Shown piece by piece: positions 1 through 59,236 of a stretch of DNA of 59,236 nt. The stretch is from a virus (taxonomy: Duplodnaviria > Caudoviricetes). How positions within the stretch are numbered: position 1 is the first letter of the stretch; each line of letters begins with the position of its first letter. The notes under the pieces are model-generated. The model saw nothing but the letters and a program-made list of their open reading frames with translations, was not told the DNA's origin and made no database searches. A program made the position numbers and the translations under genes. Where the stretch lies: IMG/VR virus record IMGVR_UViG_3300025102_006169, positions 1 through 59,236 of that record; one strand, given 5' to 3'.

Positions 1-755
1 TTTTTGGATGCATCTTCATCCAAAGCCAGATACACAGAGCAGCCGCTTTTAATAATGGTTTGAAAAAGAGCAGAAGATTCACGAAGTGTTGATCCAAGAA
101 GAGGAATTGCATTACCGGCCTTTATAGCGTCAAAGACGCCCTCTACTATAACTATGTCTTCGTCCCAGTTTACATACAGTTCGTTGAAAATAATGTCACG
201 GGAGGCAGGTGGGTTCTTGTATCTTGGCCAAGCATCACCGTATGAGCGTGCAATGAAATAGTTTGCATAGCCATTCTCGTTGAATGATGGGATCACCACA
301 CGACCAGCATACTCTCCGTCAGGACAATAACCGATCTTCCACTTGAGAATGTCGTCTCTTGTGATCCCGCGCTTTGATAAGTATCGTAAAGCAATCTGTG
401 AGGCCACAGAAGGCGTCTTACCTGTTAAGGTGACTAACTGCTCGGGTAAATCGACGCGTTGCTCAGAAGGGGCTTCAGGCTCCGCAAATAAGAAGTCAAA
501 ATCTGTGATCTCAACGCGGTCATCATATTTAGACCACTCATCACGATCTTCTCTGGTTCCAAACTTGCGGACAATGTAGCCTAAATCACGGCCTGACTTG
601 TCACAAATCCAACATTTAAATACAGATTTGTCCACATTGACAGACATCTTCTTCTTGTGATGACCGCAAAATGGACAACTGAATAGATGCTCTTCGCCAG
701 ACTGATAGCCTCGTCCGAGAACATTCTTTATTATTTTGAGTTTTTCTGCTCGCAT
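1..755 (-). CDS. DNA primase (zinc finger + TOPRIM), partial; runs off window start
   Basis: Not in the ORF track. Manual translation from ATG at 755 gives MRAEKLKIIKNVLGRG...CPFCGHHKKKMSVN...FKCWICD (Zn ribbon), then DIVIVEGVFDAIKAGNAIPLLGST and VYLALDEDAS (TOPRIM E and DxD motifs). Confidence 0.9.
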   Translation of the reverse strand, partial: MRAEKLKIIKNVLGRGYQSGEEHLFSCPFCGHHKKKMSVNVDKSVFKCWICDKSGRDLGYIVRKFGTREDRDEWSKYDDRVEITDFDFLFAEPEAPSEQRVDLPEQLVTLTGKTPSVASQIALRYLSKRGITRDDILKWKIGYCPDGEYAGRVVIPSFNENGYANYFIARSYGDAWPRYKNPPASRDIIFNELYVNWDEDIVIVEGVFDAIKAGNAIPLLGSTLRESSALFQTIIKSGCSVYLALDEDASK

Positions 756-1258
756 ATGGCCCCCGCCCTTGCAATCACTATCGAGTCAGCTTTGTCATAG
801 GACTCGGGTTTAGGATTACCGTTACGAGTATATTCTATCACGAAACTAGGCTCGTTGTCAAGTAAAAAATTTAAAACAACTTGTTTTGCCTTTTGTCCTC
901 TGGGAACTTTGATGCCACAAAGTTTTCTGGCAGACGTAGCCGCGAGGTATTCTGGCTTAATTTTGTATTGATCAAAAACAAGCCAAGACACGATACCGTT
1001 AAAACGAGACAAAGTTGAAAGAGTCTTCGCAGATGAAAAACCTGAACGGAACGATTGTAGCGACTGTTCAATATAAACTGCTGTAATTTGTTTGCCGTGT
1101 TCATTTTGGATTTGTTCCAAGCCTTTCTTAACATGTATCACCTTTTCAAAAAAGTCTTTGTATTTTCTTGTGTCCCAAGCACCATTGAGAATTATCTTAC
1201 CGTTATCTACAATTGTGTATCCGGTGATGCTTGTGGAAATGTCTAAACCAAGTATCAT
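731..1258 (-). CDS. RuvC-like Holliday junction resolvase (RNase H fold)
   Basis: MILGLDISTSITGY start, VYIEQ and C-terminal DKADSIVIA give the RuvC acidic residues; 175 aa; adjacent to primase. Confidence 0.8.
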   Translation of the reverse strand: MILGLDISTSITGYTIVDNGKIILNGAWDTRKYKDFFEKVIHVKKGLEQIQNEHGKQITAVYIEQSLQSFRSGFSSAKTLSTLSRFNGIVSWLVFDQYKIKPEYLAATSARKLCGIKVPRGQKAKQVVLNFLLDNEPSFVIEYTRNGNPKPESYDKADSIVIARAGAICEQKNSK

Positions 1259-1263
1259 ACTAT

Positions 1264-1291
1264 ATTATAACACGATCAAACTAGATGTCAA
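1264..1291 (-). promoter_or_regulatory. sigma70-type promoter (TTGACA-16 nt-TATAAT, extended -10 TG) directly before the RuvC-like start
   Basis: Minus strand reads TTGACA tctagtttgatcgtgt TATAAT atagt ATG; -35 at 1286-1291, -10 at 1264-1269. Confidence 0.7.
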
Positions 1292-2534
1292 GCTTTAGTT
1301 TAAAAGTTAAGTCTCTTTCTTCAGTTTTCTTAACTGGCTTAGACACAGTAGCAATGCCTATTAACTTTTTCTTATCGTCATAAATACCAACTTTTGTGAT
1401 GTAAGTTGTTCTAACAAGACTGCCAGAAGGATTATTATAAGAAGCTGAGTGGACATTTGCGATTGCCAACTCTTGCTCTCTGTAAAGATACGAAGAAGTT
1501 ACTGGATTAAAAGCAGTTGTGCCGAATACAACACTGGTCGGATTGTTGGTATAATTTAGTTGGCCTTTGTTGGCATGTGCCATCATGGTAATGGTTGGAA
1601 TTCTATGTGTCCCCTGAAAGTTTAACAGATAGGAGCCGGTATTATTATAAGGAGTTGCTGCTGGTCGCAGCGGAACTGTGCCGTCGTTTTGTCGAACGCC
1701 TTGGCCCCAGTTATACCATTTAATGTTTGCTTCTTCCGTTGAGGTTCCGGACTTTGATGTCTCTTGAAACCTATCGACTAATGCAATGTCCCAAGAACCG
1801 GTTAGAATTATGAACCCTTCTTTGTACAACACCACTCCTGCAACGGATCCATCATTAGATGCATTGATTGTACCAGAGTGCTGGATAAGTGCTCCGTCGC
1901 GACGGCTATCTCTAAGTTCTGCTGCAAGGCTAGCGGATGCATACAGCTTTAAACTAACTGTGCCTTTTCTAATTTCAGATCCGTAAAATACTGATGGAAT
2001 ACCTATAACTGTCATTGTCTTATCAGTATCAAAATTATAATGCGAGCCAAGGCGCTTTGCGAAATCAAGGCTATTTTTTAGTGCGCTGCCAGTGTGATTA
2101 GTGGTGGTAAAATTATCTGCTGCTATGTAATGTTCGCGCGAGATACTAGCAGAGATTTTGTAGCTACCACTAACAACATCGCCATCTTGATACTTGTGTG
2201 TGTAATCCGTATAAGAAATATTCTTGAAAGAGTCTTTATTACGACCCTTATAAACAAACGGATAGATAACTCCGGTATCCTTTACACCGGGGCCATCTAT
2301 TTGTGTTTTACCTATGTATCGACCAGTAGAGGTTTCAGGCCTATCTGTGTTCAACTCATAGAGGTTTATAAATCCTCTAGGTGTGTCAATCGCAATACTC
2401 GTTGCTCTTCTGGCCGGGTCTTCGTAACTATCTCGATAAAAGATGTGCCCGTTATACATAAAAAACGAGGAACTAGGATGAGTTTCTATTCGGTTGTGAA
2501 AAACATCGCCAGCCCCAAACTTGTAAAGAGGCAT
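1281..2534 (-). CDS. virion structural protein, tail collar/fibre-like C-terminal motif (417 aa)
   Basis: C-terminus TYITKVGIYDDKKKLIGIATVSKPVKK resembles the IxEVGLxD...LIAV motif of P2 gpH-type collar/fibre domains; paralogous to 2546..3742; lies in the tail module. Confidence 0.6.
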   Translation of the reverse strand: MPLYKFGAGDVFHNRIETHPSSSFFMYNGHIFYRDSYEDPARRATSIAIDTPRGFINLYELNTDRPETSTGRYIGKTQIDGPGVKDTGVIYPFVYKGRNKDSFKNISYTDYTHKYQDGDVVSGSYKISASISREHYIAADNFTTTNHTGSALKNSLDFAKRLGSHYNFDTDKTMTVIGIPSVFYGSEIRKGTVSLKLYASASLAAELRDSRRDGALIQHSGTINASNDGSVAGVVLYKEGFIILTGSWDIALVDRFQETSKSGTSTEEANIKWYNWGQGVRQNDGTVPLRPAATPYNNTGSYLLNFQGTHRIPTITMMAHANKGQLNYTNNPTSVVFGTTAFNPVTSSYLYREQELAIANVHSASYNNPSGSLVRTTYITKVGIYDDKKKLIGIATVSKPVKKTEERDLTFKLKLDI

Positions 2535-2545
2535 CCTAGCACCTC

Positions 2546-3742
2546 CTAGTAGTCAAGTCTTACGCGAAGGGTAACCTCATTAGTTGGGTCTTTGCGGAGG
2601 GGTTCTGAAAGTTTTGCAACTGCAAGGAGTTCGTTATCTGCGGAATAGAGGCCAACAGTTGTGAAATAAGAGACTGGTGTATCTGATGCTCTGGTCTTGA
2701 CTCGAATCTCACTGCCAGTCAAATACGTTGGGTTAGAACTATAATTGAAATCACTATGATTGGCGCGGCAGAAATAAATTGTTGAATTAAGTTCGGTTGT
2801 GTTATTGAACGAAACATTAAAGATTCTGTTTCTCAAGCCATCTGCGAGGTTACCAATTGTAGAGCCCGAGTTAGCTGCTTCAAAACCAACGGTAGAAGTA
2901 TCCCCAGCTTTTGTTACTCTAGGTTGTGATGCATTGCCAGCTGTTGCAGAATACACGGGGAAAGTTGAATTATTAAGCACACCGCCGAAGTGATCATTTG
3001 CACGTTGGAAAATGGACGCACTAAGCACCATAATGCCAGCTTGATAAAAAAGAAGGCCAACAGGCACTGGGTTGGTTCGTTGCATAAGGGGTCTTATTTT
3101 ACCCACATTGTTGGTGCTGGGCACACTTTGTGTTGCGTATAACACACCATATTCCCCAGCAGGAGAATCAACATGAAATCCGTTAGATCCACTAGAATCT
3201 GTGATCTTCAGCCTGTCTACAAAATACTGCCCATCAGCAGTCTCATCGAATGCATTTGCTGTCTCAGACCCAGATACGGAAACTTCAAATGTAAAAGATC
3301 CTTTTTTAATTTCGTCCTTGACAAGCAGCCGGCTGAACGGTATAAAATACGCTTCACGAATTTCGTTACCAGTGTCAGGAATTTTAAACTTCTTAATGCT
3401 ACCAGTATGGTCGTAGCCCGCAAGGGTCTGTGCCATTTGATTGTAGATGTTAATCTTCTTGGCATTTTGAGTTGTTGCAGAAGACGATAAGCCGGAAGTA
3501 TTTGCATATCCAACTGTCATGTCAAAAATTTGATTTGCAGAAGAACTCAAGAAAGGATAATCAAATACACTCTTGAACATTCCGTGACCGTAGCTTTTTA
3601 CGTTTCTATCTGATGAAAAGTCTGTGGTAGCATAACCATACGTTCCTGAGAGGATAGATCCTGTGATAGGAATGGCCTCGTGAAGAAGGGTTCTAGTTGT
3701 AGCTACATCATTGCTTATTAAATTCTTAAAAGTTGTCGCCAT
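2546..3742 (-). CDS. virion structural protein, paralog of 1281..2534 (398 aa)
   Basis: Shares IKKGS/IRKGT, VGLLFYQAGIMVL/AGVVLYKEGFIIL, NYSSNPT/NYTNNPT and C-terminal YFTTVGLYSADNELLAVAKLSEPLRK with its neighbour. Confidence 0.6.
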   Translation of the reverse strand: MATTFKNLISNDVATTRTLLHEAIPITGSILSGTYGYATTDFSSDRNVKSYGHGMFKSVFDYPFLSSSANQIFDMTVGYANTSGLSSSATTQNAKKINIYNQMAQTLAGYDHTGSIKKFKIPDTGNEIREAYFIPFSRLLVKDEIKKGSFTFEVSVSGSETANAFDETADGQYFVDRLKITDSSGSNGFHVDSPAGEYGVLYATQSVPSTNNVGKIRPLMQRTNPVPVGLLFYQAGIMVLSASIFQRANDHFGGVLNNSTFPVYSATAGNASQPRVTKAGDTSTVGFEAANSGSTIGNLADGLRNRIFNVSFNNTTELNSTIYFCRANHSDFNYSSNPTYLTGSEIRVKTRASDTPVSYFTTVGLYSADNELLAVAKLSEPLRKDPTNEVTLRVRLDY

Positions 3743-3758
3743 TGTGTTATCCTATCCT

Positions 3759-4682
3759 TTAGACTTTCTTGACAAATTTGACTGGGATGTCGATGCGATA
3801 TCCTGTGTTAACCCCGGTAACCCGAATGTTAGATGAAATAGTTCTATGCGACGTGGCGCCGCTCTTACCTGTAATATTCTCAGTAGTACCGATGGTGTCG
3901 AACAAGTAGTTACTTGTGTTCAACTCCAATGAAGACTGCACCTTAAACTCCAAAATGGTGCCTCGCGGACCTCCAATAGTTTGTTGAGCTGAGTTGCTTG
4001 AGTCACTATTATCTCTAACGAACTCCCCATTGCTACGACGGATCAAATTATAGGTTGCAATTGAGTCATCATCAATGTAAGAAATCGAGGCTCGAATTGC
4101 ATCATTTGATGAAACAATGTGCCCAAGACGATTATCAATCTCCACCATGTATTGTGTTTCAACTAGCAAAGGATCTAAAGTTCTTCCGGGCGAAATGGCT
4201 GTTGTGTCCAAACCTTGATCTAAGCGGATTCTGTTTGCTCCGCGACCGGGAGTTTCACCCATCAAGACACCATTAATAGATACACCAGACGAATTAACTT
4301 CCAATTCATCTTCCGTTGTTGTGTTGACAGCAATAAGAAAATTACCCGACGTATGTCTCTTGGTAGAAACATCAAAGATCTCATTCAGTTTTAACATGGG
4401 CAAATAAAGTAAATTATTTCGTGGTATAGAAATCAATTTTGATTTCATAGACGCTGCATTATCTGTAAACGCCTCGAAAACAGGTGTCTGTAAAACTTCA
4501 AGATCAAAATAAGCAGAACCACTTGGGTGGTTCTTATTATAGTTTGAGTAATTAATTTCATCATCACCAAGCGCAAACTTAACAATTTTAAAACTACCAT
4601 CACCCTTAGCCAATCTCATGCGGCCAGTGTCGGTCAAAACGGCATCGAGTATAATGTCGCCTGAGTTATCTAGAAATCCCAT
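3759..4682 (-). CDS. virion structural protein, tail collar/fibre-like N-terminal motif (307 aa)
   Basis: N-terminus ILDAVLTDTGRMRLAKG..FKIVKFALGDDEINY resembles the LTxxG..LA...I..xAxGD start of P2 gpH-type domains; AGGAG RBS upstream. Confidence 0.55.
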   Translation of the reverse strand: MGFLDNSGDIILDAVLTDTGRMRLAKGDGSFKIVKFALGDDEINYSNYNKNHPSGSAYFDLEVLQTPVFEAFTDNAASMKSKLISIPRNNLLYLPMLKLNEIFDVSTKRHTSGNFLIAVNTTTEDELEVNSSGVSINGVLMGETPGRGANRIRLDQGLDTTAISPGRTLDPLLVETQYMVEIDNRLGHIVSSNDAIRASISYIDDDSIATYNLIRRSNGEFVRDNSDSSNSAQQTIGGPRGTILEFKVQSSLELNTSNYLFDTIGTTENITGKSGATSHRTISSNIRVTGVNTGYRIDIPVKFVKKV

Positions 4683-4708
4683 TCTGCTTTCTCTCCTAAG
4701 CTGTATAA

Positions 4709-4716
4709 TAAATAGT
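4709..4716 (-). promoter_or_regulatory. candidate phage late-promoter motif ACTATTTA
   Basis: Intergenic, ~27 nt before ATG 4682; same or similar motif recurs before other genes (see findings). Confidence 0.4.
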
Positions 4717-4736
4717 ATGCGAAAAAAGTTTTGGCT

Positions 4737-7106
4737 TTATTCTATGATCGTGCGTCCCTGATCGGTCTTAAAATCAATGTTTATGTCTAGCTTTTTGCCT
4801 GTTTTTTTAGAAGTTAGCCTAACTTTAAATCGTTTTCCAAACAATGACTCGTCCTCTACGCCTAATACTAAATCTTTTCCAAAACCAGATTGAATGTCGC
4901 CATTTGAATCAATTAAGCCAGATGCCTGCTCATTCAAAAATGCTTGGGTTATCCTTGGCACAATTTGAATGATTTTCTTAGCAGATTTGACCGGGGTTTT
5001 AGGATCAGGTTCAGTAAACTCGTACTGTCTAATGATAGGGTAGCCAACACCCTTATCACTATATAGTTCTATTTCGTAGACAGGACTAGGATTTGATAAA
5101 CTACCGTGACGATCAACTGTTCGGAACATGTAGTAAAACTTACGATTTGGTCTTTGTTTTACTATGGCGTTTGCTGAGGAGGCTTCCATACGTTGATTAA
5201 TACTGGATCCCGGTATCGTGTTCACGCGGCGGAGTCTTTGACCTGCAAAGTCTTCGTAACTCATTGGAGGCGCAGAAGTTCTATAAATAATAAATGCTCT
5301 AGCATTATCGTCTGTGGTATATTCAAGCAAACCATCAGTTGATGACTGATTGAGTAACAATTGGGCGTTGATTCGTTCCTCTCTATCGTTGAGAGCAAAT
5401 GGTATGGCTCTTGTAGCGCCAGACTTTGTAGTAAAACTCATCAGTAACTGATTTGTAATTCCAAAATAAGGATTGAATGCTACCTCTGGCTCAAGTGGTG
5501 GCTTGTCAAGGATCTGTCCAGACGAGATAAATAAAGGTATCTCTATTAACTTGATAAGAGGAGTAGCATCAAAAAAGATCTTTGCAACATTAAATGTTTG
5601 TATACTAGGTGGTCCGGACGATGCGATACCAACTTGTCGCTCCTCTTGTTCTGCAATACCAAACTCATATTCATACTTCATTCCCAAAGTGACCTGATAG
5701 GCAACTACTATGTATGTGTACTCTTGTCCGTACTTAACTTGTGTATCGGTAAACTTAATTTTTGGGTTTGCAGAAGTTGTGTAGGTGGTATCATCACTTA
5801 AGAAATCTCTAACCTCTGTAATGTTCATAAAATGGAATGTTTGTATCGGACTATTGCCAGAGGTTGGGGGTCCAAGATACTTTTCAATTTTGTACATTAG
5901 GATTTCAGAGTATGCTTCTTTGCCGTCCATTAAGTCTTGGAAGCTTCTTCTATAATCTGGTTGTTTGGTTAATTCGTAGAATCTATCAAAGAATTCGTTT
6001 TGGCCAAGTGCTAAGTGAAATGCGGCAGGATCGGTTCCGGTCGTCATCGATCCTCCAGCTGGAAAATCTCCTCGTCCGATTTCACCTGAATAACCCTCGC
6101 CTAAAACTGTGAAATTATCTGGTACTGGATCCATGCCCGAGGCCCACTTGCCTGAATCAAAATCTAGCCAGTCCATCAGGTTAACTGTTGTTGTATCCGC
6201 AATGTCGCTAACGTCTTCGACTAAATCTCCGTTAGAATCTATCAAAGAATTAGAAATTATCATTCTCTCGGATCCAACAGTAACCCCTCTTTGTACAGTA
6301 ACACCCTCAACATCTCTAGTCAAAATTACACCGAGTCCAGAGTCCTCTACAATGTTTGCAATCTCATTGTTATCATCAAGCCTAATGTTAATGTCGTTAT
6401 ACATTGGAAAAAGAAATTTGTTTTTTGAAAACTCATCCAACAGACCCGTGCTTTCTATAGGAGTAATTTGATTTAGAAGCATTTCAGATGGTGTGTTAAT
6501 ACTATCTGTTAGCATCTCCACAGGAGTTTTCTTAAGAATAACTTCTCCAAGCTCTGGCTCTAGATAGACTTTATTAGTTTCAGCATAAATGCTTGGTATG
6601 TCTTCGTGCCTCACAACAGATTCTAAAAGGTCTTCGTACTTTCTATCATAAAAATTATAAATGTAGTCTACACCATTATTTGCAGTGGTCTCTGCGCTGG
6701 AGACTAATGCTTCCTCGTTTGTGTATTCTGTTGTTACTGTTGATACTAAATCAGTAAACTCTACGCCAAAAGTAGCTATTTCGAACTTTACTTTGTCACT
6801 CCACTGGTCAAGATCTGAAATACCTGTGCCTCTTGGGCCTGTTCCAGAGGCTTTTTCAGAAATTGTTATCTGCTGTCTATAAGTTTGTAATTGATTACTT
6901 GGTGTTGGGAGTTCTATAATTTCGCTAATTTCTTCTATTACAAAGTCTTCTCCTAAATCTGGATCTTTGATGTAGTGTATTCCGGTACCGCCGGGTCCAC
7001 CCGAGGCCCAGTAGCCAAGTGTTGATCTAAACTTGTCGGCGCGTACACCGGGAGTAACTGGGTCAGTTAGCTCCGGGTTTGCCACTGTTATCTTTTTAAC
7101 ACCCAT
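4737..7106 (-). CDS. hypothetical virion protein, acidic, with fibronectin-III-like segments (789 aa)
   Basis: Long ORF in the structural module; FTDTQVKYGQEYTYIVVAY and KFYYMFRTVDRHGSLSNPS resemble FN3 strand motifs. Confidence 0.5.
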   Translation of the reverse strand: MGVKKITVANPELTDPVTPGVRADKFRSTLGYWASGGPGGTGIHYIKDPDLGEDFVIEEISEIIELPTPSNQLQTYRQQITISEKASGTGPRGTGISDLDQWSDKVKFEIATFGVEFTDLVSTVTTEYTNEEALVSSAETTANNGVDYIYNFYDRKYEDLLESVVRHEDIPSIYAETNKVYLEPELGEVILKKTPVEMLTDSINTPSEMLLNQITPIESTGLLDEFSKNKFLFPMYNDINIRLDDNNEIANIVEDSGLGVILTRDVEGVTVQRGVTVGSERMIISNSLIDSNGDLVEDVSDIADTTTVNLMDWLDFDSGKWASGMDPVPDNFTVLGEGYSGEIGRGDFPAGGSMTTGTDPAAFHLALGQNEFFDRFYELTKQPDYRRSFQDLMDGKEAYSEILMYKIEKYLGPPTSGNSPIQTFHFMNITEVRDFLSDDTTYTTSANPKIKFTDTQVKYGQEYTYIVVAYQVTLGMKYEYEFGIAEQEERQVGIASSGPPSIQTFNVAKIFFDATPLIKLIEIPLFISSGQILDKPPLEPEVAFNPYFGITNQLLMSFTTKSGATRAIPFALNDREERINAQLLLNQSSTDGLLEYTTDDNARAFIIYRTSAPPMSYEDFAGQRLRRVNTIPGSSINQRMEASSANAIVKQRPNRKFYYMFRTVDRHGSLSNPSPVYEIELYSDKGVGYPIIRQYEFTEPDPKTPVKSAKKIIQIVPRITQAFLNEQASGLIDSNGDIQSGFGKDLVLGVEDESLFGKRFKVRLTSKKTGKKLDINIDFKTDQGRTIIE

Positions 7107-10100
7107 TAGTAACCTCCTCCACCACTACCGCCAGAACTGCCACCAGAACTGCCTCCACTGGACCCACCCGTGCTGCTGCCATAAGAGGTGCCTGTGGTTG
7201 ATGGAGTGCTAGTTGTGGATGATCTCATAGGCCTTGTTGCTGGGCGACTACTGGACCTTGATGGTACACCTGCGCTTGTGCTGCCGCGTAGAGCTTCACG
7301 GGCTCCGCTGCGAGTGGGAGGTCTACGGTCTGGGGTTGCCGTACCGAAGCGCGTACCAACCCTAGTAACGGTCTTGGGCTGTTGCACAACTGCCGTTGTC
7401 ATAAATTCAACAGGCATCTTGTCCTTTTCTCTATGAAATTTAATCAATCGTTTTAAAATTATCGTGCCGGTCTCATTCAGGTCAGCGTATTCTACTAGTC
7501 TATCTGTAAAGACCGCCTCTCTTAACTCAGTGGTTTCAACAGGCTCTGATGTAACAGTAGTCTCTGGCGTGTCTGCTATGGTAGCTTCTTCTGTTAACTC
7601 GTCTTTAACCACCATCTGGGGTCCAATAAAGAACACATTATCGAATTCTGGTAATTCTAGTTTTGGATTTCTGTCAAACTTTAACCGTGAATTAGAATAG
7701 GGTACTAAACGAGCTAAGACAATTAAATTATTAGTTGAGATTTTTTGAAAAATTTCTTTATTCATTCTTCTAAACTTCGGCCTCGATACCATGGCCTCTC
7801 CATCTTGTGAAGTCTCAAACCCAACGAGTACTTCGATCTGGTTTACATGTTTGTAATTATAATATGCGTATGATGTAAATTTATTGGATGTTAACAAATC
7901 TTGACCTGTGTTTCTTTTGATTTGAAACCAGTTATTTGATGTCTCAATTTGATTAGATAACATAATTGATTTTATTTGATTTGGCAAATTTCTAATGAAG
8001 TTTTCTTTTATGGCAGTGCCATTTTTTTTCTTGTCGCCTATTTTATCAATTATGTTTTCTGAGTTTTTGGGATTAAATTTACTCACAGATATTGTTTTTG
8101 AATTTTCAAAAACATTAGTGCTAGACCTAATGATTGAGGACCCAAGACCTGTAAGAATCTCAGTATTATCTATTTCCACTATAGTTCCGTCCTCATTTAA
8201 AACTTCCTCTTCAATGTCAAACGGATCAGTTGCAAATTTTGTATTTTCGCCCATAAGCTCTTCAGGTATTATAAGATCCGCTACAGAAGTAATCTGTGTA
8301 TCAGAGGTTTCATCAACTGTCTGTTCTCTCATGTACTGGGAAGGCGTAAGTAATGTAATTCCAAGTGATGCGGCTAATTCGGTTGAGGCTCGTTCGACAT
8401 GCACGGTTTCCGAGTCTTTAACTTCTAGAAGATCTTCATCCACATTTGAAGAAAAATCAATCGGGTCCTTAAAATCAAATTTTGGTATCTGTGGTGTTTC
8501 TTTTTTGGCTCTGTAAGCTCGCAGTGGCAACTCGGAGTCCGATTGTATAGCTAAAGTAGAATAGGCGATGTTATCAAATTTCTTTGTATTTAAATCAGCC
8601 AGTCCACCATCATTGAATCTAAAATCATTATTTTTACCCAAAGAGACCCTGTGAGGAGTTAGATAAGAATAATATGTATCGCTTAGGTCAATAAATTTTA
8701 TGTATTCATCAGAACCCTGTGTTTCTGTATCTGTTGTCAGAACATCCTCCGGAGTGGTTCTTCCGAAATACTTTCTGTATTCTATTCTAAATCGATCGGC
8801 TAAACTATCGATGGTTATAAACCTTGGGCCAATTTGTCTGCCGGTGAATGGAATAAACTGAAATCCAATGAAATTTAATGTGCCACTGTCATAAATGTTT
8901 TTTTCAAAATCTTTTTTAAATTGTATTAAATTGTTTGTTGCTTTTGAATTAAACGCCTTAGTTTTTCTTGTATAATCTACTTCTTCTATGTTAAATCTCT
9001 TTTTATCAAGATTGTTTTTAACTCTGTTTTCAAGCCTTGAAATTAGATTCACAACAATCCTCATAGTATCGGGAGTTGCAGTTGCGGGGTCAACCAAATT
9101 GTATAATAAATTTGTTGATGAGTTAATTGTGTCAAATTTGACATCTGTCAAGTTTCTTAAAACATCCAAATAAGTTGCAATCGCATTAAGCCATGGAGCT
9201 TTTGCAATACTATCTCTAATGGCGTTGGCTCTAGCTCGCTTATTAGAGGCCACTACATCACTTAATTTTGGTGTTAAATATTGTAACCGCACAGACTTTT
9301 GATAGTTTTCTGTAAACTGGCCGGTTTTTAGATTAATGTTTTCTAATCGATCTGACTCGGCTAGGAAACTTTCTAATCTAACTCTCACATTAGTTAAATT
9401 GTTCAACTGCTGTTGGGCGAACTCTATTGTGCCATCTTCTAGTTCCATCTCAATACTATACATGTAGAAACCTGCGTCTTTTGCACTAATTTCATAGTCA
9501 GAGACACTAAATGTGCGGATGCCCTGTCTAGTAAGACCAGCTAACTGCACTTCTTTAATAGCACCAATAATTACCGTTTCCGATTCTATGTCGCTAGGAT
9601 TTTTGCTGCGTCTAAGTATTCTTTTTCGAAACTCACCTTTTGCGCGGGAGGTGCCAATTACCTGATCACCACCTTCGGCTATTATTTCAGTCCTATCCTC
9701 AAATTCATCAGATAAAATTATTTCCTCTCTCGTAAGCCCATTTCTAACTCTTTTTCGAAATACTTTCAAACTAACAATTGGGCTGGTATCAAAAATCTTA
9801 GCCTGCGCTCTTTTATCCGCACTTTCAACCAATGCACCATAATTCGAGAAATCTTTAATCAGCCTTTCATAATTCACATGAAAAACAATTCTAGTATCCC
9901 CTGTTGCCGTTGCCGCGATGTTTAATGGGGATACATAGGATTGTCTTGTTGAAACATTCAATCTGTGGGCACTTCTATTTTGCTTGGCGCGTGATCTTCG
10001 AGCATTCTTTCTAGATGTTTGCAATAGAAGGTCTGCTCTCTCCAATTTATCAATGTGCCGATAATCCTCAATTAAAAAGTTTGGTACTTTCTTTCTATTT

Positions 10101-10906
10101 AAGGTTGAGTGTGCCTCACTACGATGGAAGGCTCCTGCCATGAATCCAGTTCCACGATGAAAATGGACAGGCCCAGCCCAAACTTTCCCATCCGGTTGAA
10201 CAAAAACATGCCCTTCTTTTCTTGTGGCGCCGCGATCAATTATTGTTTCTGAGACGGAATAACCCTGAAGGAACCCTCTCCTAGACGTGGCTCGGTTCAC
10301 AGGTAATCTTTTCTTTGCCTCTTCTAAATCAACAAAGGTGTGAGCAAATAATGATAGATGTCTTGGATTTAACTTGTCAATAGAAAATGTTGCATCATAG
10401 CTAACAGAGTAAATTGTGCTTCCATCAACTGTTTCTCTCCGCTGCATAATAATAGAGTCTGATAGCCCTTTCTTCAGATCTATGACCTGTTGCACAACTT
10501 TTCCAGTTTGCAGGGCTAATTTAATATTTCTTGGTGAGAAGCCACCTTCTCTAAAATCTTGTGTTAAATTTTTGCTTTTACATAAAATTAGTCTTGCTTT
10601 TAATAAATTTAAAATTGAAGCATCATCGAACCAAGATGACTTGCCATTCTCCTTAAGGATGTCCTTTATTACAAACTCTACATTTATTTTCAAACCAGTC
10701 TTGCCGTATGTAGCACTTTCAAATGATTTGCGGTCTATCCCAATGGTAGAACCAAATTCATTCTTTGTTGTTTCTTCTAACTGATTTAACTCGTAGCTAA
10801 TTCCACCCCTACGACCAGAGTCGGTAGTTGGAAATAAGGAGATCTTTCTTATGTATACGTTTGGTAAAACAGTATCAAACACACTTGAGTAATCTATCTC
10901 AGCCAT
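7106..10906 (-). CDS. hypothetical virion/baseplate protein (1266 aa) with His-rich motif and Gly/Ser-rich C-terminal tail
   Basis: Long ORF whose stop overlaps the next start; WAGPVHFHRGTGFMAGAFHRSEAH motif; ends GGSSGGSSGGSSGGSGGGGY. Confidence 0.55.
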   Translation of the reverse strand: MAEIDYSSVFDTVLPNVYIRKISLFPTTDSGRRGGISYELNQLEETTKNEFGSTIGIDRKSFESATYGKTGLKINVEFVIKDILKENGKSSWFDDASILNLLKARLILCKSKNLTQDFREGGFSPRNIKLALQTGKVVQQVIDLKKGLSDSIIMQRRETVDGSTIYSVSYDATFSIDKLNPRHLSLFAHTFVDLEEAKKRLPVNRATSRRGFLQGYSVSETIIDRGATRKEGHVFVQPDGKVWAGPVHFHRGTGFMAGAFHRSEAHSTLNRKKVPNFLIEDYRHIDKLERADLLLQTSRKNARRSRAKQNRSAHRLNVSTRQSYVSPLNIAATATGDTRIVFHVNYERLIKDFSNYGALVESADKRAQAKIFDTSPIVSLKVFRKRVRNGLTREEIILSDEFEDRTEIIAEGGDQVIGTSRAKGEFRKRILRRSKNPSDIESETVIIGAIKEVQLAGLTRQGIRTFSVSDYEISAKDAGFYMYSIEMELEDGTIEFAQQQLNNLTNVRVRLESFLAESDRLENINLKTGQFTENYQKSVRLQYLTPKLSDVVASNKRARANAIRDSIAKAPWLNAIATYLDVLRNLTDVKFDTINSSTNLLYNLVDPATATPDTMRIVVNLISRLENRVKNNLDKKRFNIEEVDYTRKTKAFNSKATNNLIQFKKDFEKNIYDSGTLNFIGFQFIPFTGRQIGPRFITIDSLADRFRIEYRKYFGRTTPEDVLTTDTETQGSDEYIKFIDLSDTYYSYLTPHRVSLGKNNDFRFNDGGLADLNTKKFDNIAYSTLAIQSDSELPLRAYRAKKETPQIPKFDFKDPIDFSSNVDEDLLEVKDSETVHVERASTELAASLGITLLTPSQYMREQTVDETSDTQITSVADLIIPEELMGENTKFATDPFDIEEEVLNEDGTIVEIDNTEILTGLGSSIIRSSTNVFENSKTISVSKFNPKNSENIIDKIGDKKKNGTAIKENFIRNLPNQIKSIMLSNQIETSNNWFQIKRNTGQDLLTSNKFTSYAYYNYKHVNQIEVLVGFETSQDGEAMVSRPKFRRMNKEIFQKISTNNLIVLARLVPYSNSRLKFDRNPKLELPEFDNVFFIGPQMVVKDELTEEATIADTPETTVTSEPVETTELREAVFTDRLVEYADLNETGTIILKRLIKFHREKDKMPVEFMTTAVVQQPKTVTRVGTRFGTATPDRRPPTRSGAREALRGSTSAGVPSRSSSRPATRPMRSSTTSTPSTTGTSYGSSTGGSSGGSSGGSSGGSGGGGY
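7110..7180 (-). repeat. short imperfect 12-bp coding tandem repeat (GGSS)n
   Basis: Plus strand ccagaactgcca-ccagaactgcct-ccactggaccca encodes GGSS units at the end of the 1266 aa ORF. Confidence 0.7.
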
Positions 10907-10924
10907 AATAAAACACCTTTACAT

Positions 10925-10932
10925 TAAGTAGT
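10925..10932 (-). promoter_or_regulatory. candidate late-promoter motif variant ACTACTTA
   Basis: Intergenic, ~19 nt before ATG 10906. Confidence 0.35.
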
Positions 10933-10939
10933 GCCAACA

Positions 10940-12034
10940 TTATAAATCCGGACAATCATCAGCTAAGGCGTCAGATCCATAAAGGTTTCTGGATGTGGGT
11001 GACTCAAGGTCAGGACAAACTATCTCTATATCTGTGAACACATTCTTAGCTTCCAGTTCGGAGATTGCGCTACAAATAAGGTTTTCGTCTATTTCACTAT
11101 CGACATTAATGTCAAAATAATATTCAACAAAGGTTGGATCAAGTGCTGGTATGTTTCCGTTTGGTTGTCCTGCTAGTATTTCAGCTTCGTCGCGATCAAG
11201 AAGAAGGTTATCTCTAACCAGCTCTACTGGTTTAATAAAAGATAATTGTTCAAGAACAGGTTCGCCAAAAGATCCAGTTTGCTCAGTTATTTCAAATACC
11301 TCTATGTCAAAATTTTCAAAATCAAAGTCGGTGTTTTCCTCATCCACAACTATAAGAATCTGTTCTGGGCCGATGGCTGCAAACGTATTATCCGTATACG
11401 TTCTACCGGGCACAAGGGCAGGGTCTGGTTCAAACTTTGGCTGTGGACCAGTAACGTCAGCAATTAAAGTTTTAAAAATTATGTCAGATTCAATCTGTGG
11501 GACTTTTAGTAATTGCTGTGTACTTGTGTTGCCCCTTGAGCTTCCTGTTGTGAAAAATTCTACTTTGTCTATTTCGCCTTGCAAAAACTGTACTCGAAAT
11601 GCAGGAGCTTTTTCTGCACCGACTGTTGAAGTTCCCATTGGTGTTTGTAAAACAGTGGTCTTTTCATACATGGCAAGCTTGACTCTATCTAAGTCATCTT
11701 CCTCATTATCAAAAAAATGTTCTTCTCTACCAGTAAAAGAATGCTGAGTGTGGAGGTATGGAGTTTCTTCTTGTATTCTAGATTCGATAAGATTTCTTGA
11801 TTGGGCCGGAAGACTTTTGCCGTTATAAGTGCTGGCGTTGGTGCCAGTTTTTGAATCGTCAACAGAAATAACAGATGTATCAATATGTATTGCACCATAA
11901 CGAGAATCATAAGTAACATTATCATCAAAAAAAGCATAGAAGGTTGGGCGCATCATGCCTTTAGAAAGCATTTGACGGCCATATCTTGTAAGTTGTACAT
12001 CTAATACTTCTTCTTTTGAATCAAAAAATGTCAT
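10940..12034 (-). CDS. virion structural protein, N-terminal paralog of 3759..4682 (364 aa)
   Basis: MTFFDSKEEVLDVQLTRYGRQMLSKG..RPTFYAFFDDNVTYD aligns by eye with MGFLDNSGDIILDAVLTDTGRMRLAKG..KFALGDDEINY. Confidence 0.55.
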   Translation of the reverse strand: MTFFDSKEEVLDVQLTRYGRQMLSKGMMRPTFYAFFDDNVTYDSRYGAIHIDTSVISVDDSKTGTNASTYNGKSLPAQSRNLIESRIQEETPYLHTQHSFTGREEHFFDNEEDDLDRVKLAMYEKTTVLQTPMGTSTVGAEKAPAFRVQFLQGEIDKVEFFTTGSSRGNTSTQQLLKVPQIESDIIFKTLIADVTGPQPKFEPDPALVPGRTYTDNTFAAIGPEQILIVVDEENTDFDFENFDIEVFEITEQTGSFGEPVLEQLSFIKPVELVRDNLLLDRDEAEILAGQPNGNIPALDPTFVEYYFDINVDSEIDENLICSAISELEAKNVFTDIEIVCPDLESPTSRNLYGSDALADDCPDL

Positions 12035-12054
12035 ACTTTAATTACCCTCATTGT

Positions 12055-15000
12055 TTATGGTGTCTCAGCGCCTGTTGTAAGGGCGCCTCGTCCGGTTCCG
12101 GCGGGGGTGGTTGTGTCTTGATCGCTAACAGTGGTGCCCCCTTGAAGCATACCAGTGTTACCACTTCCCCCAATTCTTCCACCTGTTAACAGATTAGAAG
12201 TAATCATGTCAGACGATGTGTTTACACCCTGTTGTGCTGACAAGCCGCCAGCTCCTGCGCCAAGATTAAGTGTAGTATCTTGAATGCCTGCCGTGTTTGT
12301 TTCACCTTGCGGGCCAGTTGATGGCTCGCCAAGGAACGGCGGTCGTTCATGAACTGGAGGGTCAACATTAGGCGGCTCTTGGCCCGGTGCGGCAGGTGGT
12401 GGTAAATCAAACGACCGGTCTTTGCCTGATGATCTGAATTCGACCTCGGCGCCGATCTTTGCGAGTTCTATCATAGAACAGAAGTCGTATGGCCAGTTAC
12501 TGGTGTACTTTGGCATCGTTCTTTCTCTGTTGTCTGTGAACTGGAGATAATCACTGAACGCCCTTTGCTTGACTTTGAACACCATCCACTGAAGTTTTTC
12601 TGGCATGACAGTTCTCTTAACAATAACATTATTAGGTGTCTTTGTCGCTGCATCTGTTAATCTAGTTAGCGATCCAAGAAGTTCATTGTCATAAAGCCTG
12701 TGAGTAACCGATTCTTGGGCACGGTCAAATTTAACTGTTAATTCTGGGGCAAGGTTTTGCCACATGTGCTGTAGATCGTTTTTAGTAAACGTGTGAGTAA
12801 AATCAAAGATGTACATTGCGACCGGTGCGACTTGCCCCGGATTATTCAAAAAGTCAAAGAATGGAGGCATAACATATTTTGACATAAGATCGACTTGGCG
12901 TTTAACACTGGCGCCGGCAAGAGTTTCATAGTTCGGGTTGGTTGGGCCCATAATTCTAAAGAATTTTCTTTCGCCCTGATCCTCGATAAACGGTACCGCT
13001 ACAATGCCTTCGCTCATTTGTTTTGTATCTCTTAGTTCACCCACTCTTTGTGGCTCTGTAGAGAATCCACAGACATCAATTAACGACTGAATTTTTGGAA
13101 TTCTAACAGAATCATCCCCGTCCACATTTGAATAATTTCTGCCGGCGTCAGCTACACCAATGGCAGATGTGTCGTTATTTGATTTAACCGGAACTGAATA
13201 TCCATTGTAATACTTCTGCATCGCCGCGATGCGGCCTTGGCGATTGCCAGAAATGTATGGCGACCTGCTCACCAACCCAGTATTATTAATACCGGGCAAG
13301 TCATCAATAAGCGATGCACTTGGGTGATTAGCTAGCCACATTTCTGGAATATCTGTTACTTGCAGATAAACACCTTCGTCGCCTTGTGGCAATCTTCCAA
13401 ACTGATGCCACATCCCAAGAGGTATAGTTGCGTTTGCTGGACCACTGTCAGTGGTTGTTGGGAAAGCGGAAAGGTTATTAATGTAACCAAAATCTAGAAT
13501 AGGGCATTCAAATTTGGTTTGAATTTCCCAAGCTCGATCTTGATCAAGACCAGTGTTGCCCTCTGATTCTGATGATTTTCTAAAAATGTTAACTGATGCA
13601 TCTAGTTGCATGCTCCACTTGTTAACATATTTACCTACTGCTGGTCCGATCACCACATCGCCAGATGTGCCATCGCCACTCATAGCTTCGATTCTTGTCC
13701 AGTGAGAACCCTTTGGATGACGAAGCAACTCCTCCTGATCAAATCTCCACTTACGTCTAAAGGACCCTGCTAATGGTGTGCCATTTTTAAGACTCGCGGC
13801 AGAACCACCAACAGTAGAAGCTGAGATGTCAAAAAAGAGGCCCGGTGAAGGTTCTGAAAACATTTCGTCCAGAGTTGGTTGAAATGGAGTATTGGGTGCT
13901 TCGGGGTCTTGACCAAAAGTCACCATAAACGTGTTTAGGCCATTGACCGCAGCGGCATTGATCGCTGTAGTTTTAAGTCCTCTTGGCCAGAAAATAATGT
14001 CATACCAACACTCGCCATCGTAATAGGGTGGCGTATGAGTTGAAAAGACACCATTTTGCGGTGCAAATTCATGATTTTCTGCAAAGGTAGAAGCGGCGGC
14101 TGTACCACCAAATAAGTTATCAGCTACGCCACTAACGCCTGCGGCGCCGACCAGTCCGATTGGAGGACCAAAAGCAGATGGCCGGCTATACATTGTAAGT
14201 GTTTCGCGTGCAGATACATCAACTGGATAACTTGCATACGATGCCGTGGCCCCATTGTATGGGTTTATGTCACCATCTTTGTGTAAGATTTCTCTTGTGT
14301 TTTGCGGGAGAGGGAAAGCTCCCCAAGACCCAGATGGAATTTTTGATTTGTCCATACTGCGCCACATCTTAACCCTCATACCATAAGGTTGTCCGGGCGT
14401 AACTGCTTTAAAATCTTTTTGCGTTTTGGATCTAATTTTCGTGAGGCCACCGTCGCTCATGAAAAAATTAACCGTTTCAGATAAAAAGTTGTTCATCATT
14501 TGTTTATAAACATCTGTATTTTGTCCAGACCAGTTAATCATGCTATCTACCATAGCTAAGGGATTTGGTTCCTCATCTTGAATGTTTAAGTTAGCTAAAT
14601 AATTTTCTGGTTCAATAAGAGATTCAAACGGGACTCTGAAATCCCAACCCAGTTCGTGGTCTGACCTAAATGATCCACCTCCCTGAATTGTCTCGGCTGC
14701 GGTAAACTGGGAGTTTGAAAAAATACCATAGGATCCAGCATTTACCACTGTTTCTTCTGCAACATAAAATTGTTTGTAGAAAGCTGGATTTGGACCGCTT
14801 CCGGATAGAGAACCAGTTAGAATTGGGTAATCAACAGCAAGGCCACTTTTAATTGTATTGTATAAGACACCGGGTGCGAACACAGGCTGAACAAGCGGTC
14901 TTAGGCCAGCTGGAGTATTCATGTTCGCGCCGGTTACATGTGTAATAGTGCCAGACAAAGAAGTTATAAATTCCTCAGAAATTTGTACGGTGCGTTCAGC

Positions 15001-18000
15001 CGGATAAAACCCATCGTATGGTATAAATTTCTTAACAGCACTGCATTTAAGGGTTAAGGAATCTGGCTCTGCCATGTTTTCATGGTCTGAACGCACCACC
15101 TCGAAATATTTCATAAAATCTGAATTGGTGAACGTGGTAAAGAAATTATTTTCGTCGCTGTTTTGGGGAACATTAGAGCCAGAATCAACACCAACTATCT
15201 GCAAGAATCTTGGATTTTCTGCTAGAAAATCACCTTTGTTTCTATAAAACTTTAAGAAATCAGTGATTCTAAATTCTGGTATAATACTGTGATCTTTATA
15301 TTTTACCCTTATGTCATCGGAAAATTCGTCGTATGTGTCATAAAACGGTTGGCGTTCTATAAACTTAAACTCTGGTGTTGCGGCACTACCTGTGAATTTT
15401 CCTGCCATGCGGTTCGCATCAAATGCAGCTTCACCTGTAAAGAAACCATCGACAGAGAACGCCTGATCACTAGATCCATCTGTAACTCCAGCGGCTTTGG
15501 CGAGGCCGATGTGACTGAAGCTGTTAACGTCTGCTGTAACATCAAGACCCCATGGGGCAATAACCGAGGCTGTTGCTGCAAAACTTTGTTTTCTAGCATA
15601 AAGTGGACCTAGACCCGCAACTGTTACAGAATTTGCAGACGAGGCATCCCCATCTGACTGGCGATGAAAGTGAACATAGTCGTTTTGAAGCACGCCGGCT
15701 CGGCGCTCAGGATCATTATGGGATCCGGTTTGCTCGACCGGTGGTAGATTATTATCGCCTCTGGTTTCAAATTTTACTAGAGGATCAAGTGCCCAGCTAC
15801 TTTGGTTTACAGAAACGCCGGCTGGGTTTCTTGGTTTCTTAGCTATACCCTTCAAAGTTCTGTCGGCGCGGGAATCTCTCCAGAAATCATTTTCAAAGTT
15901 ATTTCTCTTTCTGACCTCAGAAGTATACATGTTCTTTGAAGATGGGAAGATTATTTCTTTATAGGTTAGGCTATTAACTTTCTGGATTGGGCTGGATGGA
16001 TCTTGAGTACCACCGTCTCTGTACATCTTTAAGATCTGCTTATAAGATAGGTCACCGGGCTCGTATTTTAAATTAAGAGCGTTTAATAAAGTCTCATCCT
16101 CAATAGTTACAATCTGGTTGCCGAAGGATGTTTTAATGATGCCATCTCTTATAACCACAGTGCCGTCTTTTCTTCTACCTGCTTTGTATTTAACATCGTA
16201 GATCAGGGGCATAAACTTGCTTGTTACAGCCGATTGGCTGACCAAAAGCGTTGTTCCAAACTTGCCTCGGACTTGTTGTGTTCCGCCGTTGACTTTAACA
16301 GTTATCTCAGGTGGGTTTGTGAGGGTGTGAGTGTAAAGGTTGTTTTTTCTATAGTATCGTGCTAATTGACCTTGGCCAACTCTGATTTGCTTCCAAGTTG
16401 GGTATCCGTATGGGCCTTGGCGATGTTGAATGAGGTTTGGAAGAATATCTGGTTGTTTGTCGGAGGGGGGCGCTCCAATCCTTTGTATGAATGAACCCAT
16501 ATTCACTGTGTTCAGGGCAAAGCTGCCAATATCTCCATAATTATAATAGTTATATACATCTGCTGTAAGGGGGTACCCTATTGTAAAATTCGAAGCGGAA
16601 ATTGGCTCTATGATTGTTGTATTGAGGCCGGCGAAATCCGTTCTTACAAGAGAGCCGGCATCGTAAGTGTCATTCTCATGATCGGAGCGACGTGACCCAT
16701 CAGTGAGTCCGGCTCCGAAATCGCTCGCGGTGACGAAGTTTATTGCGCTAATCAATCCGGTTCCTGTTGAAACAAGACCATCCTGTGGGAAATAACCAAG
16801 AACAGGCTGCACTGTTGTTTGGAGAGAGCCGGTAATCCAAGCATATTGAAAGTCAGATCTAGGAATCGGGTGTTGTACAAAGAAGTTGTCAAATGTAGAA
16901 GCCGTCAGAGCCGGGTTTGCATTTGTTAAAGTACTCTGTAATTCGATTCTTCTAAGCCTGTTTCTGTTTATCTTGTGGAAACTGGCTGTAACATTTAATT
17001 CGTAATCTGATGTAACGTCCACATCACTGTCAGATGAGCCTGATTTTAATCCGAAACGCTCGCTCTTTTCTGTTAACAGGCTTCTAAGTGGATCTCGAAC
17101 AGTTGTATTACGATAATTCAAGTTGTTATAAGGACTAACCTCAGCGGCTTCAAAGTCCAAGCCGGGACCACCTCTGTTGTCACCTGCTGTTTCGGGGCTA
17201 CCGGGTGCAGAGAAGCGGCTAACGATAACGTGTTCTGTTCGGCGCCGTTCAGGTTTGGCGTAGTCTGTAACGTGGTCAATGTAGCCAACCTCATCTGCGC
17301 CTGCAACAGAGATAGTAAAGTTGTTTCTTTCACCCTCAGCCTTGGTAAAGGCTGCGTTGTTTACTGTGCGGCTTGTAGTTTGAACAAACTCGTATCGTTT
17401 ATCAAAGTTTCCAGCAGCAATTGTGTTTTGCTTTGCAGAGCTAGTTCTGTGCTGAATGTTCTTGATGTTAACAGGGCGCTTGGCTGTTTCGTCTCTGCGA
17501 TAGTTAGGTCGGGTCGATCGGTTGGAGAAAGGTATAAAACCAAATTCATCCATGTCGCCGGGGCCGAAGGTGGTTCGGGCATTGTTTCTGTTGAATCGAA
17601 AAGCTTCAGCCCTGCCGGATGGGCCTCCTGCATCAGACCCTTCATTTAAGTCAGTATGTCTGTGCCTGTTGCCTCCAACATGTTGATTTGTAAATGGCCC
17701 CTGCATCGGGACTTCGTAATCTGGCCCATAAGAATCATTGTGAAACCCAGCAATTTCTTGATTATCTGGGATAACATCGTTGTTGGTTAAATATGCATTT
17801 GCTTCTGGGTGGACATTTTCATCTTTGACGAAGACGTGTGTACCAAATCCAGCAGATGGGCTGGCTGAAGAGCTAAAGAAAGTGACAGGGGATAGATTTT
17901 TTGCTCCTCGAATCGCCGGTGGAAGATCTGTGAGCGTATCATAAATTGCTGGTATGGCTCTCTTGGTTTGTTTTATAACCGGACGTATTTCTTCTTCCCG

Positions 18001-21000
18001 TATGTCGGCAACAGGTGACGGCTTTAACCTAAATGCGGCGCCGTTCGCAGGATTTAGTAGTGGGAAAACAGCATCCGGCTTCTGGTTTCTTGGGTAGTTG
18101 TATCCACCGCCGATGTCAGAAGAGATGTCTGCTGTTAGTTTGGTGGTTCTAGCAAACTTACGGAGGGCGTATGTAGATCCATCGTAGATACCAGTTGCGG
18201 TGCCGTTTGAATTAAGTTCATCAGCACTGGCAGAGTTAAAGCTTAAAACAATGTCATTGATTTTTTGTCTGATTACATCAACCGAGTGATGAGTTCCCAA
18301 TATAGTTTCAGATCTTAGTGCTCGTTCACGCCAGTACAAATCATGAGATTCATTTTTTCCGATCGGGTGATGACCATAACGCCAATTATAGTTTAATTCT
18401 TCAACGCCCTTCATACTTGATTTAAGATAGGTGCCGCCAAACTTATTACCTGCCTTAACAGTTCCAACGGGCAATCCATCAAACGTCTTGGTGTCAAGCA
18501 TTGGCATTTTGTGCCTGTATTTTGATCTGGTTAAGATGTGGTCTTCGATAACATTTCTAATTTCATCGGTAACGTCTGCGGACGCAGGGACAAGTTGCTG
18601 TAAAAAGATAGATAACGAAGAGTCAATCCACTTATAGTAATCAATAAACTTGTCTAGATCTGGATCATTTTGAATTTTATCAAAGAAAAGCTCGCGAGCG
18701 AATCTCATGCTCTTGTTGTTAGTACGATATTTATGTACAACATCACCTATTAAATCGTTAAAATCAACGATTGTTGCAAAGAACTTAAGAATCTCTTGTG
18801 ATACAATCCCGTAGACACTTTTTTCAAATGCAAAATAAGTTTGGGAGATAGCTGCGTCTCTGGGGTAAAGATCATCATCGCGGGATAAAACGTTTACGGC
18901 ATCAGCAGTGTTGACTGCTTCTGGAAGATTTTGTTTAAATGCTTGAACATACTCTTTACTAATAACGTCGTTTGAATTGCGAGCGTTGGGGAAGAAGCCT
19001 CTGCCACAGTACTGCATTTTGGTGCCGATGGCTCGGCCGTTGCCGTTATAATAAACCTTAAATACGTCACGCTGCATGCGACGGTTAGCGGTCTGAAAGC
19101 CATCATGGAAGGAACCCGAAGTTGCATCAAGCACAACAAATTCACCAGATGCATTGGAGCCAGTAACTTGTGAATAATCCCAATGAAAAAACAAAGTATC
19201 TAAACTTGGTAATCTAACAAAACTGGGGACTGGAGTAGGATCAAATGGAATATGAGTTTGATCCTCGCTGAAGATGACCTCCGTACCGTATGGCGGAATT
19301 GCTTGCTTCAGTGGATGTAGTGTTCCAACATTTTCTGGATCAAGGGCGTGGGCCAGAATAGCAGAGTCTGATACGTCGGTACTGTAATACTTTAGAGAAG
19401 AAATTTTTGTGTCTGCAAAATGACGAACTGAGCCTGTTAGGTCGGTTCTGTCTGCGCCGATAAAAAATCTTTTACTGCCGAAGTGGAAGTTGCTTTGGAT
19501 GTTGTGGCCCACAGTTGTTTCAAAAAATTTATTTTTTAGTACGCCGGCTTCAACATTAAAACCTACAAATTCTACCTTATTGCCAGTACCACTGGTGCCG
19601 GCGCCTGCGGAGCCTGACACGTCTACAAACTCTTGTCCACCTCCACCGCCGGCGCTGTACGCGAGACCTTCATCGAAACCAGTTTTGATGTTTCTTATCG
19701 CAAAATTCCATTTTTGGTTATCGTATACATTACTATAAGTCTTAGTCTCTAATATAAAAAACCCAGCGTCGGGCGTTGAGCTGGTGCCCCCTATAACAAC
19801 AAACTTAGCATCCTTTGAATCAACTGAGGGCCGTACAGCGAAGACCCGCATACCGAGCCCTTTCCCTAGCCGCGTATCGTATTCATCCGTCCTAGTGGTT
19901 ACGTTTGCTTGATATCCAAACAGCGAGGAGCTTAAAAACGGAGTATCAAAATATTCTGGGTTCGAGAATTCTACTTTTTTAGGAAAAATAACTTCGGCTT
20001 CAAATGTATAAGCGGGCACACCCGTTGAGCCGGTAACACGATTTAGAAAGTTTGAGGGATCGTCGTCGCTGTTTGATGCAGACTGCATGTAAACTGTGCC
20101 GTCAAAGCGCGTGGGGTGGTTAAAGTCCACATAATTTTTTCTTACAACGGTTTGTCTATGAGTATCTTCAAGCTTAAACGTTGTGTTATTGCTGTAAGCG
20201 TTAAACCTAACAATGTCATCACCAATACCATAACAGTGCATCAAATTTCTAAAAGATTTTTCAGTGCCCTTAGACTTGTAAATGTGAGACAAGTTATTGT
20301 AAATGTTTTTGTAAATTAAGTTTTTAACTTCGTTTATGTCTAATTTATAGTTTTCTGTTTCGCTTCTGTTGGCAAACAACTCCAGAAGTGTTGCATCAAC
20401 AAAGATTTCTGGGACCATCAAGCCTCTGGAGCTTAACAAGTTTCTCATGAAAGGCGTTGGTTTGCTGCTAGAACTGATGTATGTATTGTCTTTTAGATCT
20501 GGTAAGGCTTTGATCTGTGCGTTCAGAGTATCGAAATAAGAGCCAATGATCTGTGTTAGCTTCTTGATTTGCTGCGTGCCTTGAAGTTCGTCTTCTTCGA
20601 CCATCCAAGCAGGAATCAAGTCTACAATTGATGAATTATTTTCATTATCGTAAATACTACCCGACAAGGACAATTCATCAAACAGAGTCTTTACGTCCGG
20701 GTGTGATCCATAGATAATTGGATCTTCTTTCTCAAAAGTAGCAGCCGACGAGGATACAATGGCAGAGCCTGTGTTTCTGGTTGTAGATCCTTGATAGTTG
20801 TTCCAAACACCATTTGAAATGCGACCGGAATAATCCAAAACAATCCGGTCTGTCGCGGTATCGCCAGTGATTCCCTCGTTAAATTTATAATAAACACCTA
20901 GTTCTGCGTTTGCTATGTTTGTGTTAGTGCCGCCGTTGACTGTGGTGAAATAATTCTGTTGGATTTCTTTTTCTGTTCTCTCGCACTTCCAGTAGCGGAA

Positions 21001-22254
21001 CTCATCCAAAGAAGCAGATAATGCAGCTTGGCCACGGAGATTAGTGGTGATTTCGTCGATCGCAAGAGCGTATGCATTACCAGACGGCGCTGTTATCAGG
21101 GCTCCAATGTGGGCTTTAAGTGATCCAGTAACAGAAGCGATCGTGGCCTGATTAAAGGTCTGTTCTCTCAGTTTAATACCGTCCATGTAAGAAATAACAT
21201 GCAAGTTAGGTTGTAAAGCACCGACGGGGTTCGATATCTGCTTCGTCCTGAAAGAGAAGGCATAGTGGTGCCAATTTCCATCTGCCACAGAAGAGGTTGT
21301 AACCGTTGATACCCCTTCAAAAAGATCAATGTCCGCTACTTTCGTACCCGCAACGACTCCCGTTGCGTCGATAGGAGGACCAGCGACATGAGCGCGTAGT
21401 GGGCCTGCTCCAAGGTCTGAGATTGTTGACCCCGAGAAAAAGATAAGCAACCGACCATAGTCGGGGTTGGGCTGATAAGCGCCATTAGTCTCAGCGTTAA
21501 GGCTCGATGTTGCATGGCTGTTCCACAGGTCAAAAATAACCTCTTTGCCGCTATTAGCTAATGTCTCACCAGTGCCGCCTGCAAAGGAGGGAAACCCTGC
21601 CAAAGAGTCGGCATTCTTTTTCATCCAGAACTCTACCGTAACACCCTTACTCTCCAAGTCACACTGTAGATTGGATTCTCTAGAGCCGACCCTACCAAAG
21701 TCTAGTGTCCCGGCAGTGCCATAAATGTCTGTATCATAATAATTAGAACTAGTAAAGGTGGTATGTATCTCGCCAGTCGGCATACCAGAGGAAGCTGTAT
21801 TGGGGCCTCCCGTAATTCTAATGAAATCGGCGTTGGTGACTTTAGCCCAGCTCGAATCCTGTACTCCCCATGAGCCGGCGGAACGATTGAGGCTAGATCC
21901 AAGCTCAATGTATCCTGTGGTTTTTGGATACAAATTGTCATAGATGTAAAGGTCTAAAAAGTTTGATTCATTTAAGAAGCGAGTCTTCTCTTCATCAGAG
22001 CCATCATAAGGATATTCACCCGTGATCCTTGAAACAGAATCTTCATAATAAGATTTAGCAGATCCGTAAGTAACAAAGTTTTTTGGCTTACTAAAATCAA
22101 ACTGTGGAACAAACCGATTTACTCTTTTGATTTGCTCTCTAACATTGGCTGCGGACTCTAGTTCTGGTGAGTTCTCGACAACCTCTTGCTCTAGGCTGGT
22201 TTTTTGAAGAACAACATTTTGCTTATTAGAATCAAATAGCTTTTTAATACTCAT
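12055..22254 (-). CDS. giant baseplate/tail protein with LamG (concanavalin A-like) domain(s), 3399 aa
   Basis: LamG motifs TVEFWMK, DGNWHHYAFSF, SYMDG, LDEFRYW, VYYKFNEG; second degenerate copy near QKWNFAIR/ISSLKYY; IYKSKGTEKSFRNLM resembles the KGT motif of P2 gpI/T4 gp7-type wedge proteins. Confidence 0.65.
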   Translation of the reverse strand: MSIKKLFDSNKQNVVLQKTSLEQEVVENSPELESAANVREQIKRVNRFVPQFDFSKPKNFVTYGSAKSYYEDSVSRITGEYPYDGSDEEKTRFLNESNFLDLYIYDNLYPKTTGYIELGSSLNRSAGSWGVQDSSWAKVTNADFIRITGGPNTASSGMPTGEIHTTFTSSNYYDTDIYGTAGTLDFGRVGSRESNLQCDLESKGVTVEFWMKKNADSLAGFPSFAGGTGETLANSGKEVIFDLWNSHATSSLNAETNGAYQPNPDYGRLLIFFSGSTISDLGAGPLRAHVAGPPIDATGVVAGTKVADIDLFEGVSTVTTSSVADGNWHHYAFSFRTKQISNPVGALQPNLHVISYMDGIKLREQTFNQATIASVTGSLKAHIGALITAPSGNAYALAIDEITTNLRGQAALSASLDEFRYWKCERTEKEIQQNYFTTVNGGTNTNIANAELGVYYKFNEGITGDTATDRIVLDYSGRISNGVWNNYQGSTTRNTGSAIVSSSAATFEKEDPIIYGSHPDVKTLFDELSLSGSIYDNENNSSIVDLIPAWMVEEDELQGTQQIKKLTQIIGSYFDTLNAQIKALPDLKDNTYISSSSKPTPFMRNLLSSRGLMVPEIFVDATLLELFANRSETENYKLDINEVKNLIYKNIYNNLSHIYKSKGTEKSFRNLMHCYGIGDDIVRFNAYSNNTTFKLEDTHRQTVVRKNYVDFNHPTRFDGTVYMQSASNSDDDPSNFLNRVTGSTGVPAYTFEAEVIFPKKVEFSNPEYFDTPFLSSSLFGYQANVTTRTDEYDTRLGKGLGMRVFAVRPSVDSKDAKFVVIGGTSSTPDAGFFILETKTYSNVYDNQKWNFAIRNIKTGFDEGLAYSAGGGGGQEFVDVSGSAGAGTSGTGNKVEFVGFNVEAGVLKNKFFETTVGHNIQSNFHFGSKRFFIGADRTDLTGSVRHFADTKISSLKYYSTDVSDSAILAHALDPENVGTLHPLKQAIPPYGTEVIFSEDQTHIPFDPTPVPSFVRLPSLDTLFFHWDYSQVTGSNASGEFVVLDATSGSFHDGFQTANRRMQRDVFKVYYNGNGRAIGTKMQYCGRGFFPNARNSNDVISKEYVQAFKQNLPEAVNTADAVNVLSRDDDLYPRDAAISQTYFAFEKSVYGIVSQEILKFFATIVDFNDLIGDVVHKYRTNNKSMRFARELFFDKIQNDPDLDKFIDYYKWIDSSLSIFLQQLVPASADVTDEIRNVIEDHILTRSKYRHKMPMLDTKTFDGLPVGTVKAGNKFGGTYLKSSMKGVEELNYNWRYGHHPIGKNESHDLYWRERALRSETILGTHHSVDVIRQKINDIVLSFNSASADELNSNGTATGIYDGSTYALRKFARTTKLTADISSDIGGGYNYPRNQKPDAVFPLLNPANGAAFRLKPSPVADIREEEIRPVIKQTKRAIPAIYDTLTDLPPAIRGAKNLSPVTFFSSSASPSAGFGTHVFVKDENVHPEANAYLTNNDVIPDNQEIAGFHNDSYGPDYEVPMQGPFTNQHVGGNRHRHTDLNEGSDAGGPSGRAEAFRFNRNNARTTFGPGDMDEFGFIPFSNRSTRPNYRRDETAKRPVNIKNIQHRTSSAKQNTIAAGNFDKRYEFVQTTSRTVNNAAFTKAEGERNNFTISVAGADEVGYIDHVTDYAKPERRRTEHVIVSRFSAPGSPETAGDNRGGPGLDFEAAEVSPYNNLNYRNTTVRDPLRSLLTEKSERFGLKSGSSDSDVDVTSDYELNVTASFHKINRNRLRRIELQSTLTNANPALTASTFDNFFVQHPIPRSDFQYAWITGSLQTTVQPVLGYFPQDGLVSTGTGLISAINFVTASDFGAGLTDGSRRSDHENDTYDAGSLVRTDFAGLNTTIIEPISASNFTIGYPLTADVYNYYNYGDIGSFALNTVNMGSFIQRIGAPPSDKQPDILPNLIQHRQGPYGYPTWKQIRVGQGQLARYYRKNNLYTHTLTNPPEITVKVNGGTQQVRGKFGTTLLVSQSAVTSKFMPLIYDVKYKAGRRKDGTVVIRDGIIKTSFGNQIVTIEDETLLNALNLKYEPGDLSYKQILKMYRDGGTQDPSSPIQKVNSLTYKEIIFPSSKNMYTSEVRKRNNFENDFWRDSRADRTLKGIAKKPRNPAGVSVNQSSWALDPLVKFETRGDNNLPPVEQTGSHNDPERRAGVLQNDYVHFHRQSDGDASSANSVTVAGLGPLYARKQSFAATASVIAPWGLDVTADVNSFSHIGLAKAAGVTDGSSDQAFSVDGFFTGEAAFDANRMAGKFTGSAATPEFKFIERQPFYDTYDEFSDDIRVKYKDHSIIPEFRITDFLKFYRNKGDFLAENPRFLQIVGVDSGSNVPQNSDENNFFTTFTNSDFMKYFEVVRSDHENMAEPDSLTLKCSAVKKFIPYDGFYPAERTVQISEEFITSLSGTITHVTGANMNTPAGLRPLVQPVFAPGVLYNTIKSGLAVDYPILTGSLSGSGPNPAFYKQFYVAEETVVNAGSYGIFSNSQFTAAETIQGGGSFRSDHELGWDFRVPFESLIEPENYLANLNIQDEEPNPLAMVDSMINWSGQNTDVYKQMMNNFLSETVNFFMSDGGLTKIRSKTQKDFKAVTPGQPYGMRVKMWRSMDKSKIPSGSWGAFPLPQNTREILHKDGDINPYNGATASYASYPVDVSARETLTMYSRPSAFGPPIGLVGAAGVSGVADNLFGGTAAASTFAENHEFAPQNGVFSTHTPPYYDGECWYDIIFWPRGLKTTAINAAAVNGLNTFMVTFGQDPEAPNTPFQPTLDEMFSEPSPGLFFDISASTVGGSAASLKNGTPLAGSFRRKWRFDQEELLRHPKGSHWTRIEAMSGDGTSGDVVIGPAVGKYVNKWSMQLDASVNIFRKSSESEGNTGLDQDRAWEIQTKFECPILDFGYINNLSAFPTTTDSGPANATIPLGMWHQFGRLPQGDEGVYLQVTDIPEMWLANHPSASLIDDLPGINNTGLVSRSPYISGNRQGRIAAMQKYYNGYSVPVKSNNDTSAIGVADAGRNYSNVDGDDSVRIPKIQSLIDVCGFSTEPQRVGELRDTKQMSEGIVAVPFIEDQGERKFFRIMGPTNPNYETLAGASVKRQVDLMSKYVMPPFFDFLNNPGQVAPVAMYIFDFTHTFTKNDLQHMWQNLAPELTVKFDRAQESVTHRLYDNELLGSLTRLTDAATKTPNNVIVKRTVMPEKLQWMVFKVKQRAFSDYLQFTDNRERTMPKYTSNWPYDFCSMIELAKIGAEVEFRSSGKDRSFDLPPPAAPGQEPPNVDPPVHERPPFLGEPSTGPQGETNTAGIQDTTLNLGAGAGGLSAQQGVNTSSDMITSNLLTGGRIGGSGNTGMLQGGTTVSDQDTTTPAGTGRGALTTGAETP

Positions 22255-22271
22255 ACTAAACTCTGTCCTAA

Positions 22272-23798
22272 TTAATCAACTTTGAATTTGAAAGTTTCTG
22301 TCTGTTCAACATAATCTCCAATATCTTCGTTGTAGAACGCTAAATTTATTCCGTATCTGTATCCGGGCTCAAGCATTGCCATGTCTAAATCAAAATAAGA
22401 ACCTGATTGGTCGTAGGACAAGAATGTATGCTTATTACTGCCGGTGCCGTATGGAATAACTTTTAACTCATCTATCACTCTAAAGATCTGGAACGAGCCG
22501 CTTTCTACCAGATTTAACTCTGGTTCCGCAACGGCCTTAGTATAAATAGTTGGTGACCAATCTTTTTTGCGAGTGTAAATTCTGAATCTGGCAGTTTCAC
22601 TTTTACCGTATGTATTTCTGAGATTAGTCACATTTACATGAAAATCGTTTGATGGCGCAATTGTAGAAACATTTATAGTTTTTGGATTAATTGAACCTGT
22701 AACGAATTGAGTTGCTGTGTCGGATGCTTGTGTTACATTGCTAGCTAATTGGAACCATACATCATGTATTCTTGTTAAAGGTGTGGCTGCTGCTGTAAGT
22801 GCAAAAGAAGCCTTATAAATGCCAGTTGAAACATGTGAGCCTGTTATAACTTTGGGAGTAGCAGCCAAAACATGTGTGCCATCAACCACCAAATCTATAG
22901 AGTCAGTTGTTGGGCCACCGACACCATGTTCGTATAAACTAACCCCAATGTTTCCGGTTCCAATTGCTGGTATGTTCCTGAGCCGGCCTCGGAAATAATT
23001 GTATAAGAAAATAGTATTTAGGTTTTCTTCGCCTGTGGCCAACGAGCTACTGTAGAATGTATTGCCTCGATCGTCTTCGATCGACGAGTTCCAGCGTGCT
23101 TCGATGTGTGGTCTCTTAAAGAAAAACTCTGTTCCGCGAGCAAAAAACTTCTTTGTATAATAAGATCTTTCTGCTGTTTCAAAAGCGTTAGATATAAAAA
23201 CTCCCACTCCGTTATCTTCTTTGTGTCCTAACACATTACCATCACTGTTAACAAATTGCTCAACAAGGGTTGTTATGTCCAGATCAATGTCTTCAGTGCC
23301 GCTTTCAAAAGATGCTGTGAATGATGAAGATAAGTCAGTATAATAATCACCGCCTGCTGTGGACCAAAGTACATTTGTTTGTCTTTCAAAGAAATTTGAC
23401 CGACCTATGTCCCTGTATTCCTCCATGTCAAGTCCAGTACCTTCATTCCAAGAACCTGAAATTGCCGAGACATCCATCGTAAAAGATGTTGGTAAAGTCT
23501 GTCCATGAGGGGCATTAAACATTCTTAAGAAAAAACTAACACTACCGCTCGCTGGAATGATACCTGCATCACGATCGGCTTTAATTGAGTTCGTAGAAGC
23601 CGAGGTTTCAAATTCAATCAAAACCCTAGAAACCTCCGAGGTCAGGCCTGAACTACTTGAGTTCTGTCCGTAGATTGAAAATACCTCTAAAATGTCAGAG
23701 GCGCCCATGTTAGATCCAGAACCTCTAGTGCTCAGATTTTCCCTGAAGGCGTTCGTTATAGTATTGTCTGCTTTTGCAAAGTATCTTTTAATAGCCAT
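22272..23798 (-). CDS. virion protein with DNRLRE/disaggregatase-related-like domain (508 aa)
   Basis: Motifs SRVLIEF, WNEGTG, WSTAGGDY, DITTLVEQF, KKFFARGT..RPHIE; directly after the baseplate wedge gene. Confidence 0.5.
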   Translation of the reverse strand: MAIKRYFAKADNTITNAFRENLSTRGSGSNMGASDILEVFSIYGQNSSSSGLTSEVSRVLIEFETSASTNSIKADRDAGIIPASGSVSFFLRMFNAPHGQTLPTSFTMDVSAISGSWNEGTGLDMEEYRDIGRSNFFERQTNVLWSTAGGDYYTDLSSSFTASFESGTEDIDLDITTLVEQFVNSDGNVLGHKEDNGVGVFISNAFETAERSYYTKKFFARGTEFFFKRPHIEARWNSSIEDDRGNTFYSSSLATGEENLNTIFLYNYFRGRLRNIPAIGTGNIGVSLYEHGVGGPTTDSIDLVVDGTHVLAATPKVITGSHVSTGIYKASFALTAAATPLTRIHDVWFQLASNVTQASDTATQFVTGSINPKTINVSTIAPSNDFHVNVTNLRNTYGKSETARFRIYTRKKDWSPTIYTKAVAEPELNLVESGSFQIFRVIDELKVIPYGTGSNKHTFLSYDQSGSYFDLDMAMLEPGYRYGINLAFYNEDIGDYVEQTETFKFKVD

Positions 23799-25594
23799 TA
23801 TTTTACGGAGCCTTTAATGTCAGCATTTGGAAATTTAATTTCTAAAATAACATTGTCGGGGACCGACAGGTATCTCCCGTCAAGAGACATAAACTTTTCA
23901 ATGTTTAGGGATGAATTGGAATAGTTACCTGAGCTTTTATTAACTAGTTTGACATGAACTGTATCAACAACTCCTCGAACCTTGTTAAGTTCGGTATAAA
24001 TGTCTGTTAGGTAGAATCTCTCGCCAATAAACATTGTTGTGTCTTGGTATTTATTTCTTAGAGCGGTGATAGCGTTGTCTAATACCTCGAACCTATTAAC
24101 ATCATCATTTGCCACAATGTCAAATTCTATGCCAACATTAACTATCTTGGCATCAAGAATATCAACAGTGTCATTAATCATACGGTATCTGTTAAGATGT
24201 ATTTTTAAATTATCTTTTAAAGCCGAGTTGCTTCTTATTAGTTGCCCTCTTGAGTTTTCAGAAATAATAAACATGTTTAAGTTTCTTTTTAATGAGTCTT
24301 TATCTCTAATCACTCTACACCGTTTAATTGCTCCAAGATGAGATGGCATTGCATAAGCAATGGCCTCATAGTCTGTTGCAGTAACTGCTCTATTCTGGGT
24401 GGGAAAGACATTCATGGCTTGCATACGAATTTCTTCTATTGAAGGATCTCTAACTGCACCTACTATTGGTTGTTCATTTGAACACTCAAGAGTTGCTATT
24501 GTATCTCTAGCTGTCGCAGTGAAAGTTACTTCTGGGTCATTGAATTCAAATAATGGCCGGACGATACTTGTTACCGAGTTGACAGCAGCGTTTGCATTGG
24601 AGGTATTATTCTTGCGATAAGTAATTGTCAAGGTTGTGTTAGCAGGTCCTATACCTAATTTGTCAGTTCCTAAAATGTCAGTTGGATCAAAGGATGTATC
24701 GGTAACATAATCTTTTGCGTGCCTCTGTAGTACAACCGAGGAAGGATCTGCAAGTCCGGGTTTACTAATTTCGTTCTCGGATCCGAAACCAAACTGCAAG
24801 GCCATTCCAGAAAAATCTTTTCTGGTGGTAAATCGTCGAGCCGCAACAAACGGTCTAAGCAAGGAAGGCGCATTATCTCTAGTGTTGCTATCTGTGTTTG
24901 GTATTGATTTATAAACAACATCCTGTGTTAAAAATTCTACTTCAAAGTATTCTCTACCATTCGAATCAAAAACACTGATGATTTCTACAACATTGGGATC
25001 TGCAATCCTGACCTCTTTAAATTTTTGGAACTTTCCTATGGTTACTTCTTCGACGCCATATTGTCCTGACACCACCTGTCCTTGCGCTTTAATAGCATAA
25101 CTAGATGGGTTACCAGTAGTTTCATTAATCCTGCCAGCAACAACGTGATTGTTGGGATCATCAAAGCGAACATCCTCAGTTAAGATGTAACTATTATCTC
25201 CACCAGAAACAATAGTCCCTCGCTTGATAATTGGCATGTACGCTGGGTCAGGACCAAGTGCTGTTGTGTTAGTTGGGACAAGAGCATAAAATGATACAAT
25301 TCCAGTTGTAGATGCAGGCCCTTGGTATTTGTAGCCCATAGTTTCGGCCATTCTTAGAATGTTTTCGTACTCAGCGGCTGAATCAATGAATGATTCGTTT
25401 ACCTGATAATCTAAGTAAAATGACATGATGTCGCCAACGTAAGCAACAGTGTCCAACATCAAAGCTCCAAAAGAAGCTTCACTAAAATCTTTGAATGTAT
25501 TAGGATAGTACCGGCGAGCGTAGTTAACCAAGTCATCCCTAATTGACTCAAAGTCTCTACTCGTATAATCTATTGGTACATTTCTTTTGGCCAT
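23798..25594 (-). CDS. baseplate wedge subunit (T4 gp6 / baseplate J-like)
   Basis: IDYTSRDFESIRDDL..Y..TFKDFSEASFGALMLDTVAYVGDIMSFYLD and QNRAVTATDYE are hallmark gp6/J motifs. Confidence 0.9.
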   Translation of the reverse strand: MAKRNVPIDYTSRDFESIRDDLVNYARRYYPNTFKDFSEASFGALMLDTVAYVGDIMSFYLDYQVNESFIDSAAEYENILRMAETMGYKYQGPASTTGIVSFYALVPTNTTALGPDPAYMPIIKRGTIVSGGDNSYILTEDVRFDDPNNHVVAGRINETTGNPSSYAIKAQGQVVSGQYGVEEVTIGKFQKFKEVRIADPNVVEIISVFDSNGREYFEVEFLTQDVVYKSIPNTDSNTRDNAPSLLRPFVAARRFTTRKDFSGMALQFGFGSENEISKPGLADPSSVVLQRHAKDYVTDTSFDPTDILGTDKLGIGPANTTLTITYRKNNTSNANAAVNSVTSIVRPLFEFNDPEVTFTATARDTIATLECSNEQPIVGAVRDPSIEEIRMQAMNVFPTQNRAVTATDYEAIAYAMPSHLGAIKRCRVIRDKDSLKRNLNMFIISENSRGQLIRSNSALKDNLKIHLNRYRMINDTVDILDAKIVNVGIEFDIVANDDVNRFEVLDNAITALRNKYQDTTMFIGERFYLTDIYTELNKVRGVVDTVHVKLVNKSSGNYSNSSLNIEKFMSLDGRYLSVPDNVILEIKFPNADIKGSVK

Positions 25595-25613
25595 TCTAAA
25601 TTGTCTCCACTTA

Positions 25614-25621
25614 TAAATAGT
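25614..25621 (-). promoter_or_regulatory. candidate late-promoter motif ACTATTTA
   Basis: Intergenic, ~20 nt before ATG 25594, followed by GGAG RBS. Confidence 0.4.
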
Positions 25622-25633
25622 GTTTCACATTAT

Positions 25634-26032
25634 TTAAATGCTTACGGGTATTGTTAAAAACAGATCAGTCTGACTAATCGCTGGTATGTTGTACCTAATC
25701 TCCAAAACTAGCGCACTCATATCTATGTCGCCATTTCCGTAAGTAGGGGATCTTACAGATACATTTTTTAAATCAACAAATGGAACATAACGGCGCACTT
25801 GACTACGAACTCTACCTTCAAGGACACCAATAAGATCAGATGTATTTTGTTCAAATAGTAGCCGACGAATACCTACACCAAATTCTGGCTCCATGATTCG
25901 CTCGCCCGGACTAGTCAAAACAACAGTTTTAATGTTTTGTTGTGCAAATGATTCGATCTCCCTATTAAGACCATAAGCCCCATCAATCGGGTCTATCCGT
26001 AATGGTAATGCTACTGAAATTCCTTGTGCCAT
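25634..26032 (-). CDS. baseplate wedge protein, GPW/gp25 family
   Basis: NIKTVVLTSPGERIMEPEFGVGIRRLLFE matches the gp25 T..GER...PEFG motif; 132 aa; AGGAGG RBS. Confidence 0.9.
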   Translation of the reverse strand: MAQGISVALPLRIDPIDGAYGLNREIESFAQQNIKTVVLTSPGERIMEPEFGVGIRRLLFEQNTSDLIGVLEGRVRSQVRRYVPFVDLKNVSVRSPTYGNGDIDMSALVLEIRYNIPAISQTDLFLTIPVSI

Positions 26033-26042
26033 GAATTACCTC

Positions 26043-29000
26043 CTAATCGTCACACTCGTCGCCTAAGCTATCAAACGGCCTGTTAAAGATTCTTCTACCT
26101 CTCTGCCACCAACGTAACCCATCTTCGAAGTTGACACGGGGACGGATGGCATCTCTAATAGATGTCGGACGGTCTGGGTACCCGTATTTATTTTCGTGTG
26201 TAAAGTCGATTGCCTGTGATGCTTCATAAATGACTGTAAAGACATCTCTCGCTGCTTGTTTTGATTTTTTGAATGCATTTGGTCCTCGTACCCATTTTCT
26301 AAATTTCTTACCATGATTTCCACCCGGCATCTCCCAAAGGTCACCGCCCTTACTTGGGAACCCACTATTGCCTATTGAAGCAAAAAAGCCCATAGTACTA
26401 TAAATAGCCATCAAAGAGTTAAATGTGGAGAGTGGGAAAAGGTATTCAAAGAAAAACTTATACTCTTGCTTTTCAATCAATTCTTCTATCAAACAATAAA
26501 CATCATAAGAGTCAGGATCAAAAAGATCGTATTCTTGGTCGGGTATGTCTAGTTCGGCGCTTGCAATTGGAATAACAAATCTGTCTCCATTTGGAGACTT
26601 CACCTTGAATGCTTTCTCATTCATAACAGACTCTTTAGATACTTCTGCTAGCGAACCTACAAAAGCATCAATGTTTGGATCGTCTGGATGTGGTATGTAA
26701 TTAATTCTTAGCCCAAACTTCCAACCAATAATTGGTATGTTATGTCTGTGGGTTTCTTCATCTCCAAGCAGTGATTCTTTCTGTAAGACTCCATCAATAA
26801 TCTCATGATAATGAACGTGGCCATTTGCACTAACATGTTCTGACGTTCTGCCGTTACCATTTTCATCTATTTCATATTCATGAGTATGATCTTCGATTTT
26901 TTCAGTTTCACCAGACAAAGCTGGATTACCCCATAAATCTGAGATCATACCTTTCAGTCCTTCAGATTTTTTCTGTTTTACATAACTATCCCAATCTGAA
27001 ATGTTTACTACATTATAAAGGTTCTCTGGACGGTCGCGTACTTCTGTAGGTGGACTATCTTTTTCTATTATCTTAATGTATTTTTCTAATACAAAAGGCC
27101 AAGCTTGAAGCCTGTCTTCAAAAGCGTTAGATAAAACATCTCCAAATTGAGAGCCTGCTTTTTTAAAAACTTCTTTCATTTTGTTGATGGCAGGCGTGGT
27201 GACTATGTTTTCAGATACAAAAGTATCTGGATCTGTCGGATCCGACATAACGTCTAGAGGTCCTTCGCCAAATACTCCTCCGCGTATCCAATTTTCGTTT
27301 AACAGAAACAGATGATTAATATTGTCGATTGATGGCGGAATTCTTTGATTAAAGTCATTTTTTATAACTTCAAATTCCTCTCTAATAAATCTTTTAAGAA
27401 TAATCAGCGCATCTTCTTCATTTTGTCTAATCATTTTTTCAAAAGCCGCTTTTTTAGCAATTTTAGCTGCTGTCTTGCTAAATTTGGCGCTACCAGAACC
27501 AATGTTTACAGTTCTTGAACTAGCCTTTGGTGAAATAGCTCGTTGTATAATACTTTGACCAGAGATCGCCGCATTAGACAGCGCCGCCAGTTTACCATCA
27601 TTTCTTGTATAAAATCTATCCACTGATTGTATGATATTATTTAAGGCTACAAACTCTTCTTGTGACCAATCATCACTAACTTCATCTACTTTAATCAAAC
27701 CAGCATCGGCCTTTCTGACTATGGTATTTACACACTGCTCTAAGAATCTGTGATAGAACTCCTCGTCTTGAGTCCCGGTAGCAGGTGTTCCGTCTGTTAG
27801 TAAGCCTTGTCGCATTCTTTCAGCTACGAATGTTTGTAACAGCCCATCATAATTTGCATCTGATAAACCAAACTGTGTAAACACTGGTACTGCTCTCAAA
27901 AATACATCCAAGACATAAATTCTGATAATTGCTCTAATTGCTCCATCAATCTTACCAGCGTCAGATGCAGACATTATTCTGTCAAAAGGTGATTCTTGAG
28001 CACATAAGGGATCAAACTCAAGACGATAGTCTTCTAGCAATTCTGTGCCTAGTTGTGCTGATTGCTGGGCTAGCGGTTTTAAGTCCAGCAGGTGTCTTCT
28101 AGCTGGCTCACAACCATCTACCTCTGGGACTAAAGCCTGTGCGATGTCCATCCACCCGGCGTATCTTTGTTCTTGCACATAGAAGGGTGGTGGAACTTTA
28201 TCAGGAAAAAGTTTTCCAAGTACACCACCATAGGTTTCATTGTCTAAATAAATTATGTCAGGCTCTTTGAACGGATCGTACCCAAAAAGAAATCCGGGGG
28301 CGATGTATTCTAACCCTATCTGTTCATGATTTTTTTGTTCTCTTTTGTTCTGTCCCTCCAGAACATCAGGTTGCAAGAAACTATCAGATGGCTCATCCTC
28401 AGAATCTGTTTCAGGGGATAAATCTACCCGGCCCGTAGAGATGATGTTGGCAATTCTTTTTAAGAAAGAACCACTTATCACATCGAAATTAGAATCGGAA
28501 AAGTATCTTCTAAGACGATTTTTGTCGCCTTCAGTTAAGTTTTTATCGGTTGCATCTGTTATAATTCTTTCAAAATATCTAAAAATGTGTTCTATCTGGT
28601 ACGAGTCTTTGATCTCGTCGGAAACTTCCAAAGTATCAATAAATTGTTGTAGTTCTATGGTCCGACTGCTAGGCAACTCCAAATCATAACTTGTAAAACT
28701 ATAATCTCCCTCGTCTAAAAGAGATTTCGGCGGAACATCAGATCCCTGTTTTTTGAGTTGTCTTCGCAATTGGGCGCCGCCGCCACTTGGAGATCTATGT
28801 GTTTCTACCACTTTTACTCGATAATTGTTATCAGGTAGTAAGTTACCATCGTCATCAAAAAGGTTATAATCATACTGAAGACTAAACTCAAAATTTGGTG
28901 TCGCATCTTCGGCTTCGTCTTTGTATGTTTTAAAATCAAGTTGTATGTCAGCAGATGATGTGTCAGGTAGATCTAACAATCGTGCTTTTTCGCCATAAAA

Positions 29001-32000
29001 TTCTACAAAGGTTTCACCACTCGTTCCAGCGGCTCTTTTATTCTTACTACTCCATTTCTTAGGCTTTTTACCAATTGATTGGCCTGCGATAGAAATGTCT
29101 TTACCTTGTAAAACTCTTAGGGCTCTATCTTCCGGGGTGTAGTTTTTGAACTTTAGATCATTTTTATCAAGATCATCACCAAATAATTTAAAGTCAACAC
29201 CTCTTCGGAGATCACTAGCAGCCTGTGCAAACTTAGCAGCCCATGTTGTTTTGTTCTCTAAATCAAACTCATCAATAAACGCCTCAACATATTTTTTTCG
29301 TCTTCTAATCCTTCTGTTGTTGGTATTAAATGTTTGTTCAAAATCATCGATTGCGTCGGAAACATTTGCATAACCTTCTGGGGTTATCTTTGTTTTAAAT
29401 TCTGGCTCTAGCTTTAGTAGTTCATGTGCCATGTGGGCTCCGACAGTTGGCGGGAAGCCACCGGTCGATCGACCAAAGAAAGAATTACCCTTACCTTCTC
29501 TGCCACTTAACTTAGTTCCATAAATATCCATTGGGGCTGGTTCAAAAAACCCTCCGTCTGGATCTTTGATTGCATTATCAGACGCAAATTCAAAAAATCC
29601 TAAGTCAGCAGAGTTTGGCGACCCAAAATGTCTAACCATCCAGTTATGTTTTTTCCATGGCCGGCCTTTTGTGTCTGCCAAGATAGCGTTTAATACGCCG
29701 CCATGGCCAGTGAAGAAGTTGATTGGACTCATCAAATCTCTGATGTGCCCTTCTTCAATCGGAATAAACAATAGTGATGCAACCTGTCCAGCAACGTCAG
29801 AAAGCACAGGATCGTTTGTATTATAAATACCATCAGCCGGGCATGTCTGGTCACCAATAATAGGTGGTACATCAGCAAGAGGCCCATTGTTAATAATATT
29901 TGCGATGTCAGCTAGGTCTTGAACAGCTTTATCTTTAATGTCATCCAACTGTTCCCTGCACTCTTCGGGAGTTAAGCCCTTAAAACCAAGAAGATCGCAT
30001 CTTATGTCATTAATCTGATTTGCAGTTTCATCAGAACATGGGAAGACTGGGCGGTCGAGGTCTCCATTTAACACATCATCATAATCATCTGGTAAGAAGA
30101 TTTCGAGACCGGGGAAGAAAGTCGTGAAAGCGTCTGGGTCAGAGAAAATGTCTTTAATACACTCTGAGCCAGAAACTTTGGCCACTTCCACAGCTAAAGT
30201 TAATGTTTCTGCTGTAGCTGTTCCGCTGATTAACTGAACAATCTGCGCTTGGGTCAACATCACAGACAGGTCATCAATAAAATCTCCCATCTCAGAGTTT
30301 GTTAAAGTTTCCAAACAGGATCTTTCATCATCTGCAAATACAGAAAAAATGTCCTTAAGGGCGGAATGCAGTGCATCATCCGATGCATCAGGGCACATGT
30401 TTTGTTTTAGCAGATCTCTAAAGTGATCATTTCCATCGTATAAATCTAATAAACTTGCACCTAATGTTGCAATTGCATCGCATGCTATTTGACCTATTTT
30501 TGATAGTATCAATTTAGCAGCCGCCATCATTGCTGCGATAATCGCCTCTTTAAGAGCTTCTTTAGCTGCTTCATAAATCATAGTGAAGATGTTAAATTCT
30601 GCCTCATTTGGCAGAACGCCTTGAGGTGTCGTTAAATCAAAATCCCACTTACAAGTTTCAGTTTCAAAGCCCACTACTAGTGTGCTCATAAAGTTGTCAA
30701 TTCTTGGATTCATAGCCCATGGGGGATTTGGTTTACAAGGTATGTTCTTAATAAATGATGCAATAATAGGGGCGCCCGGTAATTTATTAAGCTCATTTAA
30801 TAAAACATCAGCACCAACAGATTTAAGTATAGCATTCCTATAAGCGTCAACGAGTACCTTGTTAAAACCAGCAAGTGCTTGACCATAAGTGCCACCTGAA
30901 CCGGGGTTATCACTACCAACACCACCAAAAGAGAAATTGCCCTCTGAATATCCAATTCCAAAAATACCGGGATCGTTCGCCGTTCTAGAACGCACGGGTG
31001 GGTCGTCAGCAGTTGGTTGGGCGTCTCTTATGTCTTGTACTCTCCTATCAACAGCAAGCCTAATACGTTGTAAAGTGTTAGTATCGATACTATCAGTCTC
31101 GGGTAAATCATTGTCTCTCTGGAATTGATTTAACACCTCAACTGATGCGGGGGTAAATTCTCGATCAACATTAATGTCATAACCAAGAAATAAAAGTGAC
31201 TCCTCAACTACCTGAACGTCATCCCCAGTGGTTCCCAACTCTACATTAAATACGTCATCAGTATTAACCCATGGTTCATAGTCGGCCGCTGGGTTCTCCG
31301 TGTCGTCGGTTGGTAGCTGTGTTTCGAAGCGACCCAGCACCTCATCAAGCGCCTCAGTAGACTCTTTGCCGATCTCTTCATAAATTTCATCTAAGCTAGC
31401 ATCCGGGTTTGGTTCGACCCCGAGACTTTCTAAAATCTCGTTGGCTTCTCTCTTTTTTAGTTCTTCCTCTCTATTTTTTAGAGATGTAGGATTTGTGGCA
31501 GGTGGCCCACCTGCTAAGGAAAATCCGGGTCCTGAATAACTCCCTCCAATGTAGTTTGTGTCCCATGGTGCAGGCAGTCCTTTAACGTCCTCTTCCAAAG
31601 TATCAAAAACTTTTTGTTGCTCCTCTGGGGGTAGGCCAGCGAAGACGCGCTCTAAGTGAGCATCGCTCATTGATTTAAAAGCTGCCTCTGTTAGTAGACC
31701 AATAGCAGTTTGTTCACCAATTCCTTGAGCAACACAATCTGCCGCTCTCAGAGATAAGGCTAGCCATCCACACCACTTTAATCGATCGTTGAGTCGTTGG
31801 AAAAATAATTCTTTTAAATCACGGTCTGCTTTTCTTAGGTTTCTTTTATATTGTCTTCGTTTAAGATTTTTGTTGTCCTTTTTATTTTGTAAAAAGTTTG
31901 AGTTTGTAAGCTTTCGTTTTGCAATTTCAGCTTCTATTTCCTCAATCACTATAAACAAATATGGATCTTCTTTTTCTAAGCGTAATCGACGTTCGGCTTT

Positions 32001-33884
32001 TTCTCTCTCTCTTTCTTTCTTACGCTTTGCTTTGCGAGCTTCTTTTGCATCGCTTCTTATCTCTTTTCTTTTTTCTCGGGCTTCAGGGGTTCTTCTTTCT
32101 GCTCGGGCTTCTTTGCGAGCGGTGCGAGCGTCGATGCGGGCTTGGCGCTTCTGTTCTTTAGAAAGTCCGTTAGATTCATCATCTTCTTCTTGGACTTCTT
32201 CACGAGTCTTACATGTACCTTCTTTTATTTTGGCTAAGACTGCATCAGGAAAAGATAGACCTATACCTTCTAACTGGTCTAGAAGTTGACCTACATTGTC
32301 TTCTCCTAATTTATCGCCGAGACACTCTAAAGAAGACGGATCATTTAAAACATTATTACTATTTGCGCCCAGCAAGACTTCAACGCTAGGAAAAGTAAAC
32401 GTTGTTACAAATTCAAGCCAAGGCGTTGGGGACCGAGCCTGCAAAACAAGATCCATCTCTGGCAGAGCGCCGACATAATACAGAGTTGTTGATCTCTGCA
32501 TTGGAGAATACGCTGTTAAGTCTTGGAATAACTTGCTGTATTTACCGCCCTTGCCAACTCTAATGTTTTCACAACCGGGTTTATTAAATTCTATCTGTCG
32601 CAAAGCTATTGAATCAGTTCCAGTTTCTTCAAATTTAAATGTTATTTTTTCTATCTGGTTGAAGCCTTTAAATGATAACCCTTGATCTTTTATAAATGCA
32701 TTTATCTGATCTCTAAAATCTTCAAGATAATCTGCCTCATCTCTTAAATTTAAGCGAGATGAAGTGCGTTCTCTTACCTTAACCAGCTGGCCACCTTCAT
32801 TAGTATACCAATTGTCAAGTTGATTTTGGTAGACCCTCATTGCTCTAACACTTCTGCGGAACATAGGGAAAAAATCTTTGCCAAGTATAGTTGCCTCTAA
32901 ATCAGATTCAAATTTGGTATCTGGTTCGGCGATGGCCCTTGTGGGAACTCTTTCTAGATATTCTACTGGGACCGAGACTAGAATTCTCGTTCTGGCTGTT
33001 TTCTGGATAGGTATTGAGTACTCGAATTTAGCATAGGGAAGAAGTTCGCTTACAACGTCTCGCTCTTCTGTAACAAGATCATAACCACGAATCGGATCAG
33101 GGATAACAACACCACCAAGCACCCCAACACCAGTCGCAGCCAATGTACCTATTCCTGCGCCGAGAGTAGCAGCTAAAATCGTGCCTGCTGGGGTCTTGCC
33201 TAGTAGCGCGGCTGTTGATGCACCAATTGCTCCCCCGGCCGCTGCGGCGCCGAGGGTCAAGGTAGCTGATAGTCCTGTTTTTAAATCATCTTTACTCGGG
33301 GGTTGTTTAACATAATAATAAACGGTTGCCACTTCAGATTTGTTAAAGTATTGAAGCATTAATTTTATAGCTTCTTGTTTTTTTGTCTTCCGATAATTCT
33401 CATTTTTCAAATCTGTTACTGTTGGTCCGTCAAACACTGGAGATTTTTCGGTCAGAACAAGACTTTGATAACACCTTTTGCCGTCAAAGAAAATGTCTCC
33501 ATCTTCCATTAGCCTATAATCAGGAACATAAGCGTACTCGTTTTCTCTACAAAGCGGACATTCTACTACACCACTAAAATCTATAGGATCACATTCCAAG
33601 AATTTGAAATCTGGGATTGAAGTTTTTTCTCGAAGAGCATTTTCCGGAATGCCTGACGTGGGGGGTAGATTATAATCACCGGGGGTAGCTGCTCTATCGG
33701 ATAGACCAACGTCTTGTTTCTCATCGTCCGTAGGATAGTTGTTAGACGCGGCTGTAAGCGCAGCCTCATCACTGCCGGGGGCAGGGGTGCCGGTGGCGGC
33801 GCCAGTGCCGGAGCGCGTGAAATAGGTATCGTCTGCGAACTCTTCTAAAGACTCTCTGCCTTTTCCGTCCTTAATTTTTCCCAT
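26043..33884 (-). CDS. very large virion-associated protein (2613 aa) with Gly/Ala hydrophobic segment, charged coil, degenerate peptidoglycan-binding domain and His-rich motif
   Basis: GLSATLTLGAAAAGGAIG...GVGVLGGVV (~33095-33276); R/K/E-rich coil (~31810-32190); LGTTGDDVQVVEESLLFLGY..FQRDNDL (~31060-31240); HTHEY..HVHYHEI..HRHNI (~26740-26890). Confidence 0.55.
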   Translation of the reverse strand: MGKIKDGKGRESLEEFADDTYFTRSGTGAATGTPAPGSDEAALTAASNNYPTDDEKQDVGLSDRAATPGDYNLPPTSGIPENALREKTSIPDFKFLECDPIDFSGVVECPLCRENEYAYVPDYRLMEDGDIFFDGKRCYQSLVLTEKSPVFDGPTVTDLKNENYRKTKKQEAIKLMLQYFNKSEVATVYYYVKQPPSKDDLKTGLSATLTLGAAAAGGAIGASTAALLGKTPAGTILAATLGAGIGTLAATGVGVLGGVVIPDPIRGYDLVTEERDVVSELLPYAKFEYSIPIQKTARTRILVSVPVEYLERVPTRAIAEPDTKFESDLEATILGKDFFPMFRRSVRAMRVYQNQLDNWYTNEGGQLVKVRERTSSRLNLRDEADYLEDFRDQINAFIKDQGLSFKGFNQIEKITFKFEETGTDSIALRQIEFNKPGCENIRVGKGGKYSKLFQDLTAYSPMQRSTTLYYVGALPEMDLVLQARSPTPWLEFVTTFTFPSVEVLLGANSNNVLNDPSSLECLGDKLGEDNVGQLLDQLEGIGLSFPDAVLAKIKEGTCKTREEVQEEDDESNGLSKEQKRQARIDARTARKEARAERRTPEAREKRKEIRSDAKEARKAKRKKEREREKAERRLRLEKEDPYLFIVIEEIEAEIAKRKLTNSNFLQNKKDNKNLKRRQYKRNLRKADRDLKELFFQRLNDRLKWCGWLALSLRAADCVAQGIGEQTAIGLLTEAAFKSMSDAHLERVFAGLPPEEQQKVFDTLEEDVKGLPAPWDTNYIGGSYSGPGFSLAGGPPATNPTSLKNREEELKKREANEILESLGVEPNPDASLDEIYEEIGKESTEALDEVLGRFETQLPTDDTENPAADYEPWVNTDDVFNVELGTTGDDVQVVEESLLFLGYDINVDREFTPASVEVLNQFQRDNDLPETDSIDTNTLQRIRLAVDRRVQDIRDAQPTADDPPVRSRTANDPGIFGIGYSEGNFSFGGVGSDNPGSGGTYGQALAGFNKVLVDAYRNAILKSVGADVLLNELNKLPGAPIIASFIKNIPCKPNPPWAMNPRIDNFMSTLVVGFETETCKWDFDLTTPQGVLPNEAEFNIFTMIYEAAKEALKEAIIAAMMAAAKLILSKIGQIACDAIATLGASLLDLYDGNDHFRDLLKQNMCPDASDDALHSALKDIFSVFADDERSCLETLTNSEMGDFIDDLSVMLTQAQIVQLISGTATAETLTLAVEVAKVSGSECIKDIFSDPDAFTTFFPGLEIFLPDDYDDVLNGDLDRPVFPCSDETANQINDIRCDLLGFKGLTPEECREQLDDIKDKAVQDLADIANIINNGPLADVPPIIGDQTCPADGIYNTNDPVLSDVAGQVASLLFIPIEEGHIRDLMSPINFFTGHGGVLNAILADTKGRPWKKHNWMVRHFGSPNSADLGFFEFASDNAIKDPDGGFFEPAPMDIYGTKLSGREGKGNSFFGRSTGGFPPTVGAHMAHELLKLEPEFKTKITPEGYANVSDAIDDFEQTFNTNNRRIRRRKKYVEAFIDEFDLENKTTWAAKFAQAASDLRRGVDFKLFGDDLDKNDLKFKNYTPEDRALRVLQGKDISIAGQSIGKKPKKWSSKNKRAAGTSGETFVEFYGEKARLLDLPDTSSADIQLDFKTYKDEAEDATPNFEFSLQYDYNLFDDDGNLLPDNNYRVKVVETHRSPSGGGAQLRRQLKKQGSDVPPKSLLDEGDYSFTSYDLELPSSRTIELQQFIDTLEVSDEIKDSYQIEHIFRYFERIITDATDKNLTEGDKNRLRRYFSDSNFDVISGSFLKRIANIISTGRVDLSPETDSEDEPSDSFLQPDVLEGQNKREQKNHEQIGLEYIAPGFLFGYDPFKEPDIIYLDNETYGGVLGKLFPDKVPPPFYVQEQRYAGWMDIAQALVPEVDGCEPARRHLLDLKPLAQQSAQLGTELLEDYRLEFDPLCAQESPFDRIMSASDAGKIDGAIRAIIRIYVLDVFLRAVPVFTQFGLSDANYDGLLQTFVAERMRQGLLTDGTPATGTQDEEFYHRFLEQCVNTIVRKADAGLIKVDEVSDDWSQEEFVALNNIIQSVDRFYTRNDGKLAALSNAAISGQSIIQRAISPKASSRTVNIGSGSAKFSKTAAKIAKKAAFEKMIRQNEEDALIILKRFIREEFEVIKNDFNQRIPPSIDNINHLFLLNENWIRGGVFGEGPLDVMSDPTDPDTFVSENIVTTPAINKMKEVFKKAGSQFGDVLSNAFEDRLQAWPFVLEKYIKIIEKDSPPTEVRDRPENLYNVVNISDWDSYVKQKKSEGLKGMISDLWGNPALSGETEKIEDHTHEYEIDENGNGRTSEHVSANGHVHYHEIIDGVLQKESLLGDEETHRHNIPIIGWKFGLRINYIPHPDDPNIDAFVGSLAEVSKESVMNEKAFKVKSPNGDRFVIPIASAELDIPDQEYDLFDPDSYDVYCLIEELIEKQEYKFFFEYLFPLSTFNSLMAIYSTMGFFASIGNSGFPSKGGDLWEMPGGNHGKKFRKWVRGPNAFKKSKQAARDVFTVIYEASQAIDFTHENKYGYPDRPTSIRDAIRPRVNFEDGLRWWQRGRRIFNRPFDSLGDECDD

Positions 33885-34963
33885 TAGTTTGTCCTATTGT
33901 GCCTACTGTTAATATACTTGGCACCTGTTATCTCTAAATAGTCTCTTTCTAATTCTGCTAACTTTAGGCCTTGCCACCGTAAATCGGCCATGGCCTTCTC
34001 GATGTAAATTGTAAATGATAAAACATCAATAATGTCATCAATGTTAGGAAACGCGGTTCCGGGTGAAATAGCTGTTTGAACTGGCCTAACAGAAACTTGA
34101 GGCGCACACAGATAAAGCATGCCCTTGCAAATTCCTTGTACAACTGAATTTAGTCTTTGAATTCTTGTGTGCATGCTTTTCAGTGCTTCTTCTAGGTTGT
34201 AACCTTTAGGTATGGGCTGCAAATATTGAATCTGTTGTGGTTCCCCATAAATGTCTGGGACCAAGCCCGTCACCAAATCTCTGTTACCGGCAATAAGATC
34301 AATACCCCAAGTAACATTCAGTTTTCCATTTAATGAATTTCTACCCGGTGGACCTTTACCTGTAACAAGTTTTATGCCTTTTCTTGACATAATTCTTACA
34401 GAGTCTGCTTTTATTCCAATAGCCGAGTCTGCGACAGAATAACCTACACCGCCTTCGCAAATGTCAAAATAATCATCGATGTCTGCGCGTTGTGAAATGT
34501 AGATTCTAGCAGCGTCTCCGGGCTTATCATTGTTCATGCTACCAAAACTTTTATCAGCTAAACCAGCTATGTACCTACCATTCTGATCGAAAGCGCCCTT
34601 TTCGGATGGGTTCCAACCTTGAAGCCCAACCACTAGGTCTATTGCACCTGATCGTGTGTTACCTCTGCCACCATAACCGGATGATGTATAACTTGTGCGA
34701 TCGCGTCCAAGAATAATCCTAGCGTTATTTTCACCTTCAATAACTTTTTCTGATTCTGCTTTATTGTATTTAGGTTGCTTTTCTAAGAGGGTAGAATTAT
34801 CAAAACCCTTAATCGAGTCTGAATTTAATTTGCCATCCATAGGGCTAAGGTATTTTGCCTTGCCGGTGTCGTCGTCAAACGGCCCCTCGATACCTACATC
34901 CACTTGTGGTGGGTCAGTGGGTGCTATTTTTGTTGGATCAAAATTGTCTTCTTGTTCTGCCAT
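33884..34963 (-). CDS. putative baseplate hub/spike component (gp5 C-terminal-like), 359 aa
   Basis: Alternating beta-strand segments (VIEGENNARIILGRDR, AIDLVVG, ARIYISQ, IGIKADSVRIMSR..IKL); sits between a lytic-domain gene and the wedge genes. Confidence 0.4.
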   Translation of the reverse strand: MAEQEDNFDPTKIAPTDPPQVDVGIEGPFDDDTGKAKYLSPMDGKLNSDSIKGFDNSTLLEKQPKYNKAESEKVIEGENNARIILGRDRTSYTSSGYGGRGNTRSGAIDLVVGLQGWNPSEKGAFDQNGRYIAGLADKSFGSMNNDKPGDAARIYISQRADIDDYFDICEGGVGYSVADSAIGIKADSVRIMSRKGIKLVTGKGPPGRNSLNGKLNVTWGIDLIAGNRDLVTGLVPDIYGEPQQIQYLQPIPKGYNLEEALKSMHTRIQRLNSVVQGICKGMLYLCAPQVSVRPVQTAISPGTAFPNIDDIIDVLSFTIYIEKAMADLRWQGLKLAELERDYLEITGAKYINSRHNRTN

Positions 34964-34983
34964 TTTTCTACTTTTAAATTAGT

Positions 34984-36222
34984 TTATGCGTATGAAACTG
35001 GTGCGTAAGAATCTTCGCGTCTTGCACCTAGTTTAACGATTGATTGATATGAACCTATACTAGAGTAATAACCTTCTTCGTCTAGTGTAACAGTTATATT
35101 TGTTTTTACTGAGTCCCCTAGATTGCCGCCGGCTAAATAAGCAATTCCATTCTCTATCTTCCAAACAACGTCACCATGAGTTTCATAACCTGTAGTTCCG
35201 CTTCGGGGCTTAACCAGAATGTCGCCTAAATTTGGTAAAATTTGATCAGTTGAGCCTATCATATCTGTTTTGAGTAAACCATAGCCTCCCTCTCCTCTAC
35301 CAGCAGCCTCAACATATTTCCAATGGGCTCCAGAGCCGGGGAGACTTCCACCAGATTTCTGAATAATGTAAGAAACAAAAGCAGCAGACCAAGGTACATT
35401 ACTAGGCTGTGAATCTAAATCTGTTGCGCCCCAATACAAAGATAATCTACTTAAAGCTTCTGGGGATCTCTCATTTTTACCTTTCCAAAATTGAGCTTCT
35501 GCATTAACAGCAGAGGCCACGGGCAGGTCATCTCCAACAAAAATACCAGATTCGGTAGCGTTTATTGAGGCCTCGCCCACAATGTCCAAAACACTTTGGC
35601 CCTCTGGTAATAATCTTCTGGGCGTTGATGGATTATCTCTTAAAGCGTCGGCGGCTGCAACATCCTCTGCTGATCTTTCATCGCCATTAATTCTGAGAAT
35701 CTTAGTTACTTTACCCAGAGTTAATCTTTGAGCATCAAAAAATTCTACCTCCACCAAAGAACCTTGAGTTACACCTAAGAAGCTGTTAACTGATTCTGGT
35801 GAGTTATCGGCTAACTCATAAATTGGGAACCTTAGTGCAGCTTCTACCTTATCCTCAACATCAATAAAATCATACGGACTTGGAAGATGGGCATGCAGAT
35901 CAGGGATCATACACAAGAATGTTGGCACAACTGGCTCGTCGAATCTTGTTTTAAACATGCTAAAGAAATTACTTTTTTCTCCGTCCAGTCTGCCAACTGC
36001 TAAAACAACTGCGATAAATTTTCTTTGCCCATTATACAATCTAGTTGTCATCAGCGTCTTCATCTGCTGACGGTATACACTAAGTGGATCGTCTATAATT
36101 GTTTCTGGGGTGGCTATAGGGTCGGTGCTTCTAACTCCACCCGGATTAATACTGTATGGGGGCGGCTCAAAAAAACCAACCCCACCGGTACCTGTCCCTA
36201 GATCAAAAGGAAACTTAAACAT
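34984..36222 (-). CDS. tail-associated protein with possible OB-fold and C-terminal DUF2272/CHAP-like cell-wall hydrolase domain
   Basis: GSLVEVEF (gp5 OB-fold-like); PWSAAFVSYI, AHWKYV, GDILV, HGDVV, GGNLGDSV follow the DUF2272 pattern. Confidence 0.6.
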   Translation of the reverse strand: MFKFPFDLGTGTGGVGFFEPPPYSINPGGVRSTDPIATPETIIDDPLSVYRQQMKTLMTTRLYNGQRKFIAVVLAVGRLDGEKSNFFSMFKTRFDEPVVPTFLCMIPDLHAHLPSPYDFIDVEDKVEAALRFPIYELADNSPESVNSFLGVTQGSLVEVEFFDAQRLTLGKVTKILRINGDERSAEDVAAADALRDNPSTPRRLLPEGQSVLDIVGEASINATESGIFVGDDLPVASAVNAEAQFWKGKNERSPEALSRLSLYWGATDLDSQPSNVPWSAAFVSYIIQKSGGSLPGSGAHWKYVEAAGRGEGGYGLLKTDMIGSTDQILPNLGDILVKPRSGTTGYETHGDVVWKIENGIAYLAGGNLGDSVKTNITVTLDEEGYYSSIGSYQSIVKLGARREDSYAPVSYA

Positions 36223-36225
36223 TTA

Positions 36226-36513
36226 TTAAGCCTCCTCCTGTTGCAGCATATCAAAAATGTCCGCTCGGTCCGTATCAGATAAGCCAGTGTCACCAGTTTG
36301 TTGTTTATGAATAAGGCCTGAGATCTTCACCAGCTGCTCGTTAGAGCGTTGCAGGGTCTCCACATACTTAGCCGCCACGGAGCCCACCTGCGTGTGTCTC
36401 TCCTCGTCTTTGGAAAGGTATCGCATCACATCGTCTAAGAGTTCTTTGGTGACCTCGCGGTCGTCTTGTATGTTTTTGATCGCTGTCTCAAGATAGTGAT
36501 CTAAATCTTTCAT
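36226..36513 (-). CDS. hypothetical helical protein (95 aa)
   Basis: ATGA overlap with the sigma-like gene; amphipathic helical composition. Confidence 0.6.
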   Translation of the reverse strand: MKDLDHYLETAIKNIQDDREVTKELLDDVMRYLSKDEERHTQVGSVAAKYVETLQRSNEQLVKISGLIHKQQTGDTGLSDTDRADIFDMLQQEEA

Positions 36514-37214
36514 AACTCGCCCTTATTCCATTTTTTGCGGAAGACCGCGTATTTAACACGCATTTTATTGAGGTTGTTAACAACTTGTTTGGTATTTAAA
36601 CCAGTTATCTCTCTCATGTATAAATAAATAGCTTTCTTATTAAAAATTTCTATGTCTTCAGCACTATCAAATAGAATACGGACGGCATTTAACACCTTTT
36701 CTTCGTTTTCCTTCATTTTTTCGTGTTCCCAAGTATCAATCTCATTCTTTAAAAAATTGAAGAATTCTTCGTGTTCACGACGGTTGGGATAAGGGTTAGC
36801 AGTAGAAAGGTACTTCATTTCCATTTCTTTAGGCAACTGCTCAACAATCTCAAGTTCTGTTCTACGCTTTTTGTTTTGTTTCTTGACTTTATGAATAAAC
36901 CAATTTTTGGTGATCACTGAGAAGTAAGAAAATGCTTTTGCTTTCTCTGGATTGTACTTGGGTAGGATTGTGACGAGCCACACCTTACACTCATTTTGTA
37001 GATCGGCAATGTTTGGCAGAGTGGTAAACTTATAAGTATAAACTATCTTGTCCACCATCTCGCTAAATACAGGGCCGATAAACTCGTTATACAGATAGGA
37101 TCTCTCCCTGATGTCTGTCGATGCCACATATTTGATTATAGCGTTTTCGTGCTCTTTGGTAAAATACTGTTTACCTTTAGCTCTTCTCTTTCTTGGTTTA
37201 GGCATCGGCATCAT
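36510..37214 (-). CDS. phage sigma factor, T4 gp55-like (late transcription)
   Basis: YF..EHENAIIKY, MVDKIVYTYKF, DLQNECKVWLVTILPKYNPEKAKAFSYFSVITKNWFI match the sigma region 2 pattern (F/YxPEK...AFxYF) of gp55-like proteins. Confidence 0.7.
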   Translation of the reverse strand: MMPMPKPRKRRAKGKQYFTKEHENAIIKYVASTDIRERSYLYNEFIGPVFSEMVDKIVYTYKFTTLPNIADLQNECKVWLVTILPKYNPEKAKAFSYFSVITKNWFIHKVKKQNKKRRTELEIVEQLPKEMEMKYLSTANPYPNRREHEEFFNFLKNEIDTWEHEKMKENEEKVLNAVRILFDSAEDIEIFNKKAIYLYMREITGLNTKQVVNNLNKMRVKYAVFRKKWNKGEL

Positions 37215-37527
37215 CAGGCACCTCCTCGGTTAACTGTTCTTCTGCCTCTTGGTCGAACAGGGTGTAGATTTCTGCGAAGTCTTCTAAGGTTTCTATTAAA
37301 CCACCAGAATGTTTGATCAACCTTCCAAGTGTTTCATCGCCGTAAAAGACCTCTAACTCATGCACGCTTTGCAGGTGCTTATCAAAAAGTAAGACTTCTC
37401 CTACCAATGTCTGCATGTTTTCGGATGTATCATAGAGACTAATCATTAGGTTACGACAATACCAAATAAAAAACAAATTCAATAATATTGATGCGATAAA
37501 CAAGACCACAAATAATAAATCAAACAT
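37198..37527 (-). CDS. small membrane-anchored protein (109 aa)
   Basis: N-terminal hydrophobic helix LLFVVLFIASILLNLFFIWY followed by an acidic helical region. Confidence 0.6.
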   Translation of the reverse strand: MFDLLFVVLFIASILLNLFFIWYCRNLMISLYDTSENMQTLVGEVLLFDKHLQSVHELEVFYGDETLGRLIKHSGGLIETLEDFAEIYTLFDQEAEEQLTEEVPDDADA

Positions 37528-37774
37528 CTTCTATCCCCTCTGACATCTTTTGTTTTTCTTGTCTTACTTCTTCCCTAGCATCTTCAATAAATTCTTTGAC
37601 TATTTGACCAGCTTTTTGCTTGTTTTCTATAGTAGAAACACGAAAAGGCAAAGAGGGAATCCTTTTTAAAGAATCCTCTTCACCACATTCACAATCGGTT
37701 AACTTTTCAGAAATTGAGTGAGATACTTCGAAAGAATTGCCACAGACATCGCATCTATAAGTATAACGCGGCAA
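37520..37774 (-). CDS. FmdB-family zinc-ribbon protein
   Basis: Likely TTG start at 37774 after GAGGAGG; (M)PRYTYRCDVCGNSFEV..CECG fits MPxYxYxCxxC. Confidence 0.8.
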   Translation of the reverse strand: MPRYTYRCDVCGNSFEVSHSISEKLTDCECGEEDSLKRIPSLPFRVSTIENKQKAGQIVKEFIEDAREEVRQEKQKMSEGIEDV

Positions 37775-37775
37775 C

Positions 37776-37976
37776 TCAATCCTCCTCAGAATCCTCAAAA
37801 TCTTCTTCTAATTTAACCAACGGAGGATTAATAACCACCAATCCAGTTTCAGAAAGACGAAATTTAAAACCTTTTAAAACTGGAACAATGTCGGATTGCT
37901 CTAGTAAAGATTTTTGTAGGGCCATCATTAAGGCTCCCATTGCTTGATCCGATAAAAGCATTTCTTGATTACTCAT
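37776..37976 (-). CDS. hypothetical protein (66 aa)
   Basis: ATG at 37976 preceded by AAGGAG; fills the gap between ugd and the FmdB gene. Confidence 0.6.
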   Translation of the reverse strand: MSNQEMLLSDQAMGALMMALQKSLLEQSDIVPVLKGFKFRLSETGLVVINPPLVKLEEDFEDSEED

Positions 37977-38811
37977 TTTTTTCTCCTTTTGTAACAGCTC
38001 CATCAATGTTGAGCCAATCATGTTCTTTACGAACTTCCATGTTTTTTTTCCATGATGCTTTTAACATAACAGGTTCTACGCCGTTTGTCAATGAATAAAA
38101 TGTTAAAGCATTCAAATCTTTTGGAAAACATTTTCCTCCAAAACCATTATGACCATCTGGGCCGGGAACTTGAAGGTGGCTTTTACCTATTCTTTCATCA
38201 TAGAGCGCCAACTTAACTACGTCGTTATAATCGGCTCCAGAAACATCACAAATTTGTCTCATCTCATTTGCAAAAGATACTTTTGTAGCCAAGAAAGTAT
38301 TGATAAAGTATTTTACGGTTTCAGCAGTTTTCCAATCAGTCGTAAAATAGTATTTATCTTCAAATACCGATTGAAGTAACCTAACACATTCCGCTGTGTC
38401 TTCTTTGTGGCCACCAAAAATCATACGATTACAGTTTCGAAAATCTTCAATGTGATTTGCTTCTGTAAGAAACTCCGGGCTAAAAACAATTCTTATGTTG
38501 GGGAACCTGTCTTTTATTTCTTCGCATGTGCCCGGAACCACTGTGGATTTTAAAATAATAATGTTGTCTTGATAGTTTTGATAAATTTGCCCCATTGCGT
38601 CAAAAATTATAGACAGATCACACTCACCATTATCATACATTGGGGTTGGCAACGCTACAAAAATTATCTCTGCCTCACCAACAACTTCTTTAATGCTATC
38701 CCTGTTTGAAAGGGCAGGTTTTCTGTCATAGATGACAAACTCATAATCATTTTTTAAATTTTCATAAATTGCGGAGCCTACAAAACCATTTCCAATAAGA
38801 CCTATCTTCAT
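37969..38811 (-). CDS. ugd: UDP-glucose/GDP-mannose dehydrogenase family protein (short form)
   Basis: GNGFVG Rossmann motif, LPTP, KSTVVPGT, PEFL, KYFINTFLATKVSFANE, catalytic GFGGKCFPKD. Confidence 0.88.
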   Translation of the reverse strand: MKIGLIGNGFVGSAIYENLKNDYEFVIYDRKPALSNRDSIKEVVGEAEIIFVALPTPMYDNGECDLSIIFDAMGQIYQNYQDNIIILKSTVVPGTCEEIKDRFPNIRIVFSPEFLTEANHIEDFRNCNRMIFGGHKEDTAECVRLLQSVFEDKYYFTTDWKTAETVKYFINTFLATKVSFANEMRQICDVSGADYNDVVKLALYDERIGKSHLQVPGPDGHNGFGGKCFPKDLNALTFYSLTNGVEPVMLKASWKKNMEVRKEHDWLNIDGAVTKGEKNE

Positions 38812-39686
38812 GATAACTCCTCCTTAAGAAGCTTAAAGCAATCTCTAATACCTTGTTCAGCTTCGTGTTTTGGATTCCAGCCTAATAACTTGAGCGGTTC
38901 TATAAATGCCTTTGTTTCAAAAACATCGTTTTGTCGTGGGTCAACATAATCAAACACAACCTCTGGAAAGAACTCAAGTGCAATATCTTTAATTGCGTTC
39001 AAGGAAATGTTATCGCCAGTCCCAATGTCAAACCACTCTCCATTAAATTTACCTTCATAATTCATGCAAAAAATGTTAGCCGACACAACGTCTAGTTTAT
39101 GCGCCATGTCTCTTAGTTGTCCTCCGTCGCCCGTAATAAAAGGGTTCTTGTTGTCACGGATGTATTGCATCCAATTAGCCACTGCTGTGGCGTATGGGCC
39201 ATCTGCCTTTTGGTCCGGGGAGTACACATTAAAATAACGCAGACACACAGTGTCCAGCCCATAGAGCCTTGACCAGACTCCACACATGCTTTCAGGCATC
39301 AATTTAGATGCCCCATAGGGATTCTCTGGTCCTTCTCCGTTTCCTGTAACCGAAGAAGAGCTTGAATAAATAACTCGTTTAGCACCGACTGCTCTTGCAA
39401 ATTCCAACACATATAGCGAACTTAATACATTGTTCTCCAAAACATGAACTGGTTGTTCTATGCTATACACAACCCTTGGTATGGCCGCTAAATGAAAAAT
39501 GTATTCGGGCTTAAAATTAAACCAATGTGGGTGAAATTTTCCGTCACTATCTGGCTTTAAACACTCTAAGATGTCATGTCCGTCAACTAAATCAATGCCC
39601 AGAACATCATGACCAGCCTGCTTTAATTGCTTATAAACTTCAGACCCTATGTACCCCTTGTGGCCCGTGACTAAACATCTAGACAT
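38808..39686 (-). CDS. NAD-dependent epimerase/dehydratase (extended SDR)
   Basis: VTGHKGYIG, HLAA, YSSSSSV, YGASK, LRYFNVY. Confidence 0.9.
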   Translation of the reverse strand: MSRCLVTGHKGYIGSEVYKQLKQAGHDVLGIDLVDGHDILECLKPDSDGKFHPHWFNFKPEYIFHLAAIPRVVYSIEQPVHVLENNVLSSLYVLEFARAVGAKRVIYSSSSSVTGNGEGPENPYGASKLMPESMCGVWSRLYGLDTVCLRYFNVYSPDQKADGPYATAVANWMQYIRDNKNPFITGDGGQLRDMAHKLDVVSANIFCMNYEGKFNGEWFDIGTGDNISLNAIKDIALEFFPEVVFDYVDPRQNDVFETKAFIEPLKLLGWNPKHEAEQGIRDCFKLLKEELS

Positions 39687-40509
39687 CTACTCCTCCAAAT
39701 TGTGGTGGCTTGTCCCAAAAAAGCTTTGCTTTTTCGTAATCATCATCCCTAAGTGTAATCTTGTCATTCAAAACATAATCTTCAAAATCTATGATTGGAT
39801 ACACATCAAGAACAGTTTTTTTACTAGCATTCCAAAACTTAACTGTGTCATCTTTTGCGAAAAAGTTTTTATGTGCTAAAGAATGTACGTTACGCATTTG
39901 GTTGTTGATTTTATACACCTTTTCGGGTGGGATGTCTGCTTGGTAAGAACTGTCAAAGTGGTTTGGATCATTCTTGGTGCCGCGATCACCAGTCCAGCCA
40001 AGGTCCGCGCCAACAATTATAATCTCGCTAAAACCCATGTAGTAAGCTAACTGAAGTGCTAAATTCATAGTGGTGCCTGACTTGTCAATCCTTTCAGATA
40101 CATCAGTAGAAAATGAATATTCTAAAATGTCACCGTTGGTGGCAGGTTTATTCTCAGACATTGAATTAAACCACTTAATTCTGGGGAAACCGAAACTAGG
40201 ATCTATCTGTGGTCGGAACATTTCGGCTATAAAAGATGTCGTTTCACGATGAGATACGGCCTCTCTTACAGATCTAGTCCAATCGGCACCCCATACAGGA
40301 TGTCGAACATTAGTAGAGGAAAACAAATAGTAAGTTGGCTTCCAATCCGGGTTCTCTGGGTAGATGAGCGAAATACGATTCATAGCGATAGTATATTCAT
40401 CTGCCAGTAAATCTAAATTTGTCTCTTTCAAGCTGGGGCCATTAGCCACCAAGAATACTCTTTCGCCTTTGTGTAAGTTTTTAAACTCTTTAAACACTTG
40501 GTTCATCAT
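39679..40509 (-). CDS. DUF115 / Maf-like (MptE-like) putative glycosyltransferase
   Basis: KNLHKGERVFLVANGPSL, IAMNR, ALQLAYYMGFSEIIIVGADL, DPNHF, WNAS follow the DUF115/Maf pattern. Confidence 0.7.
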   Translation of the reverse strand: MMNQVFKEFKNLHKGERVFLVANGPSLKETNLDLLADEYTIAMNRISLIYPENPDWKPTYYLFSSTNVRHPVWGADWTRSVREAVSHRETTSFIAEMFRPQIDPSFGFPRIKWFNSMSENKPATNGDILEYSFSTDVSERIDKSGTTMNLALQLAYYMGFSEIIIVGADLGWTGDRGTKNDPNHFDSSYQADIPPEKVYKINNQMRNVHSLAHKNFFAKDDTVKFWNASKKTVLDVYPIIDFEDYVLNDKITLRDDDYEKAKLFWDKPPQFGGVDV

Positions 40510-41195
40510 AACTCCTTTTTTGAAAAAACCATTATGGTTCTTTTATAGTTTAGGTTGCTCATCTCATCATCAAAAATTTTGTGATTTGTAAAACCTCGGT
40601 CTGACATGTTTCTGATCATAAAATTTTGAGTTGGTGTGTAATGCAAAGCGTTATAAACATTAGATTTAGTTTTTCCGCCATGATAAACTACATCCTCCTC
40701 CTCACTATTAAGTGTTTTGAATTCTAATACTAACGTGTCCCCAATCTGTGCTAATTTATCTAGGCAAGCGGTTAAGTCTGGGACCCTATGTATGAGTCCC
40801 AATCCCAATACAATGTCATAATTCTCGTCCTCTGGACTATCGTACAAGTCTTGTACTCTAAACTCGACGTTATCCAGTCCGTATGCTTTTTTAGCCAAGT
40901 TTGATCGATCGATTCTTAAAGGATCTATGTCTGTTCCCAGAACATAATGCATGCCCAAATTAGCACTTTGAATTGCAAAAAAGCCGTCACTACAGCCTAT
41001 GTCCACCATGGTTTTCCCAATAGGCTGTAGCATTTCAATAATTGGTTTTAATCTTTTCCATTTATTTATGTTGTAGCCCGGACTACTAATGTGGCTTTCT
41101 CTTGTCTTTACATCACCGGGAAAAATGTAAAAATGATTCCACTCCTCCTTGAGTGACAGCTCTTGAACCTTTTCTTTAATCTCTTGCGGTGTCAT
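40506..41195 (-). CDS. class I SAM-dependent methyltransferase (CmoB/DUF1698-like)
   Basis: GKTMVDIGCSDGFFA motif I, LGTDID, YDIVLGLGLIH. Confidence 0.8.
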   Translation of the reverse strand: MTPQEIKEKVQELSLKEEWNHFYIFPGDVKTRESHISSPGYNINKWKRLKPIIEMLQPIGKTMVDIGCSDGFFAIQSANLGMHYVLGTDIDPLRIDRSNLAKKAYGLDNVEFRVQDLYDSPEDENYDIVLGLGLIHRVPDLTACLDKLAQIGDTLVLEFKTLNSEEEDVVYHGGKTKSNVYNALHYTPTQNFMIRNMSDRGFTNHKIFDDEMSNLNYKRTIMVFSKKEL

Positions 41196-41881
41196 TATGT
41201 CTCCAAATATTTGTTCATTATTTGCCTTGCCTCATCTTCGGTAAGAAAAGCACTCCTCACTGATGGCCATGATTTTGCATCTTCTATCTTATAAAGAGTT
41301 CTAAAATCGCCCCTGTTTCGTTTGTCTCTTTCCTTCATAAAACTTTCTTTTTCTAAAATTACTGGTAATTTTCTGTCTGGATGCATAGCAGATAGGATTG
41401 CTGCTCTGTGATTCCCGCTCACAACATAAAATTTTCTATGGCTAGCGTCTTCAATAAAATAGCCCGTTATGTGACCCTCTTTACGATCTATAAATTTTTC
41501 TGGCCGATATCCGTATGCATCTATAGATTTTATAAGTTTTTGCATCTTGTGTACCTGATTTTTTATGAATTTTTCATCTCTATTAATAAACGCATGGTCT
41601 AAGAGGCTATCCACTGGTTTGTAGTGAATCCAAGGCAGAAATGCGTGGTAACACTCATAATTTTTTAATTTTTCCACTACACCGTACATGTGATAAAGAG
41701 TTTTAGGGTTGTAGTTTTTATAATGCATCATTAAGGGCGTTGATTTGTGATTAAATCTTTCTTCAGAATGCATTATTTCAACTGCGGTCTTATAACAAGG
41801 GTTATCATAGATTGCAGTTGGTATACGGCTTAAATTGCAAATTAATTCTTTATCAATCTCTATTACTTTTGTTTTTTTCAA
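41195..41881 (-). CDS. ParB/sulfiredoxin-like domain protein
   Basis: LIKSIDAYGY....FYVVSGNHRAAIL (GxHR motif); TTG start. Confidence 0.5.
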   Translation of the reverse strand: MKKTKVIEIDKELICNLSRIPTAIYDNPCYKTAVEIMHSEERFNHKSTPLMMHYKNYNPKTLYHMYGVVEKLKNYECYHAFLPWIHYKPVDSLLDHAFINRDEKFIKNQVHKMQKLIKSIDAYGYRPEKFIDRKEGHITGYFIEDASHRKFYVVSGNHRAAILSAMHPDRKLPVILEKESFMKERDKRNRGDFRTLYKIEDAKSWPSVRSAFLTEDEARQIMNKYLET

Positions 41882-41894
41882 AAACCTTTCCCTT

Positions 41895-42971
41895 TTAAGT
41901 AAATAAGTTTTTTAAATTACCATTTCTTTCTATTGAGATGCTGGAGCAGGATGGGTATGGGTTTGTGCTGGCAAAATCATTAACAATTATTCTTTTTCCA
42001 TGATTGCAGCCAGATATTATGGTTTTGTATCGTATCTCATTCTCTTTCAGAAATGTCTTAAAGAATTCTAGATACTCATCTGTTCTACTTGTCATAAAAA
42101 TTATTTCGCTACCTTGGTCCGATAATTTTTTTACCAAATCAAAGTTTTCCTTGATCGGCTCAAATGTATTTGACCAATTTTTAGATCCATATTTACCATA
42201 ATTGATAAGCATAACCCCATCGATGTCAAAAATGTAAGTATTAAACCTGTCTCTTTCCTCTTGCCACTCTTTCAAGGTTCCCCAATCAACATAGTTTTTT
42301 GCATCCACAAATTGAAATGCTACTTTCCTGTTTATAAGCAAGTGTGAAATGATGTGACTAACATACAATTCTTTGTTATCAAGCAACACACCAGAATCCA
42401 CAATCTCGTTATAGGATTCAATAAACTGTTCAACCGTGAGGCAGTATACACCCAAACAGATGTTATCGGAAACAATGCTCTTTTCAACAATGTCTTGAAT
42501 TAGGTTATCATCATTTTTTACAATAAAGCTTTTATTCTGTATCTTTTTAACTGTTGATCGTTCGTCAATCCTCATTCCAACAACAAAGTTCTTATCAATG
42601 ATCGATTCTGTGGCCACTAAGCAATCAGTGTCTTTGATTATTATCCGACCTTTAAGGTTTGCAGCTTCTATTGCTCTTAGCACAGTCTCTGGACAAGAAC
42701 TAGTTTCCTGCTCCAAAATGATTACACTCACACTATTTCCAAACGCTTGCTCCAAAACCAAATCAGCTTCAAATTTGTCACAATGCTCTCTAAGAGTCAC
42801 AACATAAGTGTTTTTGTATTTATCATACTCAAATTCTTTCAGCACCTTTTCAATCATCATGTTGCCATCTGGATGTGTGAGCATCCATTTTGGTCGCATA
42901 CCGGGGAACCTAGAAGACTTACCAGCAGCGGGGACGATCAGTGTTATGTCTTTCCTGTTATCGAATGGCAT
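41895..42971 (-). CDS. sugar nucleotidyltransferase-like domain fused to HAD phosphatase
   Basis: N-terminal IVPAAGKSSRF..PKW and DWGT; C-terminal YIFDIDGV, FMTSR, IIVND. Confidence 0.75.
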   Translation of the reverse strand: MPFDNRKDITLIVPAAGKSSRFPGMRPKWMLTHPDGNMMIEKVLKEFEYDKYKNTYVVTLREHCDKFEADLVLEQAFGNSVSVIILEQETSSCPETVLRAIEAANLKGRIIIKDTDCLVATESIIDKNFVVGMRIDERSTVKKIQNKSFIVKNDDNLIQDIVEKSIVSDNICLGVYCLTVEQFIESYNEIVDSGVLLDNKELYVSHIISHLLINRKVAFQFVDAKNYVDWGTLKEWQEERDRFNTYIFDIDGVMLINYGKYGSKNWSNTFEPIKENFDLVKKLSDQGSEIIFMTSRTDEYLEFFKTFLKENEIRYKTIISGCNHGKRIIVNDFASTNPYPSCSSISIERNGNLKNLFT

Positions 42972-43761
42972 GTTCTAGACTCCCTTCTAGGTGTGCTAAG
43001 GTGCGTTTATCTTTACAGTATGGGATTACTCTAAGGATGTTTAAAACAATTAAGCAGTCAATTGATTTTTTGTTGTCTTTATAGATTTGTGTATTTTTAA
43101 GGATTTCATCAACATAAATGCTTTTAACAATTGGTTTTTGTTTTATAAACCTGCTTGACCAAAAGTATCTTACGTCAAACAGCAGTTTTGCTACGTCAAT
43201 CAATTTTGTATCAATAAAAGAATCTAAAAAATCTATAAAATGCAGCTTTCCATTTGAAACAATTAAATTCTCAAATGTTAAATCACCGTGACACTCGCTT
43301 GTTGGTATGTGCTGCCAGTTATTTTGCAACACATGTTCATAAAACTTTTCATATCCAGTTGTCTTTGTTCTAATGTTTTTAATTTTTTCCTGTATAAATT
43401 TCGATAAATCCTGTGTTTGTTGTATTTTATCACAGGACAAGTAGTCTTGCAGAGCTTTAATAAATGGTGCCACTGTGCTAATGTCGGAGCTTCTGATGTG
43501 GTCACTTAGTGATTTACCATTGATGTAGTTCATGTCAAAATAAAATAAATCGTTAACATGACCTCTTCTTAGAATTTTTGGACTTTCTATAATTGATAAT
43601 TTGCTGGTAAATTTTTCTTGTTTTTGTGATTGGTTTAACAATCTTTCATTATAAGAAACATCTGGAGAAATCTTCCTGACGTATTTTTCTTGTGAGTTAC
43701 TGTCGTTCGCACACAGCAGAATTTTGCACCCAGAATGACCAGACAGTTTTTTAATTATCAT
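42958..43761 (-). CDS. aminoglycoside/choline-kinase-like phosphotransferase
   Basis: LSGHSG, VRK, CHGDLTFEN (Brenner motif), FIDF, DVAKL. Confidence 0.75.
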   Translation of the reverse strand: MIIKKLSGHSGCKILLCANDSNSQEKYVRKISPDVSYNERLLNQSQKQEKFTSKLSIIESPKILRRGHVNDLFYFDMNYINGKSLSDHIRSSDISTVAPFIKALQDYLSCDKIQQTQDLSKFIQEKIKNIRTKTTGYEKFYEHVLQNNWQHIPTSECHGDLTFENLIVSNGKLHFIDFLDSFIDTKLIDVAKLLFDVRYFWSSRFIKQKPIVKSIYVDEILKNTQIYKDNKKSIDCLIVLNILRVIPYCKDKRTLAHLEGSLEHAIR

Positions 43762-44687
43762 TTCCCGACTGGTCGATTGTATGACATATAGTTTAAAGCG
43801 TTCAGGTCTAAATCCTTTTCAAAATAAATGTATTTTATAGCATTTTTAATTTTTGATTTTTTCAAGTCAGGTGGATTATCAACAATTTCTTTTGTCCAAT
43901 TTTTGATCCAACCCATTTTTTCTCTGGTGTGTGTCGGATTTGAATGTGGCCAAGTTCCTTCCCACTTGTTATAAAAATAATTCCAAGCTGAGAGTTTGTA
44001 AATACCCCCTCTGCTATTATTCCAGATTTGTTGCTGCTCAGAATCGTCTGGCTTTCTTTTTATAATTTCTTTACCTGCATCATTAACCGTAACAAAGTTT
44101 CTATCATCGAATGATTCTATAGGGTAATCAGGCTCGTGATTCAAAAGTATTCCATGAACAATGTCATTAATTGATGTCTTGTCTTTGTTGTAGATTAGTG
44201 CTCTTAAAAAATAATCTGTCTCTTTGTATTGAGCAGGCAAGTTTTCGTCCCACATTCCAATTTTTCTAATTGATTCGGGTTTATAGGCTGTTATTGTATC
44301 TCCGCAGAGGCCTGTCACAAAGGTATAGCCCTTTTGATTGAACAATACATCCAAATGTTCACACCACTTCGGATGAACAACGGCGTCGTTCTGTAGTGTA
44401 ACAAGTATCTCAGTATCTGGTTTTTGTAGATTTACTACGCCATTAATGAATGCTTGATTATAATTTTCTGATACATTTCCATTTGACCAATCGGGTCTTA
44501 GTACATTATGTAACACATTCACTTTATTTTTAAATTCGTCTCGCAGATAAAATTCGGAGTGATTGTTAATTACGTTAACCTCTGTATTTTTCAACTCTGA
44601 GAAGTCTGATTTAAACAGTTTATCAAGCGTATCATTGAGCACATCACATCTTTTATATGTAACAATGTAAACCTTCATTTTTTTCAT
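43758..44687 (-). CDS. GT-A fold (GT2-like) glycosyltransferase
   Basis: ATGA-coupled start at 44687; VYIVTYKR, VINN, LQNDAV, IGMWDE, ETDY. Confidence 0.7.
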   Translation of the reverse strand: MKKMKVYIVTYKRCDVLNDTLDKLFKSDFSELKNTEVNVINNHSEFYLRDEFKNKVNVLHNVLRPDWSNGNVSENYNQAFINGVVNLQKPDTEILVTLQNDAVVHPKWCEHLDVLFNQKGYTFVTGLCGDTITAYKPESIRKIGMWDENLPAQYKETDYFLRALIYNKDKTSINDIVHGILLNHEPDYPIESFDDRNFVTVNDAGKEIIKRKPDDSEQQQIWNNSRGGIYKLSAWNYFYNKWEGTWPHSNPTHTREKMGWIKNWTKEIVDNPPDLKKSKIKNAIKYIYFEKDLDLNALNYMSYNRPVGK

Positions 44688-45652
44688 AACAGATCTACCC
44701 GTTCTAGACAGTCTGTCCAACTGTTAAACTTGATAGATTTATCATCAATGTAAGCAACTGCGCGTGGTTTTTCAGCCGTTACTTTACTAATAAACTGAGA
44801 TAAGTTGTTACTCTCAAGCCATTCCCAAACAAGTTGAGTACCAGTCTTTCCGTTAACTAGCCCTCTATCTGCTCTAGCCTTGCATGTGTAAACTATAACT
44901 GTATACTTCTCTGACAGAGATTGTAAAGCTTCGTATGAACCTTCAACTGGCTCGTCGTAGATCGTGCCATCGTAATATCCCTTGGAACACCTGTGTATTA
45001 CTCCATCAAAATCAACTCCAATGTTAATTTGCTCATCTGGGTAGCTATGTTTTCTTACCTTGCCACCTTTCCAGTTTAGTTTTTCGAGTTCCTCTGGCGA
45101 GTTTTTCCCGATAGGAGGGCACACGTTCCCAGATGCATGAGTCAGTTGATACGTTAATAAAAGAGTGAGTACTTCAGACGTATGATAATAATCTGCCCCT
45201 AAGACAACTTGAGTAAGATTGTTAACACTTTCTGTGATGGGCACTGAGGTTATCATAGCCACCTCCATGCCATGATCAGTGCCCCATTGTAAGGCCTTAA
45301 TTATGTCGCGCGACTTACCAGAAGAGGAGATGCCAAGCACGAGTGACTTCTTCATTTGTGTTTTGGTTCTAGCAGATGTACGGCTAGAGAGCCAGCTAAC
45401 CATCCATTGATCGAAGCCGACATCATTAATCAGAGAAGTTGCTACAACGCCGCTACCGGGACACATTGCGTTCTTATTACCATTTGATAACCTAGTGATG
45501 TCTACTGCTGCATGGTCTGCAACCGCAAGGTTACCACCGTGTCCAAGCACATAAATTTCATTACATCGGTTAAATTTCTCTTGAAGTTCTTTCCAAGAAC
45601 TTGAATTTACTGTCTTTACAAACTTTTCGTCTAAATTTTCAAAATTAAGCAT
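44684..45652 (-). CDS. SIS-domain sugar-phosphate isomerase (GmhA-like) fused to HAD phosphatase
   Basis: GHGGN..ADH, INDVGF, ISSSGKS (SIS); C-terminal IGVDFDGVI, YTCK, YIDD (HAD). Confidence 0.75.
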   Translation of the reverse strand: MLNFENLDEKFVKTVNSSSWKELQEKFNRCNEIYVLGHGGNLAVADHAAVDITRLSNGNKNAMCPGSGVVATSLINDVGFDQWMVSWLSSRTSARTKTQMKKSLVLGISSSGKSRDIIKALQWGTDHGMEVAMITSVPITESVNNLTQVVLGADYYHTSEVLTLLLTYQLTHASGNVCPPIGKNSPEELEKLNWKGGKVRKHSYPDEQINIGVDFDGVIHRCSKGYYDGTIYDEPVEGSYEALQSLSEKYTVIVYTCKARADRGLVNGKTGTQLVWEWLESNNLSQFISKVTAEKPRAVAYIDDKSIKFNSWTDCLERVDLL

Positions 45653-46325
45653 TTTTCATTACCCCCTCATAATATTCTAATAAAGCTATCGTATCCATAC
45701 CTAAACATTTTAGTCCATAGTCCTGATAATTAGCAATTTGTTGATCTACATTGTTTGGAATGTGTACGGCCAATTTATTAGTCGGTATTTTATCTTTTAC
45801 TTTATTAATGTAACCCATAAACACAGGGTTGTCAAATTTTCCGGGCAAATTTAAACTTAAAGATAAGTCATAAGGTCCTATTAAATAATAATCAAAATTA
45901 TAACCAACTATCTTGTCGAGGTTGTCAACTCCGGTCTTCGTTTCAATTTGTGGTATTAAAATTGGATCCTCTGTCAGTAGGCCGTCTCGGCCCCAAGAAT
46001 TACCCCTGACAAGACCAAGGCCCCTGTTACCCCTTGGTGTGTAACAGGAATACTCAATAATTTTCTCGGCCTGCGAAGCACTCTCTATGGTGGAAAAAAT
46101 AAGACCAGTGGCGCCAGAATCTAAACAATGCCGTATCAAAGTGTTTGAAATTTCTGTCAGTCTAACAAAGCACTGCTTTCCGCACAGTCTTGCCACTTGA
46201 ATACATGAAGATAATGTCTCGCGACTATAACACCCATGTTCTGTATCTAATACAACACCATTACCATTTTTACAAAGTATCTCAGTGATTACAGGGGATG
46301 CAATTTGTTGCCATGATAAAATCAT
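45645..46325 (-). CDS. HpcH/HpaI-family pyruvate aldolase
   Basis: LDTEHG, FVR, LDSGATG, PRGNRGLG, QIET, IGPYDLSLSL. Confidence 0.9.
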   Translation of the reverse strand: MILSWQQIASPVITEILCKNGNGVVLDTEHGCYSRETLSSCIQVARLCGKQCFVRLTEISNTLIRHCLDSGATGLIFSTIESASQAEKIIEYSCYTPRGNRGLGLVRGNSWGRDGLLTEDPILIPQIETKTGVDNLDKIVGYNFDYYLIGPYDLSLSLNLPGKFDNPVFMGYINKVKDKIPTNKLAVHIPNNVDQQIANYQDYGLKCLGMDTIALLEYYEGVMKNA

Positions 46326-46978
46326 TTATAATATACCTCCTCCAAAGCTTTAACTAATTCCCAATCAGATTCCGTGTCAATGTCAAGATTTTCTGGGTGT
46401 TTAACCGCATAAAAGAATGGTTTAACTCCTATTCTGTTGTGAGATTTTATGAAATCTATGGATTTAAAAATGTAAAACGCCGAATTTTCCTCGTATAGAG
46501 TTGGCAAATCTTGTGTTTGTTCCAGCTTCATTGGATTGTGATTAACGGGACAAGACCCATACGATTCATTCCTCCAGAACCTAGAATTGTGTTTCGTGCA
46601 AGAAACAACCGAATCATATTTAGGGCCGATTTGTGATGCGGCCATAAAAACAGTCGAGTGATTCAGAAAAGGACTGGTGACATGTATTTGTGCTACAACA
46701 TCACCAATGTCATGTCTCACAATAAAATCTTTGATTAAGTTACAAACTGAAACTTTGTCGCCTCGCAAATCTGGGTGTCTCATGTACGGCACCACATTTT
46801 TTAGACGGTTATCTTTGCTAATCTCTTTGATTATTTCTTCGCTATCAGTGTCAACAAAAACATCACAATTGGTATATTTAAGCAAAGTATGCTTATACAA
46901 AGGCTCGCCATTGAAGATTCTATAATTTTTCTTTGGAACTCTTTGGGAATTGTGTTTAATCGGTATGAAAATTTTCAT
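46322..46978 (-). CDS. acylneuraminate/ulosonate cytidylyltransferase (NeuA/KdsB family)
   Basis: Start at 46978; IPIK.NSQRVPKKN, VDTDS, HVTSPF, TQDL..YEENSAFY, DIDTESDW. Confidence 0.88.
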   Translation of the reverse strand: MKIFIPIKHNSQRVPKKNYRIFNGEPLYKHTLLKYTNCDVFVDTDSEEIIKEISKDNRLKNVVPYMRHPDLRGDKVSVCNLIKDFIVRHDIGDVVAQIHVTSPFLNHSTVFMAASQIGPKYDSVVSCTKHNSRFWRNESYGSCPVNHNPMKLEQTQDLPTLYEENSAFYIFKSIDFIKSHNRIGVKPFFYAVKHPENLDIDTESDWELVKALEEVYYK

Positions 46979-47738
46979 TACTAACTCTTTTAAAGTCCTC
47001 TTTACTGAACTTTTGCATTTCAAGTATCATTTTTAAAGTCTTGTCTAAATTAACTGCCTCGTTATCCAGCAAGGTTTCCTTAGCATATTCCCACATGTTC
47101 TTTTGTATGTGTCTTTTTGAGGCAAATGCCATGTCTGCAAACTCTTGTTCGGAACAGTTCTTTTCGTTCTCTACCCCTGACTTTTGTCCCGGTATAAACC
47201 CATCCAAGTAAAAACTGAACCCATAAATTGATAACTTACTTGGATTCATTTCTAGTAAATCATAGATAGATAAAAACCCTGTATTAGGTTTACATTTGAC
47301 TGCATCTGAAATTTTGTTATTAAAATTGTGATCTATAATTCGTATTGGTATTAGCTCAGAAATAAATTCTGCTTTTTTTACATCTATCAAACCGTGAAAA
47401 TGAGTTCCCTTAGAGTGCCCTGCATAGTCTGAAACAGGAGGGGCTACAATGATTTGGATTTTATGTTTTTCTTTTAGTTCTGTTCGGTCTAATTTGCCAG
47501 CTTGTTGTGCCCTTTCTATTAGACATGAGTAGAGAACATCTGTCCTACTACCAACATCATTCTTATAAACCAAAGCGGTCTCGATTCCCCTATTAATCCT
47601 GACAACTATGTCATGTGATTCTATCTCAGGACCGTAACCCGAGCCGTGCATGTATTTTGCTGGTCCTACAAGGGCTACAGATGATCCGCTAATGAAGTCT
47701 TTAAAACCTGTCTCATGTGTGTTTGTAATTTGTATCAT
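46956..47738 (-). CDS. GT29 sialyltransferase-like glycosyltransferase
   Basis: VALVGPA...GPEIESHDIVVRIN..DVGSRT resembles sialylmotif L; PNTGF...IYGF resembles sialylmotif S; late His in KRHIQ. Confidence 0.7.
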   Translation of the reverse strand: MIQITNTHETGFKDFISGSSVALVGPAKYMHGSGYGPEIESHDIVVRINRGIETALVYKNDVGSRTDVLYSCLIERAQQAGKLDRTELKEKHKIQIIVAPPVSDYAGHSKGTHFHGLIDVKKAEFISELIPIRIIDHNFNNKISDAVKCKPNTGFLSIYDLLEMNPSKLSIYGFSFYLDGFIPGQKSGVENEKNCSEQEFADMAFASKRHIQKNMWEYAKETLLDNEAVNLDKTLKMILEMQKFSKEDFKRVSNENFHTD

Positions 47739-48322
47739 TTAGTTTCAGCTTTTTTGACAATTGCAATTTTGTTTTCTACAACTTTAATCAATCCTTCTTC
47801 ACCAAAGAAATGTTTGGTATAAGTATTTTCCACAAATCTGCCCATGTCATCCACAATACAAATACCATTGTCCTTTAGCAGCCTGTGGGCGTTATAAATG
47901 CTTTGCATTCTGCCCGGACCCTTGTACGGACGCGGAGGTTGGTGTCCAAGTGGAGCATCCACTAGAATTAAATCCCAATTTTCCCCTTCGATGTTGTTGG
48001 GCATTTCTAAAAACAGTTTATCAGTATCGGAAAAATTAATCTTTTCATGATCTTCAACTTTTGTGGTATATTTAATCGGATAAATCTCAAGCTCTGTTTC
48101 ACTAAATTTATCAATCCACTCAATGTCATCCTCCAAGAAAACAGTTCTCCCACCCTTATTAAGTTCAGCCCATGCATGGGCATCCTGACCTAAACCAAAA
48201 ACTAAAAAATTGCACGGAGCTAATAGTTCCAGAGCGTAACCTATTTCATAATATTGCGGGCTTGACATCAGACCTTTTGAAAAATTGTGTGCATTTTTCT
48301 GCATGATTTTTCGAAAATTCAT
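47735..48322 (-). CDS. DUF579 (IRX15/GXM-like) polysaccharide O-methyltransferase
   Basis: PCNFLVFGLGQD..W..LNKGGRTVFLEDD and WDLILVDAP.G....GPGRMQSIY closely follow plant glucuronoxylan methyltransferase motifs as recalled. Confidence 0.75.
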   Translation of the reverse strand: MNFRKIMQKNAHNFSKGLMSSPQYYEIGYALELLAPCNFLVFGLGQDAHAWAELNKGGRTVFLEDDIEWIDKFSETELEIYPIKYTTKVEDHEKINFSDTDKLFLEMPNNIEGENWDLILVDAPLGHQPPRPYKGPGRMQSIYNAHRLLKDNGICIVDDMGRFVENTYTKHFFGEEGLIKVVENKIAIVKKAETK

Positions 48323-49066
48323 TTAATACTCCATGAAGTTTTGCTTGCAAATTTTTAAAGCTTCGTCTAAGCTTTCTATCTCATAAGTTCCCTGATTGAT
48401 TCTAGTGTCTGCGTGCATGTGATAAATTCTAGGCGCTAAATGTTCTTCGCCGAATTCATGATGAAACTTTCTCTGTTTTTCCCTGTTAGCTTTGCTACGA
48501 ATGTTGTATTCAACAGGAAAAACATAAAATTTCAAGCCACCCTGAATAGCTTGCCAGAGGGAGAATCTAAATGAGGCTTGATCCCAAGGGCAGTAATTGT
48601 AATACCGATAAAAGTTTTTTCTCCACTCTTTCCAAAGATTCATAACCTTTTCGCCACTGTTGAATACTAAAACACCAGTGTTAATCTCAGAAAAAGCATA
48701 CGGTATGTCTCTATACTCGGGCATAACATTTGAGTACTTAATTCTTTTTCTGGCTAGATCGTGTGTGCCAGCAAGATCAAAATTATCTAATAAGTCATAC
48801 ATGTCTTCTATGTTTCTGTCGATTATTGTGTCTGTATCTAGAAACAAAGTCTGTTCGTATGGTGTTTGATCAATGTAATCAATCTTTGGTCTTAAATGCT
48901 TGGCATTAATAATTTTAACCTCGTCAACAAATGGGGAGTCCACTTCCTGATCAATAAACGCTGTTATGTGTAGATTTGGATTGTGTTTTTTGACTGATTC
49001 AGCTGAGATCAGCATCTCCTTGACGAAGTTTTCTCCAAAAGCTATGTAAATGACACCCCTATTCAT
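48323..49066 (-). CDS. GT-A glycosyltransferase (GT8-like / nucleotide-diphospho-sugar transferase)
   Basis: LFLDTDT (DxD), INTGVL, DQASF, EYN, IYH. Confidence 0.75.
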   Translation of the reverse strand: MNRGVIYIAFGENFVKEMLISAESVKKHNPNLHITAFIDQEVDSPFVDEVKIINAKHLRPKIDYIDQTPYEQTLFLDTDTIIDRNIEDMYDLLDNFDLAGTHDLARKRIKYSNVMPEYRDIPYAFSEINTGVLVFNSGEKVMNLWKEWRKNFYRYYNYCPWDQASFRFSLWQAIQGGLKFYVFPVEYNIRSKANREKQRKFHHEFGEEHLAPRIYHMHADTRINQGTYEIESLDEALKICKQNFMEY

Positions 49067-49067
49067 G

Positions 49068-50051
49068 TTAAATCTCCTCTATTCTATCGTATAAATGTTT
49101 GGCCCAGTTAAGTGGATTATATAATCTATCAAATTCTTTCTTGGCGTTGTCAGCAGTTTGCTGCCTTTTTTCTGCGTCTCTTAAACAACTTAACGCTTTA
49201 TACCAGCTGTTAGTATTTTGTGCTACAAACCCACATTCGGGCGATCCAAGGATGTGTAAATTGCTTGGCGTTAAGTCTCCAACCACTGGTATACCGAGTT
49301 GGTGAAACACAAAGTTTCTTCCCGCATTTGACTTATTCTTAAAGCGAGTTACATAATCAGTATTATACCTACCCAGATCAACAGATGTTCCCTGCTTATC
49401 ATCGCAAGGATCAATGTTGGTTACATTTGGCACTACCCCTATGTCACAACTAAGCAAATCGTCTCTAACCGTATTAAAGTTCCACTGTTTTATTATTATG
49501 TTTTTGATTTTAGGCTTACCAGTTTTCCATTTAAAATGTTGATTAGAAGTTATAACAAAGAGTTCTAAATCAATCTCTTTGTCGAGCGTCTCTAAAGATT
49601 GTTTCAAACCGTAATCAAATTTGCCCAAGTGAGTGTGACTACCGTGAAACCCTATTCTTAACACATCTTTGTCTTTGTGTTTCTTATAGTGATCACATGA
49701 CTGATACATGTTTTCTATAAGCGGAAACAAAAATACATTCTTGTGGTGTGATAAGCTTATCTGCTCCTCTATAGATCCTACGATTACAAAATCAGGCCTT
49801 ACTTTTGAGTCTGCTGACAGGTTAATGACTCCGACTTTTCGATTCTCGTTCATAATTGCTTCGGCTATAGACGCGTCTGCTTTTGAACAGATTATTATTT
49901 CAGAGCCACTACCATAAGCCACTGTAGGAGAATTTGTTATTTTACAAGAAACCCCACATGATTTTAAATATTGGCTAAGATCATTAACCCAAATCCTATA
50001 CGATCCGACATTTATAGATCTGTCAGTTGCTAAAAAAGTAATTGTTTTCAC
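49068..50051 (-). CDS. GT-B fold glycosyltransferase (GT4-like, divergent)
   Basis: GSYRI, IGFHGS, DIGVVP, KSNAGR..LGIPVV, CGFVA; GTG start. Confidence 0.6.
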   Translation of the reverse strand: MKTITFLATDRSINVGSYRIWVNDLSQYLKSCGVSCKITNSPTVAYGSGSEIIICSKADASIAEAIMNENRKVGVINLSADSKVRPDFVIVGSIEEQISLSHHKNVFLFPLIENMYQSCDHYKKHKDKDVLRIGFHGSHTHLGKFDYGLKQSLETLDKEIDLELFVITSNQHFKWKTGKPKIKNIIIKQWNFNTVRDDLLSCDIGVVPNVTNIDPCDDKQGTSVDLGRYNTDYVTRFKNKSNAGRNFVFHQLGIPVVGDLTPSNLHILGSPECGFVAQNTNSWYKALSCLRDAEKRQQTADNAKKEFDRLYNPLNWAKHLYDRIEEI

Positions 50052-50740
50052 TAAATCTTGCCAAACACTACAACTTGATGGTTTGGGTTTCCGCTTGCTG
50101 CGTCCCCAACACGGTAGACCATAAAATTACCAACAGACTTACAAACCTCTTTTATGTCCTCATAACAGCCAAATCTAACATCGAAATCATCAAAGATCCA
50201 AATTGGATTTTCAGATTGTAGGTGCTTAACATTGGCAATGTCTCGTAAAACTGCTCCTCTTTGGTGAGATGCATCAATGTAAAAGAGATCGATCTTTTCT
50301 TTTATCTGTTGCCCTAATTCTTTGCTTGTACCTAAGCAAAACGTAGTGTTCTGGGCGTATGTGTCAGCATACTTCTTGTTTCTCTTGTCTAGAATGTCAC
50401 AACTCCAGACATGTCCCTCGGGACCAATCTGTTCAGCAAAAGAGTAAAACTGTAATCCCTCTGCTGTACCAACCTCTAAGATGTTTTTGACACCAAAGTT
50501 TTTAGCAATTTGAGATAGGTAGTAAGGCCTTTTAATCAGTTGAGACAAACATCTTTTGGTTTCCTGATCAGATAAACCATGAGTGTTCGCTTTATTAAGT
50601 TGCACCAAAAAGCTTATGTCCTTCCAAATTTTCTTGTATTTATCAGGAACTAAAATGTCTTCAAACCGACCACATTTCTCTATGAGCCTTTGGTTAGCAT
50701 CTGAATTTTTTATGTATTCTTTGTATTCTGGCCAAATCAT
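50051..50740 (-). CDS. class I SAM-dependent methyltransferase (Methyltransf_24-like)
   Basis: ILEVGTAEG, WSCDI, IDLFYIDASH, IFDD. Confidence 0.8.
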   Translation of the reverse strand: MIWPEYKEYIKNSDANQRLIEKCGRFEDILVPDKYKKIWKDISFLVQLNKANTHGLSDQETKRCLSQLIKRPYYLSQIAKNFGVKNILEVGTAEGLQFYSFAEQIGPEGHVWSCDILDKRNKKYADTYAQNTTFCLGTSKELGQQIKEKIDLFYIDASHQRGAVLRDIANVKHLQSENPIWIFDDFDVRFGCYEDIKEVCKSVGNFMVYRVGDAASGNPNHQVVVFGKI

Positions 50741-51351
50741 TTTAAATCTATTAACTCTTTTATCTTTTGTAGCATGTCTACGTTTTTTTCTGGCTTATGT
50801 TCGCTGAACCGGTGTAGCACTATGTTATTAGACTCTAGGAGATCATAATATTCTTGGACTCTGGTATTAAGCTCTGCCACCTTTTCTACATCGTGGCCTT
50901 GTCCGCAAAACAGGTCAATCTTGTTGTGTATGTTATTATCCACTATGTCCTGAAAAAATGGCAGTTCTGCGCCTTCAATGTTTATCTTTAGTATGTTAAT
51001 GTCTTCTTCGGAGTAATCAACACTTTCATTAAACCAATCAGAAAATTTTATACCTTCAACCTCTTCGTAATCTTTCCCAACATTATTCTTAGTGGAGTAG
51101 ATTGAGTGCCCAACACCATTTTTTGAATAATAAAGCTTAATACTTTTATTATCATCAGAAATAGCTTTGTTAATTATCGAAACCTTAGAATTAAAATTGT
51201 AAGTTTCCGACAACCATTTTGAGTACTGTTGACAAGCCTCAAATCCGTATACTTTATAATCTTCAATTCCAAGTTGTGGCATAATGTGGTTTACAACCCA
51301 GTGTATTTCTATACCCCTACAGGCACCGAGATCAAAATAATTAATTCTCAT
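50737..51351 (-). CDS. FkbM-family methyltransferase
   Basis: FDLGACRG, YGFEA, INKAIS, ILKINIEGAE. Confidence 0.82.
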   Translation of the reverse strand: MRINYFDLGACRGIEIHWVVNHIMPQLGIEDYKVYGFEACQQYSKWLSETYNFNSKVSIINKAISDDNKSIKLYYSKNGVGHSIYSTKNNVGKDYEEVEGIKFSDWFNESVDYSEEDINILKINIEGAELPFFQDIVDNNIHNKIDLFCGQGHDVEKVAELNTRVQEYYDLLESNNIVLHRFSEHKPEKNVDMLQKIKELIDLK

Positions 51352-52240
51352 TTGATTGTCTCATAAAATCAATGTACTTGTTGGCAACTACTTTCATATT
51401 ATAATCGGTGCTTATGTTGTTGTCAACTACTTTATCAAAGTTTATTTGAGGAGGATTGTACAAATCAACCGGAGACATGTCCCAATTGTCCTCTTCAATA
51501 ATCAACGCGTTAGTGCCAGCGATCTCTCTAGTGCCACCAGCGGTGGAGCACACGATCTTGCACCCAGAGGCTCTAGCATCCACCACAACGTTAGGGCAGT
51601 GATCAAGCCATGCAAGATGCAGAAAATACTTTGAACGCTTGTACAGAGCTATCAGAGCCTCATGTGGCAAATCTCCAACAAAGAAAATTCTATCATGAGC
51701 TTTTGGATAATCGGTTTTGCCGGCAACTACCAGACACTCTCTATTACTTGAATGTTCTAGGAAGTACCTAATGTTATCTTTTAATCTTTTGTGGGGTCTC
51801 CAATTAGATGCACAAGACCACACTGATTCATAGCCATCAAGAACAGAGTTATTAAGCACTTTGGTACTGTTTATCTTCTCCAGATCTGCACCATTGTGAA
51901 TAACAATTGAATTTGGATGGGATCCAAAGTATTTTGTGGTTAACTTTTTGTTGAACTCTGATTGAAATATGACGCCGTTGGAAATTTCATAGGTTCTTTT
52001 GATGTTCCTATTTTGAAGATTATAATCAAATTTTGTATTAAAATAGATACCATCTAGTCTCTGGAACATTGGGCAATCGAAATTTTCTCTGCTTGATTCT
52101 ATAAAACACAAATGTGCGTTCGGTGCTTGTTTTAAATCAAAAGAGCAGCCGGCTTTGCTAGCATACTTTGTCAACTTTTTTGCAAATGAGTTTGGGCCTG
52201 TACTGCTATTTAGATTTACATTTTCTAGATGAATGTTCAA
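51341..52240 (-). CDS. GT4-family glycosyltransferase
   Basis: GPNSF, QRLDG, IFQSEF, IHNG, HKR, DHCPNVVVDARASGC, GGTREI; TTG start. Confidence 0.82.
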   Translation of the reverse strand: MNIHLENVNLNSSTGPNSFAKKLTKYASKAGCSFDLKQAPNAHLCFIESSRENFDCPMFQRLDGIYFNTKFDYNLQNRNIKRTYEISNGVIFQSEFNKKLTTKYFGSHPNSIVIHNGADLEKINSTKVLNNSVLDGYESVWSCASNWRPHKRLKDNIRYFLEHSSNRECLVVAGKTDYPKAHDRIFFVGDLPHEALIALYKRSKYFLHLAWLDHCPNVVVDARASGCKIVCSTAGGTREIAGTNALIIEEDNWDMSPVDLYNPPQINFDKVVDNNISTDYNMKVVANKYIDFMRQSNEN

Positions 52241-53838
52241 GACAGTCTCTCGTAAGATTTCTGTTGTCTAATTTTATTTGCTGTCTCAACTTGTTGTTTG
52301 GTATAAACTTTGTCAACGTTTAAGGGATTAACCTTATTATAAACGTGCAGAATTTCTGGAACATAGTGACACTTTGGTCCCGACATTTCCAGCAACGGTA
52401 ACATAATTGCCTGATCATAAGCGACTTTATAATAATCACCGTCTGTGTCTTTCAGGTCATCGTGTTCTATTTTATCCCAAACCTTTTTCCTAAATGTTCG
52501 AAGGTGTGAAGCTCGCCACACATCTTTACGATATGCATTATTATCAACAACCGCTTCAGGGTACTCAGATGGCTCTGGACCTCGGACTCCGTAGGGGTAT
52601 AGAACATAGCTGCCGTATGTCATCCAACAATCTTTTTCATTATAAAATTTATTGAGATGTGATAGTACAAGATTACTTGAGAACCAATCATCTCCATCCA
52701 AGAGAATAACAACATCTTCAGGGTCACAATTTAATGATTCTACTGTCGATGCAATGTTTCCCAAGGCAAATCTTTTTTGATCATTTTTTATAACTTTAAA
52801 TCTAGGATCATCTATTGTTAATTCTTTTGCAACTCTAAACGAATCGTCGTTGGACATGTCATCTATTAGAACACACTCAAAATTAGTATAGCTTTGATCT
52901 TTTATTGAACTTATGCATTTTGGCAAAAAACTTTCTGCATTATAGAAAGGTGTCACAATAAAATACTTTGGACCCACTAAACTACCTTCTTTTGGCATAA
53001 AATCCAAATGCTTATTTATTTCATCCCAGAAAACTTTAGTTCTTGTTTTAAGATATTGTAAACAGGACTCTTTAGTCTGGAACCACTTTTCATCTTTGTG
53101 TTGAACATTATCATTTAATTTAAGATCGCAGTCCAGTAGTTTTGCCTCTATTACCATTCTTGGACATGTATCGCCTGCTTTGGGGAAAAAAATCAACCCT
53201 TTCGATGAAGCAAGCTTCTTCAATAATTCTTTGTGCTCTAGGCCCCATACTAATTCATAATCAAGATTATTTTGTTTTGCGTACTCAACAGCCTCTTTAA
53301 CACCTTTAATCCAAGATTGAGAATTTAGAATTATCCACTTATCATTCTTCTGGGTTGTATCCAATGATTCCAGATAGTCCAAAGTTTCACCTGAAAACAC
53401 AGAACTAAGCACCTGTCCCTGTAAGAAAGCAAAAGCAGAAATCTGCTTTTGTTTTTGTTGCTCAGACATCCACCAGTTTATTTTAGACTTTGCCAAAAAC
53501 AAAGCGACTACCTTTCCACCCTTGCTTGTGTGACAATCACACTCTCCCTCAGAGACTATGTGTTTGCCGGGTGAGCGGTACTTACAAAATTTGTAATCAT
53601 ACTCAAGAACTGAGTAATTTAAATTCTTGGCCGCGTACATCATACACTCTTCGGAAAGATTAGCAAAATTGCCAAAAATCCAAAAAGAGTGTTTAAATTT
53701 TTCCATAATTTGCGGATTTAATTGACTTGTTATAGCTTTCCCAGTGGGCATTAATGTAGATCTTATTAATGCCTCTGTCGTGAGTTCGGCCCCGCCAACA
53801 TAATGTTCAACAAATGCATCCGCAGCAAATAGAATCAT
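52237..53838 (-). CDS. bifunctional glycosyltransferase: N-terminal GT-B-like + C-terminal GT2
   Basis: N-terminal GGAELT, WIKG, DTCPRMVIEAKLLDC; C-terminal IVTPFYNA, LIDDMSND, LLDGDDW, SHLRTF. Confidence 0.8.
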   Translation of the reverse strand: MILFAADAFVEHYVGGAELTTEALIRSTLMPTGKAITSQLNPQIMEKFKHSFWIFGNFANLSEECMMYAAKNLNYSVLEYDYKFCKYRSPGKHIVSEGECDCHTSKGGKVVALFLAKSKINWWMSEQQKQKQISAFAFLQGQVLSSVFSGETLDYLESLDTTQKNDKWIILNSQSWIKGVKEAVEYAKQNNLDYELVWGLEHKELLKKLASSKGLIFFPKAGDTCPRMVIEAKLLDCDLKLNDNVQHKDEKWFQTKESCLQYLKTRTKVFWDEINKHLDFMPKEGSLVGPKYFIVTPFYNAESFLPKCISSIKDQSYTNFECVLIDDMSNDDSFRVAKELTIDDPRFKVIKNDQKRFALGNIASTVESLNCDPEDVVILLDGDDWFSSNLVLSHLNKFYNEKDCWMTYGSYVLYPYGVRGPEPSEYPEAVVDNNAYRKDVWRASHLRTFRKKVWDKIEHDDLKDTDGDYYKVAYDQAIMLPLLEMSGPKCHYVPEILHVYNKVNPLNVDKVYTKQQVETANKIRQQKSYERLS

Positions 53839-55109
53839 TATGTTCCTGCCAACAACTCATCAAACAAGGAGTCAACTTCCTCTTCAGTAATCTCTTTTGG
53901 AAGTATTGAATCACATAAACTGCTGTAAATTTTATCCTTATTAAATTCTTTTCTAACCCAAGACTTCAAATAACTTGCTCTTTCAAGCCATTTGTCATAT
54001 TCTTTTCTTACTTGTCGAAGTCTTAACTTGTAAGACCCTTCTGATGGATAGCACCACATAGTGTCTTTTTCAATAACACCCGGCCAAACTGAGCCTTCAG
54101 AAACAGGGCCCAAGGTAAAGTCTACTTTAGCAAAAAATGGCTTTAGAACATTTTTCTTTTTCTTGTTTTTTGTTCGAGAAGGGGCAAACAAAAAATCACA
54201 TTGCCCAGACCATCCGGGTGCAATGATTGGAAGTCCACTATAAGCTGCCTCAAATAGCGGTAAACCGAAGCCTTCTCCATGAGTCAAAGAAACTAAGCAT
54301 TTTATCTTATCATGATTGTATACAGCGTGCATTTCTTGTTCTGTTAGATCACCGTGTAAGAGATAAATTTTGCATTTTCTATCTTTAGGGGAATCAGATA
54401 AAACGTCATGAATTAACTGGGCAGCATAACTTCTGTCAACAATTGAATTATTTTTAATACTGGTTTTAACTACTAACCCAACTTCTTGATCATAGTTTTC
54501 TTCAACAAACCACTTTATAATTTTTGATAAGTTCTTTCTTGGACCCCACTGAGCGACGGCCAAATAATTAAAATCGTGTTCTAATTCCAATTCGATCTGA
54601 CTTTCCTCATAGTCTTTTACAGGATATCCAACGACATCCACCTCAGTTTGCATTTTTAAACTCATGGGCTGTCCGGTTTCTTTATTGTGACCTTGAAAAA
54701 CAGCGTTCATAAATCCATCTTTAGAATGCTTTGAAATAGTTATTACCTTATTCATGTAATTAGATTTTTCTACCCAGACCGGGGATACTCTATTAGACTC
54801 GATCCCTGCTGTAACACCAATGTTAATTGGTGCCATTCTATCCCATTCATTTGGTATTGTAACTTGAACTGAAATGTCGAACTGTCTTTTTGCTTCTAAG
54901 AACTCATTAGTTGCAATAACTCGCTTATCAATCCATTTTCTTTCCTCATTCATTTCGCAAAGCCAGCCGGTTTCACCCCAGCCGGTTGGAATAATAAAAA
55001 TGTCTACGTCTGATTCGCGAGTCCTAAGTGCTCTCAGCACCAAGCGAGCGTGTTCACCATAACCAGATTGTGATAATACAGGCCCTCGAACTACAACTGA
55101 TTTTTTCAT
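53838..55109 (-). CDS. GT4-family glycosyltransferase
   Basis: ATGA-coupled start at 55109; SQSGYG.HAR, RKN, HGEGFGLPLFEAAYSGLPIIA. Confidence 0.88.
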   Translation of the reverse strand: MKKSVVVRGPVLSQSGYGEHARLVLRALRTRESDVDIFIIPTGWGETGWLCEMNEERKWIDKRVIATNEFLEAKRQFDISVQVTIPNEWDRMAPINIGVTAGIESNRVSPVWVEKSNYMNKVITISKHSKDGFMNAVFQGHNKETGQPMSLKMQTEVDVVGYPVKDYEESQIELELEHDFNYLAVAQWGPRKNLSKIIKWFVEENYDQEVGLVVKTSIKNNSIVDRSYAAQLIHDVLSDSPKDRKCKIYLLHGDLTEQEMHAVYNHDKIKCLVSLTHGEGFGLPLFEAAYSGLPIIAPGWSGQCDFLFAPSRTKNKKKKNVLKPFFAKVDFTLGPVSEGSVWPGVIEKDTMWCYPSEGSYKLRLRQVRKEYDKWLERASYLKSWVRKEFNKDKIYSSLCDSILPKEITEEEVDSLFDELLAGT

Positions 55110-56374
55110 GTTATACTCTCCATAGACCACGCCTTGTAGCCAGTTCTATTTTCCCAACATCCAAATTTTTCACAAGTTTGATCGATTATCTCAATCCATC
55201 TATTTTTTAACTCTTCAAAATTGTAATTATCTTCAACGTGTTTCATACCCATTTTACCAAGCTCGGTGCGCTCCTCTTGAGACATGCCATAAATCTTGTG
55301 CAGGGCCGAATTAAAATCTTTTTCGGAAATCCTATCTTCATGAATATATGGTACATTTTGTGATCCGATAAGTACTTTTGAAGCGGGTTCAATACCAACA
55401 CCAAACCAGTTTTTACCGTCTGTAACCTGCTCTTGTAAACCACCAGTCATAGTAACAATAATAGGCGTGCCACAAGATAATGATTCCAAGGTAGCCAAAC
55501 CAAAGCCTTCCGCATCTGAGATGTTAATGGTGCAATCGGCCATGTTATACATCAGTGATAAACCCTCGGGTGGCATTTTTTGACTAGAAAACATAACGCG
55601 GCCATCTGTAATTTGTTTATCTATTAAAATTGCATTTAGGTCTTGCCCTTGAGGATCTTTTGGATCTGTATGCATAATCAAGCAAACATTTTCTGGGCCT
55701 ACTTCTTCTGCAAAATTGTTGAACCACTCAATTAATGTTCCGCTCTGTTTTCTTCTAGCATTTCTATTATTCCAGAAAAATACAAATCGATCATCATGAT
55801 TAGGAAATTGATTGTCCTTAAATTCTTCTACATGTTCGTCAGATAATCTTTTGAACACATTTGGGTCTACCGCATGAGGCAGGTAATGATTCTCCACATC
55901 TGGCGATACATTATTAACAATGTCATGTGTTACCTTAGAGATTGATGCAATAACATCGTTTGAATCGTACCACTTTTTATTAAATAATGGGAATGGGTAA
56001 TTGTCCCATACATGGTAATATACCATTGGTACAACAGATCGCACTTCATTTTCAATTTGCCAAAGCCATTCAAAATACCTTGGATCAGTCATAAACCAAA
56101 CCAAGCTTGGCTTTTGAGTCCAAATAATTGACCTGATCGTTTCTTGGTTGCCGTAACCATCCACTGGGTATACCATCCAATCGCCGTCGTCCCAACGTTC
56201 GTCCGTGATAGTTTGTGGGTCATAATTAGGGTGTTTCATAGCTCCCCCAAGACAAATAAATTTATATCTACCTGTCATGATCATGGTTTCAATAAAAACT
56301 CTGGTTTGGTGTGCCACGCCAGAGGGTGCCATAGGGTGATCCGATAAAACAAGGATCGTCTTTTTTTCGCTCAT
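55106..56374 (-). CDS. GT4-family glycosyltransferase
   Basis: LSDHP..PSGV, NRNARRK, AEGFGLATLESLSCGTPII..TGGLQEQ. Confidence 0.9.
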   Translation of the reverse strand: MSEKKTILVLSDHPMAPSGVAHQTRVFIETMIMTGRYKFICLGGAMKHPNYDPQTITDERWDDGDWMVYPVDGYGNQETIRSIIWTQKPSLVWFMTDPRYFEWLWQIENEVRSVVPMVYYHVWDNYPFPLFNKKWYDSNDVIASISKVTHDIVNNVSPDVENHYLPHAVDPNVFKRLSDEHVEEFKDNQFPNHDDRFVFFWNNRNARRKQSGTLIEWFNNFAEEVGPENVCLIMHTDPKDPQGQDLNAILIDKQITDGRVMFSSQKMPPEGLSLMYNMADCTINISDAEGFGLATLESLSCGTPIIVTMTGGLQEQVTDGKNWFGVGIEPASKVLIGSQNVPYIHEDRISEKDFNSALHKIYGMSQEERTELGKMGMKHVEDNYNFEELKNRWIEIIDQTCEKFGCWENRTGYKAWSMESIT

Positions 56375-56381
56375 TTAAACC

Positions 56382-57146
56382 TCATCTGCAATGTTCTGTT
56401 TTATAAAAATCACAGTATTTACAAGATAATCTATTCTTAATAGAAATCTTTCTCTTTATATTAATAACCGCTTTTTCGAGGAATGTCAAGGCATTTTTTA
56501 CTTTTATTTTGCCGCTTGTAACTCGAAAAATCTCTACATTGTTCTTCTTGGCGGTTCTCTTAAGAAGACCAAAGTGTGTTTCGATCTTGTCAATCGGGAT
56601 GTTGTGTTTCTTACCCCAGAAGACTTTGTATAGGGTCAACTGATAGTTGATGATCTTATCCGCTTTCTTTCTGGCGTCCCAGCCCCATCCACAAGTCTTC
56701 CAGTCAAGGATGTGATACTTACCATCCTTAGTCTTGACAACGAGGTCTATGAAGCCTTTAAACTTCAAATCGTGGCCCTCGATGTCCTCGTAAAGCATTT
56801 CTTCTGTGGAGATAACCTCACAGTCCTCGAAGTAGTTGTCAAGCTCTTCACGAAACGACGAAACGATGGGCACATACTGGCCCATCATTTGCTCTCGTAG
56901 GGTCTTGTCGATCTCTACTTCTTTCTTTTCTAATGAAACGATTTCTTTTTCGAACTCTTCCAGAAAGTGTTTCTCTCTATTCAAATTCTCATTTAGTAGC
57001 CCATGTTCACAAACACTATGAATCGCAGTTCCAAAAGCAGTGTGTAGATTGCCTTTGAAGCCTGCGATCTTTTCGACGTATTGCAGTCGGTGTTTGTGTG
57101 GGCACTCGTTCCAAGTTTTTATCTCTGAATAAGAGACATGTGCCAT
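56382..57146 (-). CDS. PD-(D/E)XK nuclease, Cas4/RecB-like, with four-Cys (probable Fe-S) signature
   Basis: SYS...ECP, FGTAIH, GFIDLV, ILDWKT, QLTLY, C-terminal CKYCDF....C. Confidence 0.85.
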   Translation of the reverse strand: MAHVSYSEIKTWNECPHKHRLQYVEKIAGFKGNLHTAFGTAIHSVCEHGLLNENLNREKHFLEEFEKEIVSLEKKEVEIDKTLREQMMGQYVPIVSSFREELDNYFEDCEVISTEEMLYEDIEGHDLKFKGFIDLVVKTKDGKYHILDWKTCGWGWDARKKADKIINYQLTLYKVFWGKKHNIPIDKIETHFGLLKRTAKKNNVEIFRVTSGKIKVKNALTFLEKAVINIKRKISIKNRLSCKYCDFYKTEHCR

Positions 57147-57503
57147 TTATTCCTCAGTTGGAGTTGGAGCCGGTGTGGTTATTTTTCGGCTTCTGCGGCG
57201 CCGTGTAGTTTTGGGCTTTGCAGTCTCTTTCTTTAATGTAACCTTTTTTGCAGGCTTGTCAACAGGAATTTTAAAAATCCATTCATTTTCTCTGGTCACA
57301 TGGCGCCAATTATAAATTCTATTATTAGGCGTAAAACATTTACCATGCTTTATCTTTTTTTCTTTCAGCATTTTCGAAATGTCTTCAGTTGTCAGAGTAA
57401 CTCTGGGTTTGCCATCGACATTAATGCCTTTATAAGCTTCAATTTTTACTTTTACAAACAATTTATTGTCTTTTTCAAATGTTTCAAATAATTCAATCTT
57501 CAT
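57147..57503 (-). CDS. hypothetical protein with basic C-terminal tail (118 aa)
   Basis: ATG at 57503 after GAGGGAG; K/R-rich tail KPKTTRRRRSRK. Confidence 0.6.
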   Translation of the reverse strand: MKIELFETFEKDNKLFVKVKIEAYKGINVDGKPRVTLTTEDISKMLKEKKIKHGKCFTPNNRIYNWRHVTRENEWIFKIPVDKPAKKVTLKKETAKPKTTRRRRSRKITTPAPTPTEE

Positions 57504-58185
57504 GGAAAATAACTCCCTCAATTTTACTAAATAGTATCGGACTTATCTTTTTGATTAGATCACTGTTGCCTAAAAAGTAATCTTCAACACCTGAAGCCCA
57601 ATACTCCCTAAGACTAGTTATAGCATACGGTGTATGAAATAACCCATTCGACAAAGATCTAAGATTTGGATATCCAACACTTTTATACAAAAATAAATCA
57701 AATTCTGTGTTATATTCAGTATTCAAAAAATCATGTTCTGTGTCAAAACCCTCTGCATCTAGGATTGATTTGAGCCTTAGTCTTTTTCCTAAAAATTCAG
57801 AGTGTAGCCTATTGTCACCATAGATAAAATAGCCCATAGAATTTTCTAGCGAGTGTGCTGTTTCATGCAGTATGTTTTCCAATAGGTCTCTATCACTAAT
57901 TATTTTGTTGCTAACATAAATGGCACCGTCTTGATATGCAGCTTCAAGATCTCGATCATCTAAAAAATCAAATGTACCAACAATTACTGTATCTATCTCC
58001 TCAAATAAGTGAGGAGGCATGGTTTCTTCTATTTTGTCAATTACATTTTGTACATTTACATCGCCAATAAAAGAATCCTGAACATACACCAATTTTCCAA
58101 ATAATTTAAATTCTTTTCGAAACACTTTCTCCTTTGAAAAAGAATTTTTTATTATTTCTTCTATACTAGCTCTGTATTTATCCAT
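57493..58185 (-). CDS. putative zincin-like metallopeptidase (HExxH)
   Basis: ILHETAHSLE plus downstream LREYWASGVEDYF (possible third-ligand Glu). Confidence 0.55.
   Translation of the reverse strand: MDKYRASIEEIIKNSFSKEKVFRKEFKLFGKLVYVQDSFIGDVNVQNVIDKIEETMPPHLFEEIDTVIVGTFDFLDDRDLEAAYQDGAIYVSNKIISDRDLLENILHETAHSLENSMGYFIYGDNRLHSEFLGKRLRLKSILDAEGFDTEHDFLNTEYNTEFDLFLYKSVGYPNLRSLSNGLFHTPYAITSLREYWASGVEDYFLGNSDLIKKISPILFSKIEGVIFHED
57528..57535 (-). promoter_or_regulatory. candidate late-promoter motif ACTATTTA upstream of the nuclease/glycan operon
   Basis: Same octamer as at 4709 and 25614, 25 nt before ATG 57503, but inside the 3' end of the upstream CDS. Confidence 0.3.
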
Positions 58186-58506
58186 CTATTGATTGGTTTC
58201 AGATGCAGCCATTTCTTTACCAGATTCTATGTCGGCAAATGCTTGTCGATAACCTCTAATAAAATTTTCTTCTGCAACAGCTAATAGAAACTCAGGAAAG
58301 TCGCGGGCCATACAGTCTACTATCATCTCAACTGTAACATCTCCGTCCCAACCAATCTTTTTATTAAGATCAGTCTCTGCTTTTGTTAGTTCAGCTTCAA
58401 ATTCATTACCAACATAATCAACTAACCACTCTTTAAGAACGTTAGATTTTTCAACTTTACTCATAAGCTCAGGGTTCATTTCCCTGTCAGATTCTGCAAT
58501 AAGCAT
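58186..58506 (-). CDS. hypothetical protein (106 aa)
   Basis: AAGGAG RBS; first gene after the sigma70 promoter. Confidence 0.7.
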   Translation of the reverse strand: MLIAESDREMNPELMSKVEKSNVLKEWLVDYVGNEFEAELTKAETDLNKKIGWDGDVTVEMIVDCMARDFPEFLLAVAEENFIRGYRQAFADIESGKEMAASETNQ

Positions 58507-58528
58507 TAATTTGCTCCTTTGTTACTTT

Positions 58529-58557
58529 ATTATAACCACATTTATGTTCTATGTCAA
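58529..58557 (-). promoter_or_regulatory. consensus sigma70 promoter TTGACA-17 nt-TATAAT
   Basis: Minus strand TTGACA tagaacataaatgtggt TATAAT in the intergenic gap after phoH, with an AT-rich upstream tract and AAGGAG RBS downstream. Confidence 0.85.
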
Positions 58558-58565
58558 GAAAAAAT

Positions 58566-59236
58566 TTATAAAACCTTTGCTGCCAACGTTGCAACCTTAG
58601 ATCTTTCACCCTTTCTTAATGTAATGTGGCCGGTGATTTCATGCTCTTTCATTTTCTCAACGGCGTGAGTTAATCCAGAAGACATCTCATTGATGTAGAT
58701 GTTATCTATCTGTTCTACATCGCCCGTGAGGACAATCTTAGTCCCTTCCCCTACTCGGGTTAGGATAGTCTTGATCTCGTGCGCTGTGAGGTTCTGAGCC
58801 TCATCAATGACGATGAATGCGTTGGCGATAGAGCGACCACGAATGTATGTAAGTGCTTCAATCTCAATCAGGCCTCGTTGCATATAATCTTCAAGTGTCG
58901 TTTGATCATCACCTGTCAAGAACTTCAAATTATCCTGAACTGGTGCGAGCCAAGGAGCCATCTTTTCTTCTAATGAACCCGGTAAAAAACCTATATCCTT
59001 GCCCATAGGCATAACTGGGCGGGACACAACCAGTTTTTTGTACGGAGTGCGACAGTATGAATCGTCTTTTAACTTATCTTTGATGTTAAGGTTCGAAACG
59101 ACCTGCTCCAACCCAGCGGCGATCGCCATTAGGGTTTTACCTGAACCAGCTTTACCTACAAGTGATACTACCTCTATACTTGGATCCATTAACAGGTCTA
59201 ACGCAAAGGTTTGCTCTTTATTTCGGGCTTTTACAC
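58566..59236 (-). CDS. phoH: PhoH-family ATPase, partial; 5' end beyond window
   Basis: Frame open to the window edge (VKARNKEQTFALDLLMDP); GKAGSGKT Walker A, IGFLPG, YIRGRS, IDEAQN, TGDVEQID. Confidence 0.95.
   Translation of the reverse strand, partial: VKARNKEQTFALDLLMDPSIEVVSLVGKAGSGKTLMAIAAGLEQVVSNLNIKDKLKDDSYCRTPYKKLVVSRPVMPMGKDIGFLPGSLEEKMAPWLAPVQDNLKFLTGDDQTTLEDYMQRGLIEIEALTYIRGRSIANAFIVIDEAQNLTAHEIKTILTRVGEGTKIVLTGDVEQIDNIYINEMSSGLTHAVEKMKEHEITGHITLRKGERSKVATLAAKVL

Follow-up and report, generated by a model that had tools for sequence, protein, structure and literature searches.

Four overlapping genes are tightly packed on the minus strand between positions 44684 and 47738 of the 59-kb window (the whole stretch of DNA analyzed, 59,236 nucleotides, about 21% of a genome) from an uncultured marine T4-like phage. 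Judging from their sequences, they may form the core of a module that builds a 3-deoxy-2-ulosonic acid of the Kdo or Kdn type without a PEP-dependent synthase, activates it, and transfers it to an acceptor, a reading that we consider narrowly probable. The cassette encodes a GT29-like (sialyltransferase-fold) glycosyltransferase, a NeuA/PseF-like CMP-ulosonate synthetase (CTP_transf_3), a class II (metal-dependent) HpcH/HpaI-family pyruvate aldolase, and a fusion of a GmhA-like SIS isomerase with a capless HAD phosphatase (SIS-HAD). It lies within an 18-kb island of glycosyltransferase and methyltransferase genes. We found no published description of such an aldolase-based CMP-sugar-acid cassette.

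In the proposed pathway, the SIS domain would convert a host ketose phosphate to an aldose phosphate, to which the aldolase would join pyruvate to give a 3-deoxy-2-ulosonate phosphate. The HAD domain would then strip the phosphate, pulling the reversible aldol reaction forward, before the NeuA-like cytidylyltransferase makes the CMP-sugar and the GT29-like enzyme passes the sugar to a glycan built by the surrounding island. The size of the sugar would be set by the SIS substrate, with ribulose-5-P leading to a C8, fructose-6-P to a C9, and sedoheptulose-7-P to a C10 product, which a neighboring DUF579 methyltransferase probably modifies. The substrates, the acceptor, and the order of condensation and dephosphorylation are those that we infer.

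Results

The earlier note had described four consecutive overlapping genes for these enzymes; the open reading frames lie exactly where it placed them, neighboring frames share overlaps of 4 to 68 nt, and all four family assignments hold. Directly upstream, overlapping the GT29-like gene by 4 nt, is a gene for an IRX15/GXM (DUF579)-type O-methyltransferase (47735–48322, minus strand; PF21729, E = 5.8e-31). Directly downstream of SIS-HAD in the window is a GT2-like glycosyltransferase gene (43758–44720, minus strand; PF00535, E = 0.0024, below the cut-off), which in most relatives instead directly follows the cytidylyltransferase gene.

The GT29-like gene (46956–47738, minus strand) encodes a soluble protein of 260 residues. 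Its match to PF00777 (Glyco_transf_29; E = 7.9e-10; 39 bits, cut-off 23) is limited to residues 22 to 71, which correspond to sialyl motif L, and its PDB sequence matches are all animal GT29 enzymes and cover motif L only. The AF2 model (pLDDT 93.7, pTM 0.91) reveals the GT29 fold on which the earlier note had made its reading depend. The top 30 Foldseek hits are GT29 proteins, and the 14 best entries in the VIA comparison all belong to GT29 (Z = 13.6–15.2, the best being ST3Gal-I at 15.2), with the GT42 enzymes Cst-I/II scoring lower (Z = 10.5–11.9). Invariant positions are G25, P26, A27, D43, R47, N49, P151, N152, G154, G173, F176, H210, and Q212. GT29, GT42, and DUF115 enzymes use CMP-ulosonates as donors, and the modeled fold suggests that the phage protein is a CMP-ulosonate transferase. 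The DUF579 methyltransferase is its probable partner, as PF21729 and PF00777 occur together in single proteins of about 440 residues in 23 of the 120 listed homologs. A candidate for an alternative acceptor-side enzyme acting on a CMP-ulosonate is a second sialyltransferase-like protein encoded in the same island, of the MptE-like/DUF115, WaaZ-like type (39679–40509, minus strand; PF01973, E = 8.5e-12; NCBIfam WaaZ Kdo III transferase, 6.6e-5, below the cut-off). MptE-like genes adjoin SIS-HAD or CTP_transf_3 in loci L059, L071, L077, L090, L110, and L114.

Compared with animal GT29 enzymes, the phage protein is short and soluble, and only motif L is common to them at the sequence level. The earlier note's view of GT29 as mainly eukaryotic should be qualified, since Petit et al. 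(2018) described 23 GT29 sequences from bacteria, most of them marine and Gram-negative (PMC5811610). As in these marine bacterial GT29-like sialyltransferases, the phage protein has neither a transmembrane stem nor the animal disulfide cysteines, and its source is likewise marine. However, it is phage-encoded, its homologs are often fused to a DUF579 methyltransferase, and its gene lies directly behind those for a CMP-synthetase and an aldolase. The main text of that article mentions neither "virus" nor "phage".

The cytidylyltransferase gene (46322–47023, minus strand) encodes 233 residues as listed and matches PF02348 (CTP_transf_3) with E = 5.2e-18. Translation probably does not begin at the listed TTG but at an ATG 15 codons inward, at 46978, which agrees with the homologs. 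NCBIfam models for PseF (1e-17) and the KdsB subfamily (0.002) are both matched far below their cut-offs. The best PDB matches are CMP-Neu5Ac synthetases (1qwj, 8.7e-13; 9t4z; 1eyr), the mouse enzyme being the top one, and the alignment with this group includes the motifs S-x-x-x-P-x-K-N, TSP, QDLP, and DIDTESDW. To our knowledge, every characterized CTP_transf_3 enzyme activates 2-ulosonic acids.

The aldolase gene (45645–46325, minus strand) encodes 226 residues that match PF03328 (HpcH_HpaI; E = 2.2e-13) and PDB YfaU (2vws; 1.4e-18). NCBIfam models for HpaI (1.6e-21; 76.9 bits against a cut-off of 368.8), RhmA, and GarL are also matched, all far below their equivalog cut-offs. His30, Arg55, Glu128, and Asp153 are invariant in 13 viral homologs, and each aligns with a residue of the same type in YfaU; we take these four to be the catalytic residues. 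HpcH-family aldolases join pyruvate to aldehydes to give 4-hydroxy-2-oxo acids, that is, the ulosonate skeleton, and we propose from this shared family and fold class that the phage protein may carry out the condensation that builds the 3-deoxy-2-ulosonate skeleton. Known members are catabolic and act mostly on nonphosphorylated aldehydes, which weighs against this proposal.

The aldolase could instead be read as a catabolic auxiliary metabolic gene that, during infection, provides energy or carbon by splitting pyruvate from a 2-keto-3-deoxy sugar acid and sits in the island by chance. The nearest characterized relatives (YfaU/RhmA, HpaI, and GarL) are indeed catabolic. A pattern-limited scan returned no bacterial relative of the viral clade above about 30% identity, and at the eight bacterial loci that were fetched (27–30% identity) neither glycan genes nor a cytidylyltransferase gene was detected near the aldolase. 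However, the phage gene overlaps glycan-synthesis genes and keeps this place across 32 deduplicated viral loci, no dehydratase or transporter that a catabolic route would pair with it was seen, and a second HpcH subfamily is likewise linked to CTP_transf_3. We regard a catabolic role as very improbable and the context as biosynthetic.

The SIS-HAD gene (44684–45652, minus strand) encodes 322 residues, with the SIS domain at residues 1 to 185 and the HAD domain at 198 to 322 (AF2 model, pLDDT 92.6). The database holds 1211 homologs, of which the best 120 are at least 73% identical. The SIS half matches Pfam SIS weakly (E = 0.0067, below the cut-off). By both sequence (NCBIfam gmhA, 1.4e-7; PDB GmhA 1tk9, 1.5e-4) and structure it is nearest to the heptose isomerase GmhA (1x92; VIA Z = 21.4, RMSD 2.6 over 173 residues) and not to the Kdo-pathway isomerase KdsD (SIS domain of 2xhz; Z = 16.8). 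The HAD half has no Pfam match; its motifs DFDGVIH, TCKA, EKPRA, and YIDDK are intact in the alignment. Its fold matches those of the capless HADs 3bwv (Z = 10.3), 2obb (10.1), and MDP-1 (9.4), and the structure comparison gave no specific resemblance to KdsC or GmhB. We propose that the protein may supply an aldose phosphate, dephosphorylate an ulosonate phosphate, or both, although the likeness of its SIS half to GmhA and the lack of a specific resemblance of its HAD half to KdsC count against this.

In the window, SIS-HAD is followed by the GT2-like gene and then by genes for an APH-type kinase (42958–43761) and an NTP-transferase-HAD protein (41895–42971), and it could instead belong with this kinase and nucleotidyltransferase in a different pathway. 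Specifically, SIS-HAD could be a GmhA/GmhB-like pair that, with these two proteins and an SDR epimerase (38808–39686), yields a nucleotide-activated heptose, leaving the aldolase, cytidylyltransferase, and GT29-like enzyme as the acid-sugar set. The likeness of the SIS domain to GmhA agrees with this, as do the epimerase of the window, which matches ADP-glyceromanno-heptose 6-epimerase at 6.3e-24 (GalE scores higher), an epimerase gene directly after SIS-HAD in L002, L004, L005, L008, and L012, the CTP_transf_like (HldE domain II type) gene after SIS-HAD in L003, and a beta-phosphoglucomutase-like HAD fused to NTP_transferase in the same island of most relatives. However, canonical heptose routes need a PfkB or GHMP kinase, and none was found in five records, three of them complete; related loci contain no counterpart of the APH-type kinase. 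Moreover, both domains are found fused to CTP_transf_3 elsewhere (SIS in P0415; HAD in P0372, P0391, and P0427), and CTP_transf_3 lies within 10 kb of SIS-HAD, often adjacent, in 44 of 47 deduplicated groups. We thus consider the heptose explanation unlikely.

The order of these four genes in relatives was compared using our own HMMs, built from Pfam-checked sequences. The contiguous order GT29–CTP_transf_3–HpcH–SIS-HAD recurs in five further viral contigs (L051, L053, L055, L065, and L078). CTP_transf_3 is present within 10 kb of the aldolase in 28 of 32 deduplicated groups, and in two of the other four (L014 and L020) the upstream flank runs to the end of the contig; a GT29- or DUF115-like gene occurs in 25 of the 32. 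As related phages share synteny by descent, these counts do not represent independent events. A distant HpcH subfamily, identified with Pfam, forms an independent second lineage of the aldolase/CTP_transf_3/HAD set, in the orders GT2–HpcH–CTP_transf_3–HAD–MptE-like (L110), MptE-like–HpcH–CTP_transf_3–HAD (L114), and CTP_transf_3–HpcH–HAD (L129). In L037, genes for a 2-hydroxyacid dehydrogenase and CTP_transf_3 come after that for an aldolase of 43% identity.

The earlier note had remarked that no NeuB or KdsA is encoded in the cluster, and this extends to the whole window and three related records. Neither NeuB (PF03102) nor a KdsA-type synthase (PF00793) was found in these 59 kb, about 21% of the phage genome, in three aldolase-bearing relatives (two judged 100% complete), or in G007. 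NeuB is present in 0 of the 32 deduplicated aldolase groups, and no DHDPS gene was found in G001 or G007.

Separability of the parts in relatives leads to another explanation, in which two modules feed a common activation step. SIS-HAD and the cytidylyltransferase would boost a host pathway by contributing the isomerase, phosphatase, and CMP-activation steps, with condensation left to a KdsA- or NeuB-type synthase of the host, and the aldolase, not fed by SIS-HAD, would make a different acid or reshape one, for example, by C4 epimerization through cleavage and resynthesis. Escherichia coli capsule loci supply KpsF and KpsU as such boosters. In keeping with this, SIS-HAD adjoins CTP_transf_3 with neither the aldolase nor NeuB within 10 kb in 23 of the 47 deduplicated SIS-HAD groups. 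G005 (191 kb, judged 100% complete) has GT29, SIS-HAD, and CTP_transf_3, and HpcH, NeuB, KdsA-type, and DHDPS genes were not found in it. Conversely, in G002 (157 kb, judged 100% complete) the aldolase and CTP_transf_3 are both present, and a search with four positive controls found no SIS-HAD. In G004 and G006, NeuB lies beside a separate second CTP_transf_3, away from SIS-HAD. Against this explanation, 17 of the 28 loci fetched by the aldolase have its gene immediately followed by, and overlapping with, SIS-HAD. In addition, P0387 joins the HAD domain to an HpcH_HpaI domain and P0388 joins it to a class I pyruvate aldolase of the DHDPS/NAL family, and the domain adjoins the distant HpcH subfamily in loci without SIS, which points to a phosphatase acting on the aldolase product. 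Two separate feeder modules seem to us a less likely arrangement than a single ulosonate pathway, though a more credible one than a heptose route.

Discussion

The cassette is not obligate as a unit, and its parts are separable. Neither the fixed four-part unit nor the "complete route" of the earlier note is supported as written, since SIS-HAD with CTP_transf_3 occurs without the aldolase or a synthase in G005 and in nearly half of the SIS-HAD groups, and the aldolase with CTP_transf_3 occurs without SIS-HAD in G002. The underlying idea of a synthase-free ulosonate pathway agrees with the annotations, the GT29 fold, the lack of a PEP-dependent synthase gene in the window and the relatives searched, and the gene linkage.

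Besides a synthase, the canonical Kdo and Kdn routes employ an isomerase, a capless HAD phosphatase, and a cytidylyltransferase. The candidate pathway shares its logic and three of four enzyme classes with that of CMP-Kdo (KdsD, KdsA, KdsC, and KdsB; capsule paralogs KpsF/KpsU), namely, a SIS isomerase, a capless HAD phosphatase, and CTP_transf_3, followed by a dedicated transferase. However, a class II pyruvate aldolase takes the place of the DAHP_synth_1-type KdsA, and the isomerase and phosphatase are fused in one protein. The SIS domain, which lacks CBS domains, resembles GmhA more closely than KdsD, the cytidylyltransferase resembles NeuA/PseF more closely than KdsB, and the transferase is GT29-like rather than GT30, GT73, GT99, or GT107. 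KdsA and KdsB genes have been annotated in a published cyanomyovirus (PMC12801897). With the Kdn/sialic acid route, in which a NeuB-type synthase condenses Man-6-P or ManNAc-6-P with PEP, the cassette would share the condensation of a phosphorylated aldose with a C3 unit. A HAD phosphatase, a NeuA-like CMP-synthetase, and a GT29-fold transferase would then act in turn, as the Kdn-9-P/Neu5Ac-9-P HAD phosphatase, CMAS/NeuA, and the GT29 sialyltransferase do in that route, whereas NeuB was not found and the presumed C3 donor is pyruvate and not PEP. If our reading is correct, the phage cassette would represent a variation on the logic of the Kdo and sialic acid pathways, in which a pyruvate aldolase replaces the usual synthase.

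A T4-like phage carries the cassette within a glycan island

The window, 59 kb of an IMG/VR viral record, is judged to represent ∼21% of a phage genome, and all of its genes longer than 200 codons lie on the minus strand. Matches to PHROG profiles of a primase, a Holliday-junction resolvase, two baseplate wedge subunits, a gp55-like late sigma factor, an exonuclease, and PhoH identify it as part of a T4-like myovirus, and the closest cultured phages by the baseplate wedge protein are Microcystis phage Mel-JY01 (32%) and Flavobacterium phage immuto (30%). The baseplate wedge genes are flanked by two giant minus-strand ORFs of 3399 aa (12055–22254) and 2613 aa (26043–33884), which presumably encode tail or fibre proteins and are possible targets of the glycan island.

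This island for sugar metabolism spans ∼37.9 to 56.4 kb and comprises ∼22 genes, including a dehydrogenase, an epimerase, at least six glycosyltransferases, five methyltransferases, a kinase, and nucleotidyltransferases. Its middle is a four-gene cassette on the minus strand, which encodes a GT29-like transferase (46956–47738), a cytidylyltransferase of the CTP_transf_3 family (46322–47023), an HpcH aldolase (45645–46325), and an SIS-HAD fusion (44684–45652); the ORF listing of the window bore out the positions that the earlier note had assigned to all four. Elsewhere in the island, the NDP-sugar dehydrogenase ORF (280 aa; 37969–38811, minus strand) covers positions 64 to 297 of a 413-position profile and is either truncated or split. 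The minus-strand gene at 39679–40509 encodes a second sialyltransferase-like enzyme of the MptE-like (DUF115) family with a weak match to the Kdo transferase WaaZ; several relatives also have MptE-like genes beside SIS-HAD or CTP_transf_3. At 41895–43761 (minus strand), a gene for an APH-fold kinase precedes one for an NTP_transf_3-HAD fusion; together they look like a LicA/LicC-type pair for the activation of a phospho-alcohol or sugar-1-P, and no counterpart of this pair was found in related loci. The islands of related phages hold families typical of eukaryotes, including GT6, GT10, GT11, TOD1/MUCI70, and sulfotransferases (fetched loci L082, 7752–9253; L090, 8251–9102 and 12822–13610; L071, 12354–13538; and L037), and one island of this set encodes a RuBisCO-like protein.

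Features of the enzymes that would form and activate the sugar

The cytidylyltransferase matches PF02348 over the full length of the profile (E = 5.2e-18; residues 20–229 on positions 4–207 of 217), and its closest PDB matches are CMP-Neu5Ac synthetases. Its S-x-x-x-P-x-K-N, TSP, and DID stretches, which we take to be the CTP-binding and metal-binding motifs, align with 1qwj, 9t4z, and 1eyr. The protein falls outside the named NCBIfam equivalogs (64.5 bits versus a cut-off of 205.7 for PseF and 17.3 versus 193 for the KdsB subfamily), and its sequence appears to lean toward NeuA/PseF rather than KdsB. Translation probably begins at the ATG at position 46978.

The aldolase matches PF03328 (E = 2.2e-13), and its best PDB match is YfaU (1.4e-18), a class II HpcH/HpaI enzyme. 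His30, Arg55, Glu128, and Asp153 align with the corresponding residues of YfaU and are invariant across 13 viral homologues; we take the His and Arg to be the pyruvate positions and the Glu and Asp to be the metal positions. The scores lie below the cut-offs of the named equivalogs HpaI (76.9 versus 368.8 bits), RhmA (65.6 versus 441), and GarL (62.8 versus 406.75), and the rhamnonate, HpaI, and glucarate aldolases are equidistant from the window protein. In a tblastn search of cultured phages, the aldolase matched nothing beyond two Staphylococcus records (29% identity). When bacterial genomes were scanned with two short patterns from the aldolase alignment, eight generic HpcH genes were recovered, none of which (0/8) had a cytidylyltransferase nearby.

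The AF2 model shows the SIS-HAD protein as two domains with a low-confidence linker between them. Structural comparison by VIA gave the SIS domain a Z score of 21.4 to GmhA 1x92, versus 17.7 for the next non-GmhA entry, and, within the GGN...H-x-x-x-[DE] segment, its His47 and Asp51 fall at the His and Glu positions of GmhA 1tk9. The isomerase domain thus leans toward GmhA, with a score of 31.7 bits that is below the cut-off of the GmhA equivalog TIGR00441 (209.45). The other half is a capless HAD domain of ∼115 residues with all four motifs (DFDGV, T/S, K, and DD) present in alignment A4, and its fold (residues 208–322) gives Z scores of 9.4 to 10.3 to small HADs. KdsC and GmhB are not among the best 50 structure matches listed for the whole two-domain model, where SIS matches dominate. 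In cultured phages, tblastn with SIS-HAD matched the HAD half only, in actinophage genes annotated as polynucleotide kinase.

The modelled transferase has the GT29 fold

The GT29-like protein matches PF00777 above the gathering score (E = 7.9e-10), with residues 22–71 covering sialyl motif L only, and this motif aligns with residues 94–145 of ST3Gal-I. Sequence and profile searches of the PDB likewise matched animal GT29 enzymes only, and in motif L only. The earlier note had called the transferase GT29-like from its sequence; when the fold was checked, the AF2 model and VIA placed it with GT29 (GT-A variant 2) ahead of GT42. The model, built with 32 homologues, has a pLDDT of 93.7 and a pTM of 0.91, and the first 30 Foldseek matches are all animal GT29 structures (E ∼1e-7, TM 0.4–0.5). 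By VIA-align, it superposes on ST3Gal-I 2wml with a Z score of 15.2 and an rmsd of 2.8 over 187 residues, and 14 GT29 entries (Z = 13.6–15.2) rank above the GT42 enzymes Cst-I/II (10.5–11.9) and an MptE-like kinase (11.4). Given these rankings, the modelled transferase does have the GT29 fold. P151-N152-x-G154, G173-F, and H210 are also invariant among the GT29-like proteins; sequence profiles align motif L only, not motifs S, III, or VS, and these positions may correspond to motif S and the VS His. The enzyme is a putative CMP-ulosonate transferase.

The start of the GT29-like gene is overlapped by a minus-strand gene for a plant-type methyltransferase of the IRX15/GXM (DUF579) family (47735–48322; PF21729, E = 5.8e-31), and DUF579 and GT29 occur as a single fusion protein in 23 of the 120 GT29-like homologues among those listed. 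Because the two are linked by both overlap and fusion, O-methylation of either the transferred sugar or its acceptor is probable.

The aldolase is linked to the other cassette genes

Viral contigs were scanned with the aldolase, which yielded 12 and then 28 loci, and with SIS-HAD, for which the best 80 of 473 relatives were taken; the loci were annotated by Pfam and by local HMMs built from Pfam-checked sequences. The contiguous order GT29-CTP_transf_3-HpcH-SIS-HAD is repeated in L051, L053, L055, L065, and L078. In a second common layout, a GT2-like gene, a HAD-NTP-transferase fusion, and methyltransferases lie between the cytidylyltransferase and the aldolase. The aldolase is followed directly by SIS-HAD in 17 of the 28 loci fetched with it. 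Deduplication (≥97% identity over ≥3 kb) reduced 108 loci to 90 groups, 32 of which have the aldolase. Within 10 kb, these 32 groups contain CTP_transf_3 in 28 cases, a GT29- or DUF115-like gene in 25, SIS-HAD in 22, and NeuB in none, counts that are not independent events because the phages are related.

Domain fusions lean less on shared descent than locus counts do. Among 1970 relatives of SIS-HAD, with fusions checked by Pfam, the HAD domain occurs in fusions with CTP_transf_3 (three proteins), HpcH_HpaI, SDRs, and a DHDPS/NAL-type class I pyruvate aldolase, and the SIS domain in fusions with CTP_transf_3 and a cupin. BLAST gave no similarity between the window aldolase and the HpcH domain of the fusion protein P0387, so the HAD-HpcH fusion is evidence at the level of the family only. 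Neither P0387 nor a further fusion protein, P0388, was found among viral contigs; P0388 lies on one metagenome contig of 3.6 kb with an uninformative context. The same pattern, minus SIS, is seen with a distant HpcH subfamily, as GT2-HpcH-CTP_transf_3-HAD-MptE-like in L110, MptE-like-HpcH-CTP_transf_3-HAD in L114, and CTP_transf_3-HpcH-HAD in L129. Together, gene order, co-occurrence, fusions, and this second lineage tie the aldolase, the HAD phosphatase, the CMP-ulosonate synthetase, and the sialyltransferase-like enzyme to one process, and a phosphorylated aldolase product is suggested. The cassette was found in no cultured relative, and blastn of the region against cultured phages returned nothing.

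Several loci showed other arrangements. In L037 (9989–12383), the genes after a 43%-identical aldolase encode a D-2-hydroxyacid dehydrogenase and a strong CTP_transf_3 match (E = 2.8e-32), which hints at a variant with another C3 donor or with reduction of the product. In L013 (7659–8975), a fusion of phosphoribulokinase with a class II (fuculose-P type) aldolase comes directly after SIS-HAD and is followed by an NTP-transferase. In L093, L101, L103, L107, and L036, a GMD-like dehydratase and an acetolactate-synthase-like ThDP enzyme are encoded together with the small HAD and a distant member of the HpcH family, a set that may constitute a branched-chain sugar route.

The aldolase and SIS-HAD as separable, proposed feeders of the cytidylyltransferase

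The earlier note had reported that the cluster has no NeuB or KdsA synthase, and this holds for the whole window and for three aldolase-bearing relatives as well. NeuB (PF03102) had no match in the window or in these three relatives, two of which were judged 100% complete (184 and 157 kb), and the KdsA-type profile PF00793 (DAHP_synth_1) had none in the window or in six related records; as controls, the two profiles had matches in 9 and 11 of the 14 genomes used as references. NeuB is present in two related records that lack the aldolase (G004 and G006), where it adjoins a second cytidylyltransferase gene and not SIS-HAD. We considered NeuB as a one-for-one substitute for the aldolase and rejected it: the two never co-occur (0/32 groups), but only four NeuB loci were found, which, with the second cytidylyltransferase partner in G004 and G006, makes the displacement argument weak.

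In 23 of 47 deduplicated groups, SIS-HAD and CTP_transf_3 have no aldolase, NeuB, or DHDPS gene within 10 kb, and Pfam annotation of aldolase-less SIS-HAD loci shows cupin, SDR, and aminotransferase genes instead of a synthase. In L059, L061, L088, L090, and L017, CTP_transf_3 (often cupin-fused), an SDR, and a class III/DegT aminotransferase lie by SIS-HAD with no synthase, a set that points to the formation of a CMP-activated amino sugar acid from a precursor of the host. The complete record G005 (191 kb) has GT29-SIS-HAD-CTP_transf_3, and HpcH, NeuB, KdsA-type, and DHDPS genes were found nowhere in it. The complete record G002 (157 kb) has the aldolase and CTP_transf_3; SIS-HAD was not found there by a search that was positive in four control records. 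These two genomes, the 23 groups, and the placement of NeuB indicate that the cytidylyltransferase is the hub and that the aldolase and SIS-HAD are separable feeders. Of the four-gene unit put forward in the earlier note, the proteins and their linkage stand, whereas a fixed four-part pathway is countered by G005, G002, and the same 23 groups.

Loci with SIS-HAD and no synthase would also fit a host-synthase-dependent route of the KpsF/KpsU kind, in which SIS-HAD and the cytidylyltransferase boost a host KdsA- or NeuB-type pathway and the aldolase is not fed by SIS-HAD. Considering how often SIS-HAD directly follows the aldolase, we regard this reading as rather unlikely and see a slightly better than even chance for our preferred reading, in which the aldolase and SIS-HAD act in sequence where both are present. 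The GmhA likeness of the SIS domain raises another explanation, that SIS-HAD is a GmhA/GmhB pair for NDP-heptose acting with the APH-type kinase, NTP-transferase-HAD, and epimerase of the window. The canonical NDP-heptose route was ruled out, as no PfkB or GHMP kinase was found in five records; a mutase-based variant may be considered, but relatives without the APH kinase and the fusion of both the SIS and HAD domains to CTP_transf_3 make an NDP-heptose role improbable.

Predicted product and implications of the cassette

To our knowledge, a PEP-dependent synthase forms the skeleton in all textbook routes to Kdo and to sialic, legionaminic, and pseudaminic acids. The cassette follows the same logic as the Kdo and Kdn pathways, except that a pyruvate aldolase takes the place of the PEP-dependent synthase. 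Under a sequential action of SIS-HAD and the aldolase, a C8, C9, or C10 product is possible. A GmhA-like feeder isomerase could supply heptose 7-phosphate as the aldehyde for a ten-carbon product; the GarL-like chemistry of the aldolase family, together with the plant-wall-like enzymes of the island (DUF579, GT29-like, and PF03407), gives a Dha-type 3-deoxy-ulosaric acid as an alternative. The most far-reaching form of the proposal is that marine T4-like phages use a PEP-independent aldolase route to a new CMP-activated acidic sugar, either a C10 3-deoxy-dec-2-ulosonic acid or a Dha-type 3-deoxy-ulosaric acid, which would be methylated and placed by the GT29-like enzyme on the virion or host surface; taken as a whole, it is a long shot. 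As a gene association, the cassette is well supported, and as chemistry, it is unproven.

An annotated KdsA-KdsB pair in a cyanomyovirus has been published (PMC12801897). A full-text search of the literature gave no paper on a route combining an HpcH aldolase and a cytidylyltransferase; the single paper that mentions both is a Halomonas genome report (PMC12388113). GT29-like enzymes of bacteria have already been published, and a bacterial origin of eukaryotic sialyltransferases has been proposed (PMC5811610); the phage-borne GT29-like enzymes bear on this question.

If the proposed route is true, a reversible pyruvate aldolase drawn forward by a phosphatase and CTP would represent a new biosynthetic logic for a medically and ecologically important class of sugars, and the cassette would be a source of enzymes for preparing CMP-activated sugar acids. 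Each cassette gene has hundreds to over a thousand homologues in metagenomes, and abundant ocean phages would then produce their own acidic glycans.
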